From NCBI GenBank assembly GCA_009833045.1, contig WUUP01000001.1, positions 49,440-113,439 on the forward strand: DNA of 64,000 nt. Reading direction: 5' to 3'. The notes below the pieces were generated by a model, which saw nothing but the letters and a program-made list of their open reading frames with translations, was not told where the DNA came from and ran no database searches. Made by a program: the position numbers and the translations under genes. This document shows positions 1 to 64,000 of the stretch, in pieces. How positions within the stretch are numbered: position 1 is the first letter of the stretch; each line of letters begins with the position of its first letter. The stretch is from Saprospirales bacterium GYS_P2D. Its GTDB lineage: Bacteria > Bacteroidota > Bacteroidia > Chitinophagales > Saprospiraceae.

Positions 1-4
1 GACA

Positions 5-802
5 ATGAAAGATAGAATAAGCATAGAGATAAAAGACCATATAGCCGATGTACGACTCAATCGTCCTGACAAAATGAATGCATTGGATGATGCGATGTTC
101 GCAGCAATCATTGAGGTGGGCGAAGTGATAGAAAATGATCCAGACATCTGGTGTGTAGTCTTCTCTGGAGAAGGAAAAGCATTTTGTGCGGGTCTGGATC
201 TGAGCAGCTTCAGCAATCCTGATAGCGCTGTCAACAATGCCTCCCTGGCCGAGCGGACACATGGCATCTGCAATAAATATCAAAAAGTATCCTACCAATG
301 GAGAGCGATGAAAGTACCAGTCATCGCTGCAGTACATCACACCTGCTATGGAGGTGGTGTCCAGCTGATATCAGGCGCCGATATCCGAGTCGTAGATCCC
401 GCCTGTCGTATGAGTATCATGGAGATCCGCTGGGGCATCATCCCAGACATGGGAGGCTCGCAGCTACTGCGCCACTATATGAGAGATGATGTACTAAGAG
501 AGCTCAGCTACACCGCACGAGTATTTGACGGTCGGCAGGCGCAGGAGTATGGTCTCGCTACTCATGTCAGCGAAGATCCGCATGCTAAAGCTATGGATAT
601 CGCTCTTGAGATCACCGCTCGCAATCCCGATGCTGTACAGTCCATCAAGACGCTCTACAATGATGCTCCATATGTATCCATAGCTGATGGATATCTCCAG
701 GAGTCACACCTGCAACAACCCATCCTCGCCAGCCCTAATCAGCTCGAGGCAGTATATAGCCAGATGCAAAAGCGACCAGCTAACTTCTCTAATCCAAAAT
801 AA
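5..802 (+). CDS. enoyl-CoA hydratase/isomerase (crotonase) family protein
   Basis: 265 aa; crotonase-fold motifs (VRLNRPDKMNALD, FCAGLDL, GGG oxyanion region). Confidence 0.8.
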   Translation: MKDRISIEIKDHIADVRLNRPDKMNALDDAMFAAIIEVGEVIENDPDIWCVVFSGEGKAFCAGLDLSSFSNPDSAVNNASLAERTHGICNKYQKVSYQWRAMKVPVIAAVHHTCYGGGVQLISGADIRVVDPACRMSIMEIRWGIIPDMGGSQLLRHYMRDDVLRELSYTARVFDGRQAQEYGLATHVSEDPHAKAMDIALEITARNPDAVQSIKTLYNDAPYVSIADGYLQESHLQQPILASPNQLEAVYSQMQKRPANFSNPK

Positions 803-886
803 TAATGACACAGTGTCACTTTTATTTTGATCAATGCTCCGACTATTGTATTTTTAATCGTCTAACAAACATCTAACACTTGTCGT

Positions 887-1705
887 ATGGAACAATTTCT
901 ATTGTTTTTTGAGTCTATGACGTCCATTCAAAAATTAATGGTCGTCTTTACGTTTCTGGGGCTCAACTGGATCATCGAGCTGGTCATCCCTCTCGTCGAG
1001 CACGGATATAATAAATGGAAACATGCTCGAGTCAACTTATTTTTCTTAACTACCACTTTGATCATCAACGCTTTATTTGGCTTGGCCACCGTAGGTGTAT
1101 TCTATTGGATCGATGCTAATCACTTTGGATTACTACAGTGGATCAATCTACCTGTATGGGCAGAGCTCGTCATCGGAGTACTCCTACTGGATCTCATAGC
1201 TCAGTATGTAGCCCACTATATGCTACACAGAGTCAGCTGGATGTGGAAGTTTCATCTCGTGCATCATAGTGACACCCACGTCGACGTGACGACTGGTACT
1301 CGCCATCATCCTGGTGACTACGTAGTCAGAGAGGTATTCGCCTTGGCAGCTATTATCATAGGTGGTATACCATTAGCGTATTATGCAGTATATCGTATAC
1401 TATCTATTGTATTCACCTACTATGAGCATGCCAATGTCAAACTCCCAGAAGGGCTGGACAAAGCGCTCAGCTATATTTTCATATCGCCTAATATGCACAA
1501 GTTTCATCATCACTATGAGAGGCCTTGGACGGATTCTAATTTTGGAAATATTTTCTCTTTTTGGGATCGCATATTTGGCACCTTAGTCTGGGATGATACG
1601 AGCAAGATCAGATATGGCGTGGACGTCCTCGAGGACAAATATGATGAGGACATAATGTATCAGCTCAAGGTTCCTTTTGATAAGTCAATCAAGACGGACT
1701 ACTAA
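887..1705 (+). CDS. fatty acid hydroxylase / sterol desaturase family integral membrane oxygenase
   Basis: 272 aa; multiple TM helices and three histidine boxes (HLVHHSD, HHPGDY, HKFHHHYE) typical of di-iron membrane hydroxylases/desaturases. Confidence 0.75.
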   Translation: MEQFLLFFESMTSIQKLMVVFTFLGLNWIIELVIPLVEHGYNKWKHARVNLFFLTTTLIINALFGLATVGVFYWIDANHFGLLQWINLPVWAELVIGVLLLDLIAQYVAHYMLHRVSWMWKFHLVHHSDTHVDVTTGTRHHPGDYVVREVFALAAIIIGGIPLAYYAVYRILSIVFTYYEHANVKLPEGLDKALSYIFISPNMHKFHHHYERPWTDSNFGNIFSFWDRIFGTLVWDDTSKIRYGVDVLEDKYDEDIMYQLKVPFDKSIKTDY

Positions 1706-1717
1706 AAATCAATAATC

Positions 1718-3169
1718 ATGAAGCAGCAGAGAGATCACTATGATGTCATCATCGTCGGAGCGGGACTATCAGGTATCTCTGCTGCTCATCATATCAAGAC
1801 TCGCTGTCCGGGCAAGACCTTCTTGATCCTGGAGGCACGAGAGTCGATGGGCGGCACTTGGGATCTCTTTCGCTATCCTGGTATACGCTCAGACTCAGAC
1901 ATGTACACTCTGGGTTATTCTTTTCGCCCCTGGACTAATCCAAAAGCTATAGCCGACGGTCCTGCCATCCGCGACTATATCAAAGAAACTGCTCGAGAAG
2001 AGCAGCTCGAGCAATACATCAAATATCAGCATCGAGTAAGCTCCGCATCATGGAACTCCGATGATCATCAGTGGACATTGATCTGCGATCTACCAACTGG
2101 CAGTGTGGAGTTTTCTTGTGGTTTCTTATTCACCTGTAGTGGCTACTATCGCTATGACCAGGGATATATGCCTGACTATCCAGGAGTCGATGACTATGAG
2201 GGTCAGCTCATACATCCGCAGCATTGGCCTGAGGATCTGGACTACTCAGACCAGCAGATCACCGTGATCGGCAGTGGTGCTACAGCTGTGACACTCGTAC
2301 CTGAACTCGCTAAGCAGGCCCAGCATGTGACTATGCTGCAGCGGACACCTACCTATGTAGTCTCAGCACCTGAGCGAGATATTTTAGCTAATCTATCTCG
2401 CAAGATTCTACCCGCTAAAGCAGCCTATCGCATAGCTCGATGGAAAAACATCTTGATGAGTATGGCGTTTTATAAAGCGGCTCGTAGATGGCCAAAAGCC
2501 ATCAAAAAAATGATCCAAAATGGGGTCAAAAAAGAGCTGGGTAAAGACTACGACATCCAAAAACACTTTAATCCACCTTACAATCCCTGGGACCAGCGCC
2601 TCTGCCTCGTACCAGACAATGACCTATTCGAATCGCTCAAGTCTGGTAAGTCTGAGATCGTGACCGACCACATAGAGAGATTCACTTCTGATGGGATTCT
2701 GCTCCGATCTGGGAAGGAGATAAAGAGTGACATCATCGTATCTGCTACCGGACTACAGATGCAGGTACTCGGTGGTATGGAGCTCACTATTGACGGACAG
2801 ACGAGAAAGTCCGAAGACAGCTACTGCTATAGAGGTATGATGTTCAGCGATATACCAAATCTGGCCAATGCTATGGGCTATACGAATGCCTCATGGACAC
2901 TCAAATGTGACCTCACAGCGGAGCATGTCTGCTCCTTGCTCAATCATATGGATCGGCATAACTATGTTCAGGTCACACCGATTTACTCTGACGACCCATC
3001 GGTCAATGAACCACTACTCGATTTCAGCTCAGGCTATGTCAAGCGAGCATTGGCTCACCTACCAAAGCAAGGAAAAGAAAAACCATGGCGAGTCCATCAA
3101 AACTACATCATGGATCTCATCGACATGCGATATAGTAAGGTCGCAGATGAAAATCTCCGCTTCGAATAG
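1718..3169 (+). CDS. FAD/NADPH-dependent flavin monooxygenase, Baeyer-Villiger type
   Basis: 483 aa; N-terminal GxGxxG (VIIVGAGLSG) and BVMO fingerprint FxGxxxHxxxW (YEGQLIHPQHWP); second dinucleotide-binding motif (VIGSGATA). Confidence 0.8.
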   Translation: MKQQRDHYDVIIVGAGLSGISAAHHIKTRCPGKTFLILEARESMGGTWDLFRYPGIRSDSDMYTLGYSFRPWTNPKAIADGPAIRDYIKETAREEQLEQYIKYQHRVSSASWNSDDHQWTLICDLPTGSVEFSCGFLFTCSGYYRYDQGYMPDYPGVDDYEGQLIHPQHWPEDLDYSDQQITVIGSGATAVTLVPELAKQAQHVTMLQRTPTYVVSAPERDILANLSRKILPAKAAYRIARWKNILMSMAFYKAARRWPKAIKKMIQNGVKKELGKDYDIQKHFNPPYNPWDQRLCLVPDNDLFESLKSGKSEIVTDHIERFTSDGILLRSGKEIKSDIIVSATGLQMQVLGGMELTIDGQTRKSEDSYCYRGMMFSDIPNLANAMGYTNASWTLKCDLTAEHVCSLLNHMDRHNYVQVTPIYSDDPSVNEPLLDFSSGYVKRALAHLPKQGKEKPWRVHQNYIMDLIDMRYSKVADENLRFE

Positions 3170-3184
3170 CTATCTTGACCCATC

Positions 3185-3775
3185 ATGAACGGATGGCGCC
3201 TCTTCATACTCATCACTCTCATCTCTATCGGGCTGATGCTCTATTACCCCCTTAGCTTAGGCTACACAGAGGATTCTCTCCGGATCATCATTCGTCTGTC
3301 AGCACGGATCGCAGGGGTATTGTTCGCTATGAGCTTCGCAGCGTCGGCCGTACAGTACTTCATCAGAGGATTTATTGGTTTCTGGCTATTAGCCAATAGG
3401 CGCTATCTCGGACTGAGCTTTGCCCTGATCCATACTATTCATTTGATATTGCTCTACTTACTACAGCGTGACTTTCATCCAGTTTTTGAGCAGGCTGCTA
3501 CGATATCGCTCGTTGGAGGAGGACTCGCATATTTAGCATTAGTACTCATGAGCATCACATCATTTGAGCTGATGCGATCGTGGCTGACTCGAGATCAATG
3601 GAGATGGCTACATACCATCGGAGGATACTGGATTTGGTACATATTCATCCGTAGCTATATGAAGCGAGCTTTGACTGAAGTCGAATATTATCCTCTATTT
3701 ATTCTATTCATCATAGTGCTCATGGCGAGGATCGCTCATCTGATCAGTAAGCGTATGAAACAACAAATATCATGA
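3185..3775 (+). CDS. polytopic membrane protein, ferric-reductase-like / b-type heme transmembrane domain candidate
   Basis: 196 aa; about 6 TM helices with conserved His pairs in helices (HTIHL, HTIGGY); start 16 nt after the monooxygenase stop. Confidence 0.45.
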   Translation: MNGWRLFILITLISIGLMLYYPLSLGYTEDSLRIIIRLSARIAGVLFAMSFAASAVQYFIRGFIGFWLLANRRYLGLSFALIHTIHLILLYLLQRDFHPVFEQAATISLVGGGLAYLALVLMSITSFELMRSWLTRDQWRWLHTIGGYWIWYIFIRSYMKRALTEVEYYPLFILFIIVLMARIAHLISKRMKQQIS

Positions 3776-3929
3776 CTGAAATAACGATGAATATCTTCTA
3801 TATATGAGTCGAATATTATCTAAATCTTACGTTTTCTAAAATTCCCACCACACCACAATCAATTAATCTAAGTAAAACTTGTGAGTCTCAACGTATTAAT
3901 TAATTTTAATATATGTCAAATAAGTAAGT

Positions 3930-5246
3930 ATGCCTAAGCTCTTCGTCCTCGACACCTCAGTACTCCTTTTTGATCACAACTCTATCACCAGCTTTGAAGA
4001 CAATGACATCGTCATACCGATCACAGTCTTAGAAGAATTAGACAATTTCAAGATAGGTAATGAGACTAAAAACTTCGAAGCTCGTAGTGTGATCCGCTTC
4101 CTCGATAAGCTATCCGAAAAAGCCCACTGCGGGGACTGGATACCTCTTGGCGATGACAAAGGAAAGCTCAAAATCGTCATGCACACCGATGATCATGAAG
4201 GTGCTGTGAGCATCTTTGGCAATGATAAAAACGACCATAAAATCATCAATGTCGCTCTCTCGCTACATCAGCAGTATAAGCGCAAGAAAGTGACGCTCGT
4301 GACTAAAGACATAAATCTCCGGCTCAAGGCTAAGGCTATAGGCCTACAGGCAGAAGACTATCTCACAGGCAAGGTAGATGACGCTCAAGATCTTGGCAAT
4401 CAGTTTTCTTCAGCTCTCTACAATCTCGAGTCCGATACTATCAGAAATCTTTATGCCAAAAAGGAAATCCCTGAATCAGGTCTACTGAAAGAACAGAAAA
4501 TCGCCAATGGCTACTACGTGCTCAATAACTGCTCTGAGTCGGCACTGGCTCGATACAATGCCAAATCCAAGCAAATCGAACTCGTCGAAAAGTCATATGC
4601 CTATGGTATCAATCCAAAAAATGCGGAACAAACATTCGCTCTTAATGCCTTGCTCAACCCAGATATCAAGCTCGTAGCTCTCCAGGGAGTCGCAGGTACT
4701 GGCAAGACCTTATTAGCATTGGCAGCAGCCTTGGAACAAAAAAACATCTATAGCCAAATCATACTCTCTCGACCGATTATCCCTCTCAACAATAGAGATA
4801 TCGGATTTCTCCCAGGAAGTGCTGAGGATAAAATATCTCCCTATATGCAGCCTCTCTGGGACAATCTCAAAGTGATAAAATCACAATACAAGGAAAACTC
4901 CAGAAAGAAAAAGTGGATCGAAGAACTCCAAGAAAGTGGTCAACTACAGATCACTGCTCTCAACTTCATCAGGGGAAGGACGCTCTCTCATGCCATATTC
5001 ATCATAGATGAGGCGCAAAACCTCACTCCTCATGAGATCAAGACCATCATCACACGAGCAGGAGAAGGCACTAAGATCATATTCACTGGAGATATCCATC
5101 AGATCGACACCCCATACCTCGATGAAAATAGTAATGGCCTCTCCTATATCATTGATCGACTAAAAGGACAGACCCTTTTCGCCTCGATCAAACTGGAGAA
5201 AGGTGAGCGATCTGAGCTGGCTGATTTAGCTAATCAACTACTCTGA
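3930..5246 (+). CDS. PIN-domain + PhoH-like ATPase (YlaK-type)
   Basis: 438 aa; N-terminal PIN-like acidic residues (LDTSVLL...), Walker A GVAGTGKT, DEAQN Walker B. Confidence 0.8.
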   Translation: MPKLFVLDTSVLLFDHNSITSFEDNDIVIPITVLEELDNFKIGNETKNFEARSVIRFLDKLSEKAHCGDWIPLGDDKGKLKIVMHTDDHEGAVSIFGNDKNDHKIINVALSLHQQYKRKKVTLVTKDINLRLKAKAIGLQAEDYLTGKVDDAQDLGNQFSSALYNLESDTIRNLYAKKEIPESGLLKEQKIANGYYVLNNCSESALARYNAKSKQIELVEKSYAYGINPKNAEQTFALNALLNPDIKLVALQGVAGTGKTLLALAAALEQKNIYSQIILSRPIIPLNNRDIGFLPGSAEDKISPYMQPLWDNLKVIKSQYKENSRKKKWIEELQESGQLQITALNFIRGRTLSHAIFIIDEAQNLTPHEIKTIITRAGEGTKIIFTGDIHQIDTPYLDENSNGLSYIIDRLKGQTLFASIKLEKGERSELADLANQLL

Positions 5247-5251
5247 TCTGA

Positions 5252-6943
5252 CTACTTGCGATATTTATTATTAGACTTCTTTTTCTTCTTTCGTCTGGCA
5301 GCGCCTTTAGGTTTAGGATTAGCGATTTCTACGTTGATACGGCGACCTCTGAACTTTGCACCTTTTAGCGCTTTGAGCGTTTCCTTTTCATAGCCTTCCT
5401 CTATCTCAAAGAAACTAAAGCTCTTTTGTAGATCAATGCTACCTATTCCAAATTTCTGGCCTCTCATACTCTGATTAATCAGGGTGATGAGCTCCTTAGG
5501 GTTCAGATTATTATCCTTACCCAAATTAATGAAATAGCGGGTATACGAGCCAGCCTTACCTTTAGACTTTTTATCACCACGTCCACGATCTCGGCCTTTG
5601 CGAGACTCCAGATCAGCATTGAGATCTCCGGCACCAGAATAGTATTCTAAGAATCTATTAAACTCTACAGATACGAATCTCTTAATTAAGTCTTCTCGAG
5701 ATAGATTGCTCAGCTTTTCTTCTACTTCTGGCAAAAATTCGGCTATTTCCTCTTCATTGACACTGACCGTCTGTACCTCGTTGATGAGATTGAAGAGACG
5801 ACGACGACAGATCTCTGTCCCATCTGGCACTTGCTTCAGTTCAAATGGTTTATCAAGGATTTTCTGGAGGGTCTTGATCTTATGCCCTTCTCGAGCATTG
5901 ATGATAGAGATACACACACCTTTCTTATTAGCTCGTCCTGTACGGCCAGATCGGTGTACATAGGTCTCGAGACTATCAGGTAGATTATAGTTGATCACAT
6001 GAGTCAGATCATTCACATCGATACCACGAGCAGCTACATCAGTAGCTACGAGCATCTGTATCTTCTTCTTGCGAAAACGCTCCATAACCTGATCACGCTG
6101 AGCTTGTGATAGATCTCCATGAGTACAGTCAGCACTATAGCCATCTTGCATCAGCTTGTCAGCGATCTGCTGTGTCTCACGACGAGTCCGACAGAATACG
6201 ATACTGTATATATCGGGATTATAGTCAGCGAGTCGCTTTAATACTTTGTACCTATTCTTCTCATAGGTACTATAGTACTCATGAGATACATTGCTGGTAC
6301 TTTTATTTTCCGATATCACGGATAGCTCAGTGGGGGATTTCATGTACTTCGCAGCGATACGTCGGATCTCCTTTGGCATTGTCGCTGAGAATAAGACTGT
6401 CTGTTTTTCAGAAGGAGTAGATGCGAGTATAGCATCGAGGTCCTCCTGAAATCCCATAGACAGCATCTCATCGGCCTCATCGAGTACGACATACTCGATA
6501 GTCGAGATATCCAGTTTGCCACGATTGATCAGATCGAGCGTACGACCAGGTGTACCCACGATGATTTGAGGACGGTCTCTGAGCTCTCTGATCTGCGCTC
6601 CGATCGCAGTACCTCCATATAGTGCTGTGACTGAGATCTGAGGTAAAAACTTAGAAAATGCCACTATATCCTTGCAGATCTGTAGACATAGCTCTCGTGT
6701 CGGGGAGAGTATCAGCGCCTGTGATGAGCGATTATTCTCATCGATCTGGTGTAATATTGGCAAACTAAATGCCGCCGTCTTGCCCGTACCTGTCTGAGCG
6801 AGAGCGATCAGGTCGCCATGCTCTTCTATGAGGTGAGGGATAGATTGGCTTTGGATGGGTGTAGGTTTAATAAATCCTAATTTGTCAAGGGCCTTGAGGA
6901 TCTCGGGCCGTAGTGACAGCTCTTCAAAAGTGATATCGATCAT
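5252..6943 (-). CDS. deaD: DEAD-box ATP-dependent RNA helicase with C-terminal DbpA-like RNA-binding domain and basic tail
   Basis: 563 aa; Q motif, AQTGTGKT, DEAD, SAT, HRSGRTGR motifs; C-terminal RGRDRGRGD/KKKKK tail; ATG at 6943 checked on the minus strand. Confidence 0.85.
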   Translation of the reverse strand: MIDITFEELSLRPEILKALDKLGFIKPTPIQSQSIPHLIEEHGDLIALAQTGTGKTAAFSLPILHQIDENNRSSQALILSPTRELCLQICKDIVAFSKFLPQISVTALYGGTAIGAQIRELRDRPQIIVGTPGRTLDLINRGKLDISTIEYVVLDEADEMLSMGFQEDLDAILASTPSEKQTVLFSATMPKEIRRIAAKYMKSPTELSVISENKSTSNVSHEYYSTYEKNRYKVLKRLADYNPDIYSIVFCRTRRETQQIADKLMQDGYSADCTHGDLSQAQRDQVMERFRKKKIQMLVATDVAARGIDVNDLTHVINYNLPDSLETYVHRSGRTGRANKKGVCISIINAREGHKIKTLQKILDKPFELKQVPDGTEICRRRLFNLINEVQTVSVNEEEIAEFLPEVEEKLSNLSREDLIKRFVSVEFNRFLEYYSGAGDLNADLESRKGRDRGRGDKKSKGKAGSYTRYFINLGKDNNLNPKELITLINQSMRGQKFGIGSIDLQKSFSFFEIEEGYEKETLKALKGAKFRGRRINVEIANPKPKGAARRKKKKKSNNKYRK

Positions 6944-7082
6944 AAAATATTTAAAAAAACGTGTACTGCCATCGTACTTAAGAGGAAAAGGAATAGCAGT
7001 TTCTATTTCGTTTCTTCTGAGCTAATGGAATAAAAAGCTGCAAAGATAGAGTAAATGATCGATACCACTTCGACTAAGATCG

Positions 7083-7676
7083 TCATAGAGCCGTCGGCGG
7101 CACTGGATCAGGCACCACATTGTCTATAGGTGGTACTGACTTTAGATAGGCAAAAAGCGATCTCAGGTCATCATCGGTAAGTCGTTTCATCTCCTGCCAA
7201 GGCATCGGAGGTAGTATTGGCCGACCATTCTCCATGCCTTTGTGCTTACCTTCTGTCATCGCCACCTTAAAGTTGTCATAAGTCCATGTACCGATACCTG
7301 TTTCATGCGATGTGAGATTGGCCGCATAGGATATCCCCCAAGGGCCCACAGCAGCGAGCAGATCCTGAGTAAATAGCACCCACTGCCCTGGAGCAACTAA
7401 GCTCGCATCGATCTCAGGCATGGGCCGGCCTGCAGGGTATCCTGCTAAAAACTGATCCATGTCGGGCACTGGCCCTTGGGGAGTCATTTTCTTAGGAGTG
7501 TGGCAATCATTGCACCCACTCGTCATGAGAATGTACTCACCACGATCTACACTGACAGCAGATCCGGGTGCAGGGCTACTGGCTGTAGTTTGGGTAGATT
7601 CGGGAGCTTGGCATTGTATTAAGCCAAAAAGAACACACATACTAATGGGAAGAATTGTATTCCATTTCATAGTCAT
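7083..7676 (-). CDS. mono-heme c-type cytochrome, secreted/lipoprotein
   Basis: 197 aa; signal peptide, single CXXCH (CNDCH) heme-binding motif. Confidence 0.6.
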   Translation of the reverse strand: MTMKWNTILPISMCVLFGLIQCQAPESTQTTASSPAPGSAVSVDRGEYILMTSGCNDCHTPKKMTPQGPVPDMDQFLAGYPAGRPMPEIDASLVAPGQWVLFTQDLLAAVGPWGISYAANLTSHETGIGTWTYDNFKVAMTEGKHKGMENGRPILPPMPWQEMKRLTDDDLRSLFAYLKSVPPIDNVVPDPVPPTAL

Positions 7677-7959
7677 TATCTTTTGTTTAATTCAACTAAA
7701 AGATAAAAATAGATGTAGATGTAAACTATTATTAGAGCTTCAAAATGCAGAAAATCGCCATTTATGGCTACGAAACTTGGTATCTAAAAAAAGAAATCCA
7801 GCTAAATCATAATCCATCATCTATGACTCAACTGGATTCTTGATGCTTTCCATTGGTTTCTTGAGGTGTTCCGATGATTCCTCACATAAAGGTAAAGGGT
7901 TAAGTCACCAAGTATTAAGACATATAGGCTACTCATATACTCTACGGATCACATAAAAA

Positions 7960-7992
7960 AATAGCGACTCTGCATTCAGAATCGCTATTTTC
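7960..7992. terminator. 12-bp inverted repeat hairpin flanked by A7 and T-rich run (bidirectional terminator-like)
   Basis: AATAGCGACTCTG-CATT-CAGAATCGCTATT read directly; lies in an 850-nt gene-free region. Confidence 0.3.
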
Positions 7993-8263
7993 TTATTTAA
8001 AATTTAATCAAATCAAATCCTTGAAAACAAGAATATTACGCTTAACAAAAATTATGAATATGTCGAATAATTGTCATTTCAGCTTGTCTACCCTGTAGAC
8101 GATATGTGGCATTGTCAGACCTGTATCGTCTTATAAATGAGACCTCACGGTAAAATGAGGTCTCGTTACCAAAAAATTGCTTGGCATTTCGGGGTTACTA
8201 ATAGGACAGATTATTCTGTCTTATCCCCTACGGCCAAAATGTATTTTCTTACAGAGTTTCGGG

Positions 8264-8297
8264 CAAAAAAAAAGCCCATCACCTTTGTGATGAGCCG
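8264..8297 (-). terminator. rho-independent terminator of the secreted-protein operon
   Basis: minus-strand reading GCTCATCAC-AAAG-GTGATGGGC followed by T9; about 230 nt downstream of the 8525 stop. Confidence 0.5.
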
Positions 8298-8524
8298 TTA
8301 CCTTTTTGATCTATCGGACGTTGAGATGTAATTATTTGTAACCTTTACTTATTCGACTTATTCATATAGAAAATGTCCGACTGACCAAAGTTTCAATTGA
8401 TTCGGTTGATACGAATATAAAAGCACTCCCTATTATCTTTCTCTACATTATTGTCGGATACTTATCATAGCTAAGAAAAAGTCTGACTTTAACACTATAA
8501 GTGTAAAACGGCTGACATCTGCAC

Positions 8525-10552
8525 TTACCTCTTTTGAGGTAGATTATATATTCTTGGTACAAGTGGGCTCACTATATAGTCTTCAAACTCAAGTGTACCA
8601 AGGCATTCGAATATAGCTCCATGCTGTATATCCAGCATATCATCATCCGTCGAGAGTCCGGTAAGACTGCCTGATACTCCTACATAAAACGAAGAGCCAC
8701 TTCTCAAAAGCATCCCATCATCAGACTCCGAATAAATCATTCCCTGATTATCAAATACAACAGCTGTAGAATCTGAAGTCTCTTCCTGCTCGATGCTGTA
8801 TCCACTGATATCTGTCACATTGATATCGCCTGCATTTTCAAAAGTGGACGCATTGTAAATCCCAATATCAGCATACTGAATAAAGATCTCGCCACTATTA
8901 GTCATTACACTTTGGATACCCGGATCAATGGTCAGATTAGCAAATGCGACAGTCTCGTTATCTGCAATATTATTTTTGTATGAATCGATTTTGAAATTAT
9001 CCGGCTCTAAGTTTCCACGGATACCAGATATTACTAAGAATCCTTGGTTATAAAACTCCAGAGAATTGGCTATCCCTGCACTCACTAATGAATAAAGTAC
9101 TAAAGAGTCATTATTAGTGATAGTACCAATATTGGTCATACCAGCACCTTCGCAGTTATAAACTTCAATTTTTCCATCATTCACTATATGCCCCCCATAA
9201 TTGGCCATAGCAGGTGCACCAGTATTGACTATACTGATATCGATCAGCCCCATTGGACTATTGTAGAGACTATCATAGTTGCCTAATGCGAAATGATAGA
9301 CTCTTTCGATAATGAGTGAGTCTTGATTGGTGAAGAGACCAGCATTGAGCAATCCCCCCGCCTCAATATTATTGATCTCAATCTTACCCTCATTGTATAT
9401 TTCAGCATCTGTGGCATTATAGATACCTGATGCCGCAGCAGCTCTACAGTCATAGATAGAGATATAGCCCTCATTACTTACTAAGTGAGCGTTATAGATA
9501 CCATTTCCCATTGCATCTGAGATGAGTAAAGTATCCTGATTATTGAAGCTACCTTCATTCAGCACAGATACTCCTATCTGCGTATTATCAATTTTTATGT
9601 GTCCTTCATTATTAATGCTACCTGTAGTATATATGCCCGCTTCTTCGATGGTATCCATTTGTATATTACCTATGTTATCCAGACTATCCCAGTTCACGAT
9701 ACCGTATGGGCTCATATTCACCATCTCGATGTATCCCAGATTTTGAAGATATCCATTATTGAGTATACCATCGTGTTCACAGTCATGTAGGATGATGGCT
9801 CCCGTATTATGATTGAATATGCTATCAGAATTGGATATGGCGGCTAGGAGTTCATAGACATTAGAGATGATGATACTATCATGATTATGGATCACGGCTG
9901 AGTTATTTACACCATAGTCTCCCGCACTGTCGATGAGTATCACTCCGTGATTAGTGAGATAACTATTAGATAGATTGATCCCACTATTTTGAGAAGAATA
10001 GGCCTCGAGCCTACCATCCTCATCGATATAAAAGGATAATGGTGATCCACTGACGCCAGTACCACAGTCCTCTATGATCAGGCTACCGTCATGGACCACT
10101 GTGGCAGTCGCATAAGAAAAAAGTCCAGTAGCACTGCAGTCTCGGATAGTCAGGACAGATCTATCGAGCGTCTCAATATGACCATGATTGATAATACCTG
10201 AGCCAGTTGATCCGCTAAGTGTGATACGGCCACCATTAGATAATATACCCCTATTAAGTAAGGCGACAGTAATAGCATCGTTAATTCGTAGACGGCCGGG
10301 TATACCACTCATCAGATCTCTTTGTATTTCGAGATTACCAATATTAGTGATCTCCAGATACTTAGCTCGTGCCGTGCTATCAGGCTTGATGAAGGTATAG
10401 CCGCCTATGATCACAGAGTCATTAGCAGTGGGTACTCCCTGCGGTGACCACGCAGTGGGCTCATGCCAATCAAATCCAGGCTGCACGAGGTGCTTGGTCT
10501 GACAGAGGAGGCTGGTTGAGTACATAATCAGCAAGACAATATATTTCAACAT
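8525..10552 (-). CDS. secreted parallel beta-helix repeat protein
   Basis: 675 aa; signal peptide; dozens of degenerate about 20-aa repeats (GIYN.., N.G.I motifs) typical of right-handed beta-helix proteins; no T9SS CTD. Confidence 0.6.
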   Translation of the reverse strand: MLKYIVLLIMYSTSLLCQTKHLVQPGFDWHEPTAWSPQGVPTANDSVIIGGYTFIKPDSTARAKYLEITNIGNLEIQRDLMSGIPGRLRINDAITVALLNRGILSNGGRITLSGSTGSGIINHGHIETLDRSVLTIRDCSATGLFSYATATVVHDGSLIIEDCGTGVSGSPLSFYIDEDGRLEAYSSQNSGINLSNSYLTNHGVILIDSAGDYGVNNSAVIHNHDSIIISNVYELLAAISNSDSIFNHNTGAIILHDCEHDGILNNGYLQNLGYIEMVNMSPYGIVNWDSLDNIGNIQMDTIEEAGIYTTGSINNEGHIKIDNTQIGVSVLNEGSFNNQDTLLISDAMGNGIYNAHLVSNEGYISIYDCRAAAASGIYNATDAEIYNEGKIEINNIEAGGLLNAGLFTNQDSLIIERVYHFALGNYDSLYNSPMGLIDISIVNTGAPAMANYGGHIVNDGKIEVYNCEGAGMTNIGTITNNDSLVLYSLVSAGIANSLEFYNQGFLVISGIRGNLEPDNFKIDSYKNNIADNETVAFANLTIDPGIQSVMTNSGEIFIQYADIGIYNASTFENAGDINVTDISGYSIEQEETSDSTAVVFDNQGMIYSESDDGMLLRSGSSFYVGVSGSLTGLSTDDDMLDIQHGAIFECLGTLEFEDYIVSPLVPRIYNLPQKR

Positions 10553-10582
10553 TCTTTTAATTTTTCTAATGATTAATAAGAC

Positions 10583-13111
10583 TTAATTATCTCCGATGAT
10601 CACCGCACCTTCTCCTGTCTTGAGGACATTTCCTACTCTTTTAGTGATGATCACGGGGCCATCAGTAGGATATGCTCCTGCGTCGATATGCCATGTCTGT
10701 CCATTAGCCTGCTGATCTGCAGCACTCTCTATGTCTTGAAAAGGAGAGGAGAATAATCCATTTTCCACTGGCCCTGGGGCATCTTCATCAACCCACATAT
10801 CTGTACGTATAATATCATCACTGATCCATATCCCCCGACCATAGGTAGTGGCCACCAACTCATGGCCTCCTAAAGTCTTCTGCTGAGTAAATTGTAGTTT
10901 ACTGACCTCAGTAAAGACAGGTCCATCTGAGACATTCATGAAGTTGGGACTGACGTTCCAGTTATTGCCATTATCCTCCGTCGCCATGATGCCGAGATCC
11001 GTAGCTGCGTATAGCCATGAATTTTTAGTAGGATGCCAGACTAAATCATTGACATGAATATTTGCGATTCCATTGTCTCTGATTTCCCATTCTATTTGTG
11101 AGAGGATTAGTCTCATCACATTGAGTCCTATGATCACATTGTCATCTACATATCCGCCTATGGATATGGCTATACGATCACTGATGTTAGGATGTATGGC
11201 GATAGAAGTGATCGGCCGATCTACTGGATGCTGATAGATCTTGATAGCAGGTGCTATAGTAACGCTATCTCCTAAATATCGCCACAGGCTCCCATCAGAG
11301 TATCCTACTAAAGTCATAAATCCATCCTCACTGATAGCTATTGATGACACCTCATAAAATGAATTAGGAGGATTGTCAGGTGTGATATCTGTTACCGTTT
11401 TTTGAAGAGTGGATGTATCAAAGGCGATATGATAGACCCTCTCACCTCCCACTATGATCTGACGACCATCTGTAGGGTTCATAGCCATAGGCGCTATAAA
11501 GGGTGCAGGACTACCCTGCTCATCTTCGAGATCAAAGTAGGGTGCGAAAAGATTTAGATTGCCATGCTTAATTTCAAAATCACCATATTGGCTTGATGCA
11601 TACTGCAGGCGCTCATCTTGTCTGGATATAGCACAATATCCACCATCGCTGTAGGCCACTTTTGACCATGTAGCTCCACTATCATCAGTATAGACCGTAC
11701 CATTGTCTTGGGCTCCTGCTATAATGCGTTGAGGATTGGCACCGTCAATATCACTATCATAGTATTGGGTGATATGTAGTCCATTATTGAGTAGCTCCCA
11801 CTCAGACGTCGTAGTCACGGTAGAATAATTACTCAAAGCGGCGATCCCGCCATCATTACCTACATAGATGCGTTTATTCGCACCACTATAGTCACTGGCA
11901 GCCACTATGACATGCTGATCTGCATGGGCAGAAGAACCCAAATCATTTTGATCATGGTCACTTATAGGTGTCAAATTTGTCTCCCCTATTCGATATCGGT
12001 ATAGATCTATACCGCCTACGACGATCTGATTAGCGTCAAGTGGATCTACCCAAATGACGTTGGCATACCATCCCAGATTGCCTCGAGTAGTACTAAAAAT
12101 ACTCAATCCCGTCAGGACATCACTCCATGACAGTCCTTTGTTATAGCTTATTTTGATAGTCCCAGTAGCAGATCCCTGCAGCAAAGCATAAACCACATTC
12201 GGGTTTGATGGTGCCACGGCTACTTCTACCCTGCCAGATGAGACACCAAAGCCTGCATCCGGCCAGCTATTTCCCCCATCGACTGTATAGCGCAGGCCAT
12301 TCTCTGTGCAGATGAAGATATTGTCTTTATCACCAGGATTGACTACTATGTGGTATATCCTACCGAGTAGAGGTGCGGTATACAATAGTGTTTTAGTAGC
12401 GCCGTAGTTCTCAAATTTCCAAACTTCTCCATCACCACTATTGACTGAGGTCTTAGTTCCATTTTTACCAGCATAAAAGACACTGGGATCCGCACTATCA
12501 AAAGCGATACTTTGGACCCAATAAAAATCGTCAAAATCATCCCCTGATAGAGCCGGCACTAACTCCCAGCTATCCCCACCATCAAATGATCTAAATATTC
12601 CAGCTCCGGGAGTAGAGTTATTGGGATCATTATTAGCCGTGACGGTCTCTCCAGTGGATGCATATAGGGTATCTGGGTGCAGCGGATCTATGAGTATCGT
12701 ACCTATAGATAGACTTGGCAGAAAATCATTAAGAGGCGACCATGATGCTCCACCATTGGTACTTTTCCAGATACCACCACTTGCTGCCCCGCAATATAGT
12801 ATATCAGGATCTGTAGGATGTACGGCCAATGCTCGCACTCTCCCTCCCTCTTCATGTATATCAAGCTGTGTCCAACTACTAAGACCGCCATCTTTGAGCA
12901 TTGTACTTTTAGCGAGTCGCTGTCCAAATAAAGACTTAGCTTTCATGACTTTAGCTGGAGTATCGGTCCTTGCTCTACGCTGAGCTCTCCATTCATCTCT
13001 ACCTATAGGAGAGCTTTCATCTATAGTCTCACTTTGATCTTGGGTAATGAATAGACCTATGCTGACTACAAGAGTTATGAAAGTGATTACTATTGATTTT
13101 CTTCTGTCCAT
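10583..13111 (-). CDS. BNR/Asp-box repeat protein (sortilin/VPS10- or Ycf48/GH74-like beta-propeller), signal-anchored
   Basis: 842 aa; at least 6 Asp-box motifs S/T-x-D/N-x-G-x-S/T-W (STNGGASW, SFDGGDSW, TVDGGNSW, SYNKGLSW, TDDSGATW, TEDNGNNW). Confidence 0.7.
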   Translation of the reverse strand: MDRRKSIVITFITLVVSIGLFITQDQSETIDESSPIGRDEWRAQRRARTDTPAKVMKAKSLFGQRLAKSTMLKDGGLSSWTQLDIHEEGGRVRALAVHPTDPDILYCGAASGGIWKSTNGGASWSPLNDFLPSLSIGTILIDPLHPDTLYASTGETVTANNDPNNSTPGAGIFRSFDGGDSWELVPALSGDDFDDFYWVQSIAFDSADPSVFYAGKNGTKTSVNSGDGEVWKFENYGATKTLLYTAPLLGRIYHIVVNPGDKDNIFICTENGLRYTVDGGNSWPDAGFGVSSGRVEVAVAPSNPNVVYALLQGSATGTIKISYNKGLSWSDVLTGLSIFSTTRGNLGWYANVIWVDPLDANQIVVGGIDLYRYRIGETNLTPISDHDQNDLGSSAHADQHVIVAASDYSGANKRIYVGNDGGIAALSNYSTVTTTSEWELLNNGLHITQYYDSDIDGANPQRIIAGAQDNGTVYTDDSGATWSKVAYSDGGYCAISRQDERLQYASSQYGDFEIKHGNLNLFAPYFDLEDEQGSPAPFIAPMAMNPTDGRQIIVGGERVYHIAFDTSTLQKTVTDITPDNPPNSFYEVSSIAISEDGFMTLVGYSDGSLWRYLGDSVTIAPAIKIYQHPVDRPITSIAIHPNISDRIAISIGGYVDDNVIIGLNVMRLILSQIEWEIRDNGIANIHVNDLVWHPTKNSWLYAATDLGIMATEDNGNNWNVSPNFMNVSDGPVFTEVSKLQFTQQKTLGGHELVATTYGRGIWISDDIIRTDMWVDEDAPGPVENGLFSSPFQDIESAADQQANGQTWHIDAGAYPTDGPVIITKRVGNVLKTGEGAVIIGDN

Positions 13112-13118
13112 GGCTATC

Positions 13119-13943
13119 TTATTGTAGGTGAATCAAGACCAAAACATATCCCTCCGGACTTTCGAGAGAGGTCATGGCTTTACCAATGACAGCTCCTTTC
13201 ATTTTTCTTTTTTTAGTGGCTTTCATAGCTACACCTGGTATTGATGAACTCGTGAGTAAGTCACCTACCTTGATATCGCCATTTACATTACTCGCTGTGA
13301 CATATGTACGACCGGTGATTGTGACGAGTTCATCTCCATTAGCGATAGTCTCATCCTGCCCCATCAGTATGCCAGGCTTGATACCATTAGCTCCAGATAT
13401 CACTCCAGCTACTAATGGATCATAGGCTTTTTGACTGAGGACAAGCGCACCCTCATCTCGAGCATCTAATGATACGAGCCGCCCTGGTACTATTGCATCT
13501 TTTGGAGCATTCACTTCAAAAAGCTCCGCTACATCTGAGCCGCCATTGATCTGTAGCTCTTCTGTGATGATGCGAGCATCTCCAGAATTATTATAATTAG
13601 TCACCAGTCTGATCACATTGGTTTTATCATTCTCCTTATCACTCAGTAATATGGCTCCTCCACTTTCATTGACTTCTGAGCGTATTAGCACATTCAGATG
13701 TTGATTTTCATCGTATAGACTTATTTCTGAATCCTTCAGTGCTTTCATGACTATGTATCCTTTCTCGCTATTTGCTTGGATTCTAAAGTTGAGATCTGTC
13801 CTTAGTATGTTATTGGCTCTCAAGAGGTCCGTACTATCAGGTAATCTCAGAAACTGAAAACCACTGGTATCAATAGTATATTCTACTTGAGCCTCCAGAG
13901 ATACAGATACTATAAGTATTAGCAATAGGATTAAATTTTTCAT
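13119..13943 (-). CDS. secreted hypothetical protein
   Basis: 274 aa; signal peptide MKNLILLLILIVSVSLEAQ; 7 nt upstream of the BNR gene (operon). Confidence 0.5.
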   Translation of the reverse strand: MKNLILLLILIVSVSLEAQVEYTIDTSGFQFLRLPDSTDLLRANNILRTDLNFRIQANSEKGYIVMKALKDSEISLYDENQHLNVLIRSEVNESGGAILLSDKENDKTNVIRLVTNYNNSGDARIITEELQINGGSDVAELFEVNAPKDAIVPGRLVSLDARDEGALVLSQKAYDPLVAGVISGANGIKPGILMGQDETIANGDELVTITGRTYVTASNVNGDIKVGDLLTSSSIPGVAMKATKKRKMKGAVIGKAMTSLESPEGYVLVLIHLQ

Positions 13944-13966
13944 ATTGATTTGATTTAGATTTTGGT

Positions 13967-14197
13967 TTAATAAGAACTCAGTGGCTGCTGTAGTGATAGT
14001 ATTCCTCTCTCAAAAGCACGTCTGACCAGACCTGCAGTATTTTTAGCATCCAGTTTAGAGAGTAGATTTTTGCGATGAGAGATGGCAGTGTGCTTACTGA
14101 TGTACATTTCTCGAGCGATCTCGGCAGAGGTATACTCCAGAGAGATGAGCTCGAGTACTTCGATTTCTCGCTTGGTGAGTGTTTTAGTTGCTTCCAT
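13967..14197 (-). CDS. LuxR-family helix-turn-helix only protein (solo HTH)
   Basis: 76 aa; LTKREIEVLELISLEYTSAEIAREMYISKHTAISHRKNLLSKL = GerE/LuxR HTH; no receiver or ligand domain. Confidence 0.7.
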   Translation of the reverse strand: MEATKTLTKREIEVLELISLEYTSAEIAREMYISKHTAISHRKNLLSKLDAKNTAGLVRRAFERGILSLQQPLSSY

Positions 14198-14434
14198 TTT
14201 TCTTGTTGATTTGACATTTTTGATCGAGCCAATGATCCATATCAGTGAGCAGCTCTCGCATGATATGATTAAGTGCCGCTGATATCTGCGGATCAGACGC
14301 TTCTTCCTGATTAGTATTCATATTTGATGATTTCGTCTATAGTAAGCCACAGCCCACATAGAGCATTCAGCCAGTACGTGATATATCAAATATGAGGAAT
14401 AGCTAACGCCAAATCTGTCACCCGACTGGGTGAT

Positions 14435-15043
14435 TTAGACTGTTATTTTTTTGACCACAGAGAGTCTATCGTGGACATCAAGCTTTGAGAATATCCGCTT
14501 GACGTGAGTTTTGATAGTATTCACAGAGACATAGTGTCGCTCTGCGATCTGCCGATTGTTGAGTCCATCGACGATATCCATTAGCACATCGTATTCTTTC
14601 TCACTCAGAGGTGAGTGAGCGTAGCTATTGACATAGTCGATACTTAGTTCTTTCTGCTTGAGATCACTGGTATGATTGAATATTGCAGTCTCTATGGTAG
14701 TCATCAGATCTCTATCCTTGAATGGCTTGACAAGATAGCCCCTGGGTCGAGTGACTTTAGCTCGTGAGAGTGTATCCCGATCGCTCAGAGAGCTGAGATA
14801 GACGAATGGTATTTGGTATTTTTCATTGATGATCTCAGCGACCTCTATACCATCTCGAGTCCCTCGGATATTGATATCAAGGAGTACCATATCTGGCCGC
14901 CCTCTATAGATAGCATCCAGCGCCGACTCACTATCATAACAGATACCTGCCACGTCGTATCCGAGATCTATGAGTACATCATGGAGATCCTCTGCGATGA
15001 GTACCTCGTCCTCTACGATGAGGATTTTATAGTTATCACTCAT
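14435..15043 (-). CDS. two-component response regulator, REC + LuxR-type HTH
   Basis: start moved to ATG at 15043 (MSDNYKILIVEDE), 8-nt overlap with the kinase stop; C-terminal LSEKEYDVL..NRQIAERHYVSVNTIKTHVKRIFSKL HTH. Confidence 0.8.
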   Translation of the reverse strand: MSDNYKILIVEDEVLIAEDLHDVLIDLGYDVAGICYDSESALDAIYRGRPDMVLLDINIRGTRDGIEVAEIINEKYQIPFVYLSSLSDRDTLSRAKVTRPRGYLVKPFKDRDLMTTIETAIFNHTSDLKQKELSIDYVNSYAHSPLSEKEYDVLMDIVDGLNNRQIAERHYVSVNTIKTHVKRIFSKLDVHDRLSVVKKITV

Positions 15044-16943
15044 CGGTGACAGGTTTAGCCAGTTCGAAATCTCTAATATCAAAACTCACCAAAGTCCGAC
15101 CTTTAGTCTCCCACTTAGTATGAGCCTGTAGTCGATTTGCAAATGAACGGATGAGGCGCATACCCAGAGAGCCCGCAGGGAGACTATCGATATCAAAGCC
15201 ACTGCCATTATCCTCGTATCTGAGCTGTAGACTATCCGCTGCTTGGCGCAAAGTGACGGCTATTTTAGGATCACTTTGTTGACCAAATGCGTATTTCAGT
15301 GAATTAGTGATGAGCTCATTGATGATCAGTCCGATTGGCACTACAGTATCCACATCCAAATGGATACTATCGACATCTATATCGACCGCTACTTTATCCT
15401 CTCCGACCTGATAGTTATCGACTAATTCTCCAGTGAGCTGTGATAGATAATCATGCATGTTAATACCACGGAGATTACCATCCTGATAGAGATTTTGATG
15501 GATGAGTGCCATAGATCGTACCCGATCTTGGCCCTCGAGTAGGACTCGCTGAGTGATCTCATCATCGATACTCCGAGATTGCAGCTTTAGTAGGCTGGAT
15601 ATGACTTGTAAATTGTTTTTTACTCGATGGTGTATCTCCTTTAATAGCGCTTCATTCTCTTGATTCTTTTGATTGATGGCCTTCTTCTGCTGCCAAAGGC
15701 GATAGGCCAGCCCCGCCAGCAATGCCAAGACTCCTGCCAAACCAATAAGTCCCCATTGCTGCTGGCGTAGCCGAGTCTGCTTGAGTTCATCCTCAAGGGC
15801 CAAGCGCTTTATTTCGGCTTCTTTCTTTTCGGTTTCGTACTTGACCTGCGCATTGTTCACTTCTTCTCTTATCTCTTTAGTGAGTATAGAGTCGGTGAGC
15901 TCTCCATGAGACTTTGAGAGTTCGTATGCCTTAGCATATTGACGATTGCCTGCATAGGCCTTTGACAGATTGACTAAGATTGCATTTTCAAGTTCGAGAT
16001 TTTTAGTCTCTCTCGCTATATCCAGACTGGGCTGCAGTATGTTGATTGCCTCAGTATATTTCTCTTCTAATAGGTAAAGCCTACTGAGCTGACTACTCGT
16101 ACGAGCTATGCGGATCTGATTATTCATAGATCGATACATCTCGAGTGCCTTCTCCAGATAATGCCTGGCAGAATCTCGCTGCTCGATGTCTACATAGTTG
16201 AGACCAAGATTACCATAAGCAAAAGCCTCTAAATAGGGATCTTCATGCTCGATACTCCCGACTATGGCACGCTTAAAAAGTGGAATAGATCTATCAAAAG
16301 AATCTAACATACTATAGCCTGTGGCCATACTGGCCAGATTTCTCAGCGCTGATCCATGATCTCCGGCTCTTGTATTGTACTCGTAGGCCTTTTCATAATA
16401 TTGGAGCGATTGATCATTTCGCTGAATGTAGCGCATTACATTTCCTAATGAGTTATAGCAGCCACCCATTCTACCATAATCCTCATATCTGCTCAAAGTA
16501 TCTAAGGTCACCAAAAGCAACTCTGCCGCCTCGTCATATTGCGCTATTTTATAAAGGCACAGTGCCTTTCGGTGGTTAAAGTCGCACCTGTCTGTATAGT
16601 TCAATGAAGTCACCTCAGGATCATCCAATATACGATCAACCCTATCGAGTGAAGCCTCCACATCTCCATTGACATAGCGGATATTACTCAATGCCATATT
16701 ATAGTCTATCCATAGTCGATTGAGTGTACTTGAGTCTACTCGGCTTCGGGCTTGCTCGATATAGATATTAGCACTATCCATAGAAGTATTCTTGTAGGCA
16801 TTGGCCAGTCGTATCTGAGCATCCAGTCTGGCAGAGTCGGATGAAGCTATCTCTATCGATAGCTTGAGCGAATCTATCACCCCAGACTGTCCGAGCAGCC
16901 AGAAGCTATTTATGACCAACAATATGCAAAGACTAATCCTCAT
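15036..16943 (-). CDS. sensor histidine kinase with periplasmic TPR-repeat sensor domain
   Basis: 635 aa; signal peptide, about 370 aa of TPR-like repeats, TM (WGLIGLAGVLALLAGLA), coiled coil, H-box EIHHRVKNNLQVISSLL (HisKA_2-type), HATPase_c with G-box (DNGSGF). Confidence 0.75.
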   Translation of the reverse strand: MRISLCILLVINSFWLLGQSGVIDSLKLSIEIASSDSARLDAQIRLANAYKNTSMDSANIYIEQARSRVDSSTLNRLWIDYNMALSNIRYVNGDVEASLDRVDRILDDPEVTSLNYTDRCDFNHRKALCLYKIAQYDEAAELLLVTLDTLSRYEDYGRMGGCYNSLGNVMRYIQRNDQSLQYYEKAYEYNTRAGDHGSALRNLASMATGYSMLDSFDRSIPLFKRAIVGSIEHEDPYLEAFAYGNLGLNYVDIEQRDSARHYLEKALEMYRSMNNQIRIARTSSQLSRLYLLEEKYTEAINILQPSLDIARETKNLELENAILVNLSKAYAGNRQYAKAYELSKSHGELTDSILTKEIREEVNNAQVKYETEKKEAEIKRLALEDELKQTRLRQQQWGLIGLAGVLALLAGLAYRLWQQKKAINQKNQENEALLKEIHHRVKNNLQVISSLLKLQSRSIDDEITQRVLLEGQDRVRSMALIHQNLYQDGNLRGINMHDYLSQLTGELVDNYQVGEDKVAVDIDVDSIHLDVDTVVPIGLIINELITNSLKYAFGQQSDPKIAVTLRQAADSLQLRYEDNGSGFDIDSLPAGSLGMRLIRSFANRLQAHTKWETKGRTLVSFDIRDFELAKPVTDE

Positions 16944-17115
16944 GGCTCCAAAATAGTCAAATCAAGCTGTAAACTCTGTCTCATAGGTCGATATATCATA
17001 AGAGGTAAATATGATGAGTTCATTGTCATTCTTTGTCACCCACATGGGTGAATCTGAGAGTAAGATCTTCAAGGAGAATGATTATTTTACATCCAAAGAT
17101 TAAAACCAAAACAAG

Positions 17116-17694
17116 ATGAAATATAGATTCCTGATTATAGTTGCCACGTTCTCTCTGGCACTCATATCCTGTGACCAAGAAGGACATAATCATGACCATA
17201 CCCACGAGTATCATAAAAAAGTAATACCTGAAAAAATCAACTATGGAGCACGCTTAGATTCGCTGGAGATAGAGCTCTACCCTGCTCCTCCTCCCGTAGC
17301 GAGCTATGTCAATGTCACCCAAGCAGGAAACACACTGTATCTGGCAGGTAAAGGACCGAATATCCCTGAAGGTGGTTATGTCACTGGAAAGGTCGGACAA
17401 GATCTTACAATAGAAGAAGGCTATGAGGCTGCTCGTCTCGCTGCCATCGCCCAGCTCTCTGTACTTAAAGCGTATCTGGGTGATCTCAATAAAGTCAAGC
17501 GTATCCTGAAGGTGACAGGTATGGTCAACTGTACTTCGGACTTTACTAATCAGCCAGAAGTGGTAAATGGATTTTCTGATACGATGGTAGCAGTATTCGG
17601 AGAGAGGGGTAAGCATGCACGATCGGCAGTAGGTATGGGCTCGCTCCCTCGCAATATCGCTGTGGAGGTCGAGATGATTGTAGAGGTCTACTGA
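17116..17694 (+). CDS. RidA/YjgF/L-PSP family protein with lipoprotein signal and His-rich linker
   Basis: 192 aa; [22 protein letters not shown] then RidA-like core (..[30 protein letters not shown]). Confidence 0.65.
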
Positions 17695-17803
17695 TCGGAG
17701 CTGAGTCTGAAGTGAATAAGAAACGAATCAAAGCCCCTCTATCCTGTATTTTGGCCAGCGATTCTATCGTCGGATTATATTTTTTTAGAAAAACACTATC
17801 GCT

Positions 17804-20305
17804 ATGACTGCTCGTCTATCTCTATTTGTGATTGCCGCACTCGCTCTACTATACGCTTGCGAGTCAGATTTGCCGAAAGGCAAAGAAATAAGCCCACTAT
17901 CGGCTGAAGTATCCTGGAGTCTCGATAGCATTTCTCTATCAGCTGGACAAAGCTACACGAGCTGGACTATCACAAATAATGGACCTACTCCATGGTCCCC
18001 AGGATGGTCTCTCCATTACAATCAGATAGCCGGAGCTCCGACGAGTACTTCTAACACTGATATAGAGGCTATCAGCATCAGTGGAGAATATCTCAAGCAC
18101 CAATATACAGGTACTGATACTATCCAGCCTGGAGAGTCCGTATCCTATAGCATGGTGCAGAGCGGCATCGTCAAGCGAATGTCTGAGACGCCGAGAGGAC
18201 TATTCTTAGTCCATGGCACAGACGTCATAGACATAGATCAGGTGTATAAGGAGGGAGTAAATCATGAAACACTCGCAGCTCTCGGCCCTATCACACCGAG
18301 CGACAGGTACGAGATCAATAGCAAAATCAAGACATCGAGCGAAGTACTACCTATTATCCCAGCTCCTGTGGCTTTGACACTCCAAGATGGCAGCTTTTCG
18401 GTAGACGAGACCTTCTCTATTTCATTTGGAGATGGTCTGTCGGACGAAGAATCTTGGCTAATGCAAGAAATCAAAAAATACTACAGTGGCTCCATAACAT
18501 CTACTGGTAACACTGATCTTAGTATCACTATAGACTCTAATATCAATGGTGCAGAAGCATATGAACTCACAGTGTCTGAGGATGGGATCGAAATAATAGC
18601 ATCTGATCCTGCAGGAGCATTCTATGGTCTCCAGAGCTTCATACAGCTCATAGACCCTACTCAGCTCAATGCTCCTCGAGCCTCTATAGACATCCCATAT
18701 GTTGAGATAAAAGATGCTCCGAGATTTCCCTATCGAGGATTCATGCTCGATGTCGCACGTAATTATCATCGTAAAGAAAAAGTACTCGAAGTACTTGACT
18801 GGATGAGCATGTATAAGCTGAATAAATTTCACTTTCATCTGATGGATGATGAAGGCTGGCGACTCGAGATACCTGACCTGCCAGAGCTCACAGAGATCGG
18901 CTCCGTACGTGGCTACACACCTGACGAATCTGATCGTCTGCGTCCCGCCTATGGATCAGGAGGCGTCGCAGAGGACTCCTATAGCACAGGCTACTACAGC
19001 GTATCTGACTATCAGGAGATCCTACAGTATGCAGCCGATAGACATATCGAGGTCATCCCAGAGATCGATCTACCCGGCCATGCACGAGCGGCTATCATAT
19101 CGATGAGAGCTCGATATCATAGACTGATGAATGAGGGGGATGAGGCTGCAGCCAAAGAGTATCTACTTCATGATCCTGCTGACACCTCTGTATATCGCTC
19201 CGCCCAAAACTATAATGACAATGTCATCAATCTCTGTCAATCAGGAGCCTATAATTTCATCGAGAAGGTGCTCGAAGAAGTAATCAAAATGCACAAAGAG
19301 GCAGGCGTCCCGCTCCAGATCCTACATACAGGAGGTGACGAGGTCCCATATGGCGCCTGGCAGGGCTCACCTATGTGCCAGACCTTTATCTCTGATATGG
19401 AAAATCTGACTGGCACCGAAGACCTCCATCCTAATATGCTCTATTTTATCAGGAGCATACTCAATAAACATGGAGTGACTACCGCTGGATGGGAGGAGAT
19501 CGTACTCGAGCATGGCGAAGATGCACACAATGGTACTGCCATCAATGAAGACTTAGTAGGTCAACCCATGCTACCCTATGTCTGGAATGCCGTGTGGGGA
19601 TGGGGTCGAGAAGACATGCTCTACAAGCTGGCGAATACCGGATTTGATGTTATTTTATGCAATTCCTCACAGTTCTACTTTGACCTCGCCTACGATAGTG
19701 ATCCCAGAGAAAATGGTCTCAGCTGGTCAGGATTGGTCAATACGAAGAGTGCCTTTGACTTGGAGCCGTTTGATATATTCAGAGGTGTGACTACAGATAT
19801 CGGTGGCAATGCTCTCCCGCCTGATTATGTCCAATCCAAAGAAGCCCTACAGCCATCCGCCCAAGAACGAATACTGGGCGTACAGGCTCAGCTCTGGAGC
19901 GAGACCATCATTGAGGCTGATTTAGTCGACTATATGCTCCTACCTAAACTATTTGGTATCGCTGAGAGAGCCTGGTCTCCGTCGCTCTCAGCATCTGAAT
20001 ACGATGATAGATATGGCGCATTCGTACATACCATCGGTCAGCGAGAGCTCATCAGACTGGATCGGTATAGAGAGGGAGGAGCTCACTATCGCATACCGCC
20101 TCCAGGGCTTTCGCTGCAGGACGGGCGAGTATCCATGAATACCACCTATCCAGGTCTCGACATACGCTACACCATCGATGGAACAGCCCCAGATGGTGAT
20201 TCTCCTTTGTATACGGCACCTTTTGAGATAGATAGTGGCCAGCGGGTTACAGCCGCTGCTTTCAATAGTCTTGGTAGAAGTAGTAATACGTCAAGTATAG
20301 AATAA
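17804..20305 (+). CDS. beta-N-acetylhexosaminidase, glycoside hydrolase family 20, with C-terminal accessory domain
   Basis: 833 aa; lipoprotein signal (LLYAC); GH20 signatures FHFHLMDDEGWR, IDLPGHARAA, HTGGDEVP. Confidence 0.85.
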   Translation: MTARLSLFVIAALALLYACESDLPKGKEISPLSAEVSWSLDSISLSAGQSYTSWTITNNGPTPWSPGWSLHYNQIAGAPTSTSNTDIEAISISGEYLKHQYTGTDTIQPGESVSYSMVQSGIVKRMSETPRGLFLVHGTDVIDIDQVYKEGVNHETLAALGPITPSDRYEINSKIKTSSEVLPIIPAPVALTLQDGSFSVDETFSISFGDGLSDEESWLMQEIKKYYSGSITSTGNTDLSITIDSNINGAEAYELTVSEDGIEIIASDPAGAFYGLQSFIQLIDPTQLNAPRASIDIPYVEIKDAPRFPYRGFMLDVARNYHRKEKVLEVLDWMSMYKLNKFHFHLMDDEGWRLEIPDLPELTEIGSVRGYTPDESDRLRPAYGSGGVAEDSYSTGYYSVSDYQEILQYAADRHIEVIPEIDLPGHARAAIISMRARYHRLMNEGDEAAAKEYLLHDPADTSVYRSAQNYNDNVINLCQSGAYNFIEKVLEEVIKMHKEAGVPLQILHTGGDEVPYGAWQGSPMCQTFISDMENLTGTEDLHPNMLYFIRSILNKHGVTTAGWEEIVLEHGEDAHNGTAINEDLVGQPMLPYVWNAVWGWGREDMLYKLANTGFDVILCNSSQFYFDLAYDSDPRENGLSWSGLVNTKSAFDLEPFDIFRGVTTDIGGNALPPDYVQSKEALQPSAQERILGVQAQLWSETIIEADLVDYMLLPKLFGIAERAWSPSLSASEYDDRYGAFVHTIGQRELIRLDRYREGGAHYRIPPPGLSLQDGRVSMNTTYPGLDIRYTIDGTAPDGDSPLYTAPFEIDSGQRVTAAAFNSLGRSSNTSSIE

Positions 20306-20313
20306 AAATCCTC

Positions 20314-21084
20314 ATGGCACGTATCGTAGATCTCAGTAAGCCTATCCAATATAATCCAGGCGACCCTCGATTCATGAAGGTCAAGATCAAACATAAACCA
20401 CATAGAAAAGCTCGATTCATCTTGCGTCTATTTGGTCTTTCTAAAAAGCTCTTCCCAAATCAATGGGAGGGCTGGGCAGACGATTCGATCCAAAAAATGG
20501 GAGTGCACAGTACCACGCATATTGATGCCCCCTGGCACTACCATCCCACCTGCGAAGGAAAACCTGCAAAGACTATCGATGAAGTCCCTCTTGACTGGTG
20601 CTACGGAGATGGTATCGTCATAGATATGAGGCATAAGGAGGATTTCGACGCCATCACAGTATCGGACATACAGGACTATCTGAGTGAGCAAGAGCTGCAG
20701 CTCAGACCAGGCATGATCGTGCTCATCATGACAGGTAGAGATCAGCATATGGGGACTAAGCGATTTTTCACACATGGTACTGGCATGTCTGCTGCTGCCA
20801 CCTCATGGCTCATCGATCAGGGTATCAAGGTCATGGGTATCGATCAGTGGGGCTGGGATCTCCCACTACCGTATATGATCAAAAAAGCCAAAGAATCGGG
20901 AGACTCAGAATTCTTTTGGGAGGCTCATCTCGTAGGCCGGGACAAAGAGTACTGCCATATGGAGCAACTCACAAACTTATCAGCCCTACCCAAACAAGGA
21001 TTTAAGGTCTGCGTATTTCCACTGAAAATAGTAGGTGCTTCTGCCGCTCCGGCGAGAGTCGTAGCTATACTGGATGAGGATTAA
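20314..21084 (+). CDS. cyclase-family protein (kynurenine formamidase-like fold)
   Basis: 256 aa; HSTTHIDAPWHY matches the HxGTHxDxPxH cyclase motif. Confidence 0.65.
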   Translation: MARIVDLSKPIQYNPGDPRFMKVKIKHKPHRKARFILRLFGLSKKLFPNQWEGWADDSIQKMGVHSTTHIDAPWHYHPTCEGKPAKTIDEVPLDWCYGDGIVIDMRHKEDFDAITVSDIQDYLSEQELQLRPGMIVLIMTGRDQHMGTKRFFTHGTGMSAAATSWLIDQGIKVMGIDQWGWDLPLPYMIKKAKESGDSEFFWEAHLVGRDKEYCHMEQLTNLSALPKQGFKVCVFPLKIVGASAAPARVVAILDED

Positions 21085-21695
21085 CTCAGATTGATGCCTG
21101 AGAGTAGGCTATCTCCTTTGAGCGCATTAAAAAAAGCCCCTTTAAAATCTTCTTGCAATAGATCTATGATCTGAGCATCGGCAGATCGAGATCGCTCTCT
21201 GTCCAGTATCTGGAGATATTGTTTGTTGAGACGATGCCCGCCATCCGCTATGAAAAAACAAGTCCCGTCTGCATACATCTCTGCTATCACCTCGTCGTCC
21301 ATATCGATGATTTGATCAGTATGAGACATCACATAGCTACAGCTATCCGATATCACAAAACTCCCATGACTCAGGCCTATAAAAACAGGCATTTCATTCG
21401 TCACAAAATAGGCTTTGGCATTCATCTTATTATTGACGAGGAGCAGGCTATACCTGCCTTGGAGAAGGTCGACCACCGTGCGTATTGCTTCTTTGTATCG
21501 CTGACCAGTGGACTCTAGATACTTCATCATCTCTATCACGATCTTAGCAGGATTCTGAGAGCTGATATGTATACCATTGATCTCGAGTAGCTCGATGACA
21601 TCCTCCACACACTGCATGTCTCCTCTGAAATGGAGACTAAGCTCATAGTATCCAGCAGAAGATGTCCAGATGATGTGATGATTTAGGTTTTTCAT
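21081..21695 (-). CDS. class-II glutamine amidotransferase (Ntn-hydrolase)-like domain protein lacking N-terminal Cys
   Basis: 204 aa; PVFIGLSHGSFVISDSCSYV..DDEVIAEMYADG resembles the GlmS N-domain segment PLVIGLG.GENFIASD...EEGDIAEIT; starts MKN (no Cys2); stop codon immediately upstream of the ATG. Confidence 0.4.
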   Translation of the reverse strand: MKNLNHHIIWTSSAGYYELSLHFRGDMQCVEDVIELLEINGIHISSQNPAKIVIEMMKYLESTGQRYKEAIRTVVDLLQGRYSLLLVNNKMNAKAYFVTNEMPVFIGLSHGSFVISDSCSYVMSHTDQIIDMDDEVIAEMYADGTCFFIADGGHRLNKQYLQILDRERSRSADAQIIDLLQEDFKGAFFNALKGDSLLSGINLS

Positions 21696-21859
21696 ATCAG
21701 GTAGTTTTGCGGTCTACTTAGTAAGACCCCCTTTATCAGTATTTCCCCTAATATTCTTCGGCATTTTTAGGCTGTAGCCAAGGATTAATTTTCATACAAA
21801 ATAGGAATCAATCACATTAAATAAAATAGTATGTATTTTTGTCTGCTTATTAAGTAGTT

Positions 21860-22600
21860 ATGAAGATACTTCTTAGATTATCGATTTGTTTGACACTCCT
21901 CATCGCATGCAGTGATGACGAGCCTACAGAAGTATCTATGATCTCGTCTACTCCCTTTTATCCATTGACCACGGGTCATACTCTCACCTATCAAGTAGAT
22001 CAAGTAGTCATCTATGATGAGGGTCTGACTCGAGATAGCTCCAGCTACCTGCTACAGGAGATCGTAGCCGATAGCTATGTAGATAATGGGGGAGCTACTG
22101 TACACCTCATAGATCAATACCAAAAGTCCACTACGCAAGAAGAATGGGAATATCACCAGCGCATCAGCCTGAGCTTCAGAAATAATCAACTCATCCGAAC
22201 TGAAATGAATATTCCTATCATCATCATGGATCTCCCCATCAATGATGGTCAGATTTGGGACAATACTGCACTTTTTGACAGTAGCATAGAGCGAGAGATC
22301 AGTGGGGATATGATTACTTTTTACCAAGATTGGACCGGAGAGTATCTATCTACAGACGGTAGTGAGATGATCGGGGACCTATCTTTTGACAGTGTAGTTA
22401 GTATATCGACCGCAGATTTCGAAAATCGCCTTGCATTGCGGCGTGGTACCGAGAAGTATGCAAAAGATGTAGGACTCATCTATCAAGGACTGATGATATT
22501 GGATACGCAGTGTTTTGACGCATGTCAAAATGTACCCTGGGAAGAAAAAGCAGAGACAGGCCTAGTAATGACTAAACAGATCATAGCTTATGACAATTAA
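21860..22600 (+). CDS. lipoprotein, function unknown
   Basis: 246 aa; signal + lipobox (LLIACSDD). Confidence 0.4.
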   Translation: MKILLRLSICLTLLIACSDDEPTEVSMISSTPFYPLTTGHTLTYQVDQVVIYDEGLTRDSSSYLLQEIVADSYVDNGGATVHLIDQYQKSTTQEEWEYHQRISLSFRNNQLIRTEMNIPIIIMDLPINDGQIWDNTALFDSSIEREISGDMITFYQDWTGEYLSTDGSEMIGDLSFDSVVSISTADFENRLALRRGTEKYAKDVGLIYQGLMILDTQCFDACQNVPWEEKAETGLVMTKQIIAYDN

Positions 22601-23129
22601 GTACGAATCATTATATAAGAAAGAGTTTGTCCAGATCGGTACAATACGCAAAGCGCATGGCTACAAAGGCCATGCTAAAATCGGAGTAGATGATAGGTAC
22701 TTAGCTGATTTGACCGAACAAAAGTTCTTATTCATACACATCGATGGCTACTATGTACCCTTTAGGATTGAGGAATATCTGGATCAAAATGACCACATCA
22801 TCAAACTGAAAGGGATAGAAAGTTCAGAAGCACTCAAAAGATATCATCTCTATAATATTGCACTCCTCAAGGAAGATTTAAATCACGCCCAAGAAGCTAC
22901 CGAACAAGCAGAAGAAATAGATGCACTTTTAGGATTCTCCATTCAAGATGCCGAGTATGGATCTGTAGGTACCATAGAGCGCATAGAGGACTACCCACAG
23001 CAGAAAATAGCCATCGTCATGATCAATGGATCAGAAAAGATGATACCTCTGCATCCTTCTCTCATCGAAGCTATCGATACAACTGAGAAGGTAATATATA
23101 CTGCACTCCCAATCGGACTATTAGATTAA
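22590..23129 (+). CDS. rimM: 16S rRNA processing protein RimM
   Basis: 179 aa; N-terminal VQIGTIRKAHGYKGHAKI motif; PRC-barrel C-terminal half. Confidence 0.8.
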   Translation: MTIKYESLYKKEFVQIGTIRKAHGYKGHAKIGVDDRYLADLTEQKFLFIHIDGYYVPFRIEEYLDQNDHIIKLKGIESSEALKRYHLYNIALLKEDLNHAQEATEQAEEIDALLGFSIQDAEYGSVGTIERIEDYPQQKIAIVMINGSEKMIPLHPSLIEAIDTTEKVIYTALPIGLLD

Positions 23130-24404
23130 TGCTCCAGCGAGACAGCCTGTCAGCAGTGTCGCTATCGTACCACCTATCAATGACTTAAATCCTAACTCTG
23201 TCAAAGTCTGTCGACAACCAGGAGCTATCGAGCTGATCCCTCCGATCTGAATACCTATAGAGGCAAAATTGGCAAAGCCACAGAGTGCATAGGCTGCTAT
23301 GATGACTGATCTCTCTGAGAGTACCTGAGTCGCACTCATCTCACCTAAGGATGCATAAGCCACGAATTCATTAAGTATAGTCTTCTCGCCTAATAACTGA
23401 CCTACATAGAGTATCTCATCTGATCCGATACCTATCACCCAAGCCAAGGGGGCAAATAAATATCCTAAGAATAGCTGCATACTCAGCTTATCAAATTTGC
23501 CGCCAGTCATCCGCTCGATATCATCATTGATGCCAAGAGTACCTCCGAGCATATCCAGTAGATTATTGCCGAGATAGATGAATGCCATGAAGGCAAAAAG
23601 CATAGCTCCGACATTGACAGCTAATTTGACACCATCTGTAGTACCTCTGGCTAAAGCATCAAGTGAATTTGACCCGACTGCCGTACGAGGCACGTTGAGA
23701 TCTTGATCTACCGCTTCATCAGGAGCCCGAGGTACGAGCATCTTAGCGATGAGTAGCGCTGCAGGCGCCGAGATGAGTGATGCCACGAGCAGATGCATAC
23801 CAAACTCTTGCTTAGCAGCCATATCATCACCACCCAGAATAGCAATATAGGCACCGAATACACTACCTGCAATAGTCGCCATACCTCCTGTCATAATACT
23901 CATGATCTCTGAGCGACTCATCCGCTCGAGATATGGCTTGATCACCAGTGGTGCCTCTGTCTGACCTATGAAGACGTTAGCAGCGGCAGCGAGACTTTCA
24001 GCCCCACTGAGCCTCATCGTCTTATTCATCAACCAGGCAAATCCATATACTACCTTCTGTAGTATCCCATAGTAATAAGCTAAAGAGGTCAGCGCAGAAA
24101 AGAATACGATAATAGGCAAGGCCGTGAAAGCAAAACCAAAAGAACGAGTCTTAGCTAAGTCGCCAAAAAGGAAACCCGCCGACTCCTCAGATGCAGCAAT
24201 CACTACTAAGAAAATATTGACAATACTTTTAAAAAAGCCTGTGATCATGGGAATCTTAATCACCAAAAACGCCAAAATAATCTGAAAAGCTAAACCGCTC
24301 AATACCAATCTCCAACTGATCGCTTTCCTATTAGAGCTAAGGAGATAACATATCCCCAATAATATGCTCACTCCAATGGCTGATCTTAGTATGTTCTCTA
24401 TCAT
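23121..24404 (-). CDS. concentrative nucleoside transporter (NupC/CNT family)
   Basis: 427 aa polytopic membrane protein with NupC-like N- and C-terminal blocks; divergent from uridine kinase. Confidence 0.75.
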   Translation of the reverse strand: MIENILRSAIGVSILLGICYLLSSNRKAISWRLVLSGLAFQIILAFLVIKIPMITGFFKSIVNIFLVVIAASEESAGFLFGDLAKTRSFGFAFTALPIIVFFSALTSLAYYYGILQKVVYGFAWLMNKTMRLSGAESLAAAANVFIGQTEAPLVIKPYLERMSRSEIMSIMTGGMATIAGSVFGAYIAILGGDDMAAKQEFGMHLLVASLISAPAALLIAKMLVPRAPDEAVDQDLNVPRTAVGSNSLDALARGTTDGVKLAVNVGAMLFAFMAFIYLGNNLLDMLGGTLGINDDIERMTGGKFDKLSMQLFLGYLFAPLAWVIGIGSDEILYVGQLLGEKTILNEFVAYASLGEMSATQVLSERSVIIAAYALCGFANFASIGIQIGGISSIAPGCRQTLTELGFKSLIGGTIATLLTGCLAGALI

Positions 24405-24495
24405 GGCGAAAAAATAGATATTTTTCTCGAACTCAACGATAGTAATCCACTGAGATACCTTAGTCCTACTATCAGGGAGTCATTATATTCGCCCC

Positions 24496-25125
24496 ATGAA
24501 TTCTCGTATCATCGGTATCACAGGCCGCAGTGGCTCTGGCAAATCTACACTCGTCAAGTACCTACTCAAGTATTATGGCCCAGAGCATGTCACTCTACAT
24601 ACTATGGACAATTATTATCTGCCTCGGGATATGCAGATCAAGGATACAGAGGATTATCTCAATTTTGACTTACCGACTTCATTTTATAGAGATCGCTTTC
24701 ATCTGGATCTTGACTCGCTATCAGCTGGTCAGGTAGTCCGATTAGAAGAGTATCAGTTTAACAATAAGGACAATGCGAAAGTCCTGACCATCGATCCAGC
24801 TCCGATCATTTTGGTAGAAGGCTTATTTGTGTTTCATTATTCTCATGTGGCCGACCGGCTTGACCTAAAAGTGTTAGTCGATATCAGCTATGAGGAGGCT
24901 TTTAGACGGAGAATGATCCGAGATCAAAAAGAACGAAACTATACACCTGAAGAAATCGCCTATAGATATACCCATCATGTGGAGCCATCGTACCAAAAAT
25001 TCATACAGCCCTACGAAAAAACAGTCGATCTGCTCATCGACAATAGTGTAGATATGACTCAAGAGCTGGATGAGCTCCATCGCTATATCGATCAGCACCT
25101 CGCATTAAAAAAGGAGAACCAATAG
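24496..25125 (+). CDS. udk: uridine kinase
   Basis: 209 aa; P-loop [15 protein letters not shown]; PRK/uridine kinase family. Confidence 0.8.
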   Translation: MNSRIIGITGRSGSGKSTLVKYLLKYYGPEHVTLHTMDNYYLPRDMQIKDTEDYLNFDLPTSFYRDRFHLDLDSLSAGQVVRLEEYQFNNKDNAKVLTIDPAPIILVEGLFVFHYSHVADRLDLKVLVDISYEEAFRRRMIRDQKERNYTPEEIAYRYTHHVEPSYQKFIQPYEKTVDLLIDNSVDMTQELDELHRYIDQHLALKKENQ

Positions 25126-25140
25126 CTATTGATTCTCCTT
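25111..25140. terminator. hairpin between convergent udk and T9SS-cargo gene (bidirectional terminator candidate)
   Basis: AAGGAGAA-(14 nt incl. udk TAG)-TTCTCCTT; minus-strand reading is followed by TTTTT. Confidence 0.4.
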
Positions 25141-25170
25141 CATTATTCATCTGATCGATGAGATCTGATA

Positions 25171-26184
25171 CTATCTCATGGTATCATGATCTACTATGAT
25201 CATTTTCTTATGTACTTCTTGACCATTAGCGTCTGTGAGGACTACCCAGTAGACACCTTGGGTCAATTCATCCGTATCCATTTTGACCTTTCCCGACTCT
25301 CGAGAAACATTGATCGAGTGTTTCGGTATTTCGTCAAAACCTAACACTTTAATATTCCCTCCTTTTTGAGACGAAAATTCAAAATCTACGTACACATAGT
25401 TATTCTCGACTGCTGGATTAGGAAAAATGGCAAAACTCGGCTTGCCCTTCTTCACTACATCTGCTGCTTTCGCTATAGCGAAATAAGAATATATCGCTAA
25501 ATCTACTGGCTGATCCGAAGTGATAGATCCCTGACTAACTGTACTACGAGCACCACTATAGACAGGTACACTGATATCTGTATCGAGCATAGATATATCC
25601 ACAGTAGCTGGTATAGCCACCCATGACTCCCCGTCAAAGGCTGCAATCGTCAGTTCATCAAGTTCATCCACCATATCAGCCAGATGACTTTTGATTTCCC
25701 AGGTGAGCGTCACTTGCGCTTCACCTGAGCCCGACACACTCCAGTATTCAGTATCACTGAGACGTACGATCTCATTGAGATTCGCCTTAGCTGATATTTC
25801 ATTTGGATCACTGTATGTAAAATCTACTATCACATCCTTAGCCCCGAGAGTAGCCATAGGCCGATACTCTCCGTCATGACCTACAGGATAGACAAAATCT
25901 GTCTTAGTGATATTGCGGATCTTGCCATCTACATAGCCATATGATGTAGCACGACTCCATCTACTCTCACCTGCAAAAGCGAAGTAGCTATCTACTGTCG
26001 AGCGATCTGTATAGACTATGGAGTTCTGACCATTAAAGTCTGTGAAATCATGCTGCCCAAATACGCTCATTTTCCCCTTAGCAGGTAAAACTAACTCTGC
26101 GTGTGCACCAGAAGGTGCCTGAGCACAAAGCATACCTGATATCCCTAAGAGTCCAATAAGCAGCTTATCCTTTATTTTTTTCAT
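25171..26184 (-). CDS. secreted protein with T9SS C-terminal sorting domain
   Basis: 337 aa; signal peptide; C-terminal about 80 aa beta-sandwich CTD pattern (FAIFPNPAVENNYVYVDFEF...GVYWVVLTD..G). Confidence 0.6.
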   Translation of the reverse strand: MKKIKDKLLIGLLGISGMLCAQAPSGAHAELVLPAKGKMSVFGQHDFTDFNGQNSIVYTDRSTVDSYFAFAGESRWSRATSYGYVDGKIRNITKTDFVYPVGHDGEYRPMATLGAKDVIVDFTYSDPNEISAKANLNEIVRLSDTEYWSVSGSGEAQVTLTWEIKSHLADMVDELDELTIAAFDGESWVAIPATVDISMLDTDISVPVYSGARSTVSQGSITSDQPVDLAIYSYFAIAKAADVVKKGKPSFAIFPNPAVENNYVYVDFEFSSQKGGNIKVLGFDEIPKHSINVSRESGKVKMDTDELTQGVYWVVLTDANGQEVHKKMIIVDHDTMR

Positions 26185-26214
26185 TCATTTCTATTTTTAG
26201 AACTAAGAAATGGT

Positions 26215-26241
26215 AGAGAAGGAGCTGTTTACTCCCTCTCT
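26215..26241 (-). terminator. 10-bp hairpin immediately downstream of the collagen-like gene
   Basis: minus strand AGAGAGGGAG-TAAACAG-CTCCTTCTCT (one G-U), followed by moderately T-rich sequence. Confidence 0.3.
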
Positions 26242-26258
26242 TTCATTCTTATGATTTA

Positions 26259-29200
26259 TTAATAAAGGCCTATCATATGGAATCCATAGACATCCGACCA
26301 AGCTTCCTGAGCATCAGTACGTGCCACACTGATAGTAAATCCTGCATTCGTGATAGCACCTATCTGATTGATAGATAGATTCACCATAGCTTTAGCACGA
26401 TCGGTGATGATGCCATACGGATTGACCGCCTGCATGATATAACACATACCTACTGAGTCAACATCAGTGAAGCTGTAGCGCACGATCATAGATGCATGCG
26501 CACCCATATCATCTTTATCTACTAAATCCTCTACGATCCAAGTCACTGTACCGAAGCAACTGTCTTGGAATGTGTCAGAATCACCTACCTGTACATTCTT
26601 CCAAGAAGGAATTGGGAATTGAGATTTTTTAGCTGCTGTGCCAGCATCTCCTTTTTCACCTTTCTCGCCCTGAGGACCTTGTGGGCCTATCGGACCTTGT
26701 GCTCCAGTAGGACCTGCTGGGCCGGTGAGGCCTTGCTCGCCTTGCGGACCAGTGGCACCCTGTGGGCCCGCCGGACCAACTGCACCAGTGGCACCTTGTG
26801 GACCTGCTGGGCCAGTAGCACCTTGAGGGCCTGCTGGACCTTGAGGACCTGTCGCTCCTTGTGGACCCGCTGGGCCTACTTCACCTTGTGGGCCTTGTGG
26901 ACCAGTTGGACCTTGTGCTCCCGCTGCTCCAGTCGCACCTTGCGGACCTGTAGGGCCTTGTGCTCCCGCTATACCTTGTGGGCCTGCTGGACCAACCTCG
27001 CCTTGTGGACCTTGTGGGCCAGTAGCTCCCTGAGGACCTGTAAGACCTTGTGCTCCCTGAGGACCTGCTGGACCTTGTGGGCCTGTCTCGCCTTGTGGAC
27101 CCGCTGGACCAACCTCTCCTTGCAATCCTTGAGGACCTTGTTCTCCTTGAGGACCTACAGGGCCTTGTGCACCAGTAGCTCCTTGTGGGCCTGCTGGGCC
27201 TTCTGGACCAGTCGCTCCCTGAGGGCCCGCTGGTCCAACTTCTCCTTGGAGTCCTTGTGGACCAGTAGCACCAGTTTCGCCTTGTGGGCCTTGTGGACCT
27301 GTGGCGCCTTGTGGACCTGCTGAGCCTTGTGGACCCGTTTCACCTTGTGGGCCCGCTGGGCCAACTTCTCCTTGCAACCCTTGTGGGCCCTGCTCTCCTT
27401 GTGGACCTTGTGCTCCAGTAGCGCCTTGTGGGCCTTGAGCTCCTTGTGCACCAGTAGCGCCTTGTGGGCCTGCTGGACCAACTTCTCCTTGTGGACCCTG
27501 TGGGCCAACTGCTCCTTGAAGGCCTTGTGGACCTGTGGATCCTTGCGGACCCGCTGGACCTTCTGGGCCAGTCTCCCCCTGAGGACCTGCAGGACCGACC
27601 TCTCCTTGAAGTCCTTGTGGACCTTGCTCACCCTGTGGACCTACAGCACCAGTTGCGCCAATCTCTCCCTGTGGACCTTGCGGACCAACTTCACCTTGGA
27701 TACCTTGCTCTCCTTGTGGACCCTGTGGGCCTACAGCACCAGTTGCGCCAATCTCTCCCTGTGGACCTTGCGGACCAACTTCACCTTGGATACCTTGCTC
27801 TCCTTGTGGACCCTGTGGGCCAACTTCTCCTTGAATGCCCAGTGGACCTTGAGGACCAGTGGCGCCCGTAGCACCAGTTTCTCCTTGGATGCCTTGCTCG
27901 CCTTGTGGACCCTGTGGACCAACTTCTCCTTGGAGTCCCTGTGGACCTTGTTCTCCTTGTGGACCTTGAGGACCAACTTCTCCTTGAATTCCCTGTGGGC
28001 CTACTTCACCTTGAGGACCTACAGCACCAGTTGCGCCAGTCTCACCCTGTGGACCTTGAGGGCCAGTGGCACCAGTTTCTCCCTGAGGACCTTGTGGACC
28101 AACTTCACCTTGAAGTCCTTGTGGACCTTGAGGACCAGTGGCGCCCGTAGCACCAGTTTCTCCTTGGATGCCTTGCTCTCCTTGCGGACCCTGTGGACCA
28201 ACTTCACCTTGGATACCTTGCTCTCCTTGTGGACCCTGTGGGCCAACTTCACCTTGAAGTCCCTGTGGACCTTGAGGGCCAGTGGCTCCAGTTTCACCAG
28301 TTTCTCCTTGGATACCCTGCTCTCCTTGTGGACCCTGTGGGCCAACTTCACCTTGAAGTCCCTGTGGACCTTGAGGGCCAGTGGCTCCAGTAGCTCCAGT
28401 TTCACCTTGGATACCTTGATCGCCTTGTGGACCCTGTGGGCCAACTTCACCTTGAAGTCCTTGTGGACCTTGCTCGCCCTGTGGACCTTGCTCGCCCTGT
28501 GGACCTTGCTCTCCTTGTGGACCTTGTGGACCAACTTCACCTTGAAGTCCTTGTGGACCTTGAGGACCAGTGGCTCCTGTAGCTCCCGTTTCACCTTGGA
28601 TACCTTGCTCTCCTTGCGGACCCTGTGGGCCAACTTCACCTTGAAGTCCCTGTGGGCCTTGTTCACCTTGTGGGCCGACAGCGCCAGTGGCACCAGTCTC
28701 GCCTTGCGGACCTTGTGGACCAACTTCTCCTTGAAGTCCTTGTGGACCTTGAGGACCAGTGGCTCCTGTAGCACCAGTTTCTCCTTGGATACCTTGCTCT
28801 CCTTGCGGACCCTGTGGGCCAACTTCACCTTGAAGTCCCTGTGGACCTTGAGGGCCAGTGGCTCCCGTAGCTCCAGTTTCACCTTGGATACCTTGATCGC
28901 CTTGTGGACCCTGTGGGCCAACCTCGCCTTGAATTCCTTGTGGACCTTGCTCACCCTGTGGGCCTTGAGGACCTACAGCGCCAGTGGCACCAGTTGCTCC
29001 AGTCTCGCCTTGCGGACCCTGTGGTCCAACCTCACCTTGAAGTCCTTGTGGACCTTGGGGACCTTGAGGACCTGCGGCCCCTGTAGCACCAGTTTCTCCT
29101 TGGATACCTTGTTCTCCCTGTGGACCCTGCTCACCCTGTGGGCCAACTTCACCTTGGATACCACGCTCTCCTTGTTCACCCTGTGGGCCTTGAGGACCTA

Positions 29201-30917
29201 CTGCACCAGTGGCGCCAGTCTCTCCTTGTGGACCTTGTGGACCAACTTCTCCTTGGATGCCCTGTGGACCTTGTTCTCCCTGTGGGCCTTGAGGACCTAC
29301 TGCACCAGTGGCACCAGTCTCGCCCTGAGGACCCTGTGGACCCTGTGGTCCAACCTCGCCTTGAAGTCCCTGTGGACCTTGAGGACCAGTGGCTCCCGTA
29401 GCTCCAGTTTCTCCTTGCGGACCTTGTGAGCCAACTTCACCTTGGATACCCTGTGGACCTTGTTCTCCTTGTGGGCCGACAGCGCCAGTGGCACCAGTTG
29501 CTCCAGTCTCGCCTTGCGGACCCTGTGGACCTTGAGGACCAGTGGCTCCCGTAGCTCCAGTTTCTCCCTGAGGACCCTGTGGACCAACTTCACCTTGAAG
29601 TCCTTGTGGACCTTGAGGACCCTGTGGGCCTACCTCGCCTTGAAGTCCCTGTGGACCTTGCGGGCCGACTTCTCCTTGAATTCCTTGTGGGCCTTGCTCA
29701 CCTTGAGCGCCAGTCTCGCCTTGTGGGCCTTGCGGTCCTGCAATTCCTTGTGGGCCTTGTGGGCCTGTTGCACCTTGTGATCCTGCAGGACCTTGAGGAC
29801 CAGCTTCCCCTTGAGGACCTACTGGGCCTTGGATTCCTGCGACACCCTGTGGTCCTTGAGGACCTGTAGCTCCTTGTGCTCCAACTGGGCCTTGAGGGCC
29901 GACAGCGCCAGTGGCACCAGTCTCTCCTTGTGGACCCTGTGGGCCAACTTCCCCTTGGATTCCCTGAGGACCTTGCTCCCCTTGCGGGCCTTGAGGACCG
30001 ATAGCACCAGTGGCGCCAGTATCTCCTTGCGGACCTTGTGGGCCAACTTCACCTTGAAGCCCCTGTGGTCCTTGAGCACCAGTGGCGCCAGTAGCACCAG
30101 TTTCTCCTTGAATACCTTGTTCTCCTTGCGGACCCTGTGGTCCAACTTCACCTTGGACACCTTGCGGACCAGTGGCTCCAGTGGCTCCAGTGGCTCCAGT
30201 TGCTCCTATTAATGAAACTAAGAAGTCAGCTTCTGTTCCTTGATTGCCATTTTTCAACCATACCTCATATGCACTTATTCCAGCAGTACCTTGAACACCT
30301 CTTGGTCCCTCAATCCCTTGTGGGCCTGCAGGACCTTGGATACCTTGTTCTCCTTTAGGCCCCTCTGGACCCTGAGCACCTTGAGCACCAGCTACACCCT
30401 GAGGTCCTTGCTCGCCCTGTGGGCCAGCTGGGCCTTGGATACCTTGTGGTCCTTGTTCGCCTTGTGCTCCTGCTGGACCTTGCATGCCACGTGGACCTTC
30501 TGGACCGGCCGGACCTTGCTCACCTTGTGGTCCTTGTGGACCTACAGTACCAGCAGTATCGATACCCATCATTGTCAGCCAAGAATTGTCAATCAAACAA
30601 TCCCAATATGGATCTTCAGGCGGTCCAAGATTCACTTGAACACAGCTCTCAGTGAGATTGAATATTATCGCACCAGTCAATGGTGTCGGTATGAGATCTC
30701 GCTGCTCAGAGGTCATACGTGTAGGCACGAATGCCTGCGTAGTACTCTCGAGCTCGAGAATAGAACCATCATCTATATCGGCAGGGTCCCCTCCCAATTT
30801 TAGCTGCGCAGAAGCTGAAAACGCTAAAAGCAAGCTCATAGATAATAGTAAAACGGATCGTCTAAATCGGCTAATAAGCGCCTGATCAGACGATGTAAAT
30901 AGTAAGTTTTTCGTCAT
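26259..30917 (-). CDS. giant secreted collagen-like (Gly-X-Y triple-helix repeat) protein
   Basis: 1552 aa; signal peptide; about 95-aa N-domain; about 1300 aa of GXY triplets rich in P/Q/E/T/A; 126-aa Cys-containing C-terminal domain; ATG and frame verified. Confidence 0.85.
26642..30545. repeat. coding low-complexity region: about 430 tandem 9-nt (GXY) triplets with higher-order about 90-99-bp periodicity
   Basis: visible as recurring GGxCCxTGxGG units on the plus strand; spawns many spurious ORFs in other frames. Confidence 0.85.
27641..27820. repeat. perfect 2 x 90-bp tandem duplication inside the collagen-like gene
   Basis: 27641-27730 identical to 27731-27820 (ctacagcaccagttgcgccaatctctccctgtggaccttgcggaccaacttcaccttggataccttgctctccttgtggaccctgtgggc); both copies are in-frame 30-aa units. 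Confidence 0.9.
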
Positions 30918-31162
30918 TTGAGTCGATTTACTTATAAGAATGTTAGAAGATAAAAATGTTATTCATTCCAATGCACGCTTTTGACACTGGCTCGGTAGCT
31001 GGGACTACTGATTTCAGACATGATCAACTGGGGATGGGCAAGATAACTCGATATATAGAAATTTTCCTATGTTTTACGGATAATCATTTTGTTAAAAAAA
31101 TAACTACCGAACAATTGAATTTCACAATATTTAATTCTCTCAAAACTATAGACGTGCAAAAG

Positions 31163-31192
31163 AAAAAAAGGCCACCTACTGGCGACCTTTTT
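31163..31192 (-). terminator. weak hairpin flanked by A7/T5 downstream of flotillin gene
   Basis: AAAAAAA-GGCCACCTACTGGCGACC-TTTTT; only a 4-5 bp stem. Confidence 0.3.
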
Positions 31193-31228
31193 ATGACTCA
31201 AATAAGAGATTTTAACATATATAGACGA

Positions 31229-32773
31229 CTATTCTGACTCTTCCTTAGACTCGACCACTACGCCCTCAGCCGTCTCCTTGCCTAAGTATCCTGGGAGATC
31301 CATACCCGCCATATCGAATAGGTCATTGAGTGGAGGGACAGACTTATAAAGTCCTGAGATAAATTTGGAAGTAGAGTTGCCCCCATCAGCTGACTCCGAT
31401 CCATTTTCCCATACTGTGACCTTATCGATCTTAATATTCTTAATGGCTTCCACCTGCGTCTTAACGAGTTCTGGAAGCTTGTCGGCTATGAGCATAAGTA
31501 CCGCCTCTCGAGGATTACCATTAGTCGCATTCACGATTTGATTGAATCCATCAGCTTGCTTCTTTAGTATTTCAAACATCCCGTCTGCTTCTGCTTTCTT
31601 CTGCAAGAATAAGGCTTCAGCCTCCCCTTTAGCTATTCTTCTTATTTTCTCAGCTTCAGCTTCAGCTTCAATCTCAACTCTTCGTTTTTCGATCTCGGAC
31701 TGGACCAAAACATCTGCCTCCTGAGATGCCTTTTCTTTAGCGGCACGTGCTAATTCTGCAGCCGTCTCTGCCTTGAAGGCCTCTTCAAGGGCATTAGCCT
31801 TTTGAATTTTTTCTGAGGCTGTAGCCAATTTTTCTGCTTCTGCCTCTCGCTGTCTACGCTCAGCATTGGATTTGGCGATCATGATTTGTGCCTCATTCTC
31901 TCCCTCCACAGCTTTTGCTTTGGCACTCGCCTCACCTATTCTGGCTTCTGATTCTGCTTCAGATCTACGGATTCGCTCAAATCTCTGTGCATCAGCTTCA
32001 CCAGCTTCTGCCTCCGAATTAGCCGTAGCTACTTGTATTCTTTGTAATTTCTGAGCTTCGGCTTCACCAATTTGGGCCCGAGAATCTGCCTCTGACACCT
32101 TTACTCTCTGATCCTGCATGGCTTCTGCCTGTCCGATAGCTCCATCTCTGTCTTTCTCAGCGACGCTCTTTTTTGCATCATTTATCGCTTTGGCTGCAGC
32201 CTCCTTACCTAATGCCTCTATATAACCAGACTCATCTTGGATATCAGTGACATTAACATTGATTAGCTCTAAGCCAATTTTTTTAAGTTCTGAGCCGACA
32301 TTTTGAGAAACATTCGAAAGAAATTTATCTCTATCTGCATTAATTTCTTCGATATCCATAGTCGCCACGACCAGCCTCAACTGACCAAAGATGATGTCCT
32401 TCGCATTTTCTCTAATTTCACTGATTGACTTATCCAATAATCTATTGGCAGCATTCTGCATAACACCATCAATTCTGGAGATTGCTACAGTAAACCTGGA
32501 AGGCACGTTCACTCGTATATTTTGTTTACTCAATGCGCCTTGTAAGTCCACGTCTAAAGAGATGGGAGATAAATCCATAAAAGAGTACCCCTGGATGACA
32601 GGCCATACAAATGCCGCTCCACCGGCCACACATTTGGCCGAACCATGACCTGACTTTCCATAAATAACTAAGATTTTGTCGGAAGGACAGATCTTATACC
32701 GACTGATCAATAGCATGACCGCAGCTACGACAATGAAGACTCCTAATCCGATTAAAACAAGAGATAATTCCAT
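31229..32773 (-). CDS. flotillin-like SPFH/band-7 protein (YqiK-type)
   Basis: 514 aa; N-terminal TM, SPFH domain, then about 200 aa of EA-rich coiled coil (AEAEAQKLQR..., EAEAEAEKIRR). Confidence 0.8.
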   Translation of the reverse strand: MELSLVLIGLGVFIVVAAVMLLISRYKICPSDKILVIYGKSGHGSAKCVAGGAAFVWPVIQGYSFMDLSPISLDVDLQGALSKQNIRVNVPSRFTVAISRIDGVMQNAANRLLDKSISEIRENAKDIIFGQLRLVVATMDIEEINADRDKFLSNVSQNVGSELKKIGLELINVNVTDIQDESGYIEALGKEAAAKAINDAKKSVAEKDRDGAIGQAEAMQDQRVKVSEADSRAQIGEAEAQKLQRIQVATANSEAEAGEADAQRFERIRRSEAESEARIGEASAKAKAVEGENEAQIMIAKSNAERRQREAEAEKLATASEKIQKANALEEAFKAETAAELARAAKEKASQEADVLVQSEIEKRRVEIEAEAEAEKIRRIAKGEAEALFLQKKAEADGMFEILKKQADGFNQIVNATNGNPREAVLMLIADKLPELVKTQVEAIKNIKIDKVTVWENGSESADGGNSTSKFISGLYKSVPPLNDLFDMAGMDLPGYLGKETAEGVVVESKEESE

Positions 32774-32849
32774 AGTAATTGATTTTATACGTTTTTATAT
32801 AATAGTGCACTCTCACTGATGAGCGCTATAGATTTTATCAGTGCATGCC

Positions 32850-33413
32850 TTAAATAGGCTCTACGAGCATGACATTCTCACGATCCACATTTTTCACTCG
32901 TACTATAGAGCCTGTCAGTATAGTCGAGTCTGCCGTCACAGCATCAAACTCCATCATCTTACCCTCGACATCCACATGTATTTTGCCGATCCCCTCTTTA
33001 TGACCAGGAATAGTCAAGTAGACTTCTGCCTCTCTCGAGATCGCACTCTTGACATCTACCGTGCCTGACTCTTGAAGCTGTAGCAACTTGAAAAACACGT
33101 AGGCTATAGCTACCATCGCTAAAAATCCGATCAAAAATGCAATCATAAGCGCCTGAGGTGGACGCAGTCCCGATGCCAAAGCTGCCACGCCTCCCCAGCC
33201 AAAGAATACGAAAAAAGCAATCACACTCCTCACGCTGAATACCGAAAAGCCAGTATCTAAATCATCGACATCAAAATCTACATCACTGTCGAGTCCGATC
33301 AAAGTCAATGTCGTCTGGATGATAAAAATCGCAGAAGCGACTATCGCAATACCCCAGTATATCTGCTCAGCGGAAGACAGTGCCTCCCACCATGTTGTGA
33401 TTGATAAGATCAT
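32850..33413 (-). CDS. NfeD-like membrane protein (YqiJ-type partner of flotillin)
   Basis: 187 aa; 3-4 TM helices then C-terminal OB-fold-like soluble domain; directly upstream and co-directional with flotillin. Confidence 0.65.
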   Translation of the reverse strand: MILSITTWWEALSSAEQIYWGIAIVASAIFIIQTTLTLIGLDSDVDFDVDDLDTGFSVFSVRSVIAFFVFFGWGGVAALASGLRPPQALMIAFLIGFLAMVAIAYVFFKLLQLQESGTVDVKSAISREAEVYLTIPGHKEGIGKIHVDVEGKMMEFDAVTADSTILTGSIVRVKNVDRENVMLVEPI

Positions 33414-33820
33414 AATTCCCCATTTTAAAGTTCACTAATACTAACCTTAAGATTTCCTTAACCATTCATCATGGCGTCAAAATATCGACTAATGAAGAGA
33501 GAACATCGACAATACTCTTCAAAACCCTGTAACATATTTTGCCAATGGCATCAAATATCGCACTAAGCATCACATATCATCGATGAACAAGGAATAATAT
33601 TTGGTTAAATCTTCCTGATCAACAGTTATTCTTTGTTGTATCATTCGTAGAGATATAGAGCCTTTTCGTCGAGAGCGGTCTGTATATAGAACCGTTGATC
33701 GACTACATAGTCCGATATATGTATCTATTCGTATTTCTTATCAATGCAGTGATCGGTTTTAAGAAGCACTTAACGGGAGCGCTTTTTTATATTTGTGCGA
33801 ATAATTAAAACCCTATACGA

Positions 33821-35425
33821 GTGGCAGTACTGATCTACTTTATTGTTTTTTACATTCTCCTATCACTGAGCATGTATTTGTTATTCCCAAAAATGGGAAT
33901 CGAAAGCTGGAAAGGGCTGGTACCTGTCCTCAACTTCATGGAGCTCTCTGAGAAGGTCGGGCGCTCTCGCTGGTATGGATTGCTCTTCTTAGTCCCGATT
34001 GTTGCTTTTTTCATCGTGGCAGGATTGGCTGTGGCTACAGTACGTAGTTTTGGCAGAGATTCATTTGGCGAAGCAGCTCTGGCGGTGATCTATCCACCGA
34101 TCAGCTTTTATCGCCTCGCTAAAGATGAAAGCGCTAAGTACGAAGGCCCAATCATCGCTAAAGAGAAAGAGTATCAACAAAAAATAGTCGAGGCTAAAAA
34201 AGCGGGCAACAAAGGACAGTACCAAAAACTCATCGAGAGAAATCCGTATGCCAAGAATGACTTCAGAGAGTGGGTCGAGTCTATTGTGTTTGCAGTATTT
34301 GCAGCTGCATTTATCAGAATGTTTTTAATCGAAGCCTATGTGATCCCTACTCCATCAATGGAAGGCTCATTATTAGTCGGTGATTTCTTATTCGTCAGTA
34401 AGATGAGCTATGGTATCCGTACTCCACAGACTGTAGCGATGGTGCCTCTCCTACACAATAGAGTGCCAGGTCTCGGTACAGAGTCATACTTCAAGAAGCC
34501 ATCACTACCATACTATAGATTACCTGCACTGTCTAAAGTCAAAAGAAATGACCCGATAGTATTCAATTGGCCAGTGGGAGATAGTGTATATATCACGAGT
34601 CGTCGTAGCTATACCGTAGGCCAAGTGAATAGAGATCTGAATAACTACATCAGTCAAGATCCTGAGCTCCGTCAAAAAGTTCAGCGAAAAGATTATGTAG
34701 TAAGGCCTAACGATAAAAAAGATCACTATATAAAGAGATGCATAGGAGCACCGGGAGATAGCCTCCAGATCATCAATCGCCAGGTATATATAAACGGCCA
34801 GCCAGGTGAAAATCCAGAGAATATACAATTCACCTATCTCTCAAATCTCAATGGCACAAATGTCACCCGCAGAGACCTGGAGAAAGTCGGCCTTTCTCCA
34901 TCGGACTTTGGTATACAACAAAATGGTCAAGCCTACATGGTACTGACAGATGCTGAAAAACAGGCGATTAAGGCTATTGATAACAAAGTACAATTCACTA
35001 ATTACCCATTCCAATCAAGACCAAAGGAGCTTTTCCCGCATGATCCTCAGCACTTCCCCAAGTGGACAGTGGACAATTATGGGCCAATATGGGTGCCCGC
35101 TAAAGGCGCTACCACTACTCTGACACCACAAAACATAGCACTCTATCGCCGGATAATCAGTGTATATGAAGGCAATGATCTGGAGGTGAAAAATGGACAG
35201 ATCTTCATCAATGGAGAGCAAACTAACCAATATACATTCAAGCAGGACTACTATTGGGCGATGGGTGACAATAGGCACAACTCAGAAGACTCAAGGATGT
35301 GGGGGTTTGTGCCATTTGATCATATGGTCGGAAAGCCGCTATTCATTTGGTTTAGCACCAAAGATGGTAGCTTATTCAATGGTATCAGATGGAATCGTAT
35401 ATTTAAGTCAGCCACTAAAGACTAA
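33821..35425 (+). CDS. lepB: signal peptidase I (long Bacteroidota-type)
   Basis: 534 aa; catalytic Ser box PTPSMEGSLLVGDFLFVSK, box D/E GDNRHNSEDSRMWGFVP. Confidence 0.8.
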   Translation: MAVLIYFIVFYILLSLSMYLLFPKMGIESWKGLVPVLNFMELSEKVGRSRWYGLLFLVPIVAFFIVAGLAVATVRSFGRDSFGEAALAVIYPPISFYRLAKDESAKYEGPIIAKEKEYQQKIVEAKKAGNKGQYQKLIERNPYAKNDFREWVESIVFAVFAAAFIRMFLIEAYVIPTPSMEGSLLVGDFLFVSKMSYGIRTPQTVAMVPLLHNRVPGLGTESYFKKPSLPYYRLPALSKVKRNDPIVFNWPVGDSVYITSRRSYTVGQVNRDLNNYISQDPELRQKVQRKDYVVRPNDKKDHYIKRCIGAPGDSLQIINRQVYINGQPGENPENIQFTYLSNLNGTNVTRRDLEKVGLSPSDFGIQQNGQAYMVLTDAEKQAIKAIDNKVQFTNYPFQSRPKELFPHDPQHFPKWTVDNYGPIWVPAKGATTTLTPQNIALYRRIISVYEGNDLEVKNGQIFINGEQTNQYTFKQDYYWAMGDNRHNSEDSRMWGFVPFDHMVGKPLFIWFSTKDGSLFNGIRWNRIFKSATKD

Positions 35426-35433
35426 TCTCTGAT

Positions 35434-36315
35434 ATGCAAAAAACGATCTACTCTTGGCTGATCCTATTGATCAGCCTTAGCCTATCTGCTCAGCTTCCCA
35501 CGACTAATATTGTAGTCCTCGACATGTCCATTAATGGAGCTGACGAAGTCATGCTGAGTGATCCGACTTTTGCTACCTCATTCAATAAATCTGGATATAA
35601 TAATCAACCATTTTTCGTCTCAGATGATGAGCTACTCATCACGAGCAACTATGATGCGCTGGGCCTGACAGACGTGTATAAACTCAAACTCGGCAGCCAA
35701 AAACTATCTCGCATCACTGCCACAGAAGAAAGCGAATACTCTCCTGTAAAGTACAAAAAGGACAAATACTCCGTGGTACGACAGGAGCTGGATGATAGTC
35801 AGCCTGTGCCGCAGACGCTCTGGAGTTATCCGACTGATCAGAAAAGCTTTGGTGAGCGACTATTAGATAGATATGACAATATCGGCTACTATGAGTGGCT
35901 ACCTAATGATCAGATCGCATTATTCTTAGTAGGTGATCCTCATAAATTGATATTAGTGGACTTAGCGTCGAATAGAGAGACCTTCGTCAGCTACAATGTC
36001 GGTCGAGCCCTGAAGTATGACGGTAAGGGCGGCCTATACTATGTCCAAAAACTGGGGTCATCATGGACGATCAGAAAACAAGATCTCGAAGATGACATAT
36101 CTAAGTATATTGTAAATACGCTAAAAGAAAGCGAAGACTTTGAGGTACTCCCAAATGGCGCCTTAATCTCTGCACAAGGCAGTAAACTCTACTCTTATCA
36201 TCCTAATACCGGTAGACAATGGGTAGAAATCATGGATCTGGCACCTTACGGCATCGATAAAATCACTCGTATCGCTGCTCACGACAAAAAATTAGCCATC
36301 GTCATCTCCGAATAG
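35434..36315 (+). CDS. secreted hypothetical protein (beta-propeller-like)
   Basis: 293 aa; signal peptide. Confidence 0.4.
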   Translation: MQKTIYSWLILLISLSLSAQLPTTNIVVLDMSINGADEVMLSDPTFATSFNKSGYNNQPFFVSDDELLITSNYDALGLTDVYKLKLGSQKLSRITATEESEYSPVKYKKDKYSVVRQELDDSQPVPQTLWSYPTDQKSFGERLLDRYDNIGYYEWLPNDQIALFLVGDPHKLILVDLASNRETFVSYNVGRALKYDGKGGLYYVQKLGSSWTIRKQDLEDDISKYIVNTLKESEDFEVLPNGALISAQGSKLYSYHPNTGRQWVEIMDLAPYGIDKITRIAAHDKKLAIVISE

Positions 36316-36353
36316 ATACGCAATAAGTCCGATTATTGCGTTAATAAGAAAGT

Positions 36354-38270
36354 ATGAGCTTGATCGATAATCGGATGGAGAGAAAAAATCACTTCTCAAG
36401 AGGAATTTTACTGGCATTTATGACATTGCTAAGCACGATGCTCACAGCCCAAAAAGTCATCCCAGGAGAATGGATCATCAAATCTACAGATCCTACTTTC
36501 GGCGCCAAGGCAAAAAAGAATAGCCAAATATCTGAAGTGAAATCAATATTTGGAGAATTGGGTCTATATCTCATCGTGACTTCTGAAGAAAGGCCTATAA
36601 ATCAGATCAAGAAGAGCCTCAAATCCACTCAAATAGATGGTGCCTACCCAAATCAACTTATCGAGCCTCGCTATACACCTGACGACCCTGATTTCCCCGG
36701 ACAGTGGGCTGCCACTCAGATAGGCATGCCTGAAATATGGGACGTCACTACAGGAGGTCAGGCGCCCAATGGTGACGATATCGTGGTCGCCATATTTGAC
36801 GATGGATATGACATCACTCATCGAGACTATGCCGACAATATTTGGACCAATGAAGGAGAGATACCTGACGATGGCATAGACAATGACGGCAATGGCTACA
36901 TAGATGACTATCTCGGTTGGAATGCCACTACCGACAATGACGAACATAGAAATCGTACCCATGGCACTGCCGTAGCAGGCATCATCGGCGCTGTCGGGGA
37001 TAATGGTGTCTTAGTAGCTGGGATGAACTGGGACGTAAAACTCATGCTCACCAGCGGAGGTAGAGAAGCAGGATTTAACATAGCGGATATCGTCAGAGCC
37101 TATGAGTATATCTATACTCAGCGCAGAATATACAATGAGACACAGGGCGAATCTGGTGCATATGTCGTCGTATCTAATTATTCTGGAGGCGCTTCGGGAT
37201 TATTTCCTGAGGATTTTCCAAGTTGGTGTGAGATCTATGATTTATTAGGATCAGTGGGAGTGATCAATTTCACCTCGGCCCCTAATGCGGATGTCGATGT
37301 AGACACCGAGGGGGATCTCCCCTCTACCTGCCTATCCGACTATCTGATCATCGTCACCAATACAGACCGACAAGATAATAAGGTACAAGCTGCAGGCTAT
37401 GGTGCACAGAGTGTAGATCTGGGTGCTCCAGGTGATGAGATCTATACCACCGGTCTCAATGGAGAGCTCAATACTTCATTTAGCGGTGCGTCAGCCTCTG
37501 CTCCTGTGGTCGCTGGTGTTGCATCTCTACTCTATAGTGTCATCTGTGATGAAGCATATGAGCTGTCTATCACAGATCCCAGGAGTATCGTCCTCGAGCT
37601 ACGTCGTACATTATTGACCACTGTGAGTCCTGTACCAGAGCTCATAGGTAGATCTACGACTGGAGGTCGCCTCGATGCGGCAGCTGCTTTCGCAGAATGG
37701 CGTAGTATCAAAGGTATCGCTGACTGCTGTAAAGTAGACATCAGTGATCTCACTATCATTGATGAATCCTGCATAGAGGCTACTGACGGTCAGCTAAACA
37801 TTATGACGGATACTACTGATACCCGTAGTGCTCTGAGCTATACACTCTCTCCTATGTCCGGCATGAGTGTATCTAATCGAACCGGTGAATTTAGGTTTCT
37901 GGAAGCCGGAAACTATGAACTAAGCGTGACGACCGATCGTGACATGACCTGTCGGGCAGATACTACATTAAGTATAGCTGCGGGCATTGACGAGTGTAGC
38001 TTTGGAGAGTTTCAGATCAGCGGGATACTGCCTAATCCTACATCGGACTTCATCAATGTCAGTTTCGAGCTTGACGAGTTAAAGCATTTTGAAATTGTCA
38101 TTTTTGACTATGCGAGTCGATTGATCTATCGCAAACCCATCATACCAAGCAGCACCTCAGCTCGATCAGAGCAGATAGATGTATCCGATTTCCCAGATGG
38201 CATCTACTATATCGGCATACGAGCGAATGATTTAGTTGATTTCGTCCCCTTCTCCGTATTTCACCCTTAG
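36354..38270 (+). CDS. subtilisin-like serine peptidase (S8) with T9SS C-terminal sorting domain
   Basis: 638 aa; catalytic triad contexts AIFDDGYD (Asp), HGTAVAGIIGA (His), GASASAPVVAGVASLL (Ser); C-terminal ILPNPTSDFINVSFEL...GIYYIGIRAND CTD. Confidence 0.8.
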   Translation: MSLIDNRMERKNHFSRGILLAFMTLLSTMLTAQKVIPGEWIIKSTDPTFGAKAKKNSQISEVKSIFGELGLYLIVTSEERPINQIKKSLKSTQIDGAYPNQLIEPRYTPDDPDFPGQWAATQIGMPEIWDVTTGGQAPNGDDIVVAIFDDGYDITHRDYADNIWTNEGEIPDDGIDNDGNGYIDDYLGWNATTDNDEHRNRTHGTAVAGIIGAVGDNGVLVAGMNWDVKLMLTSGGREAGFNIADIVRAYEYIYTQRRIYNETQGESGAYVVVSNYSGGASGLFPEDFPSWCEIYDLLGSVGVINFTSAPNADVDVDTEGDLPSTCLSDYLIIVTNTDRQDNKVQAAGYGAQSVDLGAPGDEIYTTGLNGELNTSFSGASASAPVVAGVASLLYSVICDEAYELSITDPRSIVLELRRTLLTTVSPVPELIGRSTTGGRLDAAAAFAEWRSIKGIADCCKVDISDLTIIDESCIEATDGQLNIMTDTTDTRSALSYTLSPMSGMSVSNRTGEFRFLEAGNYELSVTTDRDMTCRADTTLSIAAGIDECSFGEFQISGILPNPTSDFINVSFELDELKHFEIVIFDYASRLIYRKPIIPSSTSARSEQIDVSDFPDGIYYIGIRANDLVDFVPFSVFHP

Positions 38271-38438
38271 GAACTACGATATATCGATATTTTTAGAATT
38301 TATTTTCTGGAAACTATTTCATATTAGGATGTAAAAGCCTACTTTTGCACCCCTAAATCAAGACAGAAGTGTATTGATGAATATTGAGAAAGGTATTTAA
38401 CATTGAGTAGATATGTCTCAATACGTAATAAAAACCAT

Positions 38439-38512
38439 GGCTCCGTAGCTCAACTGGATAGAGTACTTGACTACGAATCAAGCGGTTGCAGGTTCGACTC
38501 CTGCCGGAGTCA
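38439..38512 (+). tRNA. tRNA-Arg (anticodon ACG)
   Basis: 74 nt cloverleaf folded by hand: acceptor GGCTCCG/CGGAGTC (one G-U), D arm GCTC/GAGT, anticodon stem CTTGA/TCAAG with loop CTACGAA, T arm GCAGG-TTCGACT-CCTGC, discriminator A; CCA not encoded. Confidence 0.9.
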
Positions 38513-38591
38513 CTACTTTGTGCGAAGCAATAAAAAGCTTCATAGATTTAAAAAATAGACCTCCAACAGGAGAACATCAAAATAGAAAGCG

Positions 38592-38840
38592 ATGTCTAAA
38601 GTTTGTCAATTAACAGGGAAGAGACCAATCACTGGAAATCACGTGTCTCACTCAAATAGAAAGACGAAGAGAAGATTTGAACCAAATCTTCAGAAGAAGA
38701 GATACTACATCCCTGAGGTAGATAAGTGGGTGACTCTCAGACTCAGTACGTCTGCGATGAGAAATATTAACAAAATCGGCCTCTACGAATACCTCAAAGA
38801 TCTACAGCGTAAAGGTGTAGATATCGGAGTACAATTATAA
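38592..38840 (+). CDS. rpmB: 50S ribosomal protein L28
   Basis: 82 aa; [34 protein letters not shown]. Confidence 0.9.
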
Positions 38841-38859
38841 TCATACAACATATCTGATA

Positions 38860-39048
38860 ATGGCTAAGAAATCCAAAGGTAATAGACAACAGATCATACT
38901 CGAGTGTACAGAGCATAAAGCAACTGGCATGCCTGGCACTTCAAGATATGTTACTCAAAAAAATAGAAAAAATACTCCTGATAGGTTGGAGCTTAAAAAA
39001 TTCAACCCTATCTTGAAGAAGTATACAATTCACAAAGAAATAAAGTAA
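38860..39048 (+). CDS. rpmG: 50S ribosomal protein L33
   Basis: 62 aa; Lys/Arg-rich bL33 pattern with zinc-ribbon remnants. Confidence 0.9.
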
Positions 39049-39049
39049 C

Positions 39050-39226
39050 ATGGCTAAAGTATCGAAGAACGCAAGAGTAGCACAAAGAGCAGCAAACGCT
39101 GGGTCAGGCAGGGACCATGTAAAAGTAGTCACAAGCGTAAAGAATCCAGCTACAGGTAAATATTCGTATAAAGAAATAATGATCCACAAGGACAAAGTGA
39201 ACGAATACCTCGCTGCTAACAAATAA
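39050..39226 (+). CDS. DUF4295 small basic protein (below the ORF-track size cutoff)
   Basis: 58 aa MAKVSKNARVAQRAANAGSGRDHVKVVTSVKNPATGKYSYKEIMIHKDKVNEYLAANK; ATG 2 nt after the rpmG stop; conserved rpmB-rpmG-DUF4295-ftsY order in Bacteroidota. Confidence 0.7.
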   Translation: MAKVSKNARVAQRAANAGSGRDHVKVVTSVKNPATGKYSYKEIMIHKDKVNEYLAANK

Positions 39227-39254
39227 TAAGTATACAGAGAGATTTTATTTTGAG

Positions 39255-39290
39255 AAAGGCTTTTCTTTACATTTAAGGAAAGCCTTTTTT
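39255..39290 (+). terminator. rho-independent terminator after the rpmB-rpmG-DUF4295 operon
   Basis: AAAGGCTTT-(15 nt)-AAAGCCTTT followed by TTT. Confidence 0.5.
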
Positions 39291-39313
39291 CACATATATA
39301 CACGACCCATTTC

Positions 39314-40270
39314 ATGAGTTTTTTTAAGAAGTTTTTTACCCGAGAAAAAGAGGAGGAGCTAAACGAAGGATTGCAAAAAACAAAAGAGAGCTTCTTTGGT
39401 AAAATATCTAAAGCAGTAGCTGGAAAATCTACTGTAGATGAGAGTTTCTTAGATGAACTGGAGCACATACTGATCCAGTCAGATGTCGGACTCGATACCA
39501 CCGTCAAAATCATAGAAAGACTCGAAGAACGTGTAGCTCAAGATAAATATCTCAACACTGACGAGCTCAACGATATCCTCAAGGGTGTCATCACAGATCT
39601 ACTTTCAGAGAATAATACAGTCGATGTAGATGACTTTGACTATAATCGTATAAATAGTCCTCACATCATACTCGTAGTGGGTGTCAATGGCACTGGTAAG
39701 ACTACCACCGTAGGGAAACTGGCTCATCAATTTACTAAGAAAGGCTTCAAGGTAGTACTTGGAGCGGCTGATACATTTAGGGCTGCAGCGGTAGATCAAT
39801 TAGGTATTTGGGCCGATCGAGTAGGCTGTGACTTTTACAATAAAGGGATGAATACCGACCCTGCAGCAGTAGCCTATGAGACCGTACAGCATGCTATCAA
39901 TACAGAAGCAGATATAGTACTCATAGATACGGCAGGAAGGCTACATACTAAGACCTACCTGATGAAAGAGCTCACTAAGATCAAAAACTCAATCAATAAA
40001 AAACTCCCAGGAGCTCCGCATGAAGTCATGCTCGTACTCGACGCTACAACAGGCCAAAATGCTATCGAGCAAGCTACTAAGTTTACCGAAGCTACTGAAG
40101 TCACTTGCTTAGCGCTGACTAAGCTTGACGGCACTGCTAAAGGAGGTGTAGCGATCGGTATATCAGACCAATTCAAAGTACCTATCAAGTACATCGGTGT
40201 AGGAGAAGGCATTGATCATCTACAAGTATTCAACAAAAAAGCCTTCGTAGATAGTCTCTTTTCTGAGTAG
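39314..40270 (+). CDS. ftsY: signal recognition particle receptor FtsY
   Basis: 318 aa; SRP-GTPase motifs GVNGTGKTTT, DTAGR, TKLDG. Confidence 0.85.
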   Translation: MSFFKKFFTREKEEELNEGLQKTKESFFGKISKAVAGKSTVDESFLDELEHILIQSDVGLDTTVKIIERLEERVAQDKYLNTDELNDILKGVITDLLSENNTVDVDDFDYNRINSPHIILVVGVNGTGKTTTVGKLAHQFTKKGFKVVLGAADTFRAAAVDQLGIWADRVGCDFYNKGMNTDPAAVAYETVQHAINTEADIVLIDTAGRLHTKTYLMKELTKIKNSINKKLPGAPHEVMLVLDATTGQNAIEQATKFTEATEVTCLALTKLDGTAKGGVAIGISDQFKVPIKYIGVGEGIDHLQVFNKKAFVDSLFSE

Positions 40271-40327
40271 AATATCCCAACTGCGGGGCTGATACTGTAT
40301 ATTCACTGTCACACACGACAGTCGACT

Positions 40328-42070
40328 ATGCACATACGTATCCTAAGATGGGCCACAGCGGGCATCTGCATGCTCATTATTTGGTCATTTTCTGCTAATC
40401 CTCCACAACGCACCACGGGCGCTCCTGGAGAAGGAGGATGTGACAATGCAGGCTGTCATATAGGTGGCGCAGGCATCATCGACGCCACTGTCAATATCAA
40501 AGGTCTCCCCCCTCAAATCCGACCTAATACAGCCTATCAAATCGAAGTAGAAATCATCAAGATCTCGGGACCTGCAGAGCGTGCAGGATTTCAGATGACA
40601 CTTCTCGGAGATGATCAGAGTAGCATAGGGAGCTTCTCCAATAATGGTGAAAACACAGCCATATCCTCTACAGCAGATCGAGAATACTTAGAGCACCAGC
40701 CGGCTCAGTTTTTTAGACAGATGGATACCATACGATATTCATCTCTATGGAGTCTTGATGAGGAAACTAATAGTGACTCCATCTATCTCTACCTCGGCGC
40801 TAACATTGCCAATGGCAATAACAATCGATCAGGAGATCTGCCACTTTTTGCTCGGCAGTCTTATGCCATCACACAGGATACAGGGATACTAATAAGCGCT
40901 ACCATCGAAGATTCTGGCTGTGAAGAAGCGAATGGATCTATAGTCGTAGCAATAAGTGGGGGGCTGCCGCCCTACTCTATCACTTGGAGTACGGGGGATA
41001 CAACACTATCCATTTCAGATTTACCAGTTGGCAGCTATGATGTAACGGTAGTCGACGCAAATGAGGATAGTCTATCAGAGGCATTTATGGTTGGAGCCCA
41101 AGTAGATACAGTTTCTCCTATAATATTTTGTACTGCAGATACATTCTATATATCTACATGTGCCCCCTTCAGCTATAGCGTACCTACTGCGACAGATGAC
41201 TGTGGAGATGTTGATATAAGGCTCCTATCAGGCCGGGGTATCAATCAACCCTACCCCGTCGGTCTATCTGTCGAAATATACGAAGCTACTGACGCTTCTG
41301 GTAATAAGAGTCAGTGCTCAATCTATATCAATAATCAACCAGAGATCACATCCACAATAAATGTCATCCAACCGCAGTGTCACAATGACTCGATAGGCTT
41401 CATAGATCTTGAGATCACGGGTAGCAATCCTCCCTATGAGATCTCAAGCGAACTCTTAGGTGAAGACAATAGTCTACCAAAAGGTGTACATACCATCACA
41501 ATATCAGACGCCTCTGGCTGCAGCTTTACAGAGACAGTCGAAATCATAAGACCGCAAGAACTCAATCTGACTATCGATAGTGTAAATGATAACACAAATA
41601 GCGATGATGGCAATGGGCAAATACTCATCAGTGTCACGGGCGGTGTCATGCCATACGAGTATAGCTGGACGATAAATGGGCAGTTCTTCTCTGATGAGTC
41701 CGATCTGACTGGTTTATTCAGCGGTGTATATCAGCTCACAGTCAGTGATAGCTATGGCTGTCTAATAGTTTCTGACACTGTCTTAGTCGACTTAGTGTCA
41801 TCCATCTATGATCCACAGCTGAGCGCTACATTCACTTTATTTCCTAACCCCTCCAATGATCAAAAGGAAGTGTTCCTAACTTCTCCTATCTTAAATCAGG
41901 TAACATCTATAGAGCTCTTTGATCTATTGGGTCAATCTGTGCTGACGAATAAGTTTCAAAGCAAGCAAGATAAGCTCGCAATCAGCCTTACTAATATTCA
42001 CGAAGGACTACATTACATGAAAATCACACTCAGTGATGATCGCCATGTCATACTACCTCTGGTTCATTAA
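40328..42070 (+). CDS. secreted SprB-repeat/HYR-like adhesin-type protein with T9SS C-terminal domain
   Basis: 580 aa; three GG.(M/P)PY.Y.W SprB-type repeats, DDCGDV HYR-like segment, C-terminal FTLFPNPSNDQKEVFL...GLHYMKITL CTD; N-terminal CDNAGCH motif. Confidence 0.6.
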   Translation: MHIRILRWATAGICMLIIWSFSANPPQRTTGAPGEGGCDNAGCHIGGAGIIDATVNIKGLPPQIRPNTAYQIEVEIIKISGPAERAGFQMTLLGDDQSSIGSFSNNGENTAISSTADREYLEHQPAQFFRQMDTIRYSSLWSLDEETNSDSIYLYLGANIANGNNNRSGDLPLFARQSYAITQDTGILISATIEDSGCEEANGSIVVAISGGLPPYSITWSTGDTTLSISDLPVGSYDVTVVDANEDSLSEAFMVGAQVDTVSPIIFCTADTFYISTCAPFSYSVPTATDDCGDVDIRLLSGRGINQPYPVGLSVEIYEATDASGNKSQCSIYINNQPEITSTINVIQPQCHNDSIGFIDLEITGSNPPYEISSELLGEDNSLPKGVHTITISDASGCSFTETVEIIRPQELNLTIDSVNDNTNSDDGNGQILISVTGGVMPYEYSWTINGQFFSDESDLTGLFSGVYQLTVSDSYGCLIVSDTVLVDLVSSIYDPQLSATFTLFPNPSNDQKEVFLTSPILNQVTSIELFDLLGQSVLTNKFQSKQDKLAISLTNIHEGLHYMKITLSDDRHVILPLVH

Positions 42071-42145
42071 TATTTTCTTAATAGAAGGCCTCCCTCGTAA
42101 CAAGGCTCTATTTTTGTCGTCTTATTCAGAGAAAAAAGTATCACT

Positions 42146-42532
42146 ATGAGAATCTTGATGTTTGCCCTATTTCTACTACCGATTGTTTCGAATGCGCAAA
42201 TACAACAAAGTTTAGTAAAATTTGAAACGGAAAATATAGATCTCGGCAAGGTCAAGAAAGGTGATCAGGTCGAAAGTGCGTTCACATTCACGAATATCTC
42301 TAAAGAAGATGTGCAAATAGACATCGTATCGACCTGCGACTGCACAGAGGCCAATTGGCCTCAAGGGATTATCAAGCCAGGTGACTCAGCAACCATAGAT
42401 TTCATCTTTGATAGCAATCAAAAAGAAGGAGAGGAAGTCATAGAGCTAGATGTCTACTTCTTAAACTCTGACCCTAAAACAGGTAATCCTGTCAGCGTAT
42501 TCTTAAGTTACACCTATCAGTGGGCTAATTAA
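42146..42532 (+). CDS. DUF1573 domain protein
   Basis: 128 aa; signal peptide; DLGKVKKGD...FTFTN.S...I..V.STCDCTEA pattern of DUF1573. Confidence 0.65.
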   Translation: MRILMFALFLLPIVSNAQIQQSLVKFETENIDLGKVKKGDQVESAFTFTNISKEDVQIDIVSTCDCTEANWPQGIIKPGDSATIDFIFDSNQKEGEEVIELDVYFLNSDPKTGNPVSVFLSYTYQWAN

Positions 42533-42533
42533 A

Positions 42534-44333
42534 CTACCCGTTGTCACCAAGCTTCAGTACTTCTAAGAATGCCTTCTGAGGGACCTGTACGGTACCTATC
42601 TGACGCATTTTCTTCTTTCCTTTCTTTTGTTTTTCGAGGAGTTTACGCTTACGAGTGATATCACCACCGTAGCACTTGGCTGTCACATCCTTTCTCAGGG
42701 CAGAGATAGTCTCTCTGGCTATTATCTTAGCCCCAATCGCAGCTTGTATAGCGATCATGAATTGCTGACGAGGCAGTAGCTCTTTGAGTCGCTTGCATAT
42801 CTGACGTCCGAAAGAATCTGCCTTAGTCCTATGTACTAATGAAGAAAGAGCATCTACAGAATCTCCATTTAGTTTAATATCGAGCTTGACCAAATCAGAA
42901 GCTCTATAATCAGTCGGAGCATAATCAAAAGACGCATATCCTCTCGTGATAGACTTCAGACGATCATAAAAATCAAAAACAATCTCAGCTAATGGCAAAT
43001 CAAAAGACAACTCTACACGCTCAGTAGTCAGATATGTCTGATTGAGGAGCTCGCCTCGTTTCTCCATACATAGTGTCATGATAGCCCCGATATACTCCGG
43101 CTTAGTGATGATCTGTGCCTTAATATATGGCTCCTCTACTCTATCGAGCAAAGTAGGCTCTGGAAGATCCGCAGGAGTATTGATGATGAGGTGCTCATCT
43201 CTCTTAGTATATGCATTGTACGACACGTTAGGTACAGTGGTGATCACCTCCTGATCAAACTCTCGAGATAGTCGCTCCTGAATAATCTCCAAATGAAGCA
43301 TACCTAAGAATCCACATCTGAATCCAAAACCCAAAGCTATCGATGTCTCTGGCTCAAATACTAATGAGGCATCATTGAGTTGTAGTTTCTCGAGGCTATC
43401 TCTTAGATCTTCAAAATCATCATTATCAATAGGATAAATACCTGCAAAGACCATCGGCTTCACTTCTTCAAATCCCTGAATAGCCGACTGACACGGGTTT
43501 TTATCCTGAGTGATGGTATCACCCACTTTGATCTCTTTAGACTCCTTGATACCTGTGATTACATAGCCTACATTACCTGCCTCAAGTCTATTTTTGGGGA
43601 CTTGATTCAACTGTAGAATACCGATCTCATCAGCACTATACACTTTGCCAGTATTGACAAAACGTATGTCATCTCCTTTATTGATCACCCCATTGATGAT
43701 ACGGAAGTAGGCGATCACTCCTCTAAATGAGTTAAACATTGAATCAAAAATCAATGCTTGCAAAGGCTCCTTGGGATCTCCTTTAGGAGCAGGAATGCGA
43801 TCTACGATCGCAGATAGTATATCTTCTATTCCTATGCCTGTTTTTCCACTGGCTAATATGATATCTTCTTTGTCACAGCCGATAAGATCAATAATCTGAT
43901 CAGACATCTCCTCGACCATGGCACTCTCCATATCCACTTTATTGAGGATCGGGATGATCTCGAGATCATGCTCTATAGCCAGGTATAGATTAGAAATAGT
44001 CTGTGCCTGTACTCCTTGAGATGCATCGACGAGAAGCAACGCTCCTTCACATGCGGCTATAGAACGTGACACTTCATACGAGAAGTCGACGTGTCCGGGA
44101 GTATCAATGAGATTGTAAGTATATGTCTCACCATCTGTATGCTTATAGTACATCTGGATAGCATGACTCTTGATAGTGATACCTCTCTCTCTCTCGATAT
44201 CCATATCATCGAGCGCCTGATTTTTCATATCTCGCTGCGATATTGTCTGCGTTCGCTCGAGCAGTCTATCAGACAGCGTACTCTTACCATGATCAATATG
44301 AGCTATGACACAAAAATTCCTAATCTTCTTCAT
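42534..44333 (-). CDS. lepA: translation elongation factor 4 (LepA)
   Basis: 599 aa from ATG at 44333 ([20 protein letters not shown]); the ORF-track start at 44351 is a TTG. Confidence 0.9.
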
Positions 44334-44406
44334 CCCGCAAATATACTGCAAGGAGAATCGACTAACATGATAAAATGTGCATGCCTACATTTAGATTTAT
44401 GCTTAA

Positions 44407-45024
44407 TTACTCTTCCAAGGCTTCGAGGAGTCTGATGAAATCACCAAGAGACTTAATCTTATTTTTGGTTGATTTCATTTTGGCTTCAGCTTCTTTCCCA
44501 AGTGCTTTTGCGACAGACTTTTTATTGAGCTCTACTGTCATGGATTCATCCGCTATATTGATGATGTATTGATCTTTTCTCTTGAATCTTTCCTTTTCGA
44601 TAATCTCGCCAGGAGGTCTGTGTATGATAGTCTCCATTATCACTTTAGGCTGTAAAAATAGGCAATAACGGTCCCCTGCAAAAATCCTATATACAAACGT
44701 ACCATTAGCATATGTGATCAGGTATTCTATCCCTTCTGAGCTCAGACTAATTTCCTTTATATCAGACTTTTCTATTTCCGCATATTGGTTTGATTTATAG
44801 ACTTCGACTTCTGATTCATGCAGATTTATATTCAGTGAGACTGTATGACCTTCATCACTATCTCTCATCAGCAAAATAGCATCAACCGAATCGTCAAATA
44901 GATACGGAGATCCAGAGATACCCTTGTATCTGTCCGTATCTAAATCTTTTTTATTAGTGATGAAAGTCTGAGCATGTACACTCTCTATCACCAAAAAGGA
45001 AATGGCTAAAATCACATATTTCAT
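44407..45024 (-). CDS. secreted hypothetical protein
   Basis: 205 aa; signal peptide MKYVILAISFLVIESVHAQ. Confidence 0.4.
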   Translation of the reverse strand: MKYVILAISFLVIESVHAQTFITNKKDLDTDRYKGISGSPYLFDDSVDAILLMRDSDEGHTVSLNINLHESEVEVYKSNQYAEIEKSDIKEISLSSEGIEYLITYANGTFVYRIFAGDRYCLFLQPKVIMETIIHRPPGEIIEKERFKRKDQYIINIADESMTVELNKKSVAKALGKEAEAKMKSTKNKIKSLGDFIRLLEALEE

Positions 45025-45136
45025 ACCTGTCGTTTTATTATTAATAAGGTACTAATATACAGCACGATGGGCAAGATCAGTCTTACCAGAATATTAAAAA
45101 GATGTGAAAATCAATGATTATAAATATCAGATGAGA

Positions 45137-45733
45137 TTACTCCCCCCCTTTTCTCCTGAGGAGTTCATCTCTGATTTTGGCCGCTTTTTCGTAGTCTTCA
45201 TTAGCCAGGACGTCATCCAAGAGTTTATTGAGTGCCTCTTCTGTCATACGCTCATATCCACCCGGTGTTGTTTTAGCGGGCTTTTCTGATACTATCTCAC
45301 CACCTGTGGTCTCAACACTCTCATCATCGAGCTCTACTCCGGCAGACTCCATAATGAACTCGTATGTATATATCGGACAGTCAAAACGAACTGCCATAGC
45401 TATCGCATCAGAAGTGCGACTATCGATCTCGTATTCTTCACCATTTTTCAGACAAACTAACTTGGCATAAAATACACCGTCCAACAAATTGTTGATGACG
45501 ACTTCTTTGAGATCTATCTCAAAGTGCTCTAAAGTATTTTTGAATAAATCATGAGTCAGTGGTCGGTTAGGTGACATCTGCTCCATAGCCACGGCTATCG
45601 CTTGCGCCTCAAATCCACCTATCACTATTGGCAATCTTCTGTTTCCTTCTATTTCGCCTAATACTACTGCATAATTATGAGACTGAGTCACGCTGTGTGA
45701 CAATGCAATAATATCTAACTCTATCTTTACCAT
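45137..45733 (-). CDS. bifunctional nuclease family protein (DNase/RNase domain + UVR motif)
   Basis: 198 aa; DUF151-like core then C-terminal UVR-type helix (LANEDYEKAAKIRDEL). Confidence 0.6.
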   Translation of the reverse strand: MVKIELDIIALSHSVTQSHNYAVVLGEIEGNRRLPIVIGGFEAQAIAVAMEQMSPNRPLTHDLFKNTLEHFEIDLKEVVINNLLDGVFYAKLVCLKNGEEYEIDSRTSDAIAMAVRFDCPIYTYEFIMESAGVELDDESVETTGGEIVSEKPAKTTPGGYERMTEEALNKLLDDVLANEDYEKAAKIRDELLRRKGGE

Positions 45734-45770
45734 TATACGCTGCTACTATATCTGCTTCCAAAAAACAATG

Positions 45771-45800
45771 AAAGCGCAAATTATTTGAAATTTGCGCTTT
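45771..45800 (-). terminator. rho-independent terminator of the etfBA operon
   Basis: perfect 12-bp stem AAAGCGCAAATT-ATTTGA-AATTTGCGCTTT; minus strand then reads CATTGTTTTTTGG. Confidence 0.5.
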
Positions 45801-45836
45801 CTGCTAATTATAAGATGACATTCTTAGAAATAAAGC

Positions 45837-46793
45837 CTACTCGGCTAAGGCTTTCTTGAATGCTTCGTTCAATCTTGGTACAACATCAAATAAGTCTGCA
45901 CAGACACCATAGTCTGCCGCCTTAAAGAATGGTGCTTCTGGATCTTTATTGATCACTACTATACACTTAGAGCTATTGACACCAGCAAGGTGCTGGATCG
46001 CTCCTGAGATGCCTGCAGCGATATAGAGATTTGGTCTTATCGCCACCCCTGTCTGTCCTACGTGCTCATGGTGAGGTCGCCATCCCGTATCAGCTACCGG
46101 ACGAGAGCATGCTGTCGTCGCTCCGAGAGTATCAGCGAGATCCTCGATGATACCCCAGTTTTCTGGACCTTTCATACCACGCCCTGCAGATACTACCAGC
46201 TCTGCTTCTGGTAGAGGTACAGTACCATCTACAGTTTTCACTTCTTTGATAGAGACCCCTGCAGCAGGTGCATCCACTGACATAGACTCTACAGCACAGT
46301 CACTACCTACAGCAGCAAGAGGAATTGCATTACCCATGAGACTGATTACTTTGTTGGCAGAGCTTACGCTGAATTCGGCAAATGCCTTCCCTGAGAACAC
46401 AGGCTTCGTTACTTTAAGTGCGCCACCATCTTGTGTTGGAACAGCATTCACTTGAGATACGATACCTGCATCAAGTTTCACCGCTACACCGCCCATTACA
46501 GCTTTACCATTGGCACTATGATTGACCACGACGACATCGCTACCAGTAGCTTTTGCTACTTCTGCGATGATGGTACTATATACTTTTGAATCAAATCCTC
46601 CTGTATGAGCTACTTGGATCACTTTAGACGCTCCATAAGTGCCCAACTGTGCAGGATTATCAACGTCTCCGATCACTAATGCTATACAATCCGTGCCCAG
46701 TGACTGAGCAGCTAAGTGACCGTAATGAGTCACTTCGAAAGCGGATTTTTTGAATTTCCCTTTAGGATTTTCTGCTAATACTAAAACAGACAT
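45837..46793 (-). CDS. etfA: electron transfer flavoprotein alpha subunit
   Basis: 318 aa; ETF alpha FAD-binding C-terminal domain. Confidence 0.85.
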   Translation of the reverse strand: MSVLVLAENPKGKFKKSAFEVTHYGHLAAQSLGTDCIALVIGDVDNPAQLGTYGASKVIQVAHTGGFDSKVYSTIIAEVAKATGSDVVVVNHSANGKAVMGGVAVKLDAGIVSQVNAVPTQDGGALKVTKPVFSGKAFAEFSVSSANKVISLMGNAIPLAAVGSDCAVESMSVDAPAAGVSIKEVKTVDGTVPLPEAELVVSAGRGMKGPENWGIIEDLADTLGATTACSRPVADTGWRPHHEHVGQTGVAIRPNLYIAAGISGAIQHLAGVNSSKCIVVINKDPEAPFFKAADYGVCADLFDVVPRLNEAFKKALAE

Positions 46794-46818
46794 TTATTGC
46801 AATTTTTCTGGGTTCTTA

Positions 46819-47559
46819 TTAAATAACTTTCGCCTCCTCTCTTAACAATCTCACGAGCTCATCCATATTCTCTGGATCTATCATTTTCACTCCTCCTTTT
46901 TCTGGAGGTAGAGAGTATGCAGTTACTGATACAGGAGCATCAGCAGCTGTAGCTGCTACTACTTCGAGTGGTTTTTTCTTAGCCATCATGATCCCTCGCA
47001 TATTAGGGATACGCTGCTCGGCTAATCCTTTAGCTGCACTAAGTACGAATGGGCCAGAAACCTCTACGACCTCTACTCCTCCCTCGATATCTCGAGTGAT
47101 CGTAGCAGTAGTGCCATCATGCTGTAGATCAGATGCATAGGATACGAATGGTAGATCTAAATATCCAGCGATCAACCCGCCTACTTCTGAACCATTAAAA
47201 TCAATTGTCTCTTTACCAGTGAAAATGGCATCAAATCCATTTGCTTTGGCATAATCAGCAATATTTTTAGCTACCATGACAGAATTAGTCGCTTCTGCAT
47301 CTATACGTACTGCTTTATCAGCACCTATAGCTAAGGCCTTACGGATTACTACATCATTAGCCGCTGGGCCTACATTAATCACAGTCACAGAACCACCATG
47401 CTTTTCTTTGAGCTCGATAGCTCTTACTAATGCATACCACTCATCGTAAGGATTCATGATAAACTGCACACCACTCTCATCAAACTTAGTATTGCCATCT
47501 GTAAAAGCAATCTTAGCTGTTGTTTCTGGTGTTTTACTTATACAAACTAAAAGATTCAT
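46819..47559 (-). CDS. etfB: electron transfer flavoprotein beta subunit
   Basis: 246 aa; ETF beta family. Confidence 0.85.
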   Translation of the reverse strand: MNLLVCISKTPETTAKIAFTDGNTKFDESGVQFIMNPYDEWYALVRAIELKEKHGGSVTVINVGPAANDVVIRKALAIGADKAVRIDAEATNSVMVAKNIADYAKANGFDAIFTGKETIDFNGSEVGGLIAGYLDLPFVSYASDLQHDGTTATITRDIEGGVEVVEVSGPFVLSAAKGLAEQRIPNMRGIMMAKKKPLEVVAATAADAPVSVTAYSLPPEKGGVKMIDPENMDELVRLLREEAKVI

Positions 47560-47651
47560 TTATTTTGCGTTTTCTATTTTTGTAAAACGGTAAAAATTTA
47601 ACTCCGGGTTTAATTTCTACAAAAGTAAGATATAAACAATCCCATGGAAAG

Positions 47652-47975
47652 ATGGATAATTGGCGTATAAATCACCTATTCTCACTACTTAAAGAAGATC
47701 CAAAAGACGAATTTGTTCACTTCGCTATAGCGCAAGAATACAATAAGAACGAAGCGTACGATAAGGCTATTGAGTACTATGAGAAATTAAAAGAACTCAA
47801 CCAGCAATATGTGGGCCTCTACTATCATCTCGCTGCTACCTATGCTGAGATAGAAGAAGAGGAAAAAGCGCTAAAAACCTACGAAGAAGGTATCATAATC
47901 GCTAATGCGCTCAAAGACCTGCACGCACTGAGCGAGCTGAAAAATGCTAAACTGAACTACGAAATGGAACTATAA
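47652..47975 (+). CDS. small TPR-like protein
   Basis: 107 aa; helical repeat (AIAQEYNKNEAYDKAIEYYEKL). Confidence 0.4.
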   Translation: MDNWRINHLFSLLKEDPKDEFVHFAIAQEYNKNEAYDKAIEYYEKLKELNQQYVGLYYHLAATYAEIEEEEKALKTYEEGIIIANALKDLHALSELKNAKLNYEMEL

Positions 47976-48758
47976 CTCAATATTCCCTTCAAAGACTTTC
48001 TGAGCCTCACCAATCAACCATATATCCTCGAATCCAACAGGTGATTTTTTGAATCGCACTTTGAGCTTGCCACCTTTCGTCACTATATTTATTTCGGATC
48101 TATCTCTAAAATCCTCAATCTCTCGTGAAGCCACCAATGCCGCAGCTGTCACCCCAGTGCCACAAGAAAGCGTCTCATCCTCAACACCACGCTCATAAGT
48201 CCTCACATCGAGATGATCCTCATGTTGCTGTATAAAATTGACATTTATACCTTCTTCTGCGAAAGGAGCTCCATATCGTATTTCTTTAGCCAGCGGCATT
48301 ATGTCTGTACTCATAACTTCTGACTGTAGACGGACATAATGAGGTGACCCTGTGTCAAGGACAAAATCTGATTCATGTTCACGGATTTTGGATACATTAC
48401 CCATCTTAAGTGAGATGATGTTACCCGTTTTGACCTCCGCATCATGCAATCCATCTACTGCCTCAAAAGTGCACCTTTCTTTGAATAGACCCAGACTATA
48501 TGCCAAATGTACAATAGCTCTGCCGCCATTGCCACACATCGTAGAAGTGCGGCCATCAGAATTATAATAGATCATTTTAAAATCGCTCCTATTTGACTTC
48601 TCCAAGATCATCAAGCCATCTGCTCCGATACCAAATTTTCGGTGGCATAGTTTAGCTACTAATTCTTCTGAGGGCTCCTGCAGGTAAGGTATTAACTGTT
48701 GATTAATAATCACAAAATCATTGCCCGTAGCTTGATATTTATAAAATGGAAGTCTCAT
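47970..48758 (-). CDS. dapF: diaminopimelate epimerase
   Basis: 262 aa; YQATGNDFVIIN, NSDGRTSTMCGNG and SCGTGVTA active-site Cys motifs. Confidence 0.85.
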   Translation of the reverse strand: MRLPFYKYQATGNDFVIINQQLIPYLQEPSEELVAKLCHRKFGIGADGLMILEKSNRSDFKMIYYNSDGRTSTMCGNGGRAIVHLAYSLGLFKERCTFEAVDGLHDAEVKTGNIISLKMGNVSKIREHESDFVLDTGSPHYVRLQSEVMSTDIMPLAKEIRYGAPFAEEGINVNFIQQHEDHLDVRTYERGVEDETLSCGTGVTAAALVASREIEDFRDRSEINIVTKGGKLKVRFKKSPVGFEDIWLIGEAQKVFEGNIEL

Positions 48759-48902
48759 AATTCTTTTTCAAAAATGGCCCGCAAAAGTACAGTATTTAAG
48801 ATATTCCCGTTTGAATAATATTACTCATAGCCCCACCGATCCGTAGACTTTTTGCTCCGAAAGAAATAGAATACATATGTTTGTTATATAAAGAAATCGA
48901 GA

Positions 48903-50744
48903 GTGCTTAAATTTTTATCCAATAATCCATATTTCAATGCTATTCGCAATATCAAGTCCGTCTTGGACCCCGATCAAAAGCGGAGATCTATTGGAATGAT
49001 CGGACTCATGCTCCTCAATGCATTCTTTGACGTACTCAGCATGGTAGTCGTGCTCGGTATGATCACTACTGCTCTCAAAGGTGGAGCGATCACTCGAGAA
49101 AGCTATACTCGAGCTGATGCATCGAATATGGGCGAGTATATCTTCAATTCGATTTTGAGATTCTTTTACCAAATCACTGGTGCAGAGTCAGAGATCGGAC
49201 TTTTGTTTTTCCTTTCCTTTTTGATATTTCTGACATTCATGGTCAAGAATGCTGTGTCGCTCTACATCAACTATATTCAAAATAGATTTGCTTATAACAT
49301 CTCACTCCGGCTCAACAAGAAGATGTTCAGGAGATACTATGACCAAGGATATTTATTCATCCAAGACAGCACCTCAGGAAAGAATGTATACAAGATCGTA
49401 GATATCCCAATGAGATTTGCTCAGCAATATCTCATGCAAGCTTTCTTTTTCAGCACAGAATTAGTGGTAATAGCCATCCTATGTATTGGATTATTCTTTT
49501 ATAAACCTGGAGCGATCCTGTTGTTAATGGCCGTAATAGCACCCGTGTTTTTAGGGATATACTCCTACAGCAAAAATAAAATCAAAGATATAGGTTACGA
49601 GCGGAACAAACTCCTACCCATCAATTACTCAAAGGTCATAGAGGCTATGAAAGGATATGTGGATATTAAGCTATCCAATAAAGAATCTAAATCTCTCGAT
49701 AGATACGTCGAAAGCCAAAAGTATCTGAACTCTGTAGACACCTATTATTTTGGCGTTTATAACAAGATCCACCAAAAGACCAATGATATCATTTTCGGAC
49801 TTGGCATATTTGTGATTTTCGGTTATGCATATTTCACTGGCATGACCAAAGAAACCGTTCTTTTACTGCTGGGGTTCTTTGCCATTGCAGCCTATAAAAT
49901 ACTGCCTGCAGTAAATAGAATGATGAATTCAATTTTGGGCATAAAAAATCACTCATATGTCATAGATGAGCTACAAGAGGTGGTGGGTATGTCCTTAGAA
50001 GAATTTGAGACCTACCCTCAGCTTGATTTCCATGAGCATATAAAGCTCAAGGATGTATCCTTTACATATCCAGAATCTCGTCAAATCGTACTTGATAAGA
50101 TAAACCTGAGTATCAATCGGGGTGAAAGTATAGGTATTATCGGCGAGTCTGGGTCTGGAAAATCTACCTTGCTTAAAATCCTTTTGCGATTAATTAGAGA
50201 ATCTTCTGGCGAGTTTAGGGTAGATGATAATACTCTTTTGAATCTGAATGACGATTCCTCATTTCAAAAAAATATAGGTTACGTAGCTCAAGATATATTT
50301 ATACTGAATGGTACACTCAGAGAGAATATCGCTTTTGGCGAAGTAGAAGTTGATGCTGAACGCCTCGAATATGCTATTCGTGAATCTCAGTTGGCAAAAT
50401 TTGTCTCTGAGCAAGAACTCGGCCTGGATATGCATCTTGGCGAAGGCGGAGTAAAACTAAGTGGAGGCCAAAAACAAAGAGTAGGCATAGCTCGAGCGCT
50501 GTATAAGAACGCTGAGATTTTAGTATTTGATGAAGTAACGAGTGCTCTTGATCCAGAGACTGAAAAAGCAATCGTGGAGAGCATCAATCACATAGCGACT
50601 TTAGGCAAAACGATCATCATCGTAGCGCATCGAATCACAACACTCGAAAAGTGTGATCGTATCATAGAGTTGGAGCATGGCAAGATTGTCAGAGAGCCGA
50701 AGTATTCGGAATTAATAAAAGAATTAGTGGAAATAAATGGCTAA
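48903..50744 (+). CDS. fused ABC exporter (6-TM domain + NBD), candidate glycan/lipid-linked oligosaccharide flippase
   Basis: 613 aa; Walker [10 protein letters not shown], signature [15 protein letters not shown], Walker B ILVFDE; stop overlaps the gmd start. Confidence 0.8.
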
Positions 50745-51852
50745 GAAGGCATTAATAACGGGTGTAACAGGACAGGACGGAGCCTATTTATCAGAATTGC
50801 TGCTAAGTAAAGGCTACGAAGTCCATGGTATCAAAAGAAGAAGTTCATTGTTCAATACAGGACGAATAGATCATCTCTATCAAGATCCTCATGAGTCAGA
50901 AATTAGATTTAAACTGCATTATGGGGATCTGACGGACTCATCTAACATCATCAGAATCATCCAAGAAGTGAAGCCTGACGAGATATATAATCTTGGTGCA
51001 ATGTCCCATGTCAAAGTCAGCTTTGATAGTCCAGAATATACCGCAGACGTTGACGGCCTGGGCACTCTGAGGATACTGGAAGCCGTGAGATTATTAGGCT
51101 TGAGCCAAAAGACAAAAATCTATCAAGCCTCTACTTCAGAGCTATATGGATTAGTCCAAGCAGTCCCTCAGTCAGAGACTACTCCGTTTTATCCACGCTC
51201 GCCATACGGTGTAGCCAAACTCTATGCCTACTGGATTACTGTCAACTATCGTGAAGCATATGACATGTATGCTTGTAATGGTATTCTATTCAATCATGAG
51301 AGCCCACTCAGGGGAGAAACCTTTGTGACCCGTAAAATCACCCGAGCTGTAGCCAAAATTGCGCTGGGACTACAGGACACCGTATATCTTGGCAATCTCG
51401 ACGCTAAGAGAGACTGGGGACATGCGAAAGATTATGTCAGAGGTATGTGGCTCATGCTCCAACAAGAAAGGGCTGTAGACTATGTCCTCTCTACAGGTAC
51501 TACTACCACTATCCGAGACTTTTGCATTAAGGCTTTCAGGGAAATAGGAGTTGAATTGAAATTCGAAGGAAAAGGTGAGGATGAAATAGCTAAAGTCGCC
51601 AAATCTACTAATCAAGAATATCCTGTAGAAATCGGTCAAACAGTCATCGCTGTAGATCCTAACTACTATCGTCCCACGGAGGTGGATCTACTCATAGGTG
51701 ATAGCACCAAAGCTAAAATTGAACTGGGCTGGGAGCCAGAGTACGATCTCGATGCATTGATCAATGAAATGGTACTATCCGATCTTGAACTCTTCACCAA
51801 AGACAAACTCCTCAAAGATCACGGATTTGAAATAAAAAGAGAACATGAATAA
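50737..51852 (+). CDS. gmd: GDP-mannose 4,6-dehydratase
   Basis: 371 aa; [20 protein letters not shown], YxxxK SDR motif. Confidence 0.9.
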
Positions 51853-52786
51853 GAGTGACAAAATATACATCGCAGGACACCGAGGAATGGTCGGTTCTGC
51901 CATCCGTAGAAAATTAGAATCCTTGGGCTACGACAATCTGATTTTTAAGACCAGTTCAGAGTTGGACTTAAGAGATCAAAACTCAGTTAAAGAGTTCTTT
52001 GAGGAAGAAAAACCCTATTATGTATTTGTCGCATCAGCCAAAGTCGGTGGCATTCACGCAAATAATACGTATCGGGCTGACTTTCTGTATGACAACTTGA
52101 TGATACAAAATAATATCATCCATCAGAGCCACAAGCATGGTGTCAAAAAACTACTCTTTTTAGGATCGTCATGTATATATCCTAAGCTCGCTCCGCAGCC
52201 TATCAAAGAAGAGCACCTACTCACTGGTCTCCTCGAACCGACCAATGAACCATATGCCATCGCTAAAATATCAGGCATCAAGATGTGTGAAGCATATAGA
52301 GATCAGTATGGTTGCAACTTCATATCGGCTATGCCTACTAATCTATATGGACCGAATGACAACTATGATCTGAAGAATAGTCATGTTCTACCTGCACTGC
52401 TTCGAAAATTCATAGAGGCAAAGAGGGACAAGCAAGAAGAAGTGGTGATGTGGGGAACAGGCTCACCACTCAGAGAATTTATGCATGTTGATGATCTAGC
52501 AGACGCATTGATCTATCTCATGGAGCACTATGATGAAAGAGAATTTGTGAATGTAGGTAGCGGCGAAGAGATCAGTATAAAAGAACTCGCTGAAACTATC
52601 AAAAAAGTAGTGGGATACGAAGGAAAAATAACAAACGACCTATCAAAGCCAGATGGTACGCCAAGAAAACTAATGGATAGTACCAGACTGAAAAATCATG
52701 GCTGGACAGCTAAAATCAATCTGGAGGATGGAATCCGAATGGTTTATGACGATATAAAAGATAAAGATTGGAGCATGAATCTATAG
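51845..52786 (+). CDS. fcl: GDP-L-fucose synthase (GDP-4-keto-6-deoxymannose 3,5-epimerase/4-reductase)
   Basis: 313 aa; [15 protein letters not shown] Rossmann, SDR YAIAK. Confidence 0.85.
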
Positions 52787-54066
52787 CAAAAAGTAATAGT
52801 CCTATAATAGCCATCATTGGTTTAGGCTATGTAGGATTACCTCTGAGCATAGCTCTATCAGAGCACTATAGTGTTATCGGATTTGATATTAATTCTACTC
52901 GTATCGAATCATTGCATCGTCATATCGATCTCAATAGAGAAATACCTACATCTATTCTCCAATCATCAAAAATCCAGTTTACAAATAATAAAGAGGATCT
53001 TAAAAAGGCCAATATCTATATAATAGCTGTGCCTACTGATATTGATGCAGATGACAGTCCTGACCTTTCGTATCTGATCAAAGCCAGCGAGATGGTAGGA
53101 GGATTAATTTCTCATGGGGATATAGTCATCTATGAATCGACCGTATATCCTGGGTGTACAGAGGAAGTTTGTCTGCCCATTTTAGAAGAGTTATCCGGAT
53201 TAAAGTCTCCGATTGAATTTAGCATTTCATACTCTCCTGAGCGGATAGTACCAGGCGAGCTAATGGAAAGCTTAAAATCCTCAATCAAAATAATAGGATC
53301 TCAAAATGACGCCACTTCTCTAAGTGTAAAATCAATCTACGATTCTTTCTTATATCATGAAGCTCAAATCGTATCGAGCATTATGGTAGCAGAAGCCGCA
53401 AAAGTGGTCGAGAATACTCAGCGTGACATTAATATCTCATTGATCAATGAGCTATCCGTGATATTTGATAAGATCGGAATATCCACCCATGAAGTCATAG
53501 AGGCGGCAAGTACTAAATGGAATTTTCATCCATACTCTCCGGGCTTAGTGGGAGGACATTGTATCAGTGTGGATCCTTTTTATCTGATACACAAGGCTAA
53601 AAAGGTAGGACATCTACCACAGGTCATCGCTGCTGGACGGAGAGTCAATGAATATATCCCGAAGCACATAGCTACTAAAGTCACTCAAGAGCTAATCAAG
53701 CAGGGAAAAAATCCTGGAAACACAAAGGTCCTAGTCATGGGATTAGCATTCAAAGAGAACGTCAGTGATATCAGGAATAGCAAAGTGATAGATCTCATGA
53801 ACTATCTAAATGACTATTCTATCTGCATCGATACGCTCGATCCACATGTAGCAAGCTATCAAAATAGTCGAAATCACTATGCGCAGATCTCCGATATTAG
53901 GGCTGAATATGATGCCATCATATTGTGTGTAGCTCATGATGAGTTTAAAGACTTGAGTGAACAATGGTTTGAAAAGGTCAGTATAGGTGCCACCACTCTC
54001 TTTGATGTCAAAGGAATATACCGGAAACAGCTTACCGATGAATCCATCAAATACTGGACACTGTGA
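52768..54066 (+). CDS. UDP-N-acetyl-D-glucosamine 6-dehydrogenase-like nucleotide-sugar dehydrogenase (WbpA-like)
   Basis: 432 aa; [12 protein letters not shown] Rossmann, catalytic Cys region GGHCISVDP. Confidence 0.8.
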
Positions 54067-55157
54067 TAGTCAAAATGGCATATCTCGATCGTGAATACCA
54101 ATCTATCAAAGGCGAAATAGATAAAGCTTGGGAGGTAACTGTGCGGAATGGTCAATTTATCGGAGGCGATGCAGTGAACGCCTTTGAATCACAATTGTCA
54201 AAGTACCTATCAGATTCTTACATCGTGAGCTGTGCCAATGGCACAGATGCCTTATTGGCAGCATATTTAGCACTTGACATCAATGCAGGAGACGAAGTCA
54301 TTATGCCAGCATATGGCTATATATCTGCCTATGAGATGTGTAAATTAATCGGTGCGATACCGGTACTTGTAGACATTAATGATTACTACCTCATTGATGT
54401 CAAACAAATCGAAAATAAAATCTCCTCAAAAACTAAAGCTATAGTTGTTCAACACTTGTTTGGACAAGTAGCCAATATGGATCCAATACTTGAGCTAAGA
54501 AATAGGTATAGTATTAAGATAATCGAAGACACTGCACAGTCCATCGGGAGTAATTATCGATGGAAAATGGCTGGCACCATTGGTGATATTGGCACTCTTT
54601 CTTTTTTCCCAACCAAGAATTTAGGGTGCTATGGCGACGGCGGAGCTATCATCACGAATTCGCAAGAAATGGTGGCAAGCTTATCGCAAATCTGCAAGCA
54701 TGGGCAATCAAAAAAATATAACCATGAAAGAATAGGAATGAACAGTCGTCTGGATACGCTGCAAGCCAGTATTCTTTCTGCAAAGCTGCCGCATTTATCA
54801 AAATGGAACGCTCGAAGAACGTCAATTGCTCAAATCTATTCCGAGTCATTCGCCTCGCTGGAGAATATCGCTACGCCATCCATAGCGACCGACTCTACAC
54901 ATACCTATCATCAATATACCATAAAGACCCAGCAAAGAGATCAGCTACAGGCTTATCTCAAAAAGCGAGGTATACAATCTACCATATACTACCCCAAGCC
55001 CATTCATGAGCAAAGAATTCACCAACCTGAAGGCAGCTATCCGATGAGCGAAAGAATGGCCTGCGAATCATTGTCGTTGCCTATATCACCATTTTTAAAG
55101 TATGAAGAAATAGAGATGGTAATTAAATCAATAGTAAACTGGTCAAGAAATGAATGA
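54063..55157 (+). CDS. DegT/DnrJ/EryC1/StrS-family PLP-dependent sugar aminotransferase (WbpE-like)
   Basis: 364 aa; family-typical architecture incl. SFFPTKNLG Lys region. Confidence 0.8.
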   Translation: MIVKMAYLDREYQSIKGEIDKAWEVTVRNGQFIGGDAVNAFESQLSKYLSDSYIVSCANGTDALLAAYLALDINAGDEVIMPAYGYISAYEMCKLIGAIPVLVDINDYYLIDVKQIENKISSKTKAIVVQHLFGQVANMDPILELRNRYSIKIIEDTAQSIGSNYRWKMAGTIGDIGTLSFFPTKNLGCYGDGGAIITNSQEMVASLSQICKHGQSKKYNHERIGMNSRLDTLQASILSAKLPHLSKWNARRTSIAQIYSESFASLENIATPSIATDSTHTYHQYTIKTQQRDQLQAYLKKRGIQSTIYYPKPIHEQRIHQPEGSYPMSERMACESLSLPISPFLKYEEIEMVIKSIVNWSRNE

Positions 55158-55632
55158 TTACTACGTACATGAGTCAAGTATCATTGATGAGGGAGCAATC
55201 ATAGGTACAGGCACTAAAATTTGGCATTATTGCCATGTTTCCTCAACTGCAACGATCGGAAAGAATTGTGTTCTGGGTCAAAATGTATATATAGGCCCCA
55301 ATGTGGTCATAGGAAATGGAGTGAAAATCCAAAACAACGTTTCCGTATATGACGGTGTGACTATAGAAGACGATGTATTTATCGGTCCATCTGTAGTGTT
55401 CACTAATGTTATGCTTCCTCGAGCAAACAAGAATCAAAAAGACTGTTTCCAGCCTACTTTAATTAAAAATGGAGCAAGTATCGGCGCCAATACTACCATA
55501 ATATGTGGTAATACTATAGGAAGTGATAGCTTCATAGGTGCTGGCAGCGTAGTCACCAAGGACATCCTCGCTGGAGAAATCTGGTATGGTAATCCCGCCG
55601 TATATCAAGGCAAAGTAGATCAATCGAGATAG
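55150..55632 (+). CDS. hexapeptide-repeat sugar N-acetyltransferase (WbpD-like)
   Basis: 160 aa; left-handed beta-helix hexapeptide repeats. Confidence 0.7.
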   Translation: MNDYYVHESSIIDEGAIIGTGTKIWHYCHVSSTATIGKNCVLGQNVYIGPNVVIGNGVKIQNNVSVYDGVTIEDDVFIGPSVVFTNVMLPRANKNQKDCFQPTLIKNGASIGANTTIICGNTIGSDSFIGAGSVVTKDILAGEIWYGNPAVYQGKVDQSR

Positions 55633-55660
55633 TTTGAATACATATTAGTATTATTGTGAT

Positions 55661-56455
55661 ATGAAAACCTACGCCTTGATAGGAGCTGCAGGCTATATAG
55701 CGCCGAGACATATGGCGGCGATCCGTGATACCGGAGGGCGCTTAGTAGCTGCATTAGATCCGCATGACAGCGTAGGTATTTTAGACAGCTACTTCCCGAA
55801 GTGCGATTTTTTCACAGAATTTGAGCGTTTTGATCGACATCTTGACAAGCTCCGTAGAAAGGGAGAAAAAGTAGACTATCTGGTCATCTGCTCTCCTAAC
55901 TACCTACATGATGCTCACTGCCGATATGGCCTGCGCAATGATATGGACGTCATCTGCGAAAAGCCGCTTGTCATCAATGAGTGGAACGAAGCACCACTGA
56001 GAGCACTAGAAAAAGAAACGGGACGAAAAATCAATGTGGTCATGCAGCTCCGCCTACATCAAGCTGTCAAAACGCTAAAAGAGCAAGTAGACACTGACCC
56101 ACCAGATAAAATATACGATGTCCAACTCACATATCATACTCCACGAGGCAACTGGTATCACCATAGCTGGAAGGGAGATATCAGCAAAAGTGGAGGCATC
56201 AAGCTAAATATCGGCATTCACTTTTTTGACATTTTGGAATGGATATTTGGCAAGAAAAAGAAAGAAGAAATATTTTTAGAAAATAATATCACAGCTCGAG
56301 GAAAATCGATCTACCAAAGAGCCAGCGTAAAATGGGATCTATCTATCGATCAAAATTTGACTAAGCAGAGGTCATTAACCGTTGATGGTGAGGAGGTAAA
56401 TTTTACTGAGGGATTTGAGGATCTGCATCGGGTGTGGTATGAGAAACATCTATAA
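55661..56455 (+). CDS. Gfo/Idh/MocA-family oxidoreductase (WbpB-like)
   Basis: 264 aa; N-terminal Rossmann YALIGAAGYIAPRH, EKP motif. Confidence 0.75.
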   Translation: MKTYALIGAAGYIAPRHMAAIRDTGGRLVAALDPHDSVGILDSYFPKCDFFTEFERFDRHLDKLRRKGEKVDYLVICSPNYLHDAHCRYGLRNDMDVICEKPLVINEWNEAPLRALEKETGRKINVVMQLRLHQAVKTLKEQVDTDPPDKIYDVQLTYHTPRGNWYHHSWKGDISKSGGIKLNIGIHFFDILEWIFGKKKKEEIFLENNITARGKSIYQRASVKWDLSIDQNLTKQRSLTVDGEEVNFTEGFEDLHRVWYEKHL

Positions 56456-56456
56456 A

Positions 56457-57212
56457 ATGTGGGAAAGATTACACAAATTTATATTGAGAAAACTAAATTA
56501 CGCTAATACCGATTTTGACTCTAATGGAGAGAATTGGTTATTACAAAGTCTACATAAATTGAGTAGCGATCCCCTCACGATATTTGATGTTGGGGCAAAT
56601 AAGGGTGATTACACTTTTTTATGCAATAGATCACTAACCATCCGCAATATTCCACATCAGATCTTTGCCTTCGAACCAAATAACGACAACTACGTCAAAT
56701 TGGTTGATAGATTTTCTGGCAATAAAGCAATACAAATTGAAAAGTATGGCATAGGAGAAAAAACAACAGAATCTGAATTAATCATTCCTTTAGAACGCAA
56801 TTCACTCGCCTCAATATTTTCTAGAGATATAGAGCATTTCAAATCGGACAATATTAGAATTGATAAAATTATGATCGAGTCAATCGACAACTTTATGAGT
56901 AACAACAGAATTCATAAAATAGATTTTTTAAAAATTGATATAGAAGGAAACGAATTATCCGCTATAAAAGGTGCTACAAAGGCATTAGATAATAAAAGAA
57001 TATCACTCATTCAATTCGAATTCGGTGGGACGATGATAGACTCAAGAACATTTTTCAGAGATATTTTTGATTTCTTAAATTCTAAGGGATATCGTCTTGG
57101 AAGATTAATGAAAAATAGAATTTATTGGTATGATAACTATTCTGAGATTTATGAACAATTTACATATGCTAACTATGTAGCATTACCTCAAAAATCACAC
57201 ATCACACTTTAA
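56457..57212 (+). CDS. FkbM-family methyltransferase
   Basis: 252 aa from ATG at 56457 (MWERL), 1 nt after the upstream TAA; DVGANKGD and KIDIEGNE motifs; the ORF track extends it to 56415. Confidence 0.6.
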   Translation: MWERLHKFILRKLNYANTDFDSNGENWLLQSLHKLSSDPLTIFDVGANKGDYTFLCNRSLTIRNIPHQIFAFEPNNDNYVKLVDRFSGNKAIQIEKYGIGEKTTESELIIPLERNSLASIFSRDIEHFKSDNIRIDKIMIESIDNFMSNNRIHKIDFLKIDIEGNELSAIKGATKALDNKRISLIQFEFGGTMIDSRTFFRDIFDFLNSKGYRLGRLMKNRIYWYDNYSEIYEQFTYANYVALPQKSHITL

Positions 57213-57221
57213 ACTTTCATC

Positions 57222-57968
57222 ATGCTAATTTCACTAACCCATCTCTTAACTAAATATGATCTAAACCCTCAAGGAATACTCCATCTAGGAGCACATATTG
57301 GGCAAGAAACCAAAGTTTATCAAGAAAACAATATTCACAACGTAATTTGGATTGAAGGTAATGAAAAGGTCTACAAAAAGCTTATTAGCAATCTCAATAA
57401 GGTTAAAGGAAACAAGTTCTACAATATTCTAATTTCGGATATTGACAATGTAGAATTAGAATATCACCTCACCAATAATGAAGAATCAAGTTCAATTCTT
57501 GAGCTTAAAGACCATAAAATATTCCATCCTAAAGTAATTCATACTGAAACAATACTTCAAAAAGCGAGGAGGTTAGATATTTATTTCAAAGAGAATCAAA
57601 TTGATATTTCATCATTTGATTTTTTAAATATTGATCTTCAAGGGGCCGAACTTATTGCGTTAGAAAGTCTTGGAGAATACCTTAGTAATTTCAAATACAT
57701 ATATCTCGAAGTAAATACCGGTTCACTTTATAAAGACTGCCCGAAACTATCTTTCATAGATAAATACTTAGGTGAGAAAGGTTTTATAAGAAAAGTAATG
57801 AAACTAACCAAACATGGATGGGGTGATGCGTTTTATATTAAAGAGGATTTTGATCATTCTACCCTATTATACAATGTCGCCGAAGCAAAAAAGCAAGAGA
57901 GGTATTTTAAGTACAAAAAATTACTTGCTCAAGTTAAAGCACCTATTAAAAGACTTTTCTCCAATTAA
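57222..57968 (+). CDS. FkbM-family methyltransferase (second copy)
   Basis: 248 aa; LGAHIGQET, NIDLQGAELIALES. Confidence 0.55.
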   Translation: MLISLTHLLTKYDLNPQGILHLGAHIGQETKVYQENNIHNVIWIEGNEKVYKKLISNLNKVKGNKFYNILISDIDNVELEYHLTNNEESSSILELKDHKIFHPKVIHTETILQKARRLDIYFKENQIDISSFDFLNIDLQGAELIALESLGEYLSNFKYIYLEVNTGSLYKDCPKLSFIDKYLGEKGFIRKVMKLTKHGWGDAFYIKEDFDHSTLLYNVAEAKKQERYFKYKKLLAQVKAPIKRLFSN

Positions 57969-57970
57969 AT

Positions 57971-58828
57971 CTAAAGTTTAATCCAACTATTTAAAATCAA
58001 ATTTTCCTCGTCCAAATTATCTTTCCAATTTATTGGAGCGATTATATGAGCATTGCAATTTGAATTCAAAAAAGCTGCCCACCAACTAAAAGTACTATTC
58101 GCTATAATATTGTGATCACATCTTGACATTAATGCCATATCCCTCCAATCTGATCCACTAGACTCATCAGAACTTACTAACGTATAATTAATATTCCATT
58201 TAGCAAAAAACTCATTCGACCATTTTGGATCATCCGAAAAAATAAAGTAATGAACATCTTTATAATTCGATTCAAAGAAATTAATAGCTTTTTTATAATA
58301 CGATATTGACAGCACTTTAAAACCACTGTCGTATGTCATGTTTAAATAATCTCCTCTCCTAACATGAATACTGACACTAACTTTTGATTTTTTTATCTCC
58401 GACAACCAATTTATGTCTTCATACTTCCTTGCAATGTTAAACTTAAATAATCCGAACAATTCATTTTTATATGGAACGAAGTATTTCTTATCATTCCAAT
58501 ATCCCCTCATATATACATTTCCAAATCTGTTTAAGATTTTGAAAAGTGAGGATTCTGGACTTTTGTCCGTATATTGATATTTCTCATTCCAAAATGGCGC
58601 AATTCGCTTCAACTTACCATGAAATGGTTGATATTGAAACAATTCAATCATAGTCATTTCATTCAATGGAATTCCAAAATACTGGAGTGACAATTCTCTA
58701 TTGGTATTCCGATTAGTATCTCTGAAAATGTACTTCACTTCATGTCCCGTTTTTAGAGAAATTATGTATGCAAATGCATACTGAAACATTTGATTTCCCA
58801 GTCCTCCCTTCAATTCAATAAATATCAC
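57971..58828 (-). CDS. alpha-1,2-fucosyltransferase, glycosyltransferase family 11
   Basis: 285 aa; N-terminal LKGGLGNQMFQYAFAY and the GT11 hallmark HVRRGDY. Confidence 0.85.
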   Translation of the reverse strand: MIFIELKGGLGNQMFQYAFAYIISLKTGHEVKYIFRDTNRNTNRELSLQYFGIPLNEMTMIELFQYQPFHGKLKRIAPFWNEKYQYTDKSPESSLFKILNRFGNVYMRGYWNDKKYFVPYKNELFGLFKFNIARKYEDINWLSEIKKSKVSVSIHVRRGDYLNMTYDSGFKVLSISYYKKAINFFESNYKDVHYFIFSDDPKWSNEFFAKWNINYTLVSSDESSGSDWRDMALMSRCDHNIIANSTFSWWAAFLNSNCNAHIIAPINWKDNLDEENLILNSWIKL

Positions 58829-58877
58829 TTTTGATTTTCCAATTTATAATTTGAGAAAATTTTAATTAGACTCAAGC

Positions 58878-59528
58878 CTATTCGATTTTAGAATAAATAT
58901 CACCAAATTTAGAAGCTTCAAACTCGACTGAATCGATAAGCCCTAATAACTCTTTTCTAGTTACCCATGACTCTAGTGCCCATTCCATAGATTCTTGAAT
59001 GGAATAATTAAATGAAACACTTTTATCGCCAGAAATCTTTCCTATTCTATCAATGCATGCAACAATATTCTGTTTACCCTCAGGGATCGCAAATTCAAAT
59101 GATTTATACTTTATTGGATGAGATAAGCCTCTGAGTACTTCCAACTCAAAACCTTCGACATCTATCTTAATATATAATGGCATACCAATTTCTTCTATTA
59201 TACTGTCTAAAGTCACAATTTCAATAGTTTCCTTTCTGCTCCATTTATAATTCTTAAACCTTCCACTTTTCTTTATATCTGTTATCCATTGTTCATTAAA
59301 ACTACTTAACGTACTAACATTAGATATAAACATGGTTTTTGTCTCATTTTTAAGACCTACTCCTTTAGGTATTACTATTATTCTCTTACCGAAAACATCA
59401 TTTAACAATTCATAACATCTTTTTTGGGGTTCAATTGCTACTATCTTCCGTACATCATTCAGTATTGGAAAAATTCTATTCCCCATATTTGTGCCAACAT
59501 TAAAAAAAAATATCATTTGGAGAATCAA
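58878..59528 (-). CDS. FkbM-family methyltransferase (third copy)
   Basis: 216 aa; NVGTNMGN and IKIDVEGFELEVLRG. Confidence 0.55.
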   Translation of the reverse strand: MILQMIFFFNVGTNMGNRIFPILNDVRKIVAIEPQKRCYELLNDVFGKRIIVIPKGVGLKNETKTMFISNVSTLSSFNEQWITDIKKSGRFKNYKWSRKETIEIVTLDSIIEEIGMPLYIKIDVEGFELEVLRGLSHPIKYKSFEFAIPEGKQNIVACIDRIGKISGDKSVSFNYSIQESMEWALESWVTRKELLGLIDSVEFEASKFGDIYSKIE

Positions 59529-59630
59529 AAAACTGTAGCATAAATTGTCTTCTTTTTAAATATTTTTTTATCTTTAAAGTTCTTATGCCAAAATTTGACG
59601 ATATTATAAATCCTTTCCCCTTCAATTTTT

Positions 59631-60476
59631 TTAAACATTTTTAATTATTTTTTTTGAAATGTCCTCGATCCGTTTTTTAGTGAATATTATTGATTCATAG
59701 GGGAGCATCTCAACAGGAACACTTTTTAATAGATCAGAAAAAGAGTATTTGTCTTCCCTTAATCTAGATAATCTGAAATTGGCATATTGAATTTGAATGT
59801 CTGACATCATATAGCGATGCTTTTTTAAACAATAATTGTATCCTTTTAGCATATTTTCTGAATTTGTAATTCTTCCAGAATTATGCAAATCATCAATATA
59901 AATTAGCCTTTTATTCAATATATAGGAAGGTCCGTAATTTTTAATTAGACGTATCCATAGATCATAATCTTGTGCAGCCAGTAAATTGGAATCCCACATT
60001 CCTACTTCTTTCACTTTTACAGTTTCCGTAAAAATTGAATTCCCTACTTTATTAGATGTTAGAATTCTATTTAGATCTATTTTTTTAGGTCTGAACATGA
60101 CGCCGTTTATGCCTCCAGATAACTTCGAAGACATAGAACTTACAAAACTGACGGACGATTTAATCCCAAGATAAAAATACAATAAAAGTTCAACTCTTTT
60201 GTGATGGAAGTAATCATCATCATCCAAATTCATATAATACTTTCCCTTAGTCAATTCTAAGCCTCTATTTCTTGAATGCTGAGCTCCAATATTTTGGCTA
60301 TTCTTGTATACCTCTAATCGTCTATCATTGAACTGAGAATAATGACTAAGATCTGCCATAGGATCATCAATGATCACTATTAATTGTATATTTTTGTATG
60401 TCTGATTTAATACAGATGTAATAGCCCTATTCAAAAGCTTTTCTCGTTTATAACTGGTTATAACTACACTTACCAT
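59631..60476 (-). CDS. glycosyltransferase family 2
   Basis: 281 aa; VSVVITSYKREKLLNRAITSVLNQTY and DDD. Confidence 0.75.
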   Translation of the reverse strand: MVSVVITSYKREKLLNRAITSVLNQTYKNIQLIVIIDDPMADLSHYSQFNDRRLEVYKNSQNIGAQHSRNRGLELTKGKYYMNLDDDDYFHHKRVELLLYFYLGIKSSVSFVSSMSSKLSGGINGVMFRPKKIDLNRILTSNKVGNSIFTETVKVKEVGMWDSNLLAAQDYDLWIRLIKNYGPSYILNKRLIYIDDLHNSGRITNSENMLKGYNYCLKKHRYMMSDIQIQYANFRLSRLREDKYSFSDLLKSVPVEMLPYESIIFTKKRIEDISKKIIKNV

Positions 60477-60503
60477 TTATGATAATCTATTCAAATTTAA
60501 ACA

Positions 60504-61397
60504 ATGCTAATATCATTTATAATTTTAACATATAACCGATCATATGAGACTTACGAGGCAATTAAAAATATCATTTATCATTTGAATAAGCCTAGTGGCA
60601 TCATATATGAAATAATCATTTTCAATAATAATTCAACGGCTGATTATTCTGATCTGGAAGACTATATAGCTAAATTTCCATTTGTCAAATACATTAAAAA
60701 CGAGAAAAATGAGGGTGTAGCAATTGGGCGAAATAAGGCTTTTTCATATGCTCAAGGTGAAATATGTATATCCTTGGATGATGATGCTGAATTCATCGAG
60801 GAAAATATCATAGAAAAAACGTTAAAATTATTCGCCGAGTATAAACAAAGTAAAGTTGCCTTACTAACTTATAAAGTGGTAGAAAGAAGTGATGGTAGCA
60901 TTGATATAGCAAGTAAAAATAAAGATGACTTAAAAAAAGATCAATTTTACACTACGTACTTTAAAGGAGGAGCACATGCTGTAATAAAATCCGTTTTTGA
61001 CGAATTAGGAGGATACACGACTACAGGATTATATGGAGCTGAAGAATACGATTTAGCCTATAGAATATTGGATAAAGGATACAGAATCCTACATACTTCG
61101 GATATCAGCATCCTACACAAAAAAGCAGCTTCTGGGAGACAAAACTACCCAGATCAACTGGGCAATCTTTTACTTAATAAAAGTATTATAGCTTATAGAT
61201 TCTTACCATTTCGGTATTTCATAAGTCATCTTTTTATGTGGTCAGGATTCTTTATCATGAAAACAAATGGTAATATTTGGGCATTGTTAAAGTATGTATT
61301 TCAGGCAATTAAAACTGTCATTTCTACTGATCGTCAACCAATTTCTAAGAGTACCATCCAATATATACAGAACATAGGAGGTAGGGTATCTTATTAA
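60504..61397 (+). CDS. glycosyltransferase family 2
   Basis: 297 aa; ISFIILTYNR..., SLDDDAEF. Confidence 0.75.
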   Translation: MLISFIILTYNRSYETYEAIKNIIYHLNKPSGIIYEIIIFNNNSTADYSDLEDYIAKFPFVKYIKNEKNEGVAIGRNKAFSYAQGEICISLDDDAEFIEENIIEKTLKLFAEYKQSKVALLTYKVVERSDGSIDIASKNKDDLKKDQFYTTYFKGGAHAVIKSVFDELGGYTTTGLYGAEEYDLAYRILDKGYRILHTSDISILHKKAASGRQNYPDQLGNLLLNKSIIAYRFLPFRYFISHLFMWSGFFIMKTNGNIWALLKYVFQAIKTVISTDRQPISKSTIQYIQNIGGRVSY

Positions 61398-62173
61398 TTC
61401 GATACAATATAATATCCACAAGTAGTATAAAAATTTCGAATAAACCTGATTGTTGAAAATATTTTGGGTACTTTCTTCGGAAGCAAGCCGAACTTAATTT
61501 CATAATTTGGATTAAATACATACAAATCTCTTTTGCTAATGGCTAACTCACTCGTTTTGAGGTGCCTTTCAAATGTTTCTAAACTGAGACCAGTTTCTCT
61601 AATTTCCATTCGTGATTCAATTGTCGATTCAGGCACATTAGCTAATTTCATCAGTCCTACATAAAGCACTTTTGGCAACAAATGAATATATGGTAACTTA
61701 GACACCCATCCCTTCAAAACCTGTTGATGTCCGCCAAATGGCATATGCCATGGCGGGAATCCAAAAAATATAATACCATCGGGTTTGAGAAAGGATTTGA
61801 TGTACTTCATGAATTTCTCTTGATCGGGAATATGCTCTATCACATCACGGAGAAAAATGACATCAAATATCCCGACACTTTCGATTGAGACTTTATAAAT
61901 ATCTTCCAAAATCAAATCAACTTGATTATATCCATCAGCAGCGAGATACGATCGAGCTCGACCTAATTGACTCTCATTTATATCTACTCCTATCACCTCG
62001 CATCCCATCTTGAGAAATGGTAAAAGATTACCTCCCTCTCCACATCCGACCTCCAATACTCGCATATCAGAAGTAATCATCTTAACATCATTGATAAATG
62101 GAATTACATACTTCTCGGTAGTATAGGCTTGCTCCTCGTAGTATCGTCGTCTGTCTTTGTGGCGTTCTTGCAT
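61394..62173 (-). CDS. class I SAM-dependent methyltransferase
   Basis: 259 aa; motif I VLEVGCGEGGNL. Confidence 0.7.
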   Translation of the reverse strand: MQERHKDRRRYYEEQAYTTEKYVIPFINDVKMITSDMRVLEVGCGEGGNLLPFLKMGCEVIGVDINESQLGRARSYLAADGYNQVDLILEDIYKVSIESVGIFDVIFLRDVIEHIPDQEKFMKYIKSFLKPDGIIFFGFPPWHMPFGGHQQVLKGWVSKLPYIHLLPKVLYVGLMKLANVPESTIESRMEIRETGLSLETFERHLKTSELAISKRDLYVFNPNYEIKFGLLPKKVPKIFSTIRFIRNFYTTCGYYIVSN

Positions 62174-62236
62174 TGTCTTAGATTTAGAAGATCGTGAGCT
62201 TACAAATTTGACTATTATATTTCATAATATTGGCAT

Positions 62237-63256
62237 ATGAAATACAGCTTTATCATACCGACCTATAATAGACTGAATGAACTACAGGAATTAATACCCT
62301 CTATTAATGAGCTAAATTATAACAAAGCTAATTTCGAATTAATCATAGTGGATGACGGATCTACAGATGATACTGAAAGTTATATAAGAAGCTTATCACT
62401 CTCCTTTGAGTTAAAATACCATCAACAAGCAAATCAGGGACCAGGTGCTGCCAGAAATAAAGGGATGTCACTGGCAGAGGGGGAATACTTCTTGTTTGTA
62501 GATTCAGATTGTATCCTACCAGCAGATTACTTATACCAAATGGATTTAGCTTTAAACGCAAATGATCTTGATGCATTCGGTGGCCCTGATACTTTTCACC
62601 CTTCCTTTTCTCCACTACTTAAAGCTATTAACTACTCCATGACGTCATTCTTAGGTACAGGGGGCACACGTGGTAGCACCAAGAGTATAGCGAAGTATTA
62701 TCCACGTAGTTTTAATATGGGTATAAAAAGAGAAGTCTTTGATCGTATTGGAGGATTTGGCGACCTTAGACATGGACAGGATATGGATTATTCGGCAAGA
62801 ATTTATGCCGCTGACTTCAAGGTCGGGTTTGTAGAAGAGGCATATGTATATCACAAAAGAAGAACCAGCTTTTGGAAATTCTTCAAACAAATACACAACT
62901 GGGGCGTCACTCGGATAAATCTCGCAGCAATGCATCCTGATATGCTAAAACCCATACATCTTTTACCAGCTATGATAGTACTAATCGGATGTATCATCAT
63001 GGCTCTGTCTATATTTCTGCCATTAGCAAGACTACTGCTTATAATAGGTCTGGGTGGCATGATGCTCATATCCGCTATGGCATTTTTTCAGTCCTATAGA
63101 ACCTATAAATCTCTCAATGTTGCCTTATTATCCATATTCACTCTCATAGTACAGGTGGGTGCATATGGTATAGGTTCACTTAATGGCATTTGGCAAAAAT
63201 GGATATTAAAGAAGCCTGTTGCTATAGGAATCACTAAAAATTACTACGGAAAGTAA
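62237..63256 (+). CDS. GT2 glycosyltransferase with C-terminal transmembrane helices (GtrB/DPM1-like polyprenyl-phosphate glycosyltransferase candidate)
   Basis: 339 aa; FIIPTYNR, IIVDDGSTDDT, FVDSDC, then 2-3 hydrophobic helices in the last about 100 aa. Confidence 0.65.
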   Translation: MKYSFIIPTYNRLNELQELIPSINELNYNKANFELIIVDDGSTDDTESYIRSLSLSFELKYHQQANQGPGAARNKGMSLAEGEYFLFVDSDCILPADYLYQMDLALNANDLDAFGGPDTFHPSFSPLLKAINYSMTSFLGTGGTRGSTKSIAKYYPRSFNMGIKREVFDRIGGFGDLRHGQDMDYSARIYAADFKVGFVEEAYVYHKRRTSFWKFFKQIHNWGVTRINLAAMHPDMLKPIHLLPAMIVLIGCIIMALSIFLPLARLLLIIGLGGMMLISAMAFFQSYRTYKSLNVALLSIFTLIVQVGAYGIGSLNGIWQKWILKKPVAIGITKNYYGK

Positions 63257-63257
63257 T

Positions 63258-64000
63258 TTATTTCTTCGTTTTCGACTTCTTCTTAGTTGACTTATAACTC
63301 TTATTCTTTATTTCTAAATCAGAGTTTTGATTTAAAAATTCTGATTTTAAATACATACCAAGCGCCCCTAAACCTAATAGAAGTAATACCAATGAAGAAG
63401 CCAAAGTAATTTTCTCACCAGTGTAATAGGATACTGGCCTAAACTCAAAAACCACCTCATGATCTCCAGCAGGAACCATCACAGCTCTCAATAAATAGTT
63501 TGCACGGAGTAAAGGAGCTTCTTCTCCATCTATATAAACTTTCCAGCTTTTACCGTCAAACCATATTTCACTAAACACCGCTAGGCCAGCACCATTATTG
63601 GTAGTACTATATACTATTTTGTCAGGTTCATAAGATGTAATATTTATAGTTCCATTGTTCGATAAAGAATTTAGATCGGCACTATTTATGTTTTGGTCAA
63701 ATTCAGAAGATAGAATCACTGCCTCCGTCTTTGCATCTAAATTTTCTAAAGCAGCAAATTCTTCATCAGGAGTTGAAACAGATCTTATTTTATCTACAAA
63801 CCAAGCTGTTCCGAGAGCTCCTGGGTTTCTTTGTATCTGAGCCTGTCCATCAGTTCCACCTGTAATAAAATACTTCGTGTTGAGCATATTATATACTCCC
63901 ATATTACTCTTACTGATGTATCCATCTATGACATCTTGGATACGTTGCAATTTGACAGGATCATAGCCACCTATAGTATTGTGAAAGTAGGAAGTATTCG
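63258..64000 (-). CDS. C-terminal part of a large membrane protein, YfhO-family-like; 5' end beyond window
   Basis: reading frame stays open to position 64000 upstream of the TTG the ORF track used; NTIGGYDP and KYFITGG segments; C-terminal TM + Lys-rich tail. Confidence 0.45.
   Translation of the reverse strand, partial: NTSYFHNTIGGYDPVKLQRIQDVIDGYISKSNMGVYNMLNTKYFITGGTDGQAQIQRNPGALGTAWFVDKIRSVSTPDEEFAALENLDAKTEAVILSSEFDQNINSADLNSLSNNGTINITSYEPDKIVYSTTNNGAGLAVFSEIWFDGKSWKVYIDGEEAPLLRANYLLRAVMVPAGDHEVVFEFRPVSYYTGEKITLASSLVLLLLGLGALGMYLKSEFLNQNSDLEIKNKSYKSTKKKSKTKK

Follow-up and report, generated by a model that had tools for sequence, protein, structure and literature searches.

The window, that is, the whole 64,000-nucleotide stretch analysed here, encodes a collagen-like protein of 1552 aa, and the evidence supports a real, intact gene product of a Bacteroidota chromosome that is predicted to be exported through Sec. 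We propose, at a probability of roughly 0.5, that this product forms a homotrimeric collagen-type surface fibre of about 0.37 µm, which would be anchored or exported via a T9SS partner encoded by the next gene, the two genes making up a Saprospiraceae-specific cassette. We infer that the chains trimerise into a triple helix, lie at the cell surface and interact with the partner. The family is previously unstudied; the window gene is one member, and some members are more than twice as long. The features discussed below are as follows.

25171..26184, minus strand: partner gene, 337 aa, with a signal peptide, a core of ~230 aa and a T9SS type-A C-terminal sorting domain (CTD; PF18962, TIGR04183)
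26215..26241, minus strand: hairpin in the 74-nt gap between the collagen and partner genes (pattern match only)
26259-26261, minus strand: stop codon of the collagen gene
26262..26633, minus strand: C-terminal globular domain, aa 1429-1552, 2 Cys
26634..30206, minus strand: collagen run 2, aa 238-1428, 397 unbroken Gly-X-Y triplets (translation, composition)
30207..30272, minus strand: 22-aa helix interruption, aa 216-237 (translation)
30273..30551, minus strand: collagen run 1, aa 123-215, 31 Gly-X-Y triplets (translation, Pfam)
30552..30806, minus strand: N-terminal globular domain, aa 38-122, 2 Cys (homology to metagenomic proteins)
30807..30917, minus strand: signal peptide, aa 1-37 (read from the translation)
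31165..31192, minus strand: strong terminator-like hairpin after the upstream flotillin/SPFH gene (pattern match)

Architecture of the collagen-like protein

As the sequence-only reading had it, positions 26259..30917 of the minus strand hold a single intact open reading frame of 4.66 kb, which starts with ATG, translates into 1552 aa and joins homologous N- and C-domains without interruption. After the signal peptide come an N-domain of 85 aa, a first run of 31 triplets, the 22-aa interruption, a second run of 397 triplets and, at the end, a C-domain of 124 aa; the mature chain has a mass of ~143 kDa and a pI of 4.05. The Pfam search that had been suggested for this protein returned PF01391 (Collagen) with an E-value of 3.6e-199 over seven matched stretches. 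The signal peptide recognised earlier is borne out by its n-, h- and c-regions, the long n-region containing RFRR, and by homologues with a similar layout. From the translation, SPase I is predicted to cut at SASA|Q (A37|Q38), leaving a mature start QLKLGG; the Gln after the cut is invariant in the homologues, in agreement with the Bacteroidetes Q-rule (PMC5837995). Counted from this site, the N-domain comprises about 85 aa instead of the 95 aa first given. The protein ends in FHMIGLY and carries neither an LPXTG motif nor a hydrophobic tail.

Together, both collagen runs as assembled contain 428 triplets and 1284 helical residues with one 22-aa break between them, close to the earlier figures of ~430 triplets, ~1300 residues and one short break. 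The rod computes to 367 nm at 0.286 nm per residue, within the 350-370 nm anticipated. Triplets in run 2 have mainly P, E or A in X and mainly Q, T or V in Y, GPQ making up 36% of them; P occupies 44% of X positions and Q 58% of Y positions. Hydroxyproline apart, few residues favour the helix as strongly as P, E and A do in X and Q does in Y, a ranking that reportedly goes back to the host-guest data of Persikov and Brodsky. Judged from the translation, the triplet composition thus appears favourable to a triple helix, the formation of which we infer. The net charge of the helix is -98 per chain, and the rod is as strongly polyanionic as had been stated. The accompanying claim that Lys and Arg are missing before the last two triplets does not hold: six of the 1284 residues are basic, and R143, K188, R206 and R585 precede K1419 and K1422. 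The sequence GEKGEKGD next to the C-domain is the only KGE/KGD cluster.

The interruption has the motif SAYExWLxxGNxGTExxFLxSL, adjoins collagen triplets and recurs in four relatives (L001, L016, L029 and L032). Searched together with the neighbouring triplets, it hits PHROG families of tail and tail-fibre proteins (best E 4.2e-10); the 22 aa gave no match in PDB or Pfam. The N-domain is 45-73% identical to eight metagenomic proteins with a precomputed PF26696 annotation and shares 23 invariant columns with them, which makes it a putative PF26696 member by way of these annotated homologues. Its core aligns with the N-terminus of a tail-module protein from a phage contig (hhalign probability 96.6%, E 5.9e-10), the gene of which lies four genes downstream of a tape-measure gene; this link comes from one viral contig, and the viral protein also has a signal-peptide-like N-terminus. 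Searches of PDB, PHROG and NCBIfam returned no match for the N-domain.

The C-domain, described before as Cys-containing, is 124 aa long and has two Cys. Its homologues match with E-values down to 1.4e-20, including tblastn matches in L006, L034 and L021, and R107 and W114 are invariant in the C-domain alignment (A2). The model is a confident beta-sandwich (pLDDT 91) that, in structure comparison, weakly resembles trimeric fibre tips and H-type lectins. Among its nearest structural neighbours are the C-terminal parts of the R1 pyocin fibre, AP22 gp53 and LKA1 gp49, and the lectins include Helix pomatia agglutinin and discoidin, all of which we take to be trimeric. The same comparison yielded no C1q/TNF-like fold, and neither PHROG nor NCBIfam matched the window C-domain.

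The T9SS partner and the family in Saprospiraceae

Export beyond Sec had been left open by the sequence-only reading on the ground that the protein lacks a recognisable T9SS CTD. This absence is confirmed: Pfam and NCBIfam found no PF18962, TIGR04183 or TIGR04131 CTD in the 1552-aa protein, the NCBIfam sorting-domain models matched none of 18 family C-domains, and the C-domain profile aligned to the partner profile with an hhalign probability of 0.4%. What had been overlooked is the downstream gene at 25171..26184, which bears on export because its product does carry such a domain (PF18962, E 4.5e-7; TIGR04183, E 6.2e-6), as do 14 of the 25 members of its family with respect to PF18962. Three T9SS-CTD proteins are encoded in the window, one of them with a SprB repeat.

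The pairing of the two genes holds at every locus that allowed inspection. The partner lies directly downstream of the collagen gene in all seven complete genomic cases, its homologue being the next downstream gene in L006, L009, L013, L021, L034 and L035, and the collagen C-domain lies immediately upstream of a partner homologue in nine of nine metagenome contigs with enough upstream DNA. Only the CTD of the partner is confident in its AF2 model, the core being poorly modelled (pLDDT 60), and no annotated relatives of the core were found. The same core is also present in T9SS proteins 1549 to 2866 aa long, where it directly precedes the CTD, and this CTD-adjacent place is the cell-proximal end of these giant proteins.

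The hairpin at 26215..26241 looks like a weak terminator or attenuator from its sequence, and this predicted structure may partly uncouple expression of the two genes. The AT-rich leader of the collagen gene, ~250 nt long, begins at the hairpin at 31165..31192. Neighbouring genes include udk, a nucleoside transporter gene, rimM, flotillin, lepB, subtilase, ftsY, lepA, GH20 and a two-component system; as previously remarked, phage genes are absent nearby, none being found within ~15 kb of the collagen gene.

The gene is no isolated case; it belongs to a Saprospiraceae-wide family. Genome and metagenome scans recovered the N-domain in 34 genome loci, all but two of them titled Saprospiraceae MAGs. 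Complete members of 747, 938, 971, 1421, 2815 and 3813 aa each have a C-domain of ~120 aa, and rods across the family range from 167 to >1100 triplets. In six loci (L001-L005 and L007) the flotillin, lepB and S8 protease genes lie in synteny with the window, and synteny and homologues together place the source organism in Saprospiraceae (Bacteroidota); flanking genes otherwise vary between loci, and the T9SS partner alone is constant. The rod of L006 contains 181 Lys and 171 KGD/KGE triplets. What is conserved in the family is both end domains and the downstream partner gene, not rod composition, and the K/R-poor polyanionic composition is a trait of the window lineage. Variable rods between retained end domains fit a spacer role.

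With 428 triplets the window protein is indeed long, but relatives of 2815 and 3813 aa, and collagens from other bacteria, make it less exceptional than first described. The range of tens to ~100 triplets quoted for characterised bacterial collagens omits a 383-triplet protein of Trichodesmium that has been in the literature since 2008 (PMC2443231), and bacterial collagen chains of up to 6000 aa are cited in a 2025 paper (PMC11923368). Short-read assemblies systematically break inside these genes, which leaves the Saprospiraceae family badly under-represented in protein databases.

Proposed assembly and alternative explanations

For the proposed surface fibre, we envisage that the signal peptide is cut at A37|Q38 and that three C-domains would then join as a trimeric knob beside GEKGEKGD, which would set the register so that the helix could zip from C to N. 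Folding from a C-terminal nucleus and stabilisation by KGE/KGD salt bridges have a precedent (PMC11923368). The N-domain, with a core in common with the N-terminus of a phage fibre-like protein, would serve as the proximal docking module. The partner would be exported and attached to the surface via its own CTD, and would provide the anchor, possibly also the export ticket, for the CTD-less fibre; a collagen nap anchored by a partner is known from BclA, whose N-terminal domain docks onto the basal-layer protein BxpB (PMC10470788). Long acidic fibres rich in Gln, Pro and Thr would thereby cover the filament surface as a nap, with the knob at the distal end as a putative lectin-like contact for adhesion to particles, algae or other cells, and with rod length (167 to >1100 triplets in the family) setting the reach.

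A bolder version of this scheme, which we put forward tentatively and hold to be improbable as a whole, is that the CTD-less collagen trimer, 0.2 to >1 µm long across the family, crosses the outer membrane and is tethered by hitch-hiking on the CTD-bearing partner, the fibre combining a docking N-domain, a helix-break motif and a tip-like knob that it has in common with phage tail fibres. To our knowledge, no CTD-less protein has been described that passes the outer membrane as a passenger of T9SS cargo. If true, hitch-hiking would be a previously undescribed mode of T9SS export and anchoring, and the fibre would represent a novel type of surface appendage of bacteria, in a family abundant in aquatic habitats and activated sludge.

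The fibre could also be as proposed with the partner acting as a distal tip adhesin or assembly chaperone, or with its polarity reversed, so that the C-domain is cell-proximal and the N-domain exposed. The partner gene comes immediately after the fibre gene, an order like that of fibre gene 37 and gene 38 in T-even phages, and the N-terminal V domain of Scl1/Scl2 is distal and drives trimerisation. We nevertheless consider these arrangements rather unlikely, because the partner core adjoins the CTD at the cell-proximal end of giant T9SS proteins, the structural neighbours of the C-domain include C-terminal tail-fibre and tailspike parts and lectins, and the match of the N-domain core is to the N-terminal end of a phage fibre-like protein, assumed to be the docking end.

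Shed trimers might instead build up a mesh or sheath outside the cells that surrounds the filaments of Saprospiraceae, an explanation we find doubtful. Saprospiraceae include filamentous and sheathed forms, a polyanionic rod with a net charge of -98 per chain would suit a hydrated matrix, and type-A CTD cargo can be released too. A comparable role has been proposed for the collagen-like protein of Trichodesmium, which is likewise filamentous and has 383 triplets (PMC2443231). Against this, rod charge varies across the family, and two distinct end domains with a dedicated, strictly conserved partner suggest specific docking over bulk matrix.

That the protein is a tail fibre of a prophage, tailocin or contractile injection system, or a remnant of one, had been dismissed from its surroundings; the context is indeed chromosomal, although the nearest relatives of the N-domain core, the break motif and the C-domain fold are found among phage fibre modules. 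The break motif matches PHROG tail-fibre families, the N-domain core is homologous to the viral-contig tail-module protein, and the C-domain fold is nearest, if weakly, to fibre tips. We regard this explanation as highly improbable, since the protein and its homologues carry a Sec signal peptide, whereas virion proteins assemble in the cytoplasm, since phage genes are lacking within ~15 kb and flanks differ by locus around a constant T9SS partner, and since neither end domain has a PHROG match.

Repeats in the DNA of the gene are degenerate: their periods run from 9 to 288 bp and they match mostly at 60-88%; one 90-bp unit is repeated 2.1 times at 99% match. The longest exact repeat within the gene is 92 bp (none of at least 101 bp was found) and the source contig spans 1.26 Mb, so there is no pointer to mis-assembly. 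An assembly artefact or pseudogene, with a collapsed, expanded or chimeric repeat tract and a non-functional gene, is scarcely credible: the locus is repetitive, nearly all short-read contigs of relatives break inside the tract, and the exact protein is absent from a 15-billion-protein collection that holds the proteins of both neighbours, but beside these repeat and contig data the uninterrupted frame links homologous end domains, and the architecture is intact on other large contigs, among them a 7.05-Mb chromosome record and two of 844 kb and 207 kb.

Most known collagen-like proteins of bacteria are short adhesins or spore naps, from Gram-positives and a few pathogens. The present family of aquatic Bacteroidota encodes rods that match vertebrate fibrillar collagen in length or exceed it several-fold, together with end domains that have no clear relative among solved structures and a strictly linked T9SS partner. 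If displayed at the surface, such fibres could be the means by which Saprospiraceae attach, hold their filaments together or form sheaths, and would pose the concrete question of how a CTD-less rod of ~0.4 to 1 µm crosses the outer membrane. The family also represents natural hydroxyproline-free collagens with differing styles of stabilisation (GPQ-rich polyanionic versus KGD/KGE salt-bridge-rich), which makes it interesting for work on collagen folding and for designing recombinant collagens.

Comparison with known collagen-like proteins and surface filaments

The 1552-aa protein scores far above the cut-offs of NF038329, NF038330 and NF046116 in NCBIfam; the best-matching stretches listed all lie within Gly-X-Y tracts, that of NF046116 at residues 259-475. 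Streptococcus Scl1/Scl2 and Legionella Lcl resemble it as surface-exposed collagen-like proteins with a globular end domain, whereas the window protein is 4 to 10 times longer. It is not an LPXTG adhesin of the Scl1/Scl2 type, having neither LPXTG nor a V domain, nor an Lcl-type protein, lacking the GAG-binding Lcl C-terminal domain and having a C-domain without NCBIfam match. The Trichodesmium erythraeum protein, from another filamentous aquatic bacterium, comes close with 383 uninterrupted triplets against 397 here, but it belongs to a different phylum and its Gly-X-Y run starts at residue 2 (PMC2443231).

Collagen-containing phage tail fibres (PHROGs 13286, 15437, 14726, 4440 and others) share the motif SAYExWLxxGNxGTExxFLxSL beside collagen triplets and have a similar layout of N-terminal docking module, collagen shaft and C-terminal beta-sandwich tip. 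They differ in that the gene described here has a Sec signal peptide, a T9SS cargo pair and chromosomal housekeeping neighbours, a much longer shaft, and N- and C-domains without PHROG match. SprB, a large T9SS surface filament of Bacteroidota, is comparable as a very long surface filament (predicted here) of a T9SS-bearing bacterium; it has its own CTD and beta-rich repeats, in contrast to the CTD-less window protein with its collagen helix.

BclA with BxpB, in the exosporium nap of Bacillus anthracis, differs in several respects. It carries a C1q/TNF-like knob, a C-terminal trimerisation domain that structure comparison did not find here, so that the window protein is not of the BclA type; it has tens to ~100 triplets versus 428 here and >1100 in relatives; it covers Gram-positive spores instead of a diderm cell surface; and the two systems have no sequence similarity outside Gly-X-Y, the partner here being T9SS cargo. 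Both share a plan in which a collagen-like trimer bears a short docking domain at its N-terminus and a globular knob at its C-terminus, a rod of variable length sets nap depth, Thr is frequent in Y, and a separate partner protein provides surface attachment; trimer, docking, nap and attachment are proposals for the Saprospiraceae fibre.

The collagen gene and its surroundings

The ORF listing of the window supported the claim of a single intact minus-strand reading frame, which begins with ATG and encodes 1552 aa. Collagen (PF01391) was its sole Pfam match, at E 3.6e-199, the outcome expected by the sequence-only reading. Neighbouring genes include udk, a nucleoside transporter, rimM, flotillin, lepB, ftsY, lepA, GH20 and a two-component system. 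The features discussed below are as follows.

Features of the window
25171-26184, minus strand: partner gene, 74 nt downstream of the collagen gene; 337 aa with a predicted signal peptide
26259-30917, minus strand: collagen gene
33821-35425, plus strand: signal peptidase I gene
36354-38270: subtilase, a T9SS cargo with a C-terminal sorting domain (CTD)
38439-38513, plus strand: tRNA-Arg (ACG)
40328-42070: SprB-repeat protein, a T9SS cargo with a CTD
54000-64000: glycan biosynthesis cluster

The domain map was established directly with a script mapping maximal Gly-X-Y runs. Run 1 spans residues 123-215 (31 triplets) and run 2 residues 238-1428 (397 triplets with zero interruptions); a break of 22 residues separates them, and a C-terminal tail of 124 aa with two Cys follows. 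With a rise of 0.286 nm per residue, the helical segments together come to 367 nm, in agreement with the proposed rod length of 350-370 nm. The helix had been described as free of Lys and Arg until its last two triplets; these residues are indeed depleted (6 of 1284), but strict absence does not hold, since R143, K188, R206 and R585 occur besides K1419 and K1422 at the helix end. The net charge of the helix is -98 per chain, and the pI of the mature protein is 4.05.

The predicted signal peptide comprises a basic n-region and a hydrophobic core, with the cut placed between SASA and QLKLGG. The Gln after this cut is invariant in the alignment of homologues, and Gln at this position is expected under the Bacteroidetes "Q-rule" for signal peptidase I substrates (PMC5837995). 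Across the gene the G+C content rises from about 0.43 to 0.55-0.59, as expected of GGN/CCN-rich coding sequence. Within 26.5-30.8 kb there are also long ORFs on the plus strand and in the remaining frames, up to 700 aa stop-free (e.g., 27327-29429, plus strand); these arise as a consequence of the GGN/CCN repeat, and annotation could mistake them for genes.

The signal peptidase I encoded nearby is unusually long (534 aa), with an N-terminal DUF5684 fused to the S26 peptidase domain, and this form is conserved at 72-76% identity in syntenic MAG loci. The region 54000-64000 has a low G+C content (0.30-0.37 versus about 0.43 elsewhere) and encodes a DegT-type aminotransferase, three FkbM methyltransferases, a GT11 fucosyltransferase-like protein, three GT2 glycosyltransferases and a SAM methyltransferase; it has the appearance of an island for O-antigen or capsule-type glycans. 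The tRNA-Arg was the sole Rfam or ARAGORN match in the window, with no rRNA detected by either, and a sigma-70 promoter scan was uninformative for a Bacteroidota genome.

A family with related ends and a variable rod

Membership of a wider family was likewise established directly. The N-domain, which precedes run 1, retrieved eight metagenomic relatives (45-73% identity), each annotated as PF26696 in precomputed Pfam, an entry for which we found no name in the literature; all eight run on into Gly-X-Y and are truncated or frameshifted fragments. An N-domain alignment scan of one genome per GTDB species identified 34 loci, all but two titled as Saprospiraceae MAGs. The closest is 75% identical to the window N-domain, indicating that the scanned representatives do not include the source genome. 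Flotillin, lepB, hypothetical and S8-protease neighbours are common to the window and loci L001-L005 and L007, which identifies these as the orthologous locus.

Short-read MAG and metagenome contigs nearly always stop within the collagen genes of the window and related loci, so that the entries in public protein sets are for the most part N- or C-terminal stubs, in some cases with tails derived from adapters. ORF extension ended within the collagen tract on most short-read contigs of the related loci, and complete genes were obtained on long contigs.

Sizes of related collagen genes
L009: 747 aa, 167 triplets, complete, on a 7.05-Mb chromosome
L034: 938 aa, 204 triplets, complete
L013: 971 aa, 194 triplets, complete
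L021: 1421 aa, 376 triplets, complete
L006: 2815 aa, 841 triplets, complete
L017: on an 844-kb contig, more than 3467 aa by ORF extension and 3813 aa (full length) by gene call

Several MAGs carry two copies of the collagen gene. With relatives from 747 to 3813 aa, the window protein is a mid-sized family member and not a singleton, and its description as exceptionally long holds only with qualification.

The N-domain and a C-domain of about 120 aa are conserved across the family; the rod is not. In the window rod, GPQ accounts for 36% of triplets, with P, E and A at the X position and Q, T and V at the Y position. Only three triplets are KGE/KGD, and two of these lie at the very C-terminal tip of the rod (GEKGEKGD). 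The L006 rod contains 181 Lys, 170 Asp and 171 KGD/KGE triplets, and the net charge of L020 is -183. These contrasting compositions indicate that the polyanionic, K/R-poor character is a lineage trait. The rod behaves as a spacer, free in composition and length.

Interruptions of the helix are modular across the family. The window shares SAYExWLxxGNxGTEADFLxSL with L001, L016, L029 and L032, whereas most other members (L006, L011, L012, L013, L015, L017, L019, L020, L021, L025 and L034) carry a 28-aa, Asp/Asn/Gly-rich, Cys-bracketed unit, CWDxNxNGxxDxxEDxNGDGxxNxxDC, in up to 21 copies in one protein. This unit resembles calcium-binding loops. An ITxTTDNGNGTFTFTF... interruption was found in three members.

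The T9SS partner and a proposed assembly route

Both the sorting signal of the partner and its linkage to the collagen gene were established directly. The partner carries a T9SS type-A sorting domain (PF18962, E 4.5e-7; TIGR04183, E 6.2e-6), and homologues of it (26-30% identity, E 1e-35 to 1e-44) lie directly downstream in every locus with a complete collagen gene (L006, L009, L013, L021, L034 and L035). A metagenome scan seeded with the partner returned ten strong loci, of which eight, together with one partial match, had sufficient upstream DNA. All nine judgeable contigs encode the collagen C-domain immediately upstream of the partner homologue on the same strand, and upstream of that domain Gly-X-Y triplets reach the contig start in seven.

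The partner family has 25 members in a set of 5.8 billion proteins, none with an annotation other than the CTD, and the AF2 model of the partner (pLDDT 60) is confident solely for the CTD. A Phage_P2_GpU match to the partner (E 0.038, in one of the 25 members) was attributed to chance. Distant relatives of the partner core, with the motif FxFPxGAN..YxP..IS...AxYY...EYW.V......VTLxW....L..L.V..WNG..W, are found in T9SS proteins 1549 to 2866 aa long, where they directly precede the CTD.

Large T9SS proteins with the partner-core domain at the C-terminal end, before the CTD
L047, 4330-12930
L048, 6446-11095
L050, 2897-11155
L051, 3-5684

The partner core seems to represent an unannotated domain that is widespread in surface proteins of Bacteroidota; lying just before the CTD, it is at the end left closest to the cell once the CTD has been processed.

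As had been noted, the collagen protein itself has no T9SS CTD by Pfam, NCBIfam or profile-profile comparison. Its C-domain was considered as a cryptic CTD and rejected (probability 0.4% in an hhalign comparison with the partner profile; no Pfam/NCBIfam CTD match). The partner, the subtilase and the SprB-repeat protein place three T9SS-CTD proteins within 17 kb, so the organism evidently has and uses a T9SS.

We regard the window protein as very probably a genuine secreted trimeric collagen-like fibre of a Saprospiraceae-type family. In the proposed route, the chain would be exported by Sec and cleaved between A37 and Q38. The C-terminal knob would then trimerise beside the only KGE/KGD cluster and the helix would zip from C to N, as suggested by the way collagens generally fold and by the stabilisation that KGE/KGD provides (PMC11923368). 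The N-domain would dock on the partner, which the T9SS would have delivered and attached to the surface, much as the N-domain of BclA docks on BxpB (PMC10470788), leaving the distal knob to touch ligands. This specific anchoring and export model is tentative. Rival readings would reverse the polarity of the fibre or make the partner a tip adhesin or chaperone; another would have the protein released as a matrix or sheath component. The explanation as a whole is given a probability of about 0.5.

End domains, alternative origins and known systems

Searched in isolation, the N-domain, break and C-domain matched no family in NCBIfam or in the Pfam copy used, which lacks PF26696, and the N-domain gave no PDB, PHROG or NCBIfam match. 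Profile searches against the PDB with these modules and the partner returned chance or collagen-tract matches and one weak CTD match only. The C-domain as a single query found nothing in a word-indexed search of 5.8 billion proteins; an exhaustive search of 1.84 billion representative proteins recovered 17 relatives, and most of those read come after collagen triplets. Its AF2 model (13 sequences; pLDDT 91, pTM 0.84) is a predicted eight-strand beta-sandwich. Structural neighbours of this model include the LKA1 gp49 tailspike, R1 pyocin fibre and AP22 gp53 fibre, as well as Helix pomatia agglutinin (an H-type lectin), discoidin I and white spot syndrome virus envelope proteins, with no C1q/TNF chain among them. 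Foldseek against PDB and BFVD gave nothing below E 1e-3, the best meaningful matches being the R1 pyocin fibre, H-type lectins and a Cellulophaga phage tail fibre; the modelled fold is thus weakly, though consistently, assigned towards fibre-tip and lectin-like beta-sandwiches.

The N-domain core aligns with the N-terminus of a viral-contig protein of more than 859 aa (hhalign probability 96.6%, E 5.9e-10).

L036, 7881-10457, plus strand: gene of this protein on IMG/VR contig IMGVR_UViG_3300042566_001108, four genes downstream of a tape-measure gene

The L036 protein starts with a signal-peptide-like hydrophobic stretch, unusual in virion proteins; it could be a secreted protein encoded by a phage, or else stem from host DNA at the end of the contig. 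Searched with its flanking triplets, the break motif matched tail and tail-fibre families of PHROG, the best E being 4.2e-10. Together with the C-domain neighbours, these matches place the nearest relatives of all three non-collagen modules among phage fibres. As far as genomic context goes, the earlier dismissal of a tail fibre holds: a phage or tailocin fibre is at odds with the predicted signal peptide and the housekeeping neighbours of the collagen gene, even though its modules are closest to those of phage fibres.

An assembly artefact, in which the repeat tract would not be genuine, is unlikely, although the repeat number is taken from the assembly alone: the reading frame joins two domains each conserved independently elsewhere, and the DNA repeats are degenerate (TRF periods of 9 to 288 bp, mostly 60-88% matching; one near-perfect unit of 90 bp, 2.1 copies, 99% match), the longest exact internal repeat being 92 bp with none of 101 bp or longer. 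Both flanking proteins are present on one 1.26-Mb NCBI contig in a 15-billion-protein collection, in which the collagen protein itself was not found.

The baseline of tens to about 100 triplets assumed for bacterial collagens overlooks Trichodesmium, which has 383 uninterrupted triplets (PMC2443231); chains up to 6000 aa are cited in a 2025 paper (PMC11923368), and length alone is therefore not new. Our literature search found nothing relevant tying Saprospiraceae to collagen-like proteins, or on such proteins as T9SS-associated fibres. Going by the listed stretches, it is the Gly-X-Y tract that gives the window protein its NCBIfam scores for Scl and Lcl; the anchors and end domains that define those families are missing from it. 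BclA/BxpB is closest in working to the proposed fibre and partner, but the window protein lacks the defining C1q-like domain of BclA. Compared with these systems, the window protein is a probable bacterial surface fibre of the collagen-like kind whose end domains are unrelated to theirs and which has a T9SS partner of its own.

Follow-up and report, generated by a model that had tools for sequence, protein, structure and literature searches.

A C-terminal domain of a Saprospiraceae collagen-like protein as the candidate head of a trimeric surface fibre

The 1552-aa collagen-like protein encoded in the window (the whole 64-kb stretch of Saprospirales bacterium GYS_P2D DNA analysed here) ends in a real, conserved domain of 123 residues, the CTD, which is without any known family or close fold. 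Our best explanation, to which we give a probability of about 0.5, is that the CTD forms a globular head at the C-terminal end of a surface fibre that is trimeric and has a collagen stalk. In this arrangement, the fibre protein would be exported by Sec, three chains would associate, and their Gly-X-Y region of ~1284 residues would form a triple helix; given the rise of a collagen helix of ~0.29 nm per residue, its length would be ~0.35-0.4 μm. The conserved N-terminal domain (N-domain), together with the adjacent T9SS-secreted partner, would make up the cell-proximal base. At the far end, three CTDs would pack round the helix axis, capping and registering the helix, each connected to the final triplet through a short linker whose length is invariant. 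The head could present a lectin-like surface to a target, e.g. an algal, bacterial or particle-surface glycan. Comparison with Pfam and NCBIfam recognised nothing in the fibre protein itself that would serve for export across, or anchoring in, the outer membrane. We therefore infer its surface location, as we do the trimerisation, distal position and ligand binding of the CTD and the role of the partner.

Architecture of the collagen-like protein

The protein is encoded by a single ORF at 26259..30917 (all features of the gene described here lie on the minus strand), and its C-terminal letters match those quoted in the first-pass annotation. The gene is chromosomal, with housekeeping surroundings, and phage genes were not found nearby. 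Residues 1-37 (30807..30917) form a predicted Sec signal peptide, read from the sequence, with the putative cleavage site between ...LLLAFSASA and QLK; a basic n-region, a hydrophobic core and an A-x-A motif before Gln point to this assignment. The N-domain (QLKLGGDP..., aa 38-122, 30552..30806) follows, and in all relatives it begins directly after ...AQ. The Gly-X-Y repeats are divided into a short block of 31 triplets (aa 123-215, 30273..30551) and a long one of 397 triplets (aa 238-1428, 26634..30206), which together amount to 1284 residues or 428 triplets by regular-expression count. P, E and A predominate at position X, and Q, T and V at position Y. The Pfam Collagen model (PF01391) matched the protein with E=1.8e-23 when its first 282 aa were searched. 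The 22-aa interruption between the two blocks (30207..30272) resembles a phage tail fibre motif and is matched by PHROG tail and tail-fibre families with E-values of 6.5e-6 to 1e-2. Similar motifs stand upstream of the CTD in a related locus, L003.

Beyond the last triplet, the protein has a non-repetitive tail of 124 aa. The family profile (hmm positions 1-118) places the CTD at aa 1430-1552, i.e. 26262..26630, with two Cys residues, at aa 1454 and aa 1492. The compact, non-repetitive C-terminal domain with two Cys described in the first-pass annotation was thus confirmed; the span given there, 26262..26641, had a left boundary 11 nt too generous and therefore holds 3-4 linker residues. The junction from the last triple-helix Gly to the first CTD strand (26631..26645, read by eye) is of fixed length. 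Among the sequences inspected by eye, namely the focal protein, P0001, P0002, P0008, P0014, L004, L006, L045, L046 and L057, the Gly-to-IP spacing G-[ILFT]-x4-[GS]-x-F-x-IP is constant.

Family, distribution and predicted fold of the CTD

The CTD matched zero families at E≤10 in hmmscan searches of Pfam-A, NCBIfam and PHROGs, and comparison with all PDB sequences, by phmmer and with the family profile, gave nothing meaningful; in these collections the domain is matchless and, as proposed earlier, uncharacterised. Its relatives came only from an exhaustive HMMER scan, a word-index homologue search having returned none. Among 1.84e9 representative proteins, phmmer found 14 matches (E 1.6e-18 to 5.7e-4), all of which are short metagenomic fragments. 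Scanning genome contigs with the single CTD sequence gave no relative. The family profile located the CTD at the C-terminus of more collagen genes (E 1e-23 to 1e-48), and every CTD homologue ends 0-3 residues from the stop codon. With the patterns used, both the CTD and the N-domain were absent from 2.9 million viral contigs. Within the CTD, Q67, N70, R104, D106, W111 and F117 are invariant; no ligand-binding motif was identified. The Cys residues of the family come and go pairwise: the pair of the focal type (C25/C63) occurs in six sequences, and an alternative pair, on two other strands, is found in all five members of another subclade. This pairing is consistent with disulfides in an exported, extracytoplasmic domain.

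Inspection of the DNA around the metagenomic matches revealed that most of the ‘short’ CTD homologues represent collagen genes of which only the 3′ end was seen; those in L001, L003, L004/L005, L006 and L056 are truncated where the contig stops or by frameshifts in the assembly. Counting independent copies of the CTD, 17 follow collagen, two stand alone and five are fragments too short to tell. All eight complete genes have the order N-domain, collagen, CTD and carry a signal peptide; their products measure 2819 aa (L015), 1552 aa (the focal gene), 1434 aa (L033), 972 aa (L020), 944 aa (L046), 845 aa (L057), 748 aa (L022) and 562 aa (L045). The genes at L030 and L032 exceed 3300 aa each and extend past the locus DNA examined. 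Across the family, stalk length ranges from 237 to >3100 GXY residues, the latter in L030. In most relatives, a Cys-bounded insert of 28 aa that is rich in Asp and Asn (CWDxNGNGxxDxxEDxNGDGxFNxLDCQ) interrupts the collagen 2-21 times; it looks like a calcium-binding loop and is not present in the collagen of the focal protein.

When the N-domain alignment was compared with 185,579 species genomes, 46 loci were found, nearly all in Saprospiraceae MAGs. The flanking DNA in the window is syntenic with several of them (68-79% nucleotide identity), which points to an uncultured member of the Saprospiraceae as its source. The majority of the 46 loci terminate within collagen repeats, at contig ends. 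Because short-read assemblies break inside such repeats, the CTD family is near-invisible in protein databases, and that it seems rare, with 14 representatives, is probably an artefact of assembly. We did not find the family, i.e. the CTD together with a collagen rod, described in the literature. The suggestion that the two constitute an undescribed fibre class is therefore borne out in the form of a recurrent family, and the co-occurrence with collagen elsewhere also holds, with two genuine stand-alone genes as the exceptions.

The association with collagen could be explained if the CTD were purely a folding device, a C-terminal trimerisation and registration nucleus for the long helix that binds nothing. 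In animal collagens, the NC1 and C-propeptide domains are analogous C-terminal nuclei, as is PfC in the collagens of E. coli prophages. The strictly C-terminal position of the CTD and the short, invariant distance between it and the final triplet agree with such a function, as does the presence of Gly-X-Y repeats before 17 of the 19 informative copies, and helices of 237 to >3100 GXY residues plausibly require a registration device. There is also a precedent, as C-terminal trimerisation domains are documented for prophage collagen-like proteins (PMC3368898). However, the collagen-less CTD genes would be senseless for pure registration. One of these, at L055 (P0005), codes for 151 aa and includes a signal peptide of its own; the other is at L002. 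The combination of a signal peptide and a CTD in the L055 gene implies that the CTD has an autonomous function beyond registering a triple helix, and this function is probably binding.

AlphaFold2 modelling with an alignment of only 13 sequences, carried out for the monomer, gave a confident CTD structure (pLDDT 91.6, pTM 0.85; all five models ≥87), which superseded an unusable single-sequence prediction (pLDDT 53.6). The predicted structure is a compact β-sandwich of eight β-strands and one short helix. Foldseek comparison of this model with PDB and BFVD returned nothing at E≤1e-3, so that the CTD would be a β-sandwich without a close solved relative. In PDB, the only matches with a probability >0.8 were the C-terminus of the R1 pyocin fibre and Helix aspersa agglutinin, both sub-significant. 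The BFVD list consisted mostly of phage tail-fibre tips, again all sub-significant, and no C1q, TNF, BclA or T9SS sorting-domain chain was among the matches. The model thus resembles trimeric, lectin-like tips of fibres weakly but repeatedly, and we regard this as a lead and not as a classification.

Several known domains were considered as the identity of the CTD, and all but the H-type lectins were rejected. It has no match at E≤10 to the HMMs of the T9SS sorting domains of type A (TIGR04183/PF18962), type B or type C (NF033708); these models work on this genome, since searches of the same libraries identify type A in a 337-aa neighbour. An LPXTG anchor like those of Scl1/Scl2 is absent from the last 130 residues, and the SclA and SclB models align to the collagen only, with 64-81 bits as compared with cut-offs of 325-400. 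The first-pass annotation had seen no likeness to T9SS C-terminal domains or LPXTG motifs, and the Pfam and NCBIfam searches and the sequence itself agree with it. DUF1566 (PF07603), the type of C-terminal domain found in Lcl, gave no Pfam match, and the CTD model is all-β; the NCBIfam adhesin_Lcl model aligns to the collagen part only (87.6 bits, cut-off 500 bits). Peptidase_S74 (PF13884) did not match. A C1q/TNF-like head (gC1q or the BclA C-terminal domain) was recognised neither by sequence nor by a jelly-roll fold. An H-type lectin was not indicated by sequence, as no Pfam family was found at E≤10; by fold, Helix aspersa agglutinin is among the sub-significant matches mentioned above.

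A further possibility is that the CTD represents a new C-terminal outer-membrane secretion signal of Bacteroidota, e.g. an unrecognised T9SS sorting domain. T9SS sorting domains span about 70-100 residues. According to PMC11285876, they form a seven-strand (3+4) Ig-like β-sandwich. The CTD does not fit this description. Like sorting domains, the CTD is extremely C-terminal in every member of its family, it is predicted to be a β-sandwich, and it is restricted to Bacteroidota. The host uses T9SS, as indicated by several Por_Secre_tail proteins within the window, and no other export signal is recognisable in the fibre. However, a stand-alone secreted CTD speaks against a signal, as it would have no cargo, and we regard this possibility as very improbable.

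The N-terminal domain and the T9SS partner gene

Six N-domain homologues, P0018-P0023, which are 63-92% identical to the focal domain, bear PF26696 ‘PTL_trimer’ as a precomputed Pfam assignment. By way of these homologues, the focal N-domain very likely belongs to the same family. The label is taken here at its name only, as we found no paper on PTL_trimer or PF26696 in the literature, and the N-domain profile gave only chance or sorting-domain matches with PDB sequences. The proposal that the CTD is the trimerisation or nucleation module of the fibre is weakened by this result: with a conserved N-domain already present, and homologues of it labelled PTL_trimer, the CTD need not have that role.

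We compared the divergence of the components at one set of seven complete loci. On average, pairwise identity was 70% for the N-domain and 38% for both the CTD and the N-terminal region of the partner, and the contrast between N-domain and CTD has the pattern of a conserved base with a diverging tip. The equal divergence of the CTD and the partner (38% each) would equally suit an interaction between the two. For a CTD acting purely as a registration nucleus, the fast divergence is unusual, and the PTL_trimer-labelled N-domain supplies all eight complete genes with a trimerisation element; we therefore consider that account unlikely. What follows the N-domain also varies. N-domain relatives from Flavobacteriia have other trimeric modules where the focal protein has collagen and the CTD: some have YadA_head repeats, the relative at L049 carries a Peptidase_S74 tail-spike chaperone (E=2.2e-18), and N-domain proteins from Flavobacterium end in another head, a β-domain of ~145 aa, which hhalign found to be unrelated to the CTD (probability 0.2%).

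The partner gene (25171..26184, minus strand) encodes 337 aa: a signal peptide, a domain of ~230 aa and a type-A T9SS sorting domain at aa 253-330 (PF18962, E=4.5e-7; TIGR04183, E=6.2e-6). The ~230-aa region has no family or PDB match, the PDB profile search giving only chance or sorting-domain matches. A ~340-aa homologue of the partner is encoded directly downstream of the CTD-coding end at all 13 collagen-CTD loci for which downstream DNA was available (focal, L001, L004, L006, L015, L020, L022, L033, L045, L046, L056, L057 and L059), with tblastn E-values of 1e-23 to 1e-44 and profile E-values down to 1e-115. L005 holds an additional, partial partner copy. No neighbourhood beyond the fibre and partner genes is conserved across the loci. 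Between the two genes there is a terminator-like hairpin (26215..26241, minus strand; 11-pair stem, tail ACCATTTCTT) that was detected by a consensus scan; it is weak evidence, as the region contains no more hairpins of this kind than shuffling predicts.

The constant position of the partner gene could mean that the CTD is the cell-proximal end of the fibre and docks on the partner, which would be attached to the surface once its sorting domain is removed and would anchor the fibre or carry it through the T9SS. In addition to the adjacency of the partner to the CTD-coding end, this explanation could draw on the two genes being the only ones conserved across the loci, on the equal divergence of CTD and partner and on the failure of Pfam and NCBIfam to reveal any signal for export or anchoring in the fibre itself. 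However, the N-terminal domain of the partner also adjoins N-domain genes of Flavobacteriia that have no CTD (L052, L050 and L047), whereas no partner lies beside either of the stand-alone CTD genes. The correlations of pairwise identity across the seven loci do not favour a link between CTD and partner (rho 0.40, versus 0.38 for N-domain and partner; both non-significant), and hhalign of the partner with the CTD or the N-domain revealed no relation and hence no domain in common. We consider docking of the CTD on the partner rather unlikely. Since the partner tracks N-domain genes and not stand-alone CTD genes, the N-domain has the appearance of the base, and the CTD that of the distal head. 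For the same reason, and because the N-domain and not the CTD is the conserved end (70% versus 38%), the anchoring role that the first-pass annotation had offered for the CTD is unlikely. It is thus improbable that the CTD alone trimerises the fibre or that it serves as the anchor.

A more far-reaching proposal can be put forward only tentatively, with the odds well against it. The fibre and partner genes may form a two-gene Saprospiraceae module that produces collagen fibres of ~0.1 to ~1 μm with a novel lectin-like trimeric head, representing a new fold family, and in which the T9SS cargo binds the N-domain and brings about surface display by hitch-hiking or as an adaptor. If true, such T9SS-dependent fibre display would be a mode not described before.

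Comparison with known collagen-like proteins and fibres

Globular heads are already known from other collagen-like fibres of bacteria, BclA, Lcl, Scl and phage fibres among them. In BclA of the Bacillus anthracis exosporium, as in C1q and the collectins, an N-terminal attachment region is followed by a Gly-X-Y helix of variable length and an all-β C-terminal head of ~120-135 aa. By analogy, the focal fibre would share this overall layout of a stalk and a C-terminal head. The H-type lectins (Helix pomatia and Helix aspersa agglutinins, the discoidin C-terminal domain and SLL-2), homotrimeric β-sandwich proteins that bind sugars where their subunits meet, were also compared; one of these, Helix aspersa agglutinin, was brought up by the Foldseek search, at a sub-significant level.

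Lcl of Legionella is a collagen-like surface protein of a Gram-negative bacterium whose trimeric C-terminal domain binds carbohydrate (glycosaminoglycans), and Lcl homologues were reported in the FCB superphylum (PMC11162425). The Lcl head, however, is an α/β C-type-lectin-like DUF1566 domain (PMC11162425), whereas the CTD is predicted to be all-β and has no DUF1566 match. Lcl is also a type II secretion substrate, unlike the proposed focal fibre.

Phage tail fibres, R-type pyocin fibres and the collagen-like side-tail proteins of E. coli O157 prophages (PMC3368898) combine a conserved N-terminal base, a trimeric stalk and a variable C-terminal receptor-binding tip. The focal protein is reminiscent of these in its tail-fibre-like 22-aa interruption, in the R1 pyocin C-terminus among the best Foldseek matches and in the Peptidase_S74 domain among the N-domain relatives. 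It differs in being encoded by a chromosomal gene with no nearby phage genes; moreover, neither the CTD nor the N-domain turned up in the viral contigs with the patterns used, and the fold scores are sub-significant. The mosaic adhesive trimer (MAT) fibres of Bdellovibrio (PMC10769870), which are chromosomally encoded and trimeric, keep their N-terminal part conserved and exchange the C-terminal tips that recognise targets, and may offer a parallel to the focal family. They come from another phylum and have a non-collagen stalk and other tip folds, so the likeness is one of analogy, not homology. Taken by analogy, the focal fibre would work like BclA/C1q, Lcl or the collagen phage fibres, with a head that falls into none of their families.

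Three features of the focal family stand out against these systems, namely a head without a detectable relative in curated families or solved structures, a stalk that in L030 (>3100 GXY residues) is, to our knowledge, among the longest of prokaryotic collagens, and a T9SS cargo gene that accompanies the fibre gene at 13 of 13 loci. The Saprospiraceae are abundant, surface-attached bacteria of marine and wastewater habitats, and this lifestyle makes the fibre a candidate attachment organelle. With a short collagen stub, the CTD is also a compact new candidate for capping and registering the helices of bacterial collagens made by engineering.

Genetic surroundings of the fibre gene

The gene directly downstream of the fibre gene (25171..26184, minus strand), its partner, encodes a T9SS type-A cargo protein of 337 aa, whose N-terminal domain of about 230 aa is uncharacterised and contains the conserved motifs GYVDGxV...F.FP.G..G.Y.P and EYWDV. 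Linkage between the partner and the fibre gene was strict (13/13 loci). In Flavobacteriia, a domain related to that of the partner stands at the head of much larger T9SS proteins (823 aa in locus L052 and >2700 aa in L047), which adjoin genes for the N-domain, the conserved N-terminal domain of the fibre.

Terminator-like hairpins were found on the minus strand just past the fibre gene stop (26215..26241) and just upstream of its 5' region, after the flotillin gene (31165..31192). These flanking hairpins suggest that the fibre gene may be a transcription unit of its own, from which transcription reads through into the partner. Terminator-like sites were no more numerous than shuffling would predict. 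Immediately upstream of the fibre gene (31229..33413, minus strand) are genes for a 514-aa flotillin-like (Band_7) protein and for a membrane protein of 187 aa. The related contig L008 has the same arrangement; in L009-L014 the flanks of the window are syntenic. In more distant loci, these two genes showed no link to the fibre.

Two further large secreted proteins, encoded on the plus strand (36354..38270 and 40328..42070), carry by eye a putative T9SS sorting domain at the C-terminus, and one of them has the appearance of a subtilisin-like protease. Such proteins would be in keeping with T9SS activity in this organism.

Interruptions and inserts in the collagen stalk

The collagen region of the window's fibre protein contains a single interruption (aa 216-237; 30207..30272, minus strand), a 22-residue segment between GIS and G. 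In PHROG it matched families of tail and tail-fibre proteins (E=6.5e-6 and 1.7e-5), and locus L003 has one or two akin motifs ahead of the CTD, the C-terminal domain of the fibre. The segment has the appearance of a kink or registration motif of tail-fibre origin.

Relatives' stalks at L015, L020, L030, L032, L033, L045, L046 and L059, none of them in the window, carry 2-21 copies each of a Cys-bounded, Asp/Asn-rich 28-aa insert, CWDxNGNGxxDxxEDxNGDGxFNxLDCQ, which is reminiscent of calcium-binding loops of the thrombospondin type-3 or dockerin-like kind. The 12-residue end of the window's N-domain is similar to the first part of this insert.

Collagen repeats in assembly and annotation

Among the Saprospiraceae MAG contigs L009-L046, most of those with an N-domain stop after a few hundred bases of collagen repeat; protein databases therefore systematically lack these genes or contain them in truncated form. 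A word-index search did not retrieve the window's own fibre protein. The GC-rich triplet repeat also gives rise to numerous long spurious ORFs of up to 700 aa (26565..30212, both strands); these overlap the collagen gene either out of frame or antisense to it and should not be annotated as genes.

N-domain proteins of Flavobacterium

Tandem N-domain genes occur at about 9200-10650 in each of three Flavobacterium loci (L051, L053 and L054). Their 240-280-aa products consist of a signal peptide, the N-domain and a beta-domain of about 145 aa, whose profile weakly matched TNF-superfamily ligands (GITRL) in the PDB (E 0.13-0.35). This beta-domain may be a TNF/C1q-like head on the same N-terminal base as in the window's fibre.

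Follow-up and report, generated by a model that had tools for sequence, protein, structure and literature searches.

Organization of the island

The window, a stretch of 64,000 nucleotides from the genome of a member of the Saprospiraceae (Bacteroidota), hosts at a fixed chromosomal site a single surface-glycan island, which starts at position 48903 and runs beyond position 64000. The island is largely ordinary in kind, and is predicted to build a fucose-containing, methylated surface sugar chain. A preliminary description of this DNA had named ten genes, and all of them were recovered as ORFs in the same positions; the family assigned to each gene agreed with that proposed (ABC, gmd, fcl, the Wbp-like set, two FkbM methyltransferases and GT11). 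The locus had been closed at 58828, overlooking the right flank formed by a membrane GT2 and a YfhO gene. It extends instead to the end of the window (at least 64000), about 5 kb farther, and additionally includes a third FkbM methyltransferase, two GT2s, a SAM methyltransferase, the conserved membrane GT2 and a YfhO-family gene (Table 1).

Table 1. Features of the glycan island (positions refer to the window)
Feature	Position	Strand	Evidence
Fused ABC exporter, PglK-family, putative lipid-linked glycan flippase, left anchor	48903-50744	+	ABC_tran Pfam E 2e-30
GDP-mannose 4,6-dehydratase (gmd)	50737-51852	+	TIGR01472, 576.8 bits, above cut-off 415
GDP-L-fucose synthase (fcl)	51845-52786	+	NF047922, 502.4 bits, narrowly above cut-off 500
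UDP-N-acetylhexosamine 6-dehydrogenase (WbpA/TviB-like)	52768-54066	+	Three UDPG_MGDP_dh domains
Sugar 3-aminotransferase (WbpE-like)	54063-55157	+	DegT Pfam E 4e-101; WbpE 3nyu E 2e-82
N-acetyltransferase (WbpD/WlbB-like)	55150-55632	+	Hexapep; top solved match WlbB 3mqg, E 9e-49
WbpB-like UDP-GlcNAcA 3-dehydrogenase, C-terminally truncated	55661-56455	+	Gfo/Idh/MocA; 264 aa versus about 314-321 aa
Low-GC block	56450-61400		About 30% GC (composition profile); holds tailoring and transferase genes
FkbM-family methyltransferase 1	56457-57212	+	PF05050 E 3.7e-24
FkbM-family methyltransferase 2	57222-57968	+	PF05050 E 3.4e-14
GT11 fucosyltransferase (alpha-1,2-FucT family)	57971-58828	-	PF01531, 101.6 bits, above cut-off 23.9
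FkbM-family methyltransferase 3	58878-59528	-	PF05050 E 1.2e-10
GT2 glycosyltransferase (WcaA-like)	59631-60476	-	PF00535 E 9.5e-20; WcaA 98 bits, below cut-off
GT2 glycosyltransferase	60504-61397	+	PF00535 E 1e-18
Class I SAM methyltransferase, conserved right flank	61394-62173	-	Methyltransf_11/31
Membrane-anchored GT2 (GT2c), right anchor	62237-63256	+	PF00535 E 2.5e-27; GT-A domain and three C-terminal TM helices
YfhO-family (GT-C-type) membrane protein, C-terminal 247 codons	63258-64000	-	Gene leaves the window end

Three layers are distinguished. Conserved machinery is located at the edges, the PglK-family fused ABC protein on the left, the SAM methyltransferase, the membrane GT2 and the YfhO-family GT-C-type protein on the right. 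A second layer provides precursors: gmd and fcl lead to GDP-L-fucose, and the WbpA/E/D/B-like set would lead to UDP-GlcNAc3NAcA. The third is a low-GC, genome-specific module of three FkbM methyltransferases, the GT11 fucosyltransferase and two GT2s. In the composition profile GC content is about 40-44% to the left and 36-40% to the right of this module. Its left edge coincides with the truncation point of wbpB, where GC falls from 0.44 to 0.30. Flanking repeats and IS ends were searched for around the low-GC block, and none was found. The first FkbM ORF opens with a TTG at 56415, but the junction sequence points to the ATG at 56457, 1 nt past the wbpB stop, as the likely start. The HVRRGDY motif already noticed in the GT11 enzyme is found in the translation, within the tract SIHVRRGDY.

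Stop and start codons overlap by 8 nt at the ABC/gmd and gmd/fcl junctions, in line with the overlapping arrangement described earlier, and by 4 and 8 nt at wbpA/wbpE and wbpE/wbpD, respectively. Genes for Wzx, Wzy, Wzz, WaaL, a phosphoglycosyltransferase or a recognised oligosaccharyltransferase were not found within the 64-kb window. Wzx, Wzy, Wzz and the initiating enzyme had been reported as missing, and none is present among the polytopic membrane ORFs. Besides two small ORFs lacking any Pfam match, the remaining polytopic ORFs encode a fatty-acid hydroxylase, a signal peptidase and a nucleoside transporter. The window also encodes a T9SS-CTD protease.

Precursor branches and truncation of wbpB

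Of the two precursor branches, that leading to fucose is secure. In the Wbp-like branch, the 6-dehydrogenase has as top NCBIfam match the UDP-GlcNAc 6-dehydrogenase TviB (389 bits, below the cut-off of 592), and exceeds the cut-off of the NDP-sugar dehydrogenase subfamily model (367 versus 190 bits). The aminotransferase matches best a different aminotransferase, 7b0d, which precedes WbpE 3nyu. The top solved matches of the WbpB homologue are WbpB 3oa2 and 3o9z (E 1e-77); residues 3-274 of the 318 of 3oa2 are aligned, and the alignment to the 314-aa homologue of the related locus L032 similarly covers residues 5-274. The protein is short of 40-odd C-terminal residues relative to its closest full-length relatives (40 for L032, 45 for P0244). 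All homologues reaching at least query residue 257, among the best 150 representatives, extend 20-69 residues past its end. No remnant of the lost tail was found anywhere in the window, and no WbpI 2-epimerase is encoded there.

The preliminary description had read the four genes as a pathway to a UDP-diNAc-uronic sugar. The enzyme classes hold, with WbpE, WlbB and WbpB among the best solved matches, but the pathway may be impaired, because wbpB is truncated at the 3' end and wbpI is absent. If active, it would yield a gluco rather than a manno sugar. A WbpB protein missing 83 C-terminal residues has been judged non-functional in P. gingivalis (PMC4031482). Taken together, the loss of the 3' end of wbpB and the lack of wbpI suggest recombination as the event by which the low-GC module arrived and the uronic branch was damaged.

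Conserved right flank

The SAM methyltransferase is 55% identical to the gene adjoining GT2c in both L035 and L038, and 49% identical to its L046 counterpart. GT2c itself is highly conserved, as all the other matches among its best 120 (119/119) are 55-72% identical. Its AF2 model (pLDDT 89.1) has as top full-length fold match an archaeal membrane mannosyltransferase, 6yv7, and GT2c is a candidate core or initiating transferase. The reading frame of the YfhO-family gene is open up to the window end, and the whole protein would be about 820 aa long. The fragment present in the window is 67% identical to the 819-aa protein of L035 and 59% to the 829-aa protein of L036, the latter bearing PF09586, and all but a handful of its best 120 homologues have PF09586; alone, it scores 27.7 bits, just under the Pfam cut-off of 28.5. 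YfhO-like proteins of 12 related loci keep, in the first loop after TM1, an Asp which is a feature of GT-C enzymes. YfhO genes are found at most 10 kb from GT2c in 7/10 well-flanked metagenome loci (GT2c identity at least 44%), and glycan genes lie in the interval in the loci examined (L037, L040). In Bacteroidales, YfhO is not adjacent to glycan loci.

The ABC protein

The ABC protein consists of a six-helix membrane domain and an ATPase. A profile restricted to the membrane domain has PglK as best solved relative (E 2.3e-12, whole domain covered), five orders ahead of the next transporter (TM288, 1.6e-7; best MsbA, 6.9e-5); when the same domain was used as single-sequence query, no relative of solved structure was retrieved at E of 0.01 or lower. 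The AF2 model (pLDDT 89.3) features 6 TM helices and an additional helix, residues 76-92, within the TM1-TM2 loop, at the position of the external helix of PglK (for the PglK mechanism, PMC4900756). In Foldseek, the top TM-score of the AlphaFold model is with outward-facing PglK 6hrc (0.81/0.88), though E-values do not separate PglK, MsbA and TM287/288. K115 is aligned with R86 of PglK, and the motif AAY[K/R]xLPSxN[R/K] with the PglK tract ALYRLMPSANR, which includes R302 and R309. All NCBIfam equivalog models score far below cut-off: MsbA, the highest, 271 versus 602 bits, HepA 250 versus 725, the PglK equivalog 231 versus 1000. Since the latter score is so far under its cut-off, the protein is classified by sequence as a PglK-family relative, and not as a PglK orthologue. 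One homologue, P0094, is fused to a GT4.

Related loci

The ABC gene heads sets of glycan genes in 8/9 related loci, from several lineages. It adjoins dapF in L001, L002, L004, L030 and L032. The dapF-ABC pair is conserved, and the genes downstream vary between genomes: legionaminic-acid-type genes are found in L001, FkbM, GT8, WbsX and DUF5672 genes in L002 (the same as L036), gmd-fcl and a full Wbp set, complete with the 314-aa WbpB and a WbpI-like epimerase, in L032. Judging from gene order, the ABC gene is in the relatives the fixed first gene of islands in which sugar genes vary by genome. An obvious glycan set is not always adjacent, since only three unannotatable genes come after the ABC gene of L030. 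ABC homologues located away from dapF (L033, L034, L035) also head glycan genes. The one of L034 is flanked by a Wzc-like and a Wzy_C gene, and the genes called in this locus do not include a Wzx.

The GT2c-YfhO right flank is conserved in L035 and L036, where it is followed by the housekeeping gene lipA. In the complete islands of both, Wzx, Wzy, WaaL/Wzy_C, Wzz and initiating transferase genes were not found. L035 has nearby a separate ABC gene, more similar to MsbA/SmdA (TIGR02203, 354 bits). In the distant relatives L037 and L040 the YfhO/GT2c cluster hosts a Wzx-like protein in place of the ABC protein. A VimE-like deacetylase (DUF7033, E 4e-44) is encoded near YfhO/GT2c in L036 and L037.

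Proposed mechanism and acceptor of the glycan

We favour, with a probability of roughly 0.7, the reading that the three layers form one island, the lipid-linked product of which is flipped whole by the ABC protein. A short glycan, fucosylated and O-methylated and possibly including the diNAc-uronic acid as well, would be built by soluble transferases on polyprenyl phosphate, on the inner side of the membrane. The chain would be started by an enzyme encoded elsewhere, or by GT2c. The completed glycan would then be flipped in one piece, while a band of basic residues, the counterparts of R86, R302 and R309 of PglK, holds the head group. A periplasm-facing enzyme would next transfer the glycan to its acceptor: the LPS core if this enzyme is a WaaL encoded elsewhere, proteins if it is the neighbouring YfhO-type enzyme. 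Flipping of a lipid-linked fucosylated glycan by a PglK-type fused protein, and not by a Wzm/Wzt pair, had been proposed at the outset, and is favoured by the membrane-domain profile, the TM-score and the 8/9 loci. The opposite finding, a Wzx/Wzy set nearby and an unrelated MsbA, was envisaged as well; Wzx and Wzy are missing from the island, L035 and L036.

Attachment to lipid A-core by WaaL, as O-antigen or LPS outer glycan, is tentatively considered. It has a precedent in H. pylori, where a PglK homologue flips fucosylated O-antigen (PMC2841628), and a fixed site with genome-varying content is a typical trait of O-antigen loci. An A-LPS-like polymer, of the sort that in Porphyromonas anchors type IX secretion cargo, might also draw on the Wbp product, since the Wbp pathway is required in P. 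gingivalis for A-LPS and the T9SS linking sugar (PMC4031482, PMC7468200); the T9SS-CTD protease and the VimE-like deacetylases fit this view. Against it stand the truncated wbpB and the lack of WaaL/Wzy_C, Wzz and initiating transferase in the window and in the two complete islands, and the flanking of such islands by YfhO and GT2c in several lineages is left unexplained.

In a rather unlikely reading, the island would be the species-specific outer-glycan locus of the general protein O-glycosylation of Bacteroidota, with the ABC protein replacing the usual Wzx and YfhO acting as oligosaccharyltransferase. In its favour, YfhO, the family to which the window fragment belongs, is predicted by sequence analysis in a July 2026 preprint (10.64898/2026.07.27.740950) to be the O-oligosaccharyltransferase not yet identified in the phylum. 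The conserved Asp, the closeness of YfhO to GT2c and islands with 3-5 transferases, several methyltransferases and no polymerase, as expected for a short glycan, also argue for it. P. gingivalis O-glycosylates its own proteins, yet the same preprint notes the absence of YfhO from this species. Moreover, characterised YfhO enzymes move single sugars onto teichoic acids (PMC5836110), YfhO lies away from glycan loci in Bacteroidales, and the window fragment is below the Pfam cut-off.

It is improbable that the ABC protein, in place of flipping a short lipid-linked glycan, exports a completed capsule or exopolysaccharide polymer, along the lines proposed for fused exporters of the HepA or ExsA type. 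The HepA score is about level with those of MsbA and PglK, and the L034 homologue is found beside a Wzc-like co-polymerase gene; the score is however far under the cut-off, the membrane domain is specifically nearest to PglK, and genes for outer-membrane export (Wza/OPX) or a co-polymerase are absent from the window, L035 and L036. It is very improbable that the ABC protein is an unrelated MsbA-like or multidrug housekeeping exporter, set beside a variable island by its conserved adjacency to dapF, as the core synteny in five relatives, the nearly glycan-free L030 and the top rank of MsbA might suggest, because that MsbA score is less than half of the cut-off, typical MsbA entries fall behind PglK by a factor of about 1e7 in the membrane-domain profile search, homologues away from dapF head glycan genes too, the gene overlaps gmd, a GT4 fusion exists and L035 has a better MsbA/SmdA-like candidate.

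Flipping of a whole lipid-linked glycan, the reading preferred here, has parallels in two known systems. Campylobacter PglK, a flippase of lipid-linked sugars, is a relative of the ABC protein of the island, in which both the cavity arginines and the loop helix have counterparts. The Helicobacter pylori pathway, in which WecA and cytoplasmic transferases, including a GT11 FucT, are followed by the Wzk flippase and then by WaaL, is the model for transfer to the LPS core.

Gene content of the island

The island has an ordinary set of enzymes: textbook parts of surface-polysaccharide loci include all of GDP-fucose synthesis, the Wbp pathway, GT11 enzymes and FkbM methyltransferases. All the ORFs from the ABC gene to the GT11 gene listed in a preliminary description of the region have been found in place, and the HMM assignment suggested there as a check, made with Pfam and NCBIfam scans, places each in its family. 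The stop/start overlaps reported between adjacent genes are present as well, and measure 8 nt (ABC/gmd and gmd/fcl), 4 nt (wbpA/wbpE) and 8 nt (wbpE/wbpD). The same holds for the GT11 motif HVRRGDY and for the GDP-L-fucose branch, since Gmd and Fcl each exceed the NCBIfam equivalog cut-off. The locus had been closed at position 58828; the island continues instead, with further glycan genes, to the end of the window. The proposed UDP-diacetamido-uronic acid branch stands in part: the four enzyme classes are adjacent, but the WbpB homologue is C-terminally short and WbpI is absent. On the whole the observation is confirmed, and the interpretation given to it is supported, with caveats on locus length, WbpB and WbpI.

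Genes of the glycan island, in the order in which they occur, and matches supporting their assignment
Gene or product	Coordinates or position	Strand	Support
ABC protein, 613 aa	48903-50744	plus	Pfam ABC_tran E 2e-30; weak ABC_membrane match
gmd	50737-51852		NCBIfam equivalog 576.8 bits, cut-off 415
fcl	51845-52786		NCBIfam equivalog 502.4 bits, cut-off 500
Nucleotide-sugar 6-dehydrogenase, three domains	52768-54066		TIGR03026 367 bits (>190); best match TviB
WbpE-like 3-aminotransferase	after the 6-dehydrogenase		WbpE among best solved relatives, E 2e-82
WbpD/WlbB-like 3-N-acetyltransferase	after the WbpE-like gene		WlbB top solved match, E 9e-49
WbpB homologue, 264 aa	55661-56455, after the acetyltransferase	plus	WbpB top solved match, E 1e-77
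Two FkbM methyltransferases	after wbpB		Domain scan
GT11, predicted alpha-1,2-fucosyltransferase		opposite to preceding genes	PF01531 101.6 bits, gathering cut-off 23.9; SIHVRRGDY in translation
Third FkbM methyltransferase	58878-59528	minus	
GT2	59631-60476	minus	
GT2	60504-61397	plus	
Class I SAM methyltransferase	61394-62173	minus	
GT2c, GT2 with three C-terminal membrane helices	62237-63256	plus	
YfhO-family gene, last 247 codons	63258-64000 (window end), frame still open	minus	

The family of the 6-dehydrogenase is certain. Its substrate may be UDP-GlcNAc, as suggested by the best match, the UDP-GlcNAc dehydrogenase TviB (389 bits, below the cut-off of 592).

Genes encoding Wzx, Wzy, Wzz, WaaL or an initiating phosphoglycosyltransferase are found nowhere in the 64 kb, as judged from domain scans of the island genes and of the remaining ORFs with several membrane spans. 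The latter encode a fatty-acid hydroxylase, a nucleoside transporter and a signal peptidase, and two of them are small and match no Pfam family. The absence of these glycan genes agrees with the preliminary description, which had noted the same for all but WaaL. Separate ABC-2 permease and ATPase genes of the Wzm/Wzt kind are similarly missing from the island, which hosts a single, fused ABC gene, its membrane domain being of the ABC_membrane type, and no second ABC gene.

Only 27 bp (60477-60503) separate the starts of the two divergent GT2 genes, leaving little room for two promoters. Promoters of Bacteroidota are unlike the sigma-70 consensus, and feature the -7 consensus TAnnTTTG. The sequence TATGTTTG at 48876-48883, which precedes the GTG start codon of the ABC gene by about 20 nt, fits this consensus; as a single short match, it is weak evidence.

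Relationship of the ABC protein to PglK

On whole-protein scores the ABC protein falls in no curated family, as it reaches 271.4 bits with the MsbA model (TIGR02203, cut-off 602), 250 with HepA (725) and 230.9 with PglK (NF050066, equivalog cut-off 1000). Orthology to Campylobacter jejuni PglK has been rejected on the last of these scores. Identity with MsbA has been rejected on the first, and also because L035, a related locus, has a separate, higher-scoring ABC protein. The latter is a second fused exporter encoded at 13745-15460 of that locus, just beyond the YfhO-like gene (TIGR02203 354 bits, SmdA 385 bits, both below cut-offs).

Because the ATPase domain dominates whole-protein scores, the membrane domain has been analyzed alone. 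Searched as a single sequence, this domain matches no solved structure at E <=0.01. In contrast, the profile built from the membrane domains of ten family members retrieves PglK first (E 2.3e-12), along residues 8-313, which correspond to the whole PglK membrane domain. TM288 (1.6e-7, partial domain), the best MsbA (6.9e-5) and most other MsbA structures (about 5e-3) follow. The fused, PglK-type exporter proposed in the preliminary description is therefore borne out by the membrane-domain profile and by the single fused gene, but not by the PglK equivalog score. By its membrane domain, the ABC protein is a PglK-family relative, neither a PglK orthologue nor MsbA.

The residues forming the basic band in the PglK cavity, which we take to be R86, R260, R302 and R309 (Perez et al. 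2015), have been compared in the same alignment. K115, invariant in the family, aligns with R86. The TM6 motif AAY[K/R]xLPSxN[R/K] (K331 and R337 in the window protein) aligns with ALYRLMPSANR of PglK, and hence with R302 and R309. K292 is two residues off R260. Family members have K or R at 331 and 292, and R or K at 337. In the outward-facing cavity of PglK, the arginine band has been proposed as the site at which the lipid-linked oligosaccharide is held by its pyrophosphate (PMC4900756).

The AlphaFold model (pLDDT 89.3, pTM 0.83) features six long TM helices and the ATPase domain. An extra helix (residues 76-92) is found in the loop between TM1 (23-59) and TM2 (97-147), where PglK has a short external helix that runs along the membrane on its periplasmic side, and the conserved LRxxYxxxG of this helix aligns with PglK LISLKEYLNIP. 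In Foldseek searches outward-facing PglK has the top TM-score (0.81/0.88, at 24% identity), and all the leading matches are type IV exporters; as E-values fail to separate PglK, MsbA and TM287/288, the TM-scores are weak support only.

Members of the dapF-linked Saprospiraceae clade share a 16-residue insertion in the periplasmic TM1-TM2 loop (ABC residues about 60-75), which is absent in PglK and in the distant family members L032-L034 and L005. One homologue of 996 aa (P0094) is an ABC transporter of this family fused to a GT4 domain, a direct physical tie to glycan synthesis.

Flippases similar to PglK have been described in the N-glycosylation of Campylobacter and in the O-antigen synthesis of Helicobacter. 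No description of such a flippase in a Bacteroidota glycan locus, and nothing relevant on Saprospiraceae O-antigen loci, was found in the literature searched, and the predicted flippase would add a member of the PglK/Wzk kind in this phylum.

Conservation of gene order in related loci

Judged by the relatives of its ABC protein, the window belongs to the Saprospiraceae (Bacteroidota). The genes upstream of the ABC gene (dapF, etfB, etfA, a nuclease-domain gene and lepA) are all housekeeping genes, and the order etfA-etfB-small TPR gene-dapF-ABC is kept in the related loci L001, L002, L004, L030 and L032, at ABC identities of 49-75%. The genes that follow vary. In L001 they are of the legionaminic-acid type (NeuB, a 2-epimerase, a PglD-like acetyltransferase, nucleotidyltransferases); in L002, which is the same locus as L036, they encode FkbM methyltransferases, GT8, WbsX, DUF5672 and GT2 proteins. 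The pair gmd-fcl is found in L003 and L004, and is joined in L032 by the Wbp set. L030 makes an exception: the ABC gene is followed there by no more than three genes, of which two have no Pfam or NCBIfam match, and the third has a precomputed GH113 hit only.

The ABC gene is associated with glycan genes also outside the dapF context. In L033 it comes after a full-length wbpB, and before an AsnB-type amidotransferase gene, epimerase genes and a methyltransferase gene. L034 features divergent gmd and fcl, a Wzc-like gene, the ABC gene, and genes for a 2-epimerase, a FemAB-like acyltransferase, transferases, Wzy_C, GT4 and AsnB; no Wzx is found among its called genes. That the ABC gene heads glycan genes in both settings argues against the notion that it encodes an unrelated housekeeping exporter, as its housekeeping neighbours could suggest. 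Rather, a PglK-like ABC gene is the fixed first gene of glycan islands of varying content in a Bacteroidota family.

The right end of the island is also recurrent. The L035 and L036 islands end, as in the window, with GT2c and a YfhO-like protein of 819-829 aa, and neither of these complete islands includes Wzx, Wzy, Wzz, a ligase or an initiating transferase. In L036 the YfhO-like gene is followed by lipA, a gene of no assigned function and a VimE-like DUF7033 gene, and by housekeeping genes. DUF7033 proteins are encoded close to GT2c and YfhO in two distant genomes, L036 (15514-16794) and L037 (10998-12272), and resemble the Porphyromonas gingivalis deacetylase VimE (NF053580, E 4e-44, below cut-off). 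Judging from the relatives, a VimE-like gene would be located in the source genome just past the window end.

GT2c and the YfhO-family protein

GT2c is strongly conserved. All the 119 other hits in the best 120 have 55-72% identity, and mean column identity in the alignment is 62%. The model features a GT-A domain, an amphipathic helix and three membrane helices. Sequence and fold searches returned generic GT2/GT-A matches, the best full-length fit being an archaeal membrane mannosyltransferase; in NCBIfam, EpsD and MftF come closest, each below cut-off. A role as polyprenyl-phosphate sugar synthase of the GtrB/CsbB type has been considered and is not established, GtrB (5ekp) being matched at E 5e-4 by the N-terminus only.

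The adjoining fragment shares 67% identity with the L035 protein and 59% with that of L036. Alone, it scores 27.7 bits against PF09586, where the cut-off is 28.5. With few exceptions, however, its best 120 homologues carry PF09586, and proteins of Saprospiraceae, Bacteroidales, Alistipes and Hanamia that NCBI annotates as YfhO family are among them. For the L036 orthologue a PF09586 hit is recorded, and the homologue in the metagenome locus L040 scores 44.4 bits. Full-length relatives of 819-829 aa feature about 12 membrane helices, a conserved Asp in the first loop following TM1, and invariant GH..K and H.Q..Y motifs. By these homologies, the window fragment belongs to the YfhO family (PF09586, GT-C-type).

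Metagenome contigs have been scanned with the GT2c alignment, counting loci with GT2c identity of at least 44% and at least 7 kb on either side. A YfhO-like gene is located within 10 kb of GT2c in 7 out of 10 such loci, at distances of 0.17-7.9 kb. Loci with a GT2c identity below 44% almost all lack a nearby YfhO-like gene; our guess is that these low-identity loci are mostly from Bacteroidales. In L037 and L040, genes encoding GT4s, a C5-epimerase-like protein and AsnB-type amidotransferases are found between or beside YfhO and GT2c, and L040 includes in addition a WbpB-like oxidoreductase. Both loci encode a Wzx-like protein with 11 membrane helices, and in L040 the Polysacc_synt and YfhO matches are both above Pfam cut-offs. 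Clusters of one type thus use Wzx in some lineages but, in Saprospiraceae, the ABC family described here, as expected if both perform the flipping step. The ABC gene holds the slot taken by Wzx in otherwise similar clusters.

Truncation of wbpB

The WbpB homologue aligns to residues 3-274 of Pseudomonas aeruginosa WbpB, and to residues 5-274 of the 314-aa relative from L032, and then stops. Intact relatives measure 314-321 aa, and the C-terminal 40-odd residues are absent from the window protein. In the best 150 matches from 1.84 billion representative proteins searched, all the homologues whose alignment reaches the end of the window protein extend beyond it by 20-69 residues; the closest (57% identity) is 321 aa long. 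The stop codon TAA (56453-56455) is separated by 1 nt from the methyltransferase ATG. GC content falls from 0.44 to about 0.30 exactly at the wbpB end, and stays low for about 5 kb, to about 61.4 kb (block at 56450-61400). Neither mobile-element or IS ends nor long repeats were found at the edges of this low-GC block, and no remnants of the wbpB tail were found in the window. Neither wbpI nor remnants of it were found there either, the L032 WbpI-like protein having no match; the island genes scanned have no Epimerase_2 domain. In L032, ABC-gmd-fcl are followed by an intact five-gene Wbp set, which includes the 314-aa WbpB together with an epimerase resembling WbpI. Most simply, the low-GC block of transferase and methyltransferase genes would have been acquired by recombination. 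The junction at 56440-56460 looks like the site where this event clipped wbpB and removed wbpI.

The WbpI 2-epimerase is needed for the manno sugar, and the diNAc-uronic acid, if made, would be the gluco form. Removal of 83 C-terminal residues from P. gingivalis WbpB abolished A-LPS (PMC4031482). Since WbpB is cut short, GDP-fucose is the secure precursor, and the diNAc-uronic acid a conditional one. The case illustrates that inventories of enzyme classes can overstate the real products of a locus.

Additional features of the window

Outside the island, collagen triple-helix repeats (Pfam Collagen, E 3.6e-199) make up nearly the whole of a 1552-aa ORF (26259-30917, minus strand), which accounts for a local GC content of 55-59% and a strong AT skew in a window otherwise of about 42% GC. 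A subtilase (Peptidase_S8; 36354-38270, plus strand) carries the C-terminal sorting domain Por_Secre_tail and is thus a cargo of type IX secretion, as suits a Bacteroidota host. It is also relevant to a possible role of the Wbp sugar in cargo anchoring. A PIN-domain/PhoH-like ATPase fusion (3930-5246, plus strand) is unrelated to the glycan island.

Proposed pathway and acceptor of the glycan

The data are best accounted for by a flippase-dependent pathway for a lipid-linked glycan, to which we assign a probability of about 0.7. The soluble GT11, GT2 enzymes and methyltransferases would build a short glycan on polyprenyl phosphate at the cytoplasmic face, using as donors GDP-fucose and, if WbpB still works, also UDP-GlcNAc3NAcA. 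The ABC protein would flip the finished glycan in one piece, and an enzyme facing the periplasm would pass it to the acceptor. The lack of a polymerase, of a chain-length regulator and of an outer-membrane exporter favours a short glycan, and disfavours a capsule.

Within the flippase-dependent pathway, LPS and proteins are about equally likely acceptors. Transfer to LPS is possible, and is proposed tentatively. It has a precedent in the Wzk route of Helicobacter pylori (PMC2841628), and may tie to the linking sugar of the Wbp/Vim pathway, by which the cargo of type IX secretion is anchored (PMC7468200); the VimE-like genes found near YfhO and GT2c in L036 and L037 also point to it.

Transfer to proteins by the adjoining YfhO, that is, O-glycosylation, is likewise possible, and is proposed as tentatively. 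The oligosaccharyltransferase of the general O-glycosylation of this phylum has gone unidentified for more than 15 years, and a July 2026 preprint argued, on sequence analysis only, that it is YfhO (10.64898/2026.07.27.740950). The linkage of YfhO to a flippase-headed island is outside the argument of the preprint, and would be independent and testable support for it. On the other side, characterised YfhO proteins put single sugars on teichoic acids (PMC5836110), and YfhO is absent from P. gingivalis according to the same preprint (10.64898/2026.07.27.740950).

A more comprehensive scheme, which we consider unlikely in its entirety, is that Saprospiraceae carry the phylum-wide Bacteroidota protein O-glycosylation as one compact island. 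The PglK-family ABC protein would displace Wzx, GT2c would give the core or first sugar, and the linked YfhO GT-C protein would be the O-oligosaccharyltransferase; the genome-specific genes in between, which in this case concern fucose, methyl groups and diNAc-uronic acid, would set the outer glycan. If this were true, gene linkage would provide genomic evidence for the identity of the O-oligosaccharyltransferase, and a lineage would be available that allows the joint deletion of flippase, transferases and oligosaccharyltransferase. Should the glycan of the flippase-dependent pathway prove LPS-bound, caution against the YfhO proposal would be warranted. The flippase-to-YfhO linkage offers a concrete genetic test of the current hypothesis.

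Comparison with known systems

The closest parallel for the ABC protein is C. jejuni PglK (WlaB), the N-glycan flippase. Both are half-transporters in which the membrane domain precedes the ATPase, encoded within a glycan operon, and share counterparts of R86, R302 and R309 and the TM6 motif YRLxPSxNR; the extra helix modelled in the TM1-TM2 loop may correspond to the external helix of PglK. In contrast, identity is about 24%, the window protein has Lys for Arg at two aligned positions, the dapF-linked clade carries the TM1-TM2 insertion, and neither PglB nor other pgl genes are found nearby, in a host of another phylum.

In H. pylori, where WecA, Wzk and WaaL serve the synthesis of fucosylated Lewis antigens, a PglK homologue similarly replaces Wzx for a fucosylated surface glycan (PMC2841628). 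The genes are scattered on the H. pylori chromosome (PMC2841628), whereas those of the window form one island, devoid of WecA and WaaL in the window. A GDP-fucose supply and a GT11-family fucosyltransferase are common to the two pathways. The H. pylori enzyme FutC is a member of GT11.

The Wbp/Wlb pathways of P. aeruginosa (WbpA/B/E/D/I) and Bordetella pertussis (WlbA-D), which lead to UDP-2,3-diacetamido-2,3-dideoxy-uronic acids, resemble the island for the four adjacent enzyme classes, and WbpB, WbpE and WlbB are among the best solved matches. The Wbp/Vim pathway of P. gingivalis and Tannerella forsythia shares with it a Bacteroidota host provided with type IX secretion. Differently from all these, the window WbpB is C-terminally short, and WbpI, WbpS, VimA and VimE are absent from the window.

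YfhO is needed for the glycosylation of lipoteichoic acid in Firmicutes (PMC5836110). The three-component CsbB/YfhO and GtrB-type systems, which pair a GT2 synthase of polyprenyl-phosphate sugars with a GT-C transferase, have, as here, a GT2 of about 340 aa with C-terminal TM helices beside a YfhO-family gene, but GT2c is only marginally GtrB-like, and the host is Gram-negative and lacks teichoic acids.

The lfg-type O-glycosylation loci of Bacteroidota differ because their flippase is Wzx, not an ABC protein, and because YfhO, the role of which is a proposal, is in Bacteroidales unlinked to glycan loci. Fucose and methyl chemistry, for which the island also has genes, are typical of Bacteroidota O-glycans. 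Like the lfg-type loci, the island combines a species-specific set of transferases with one flippase, and a YfhO-family gene adjoins it.
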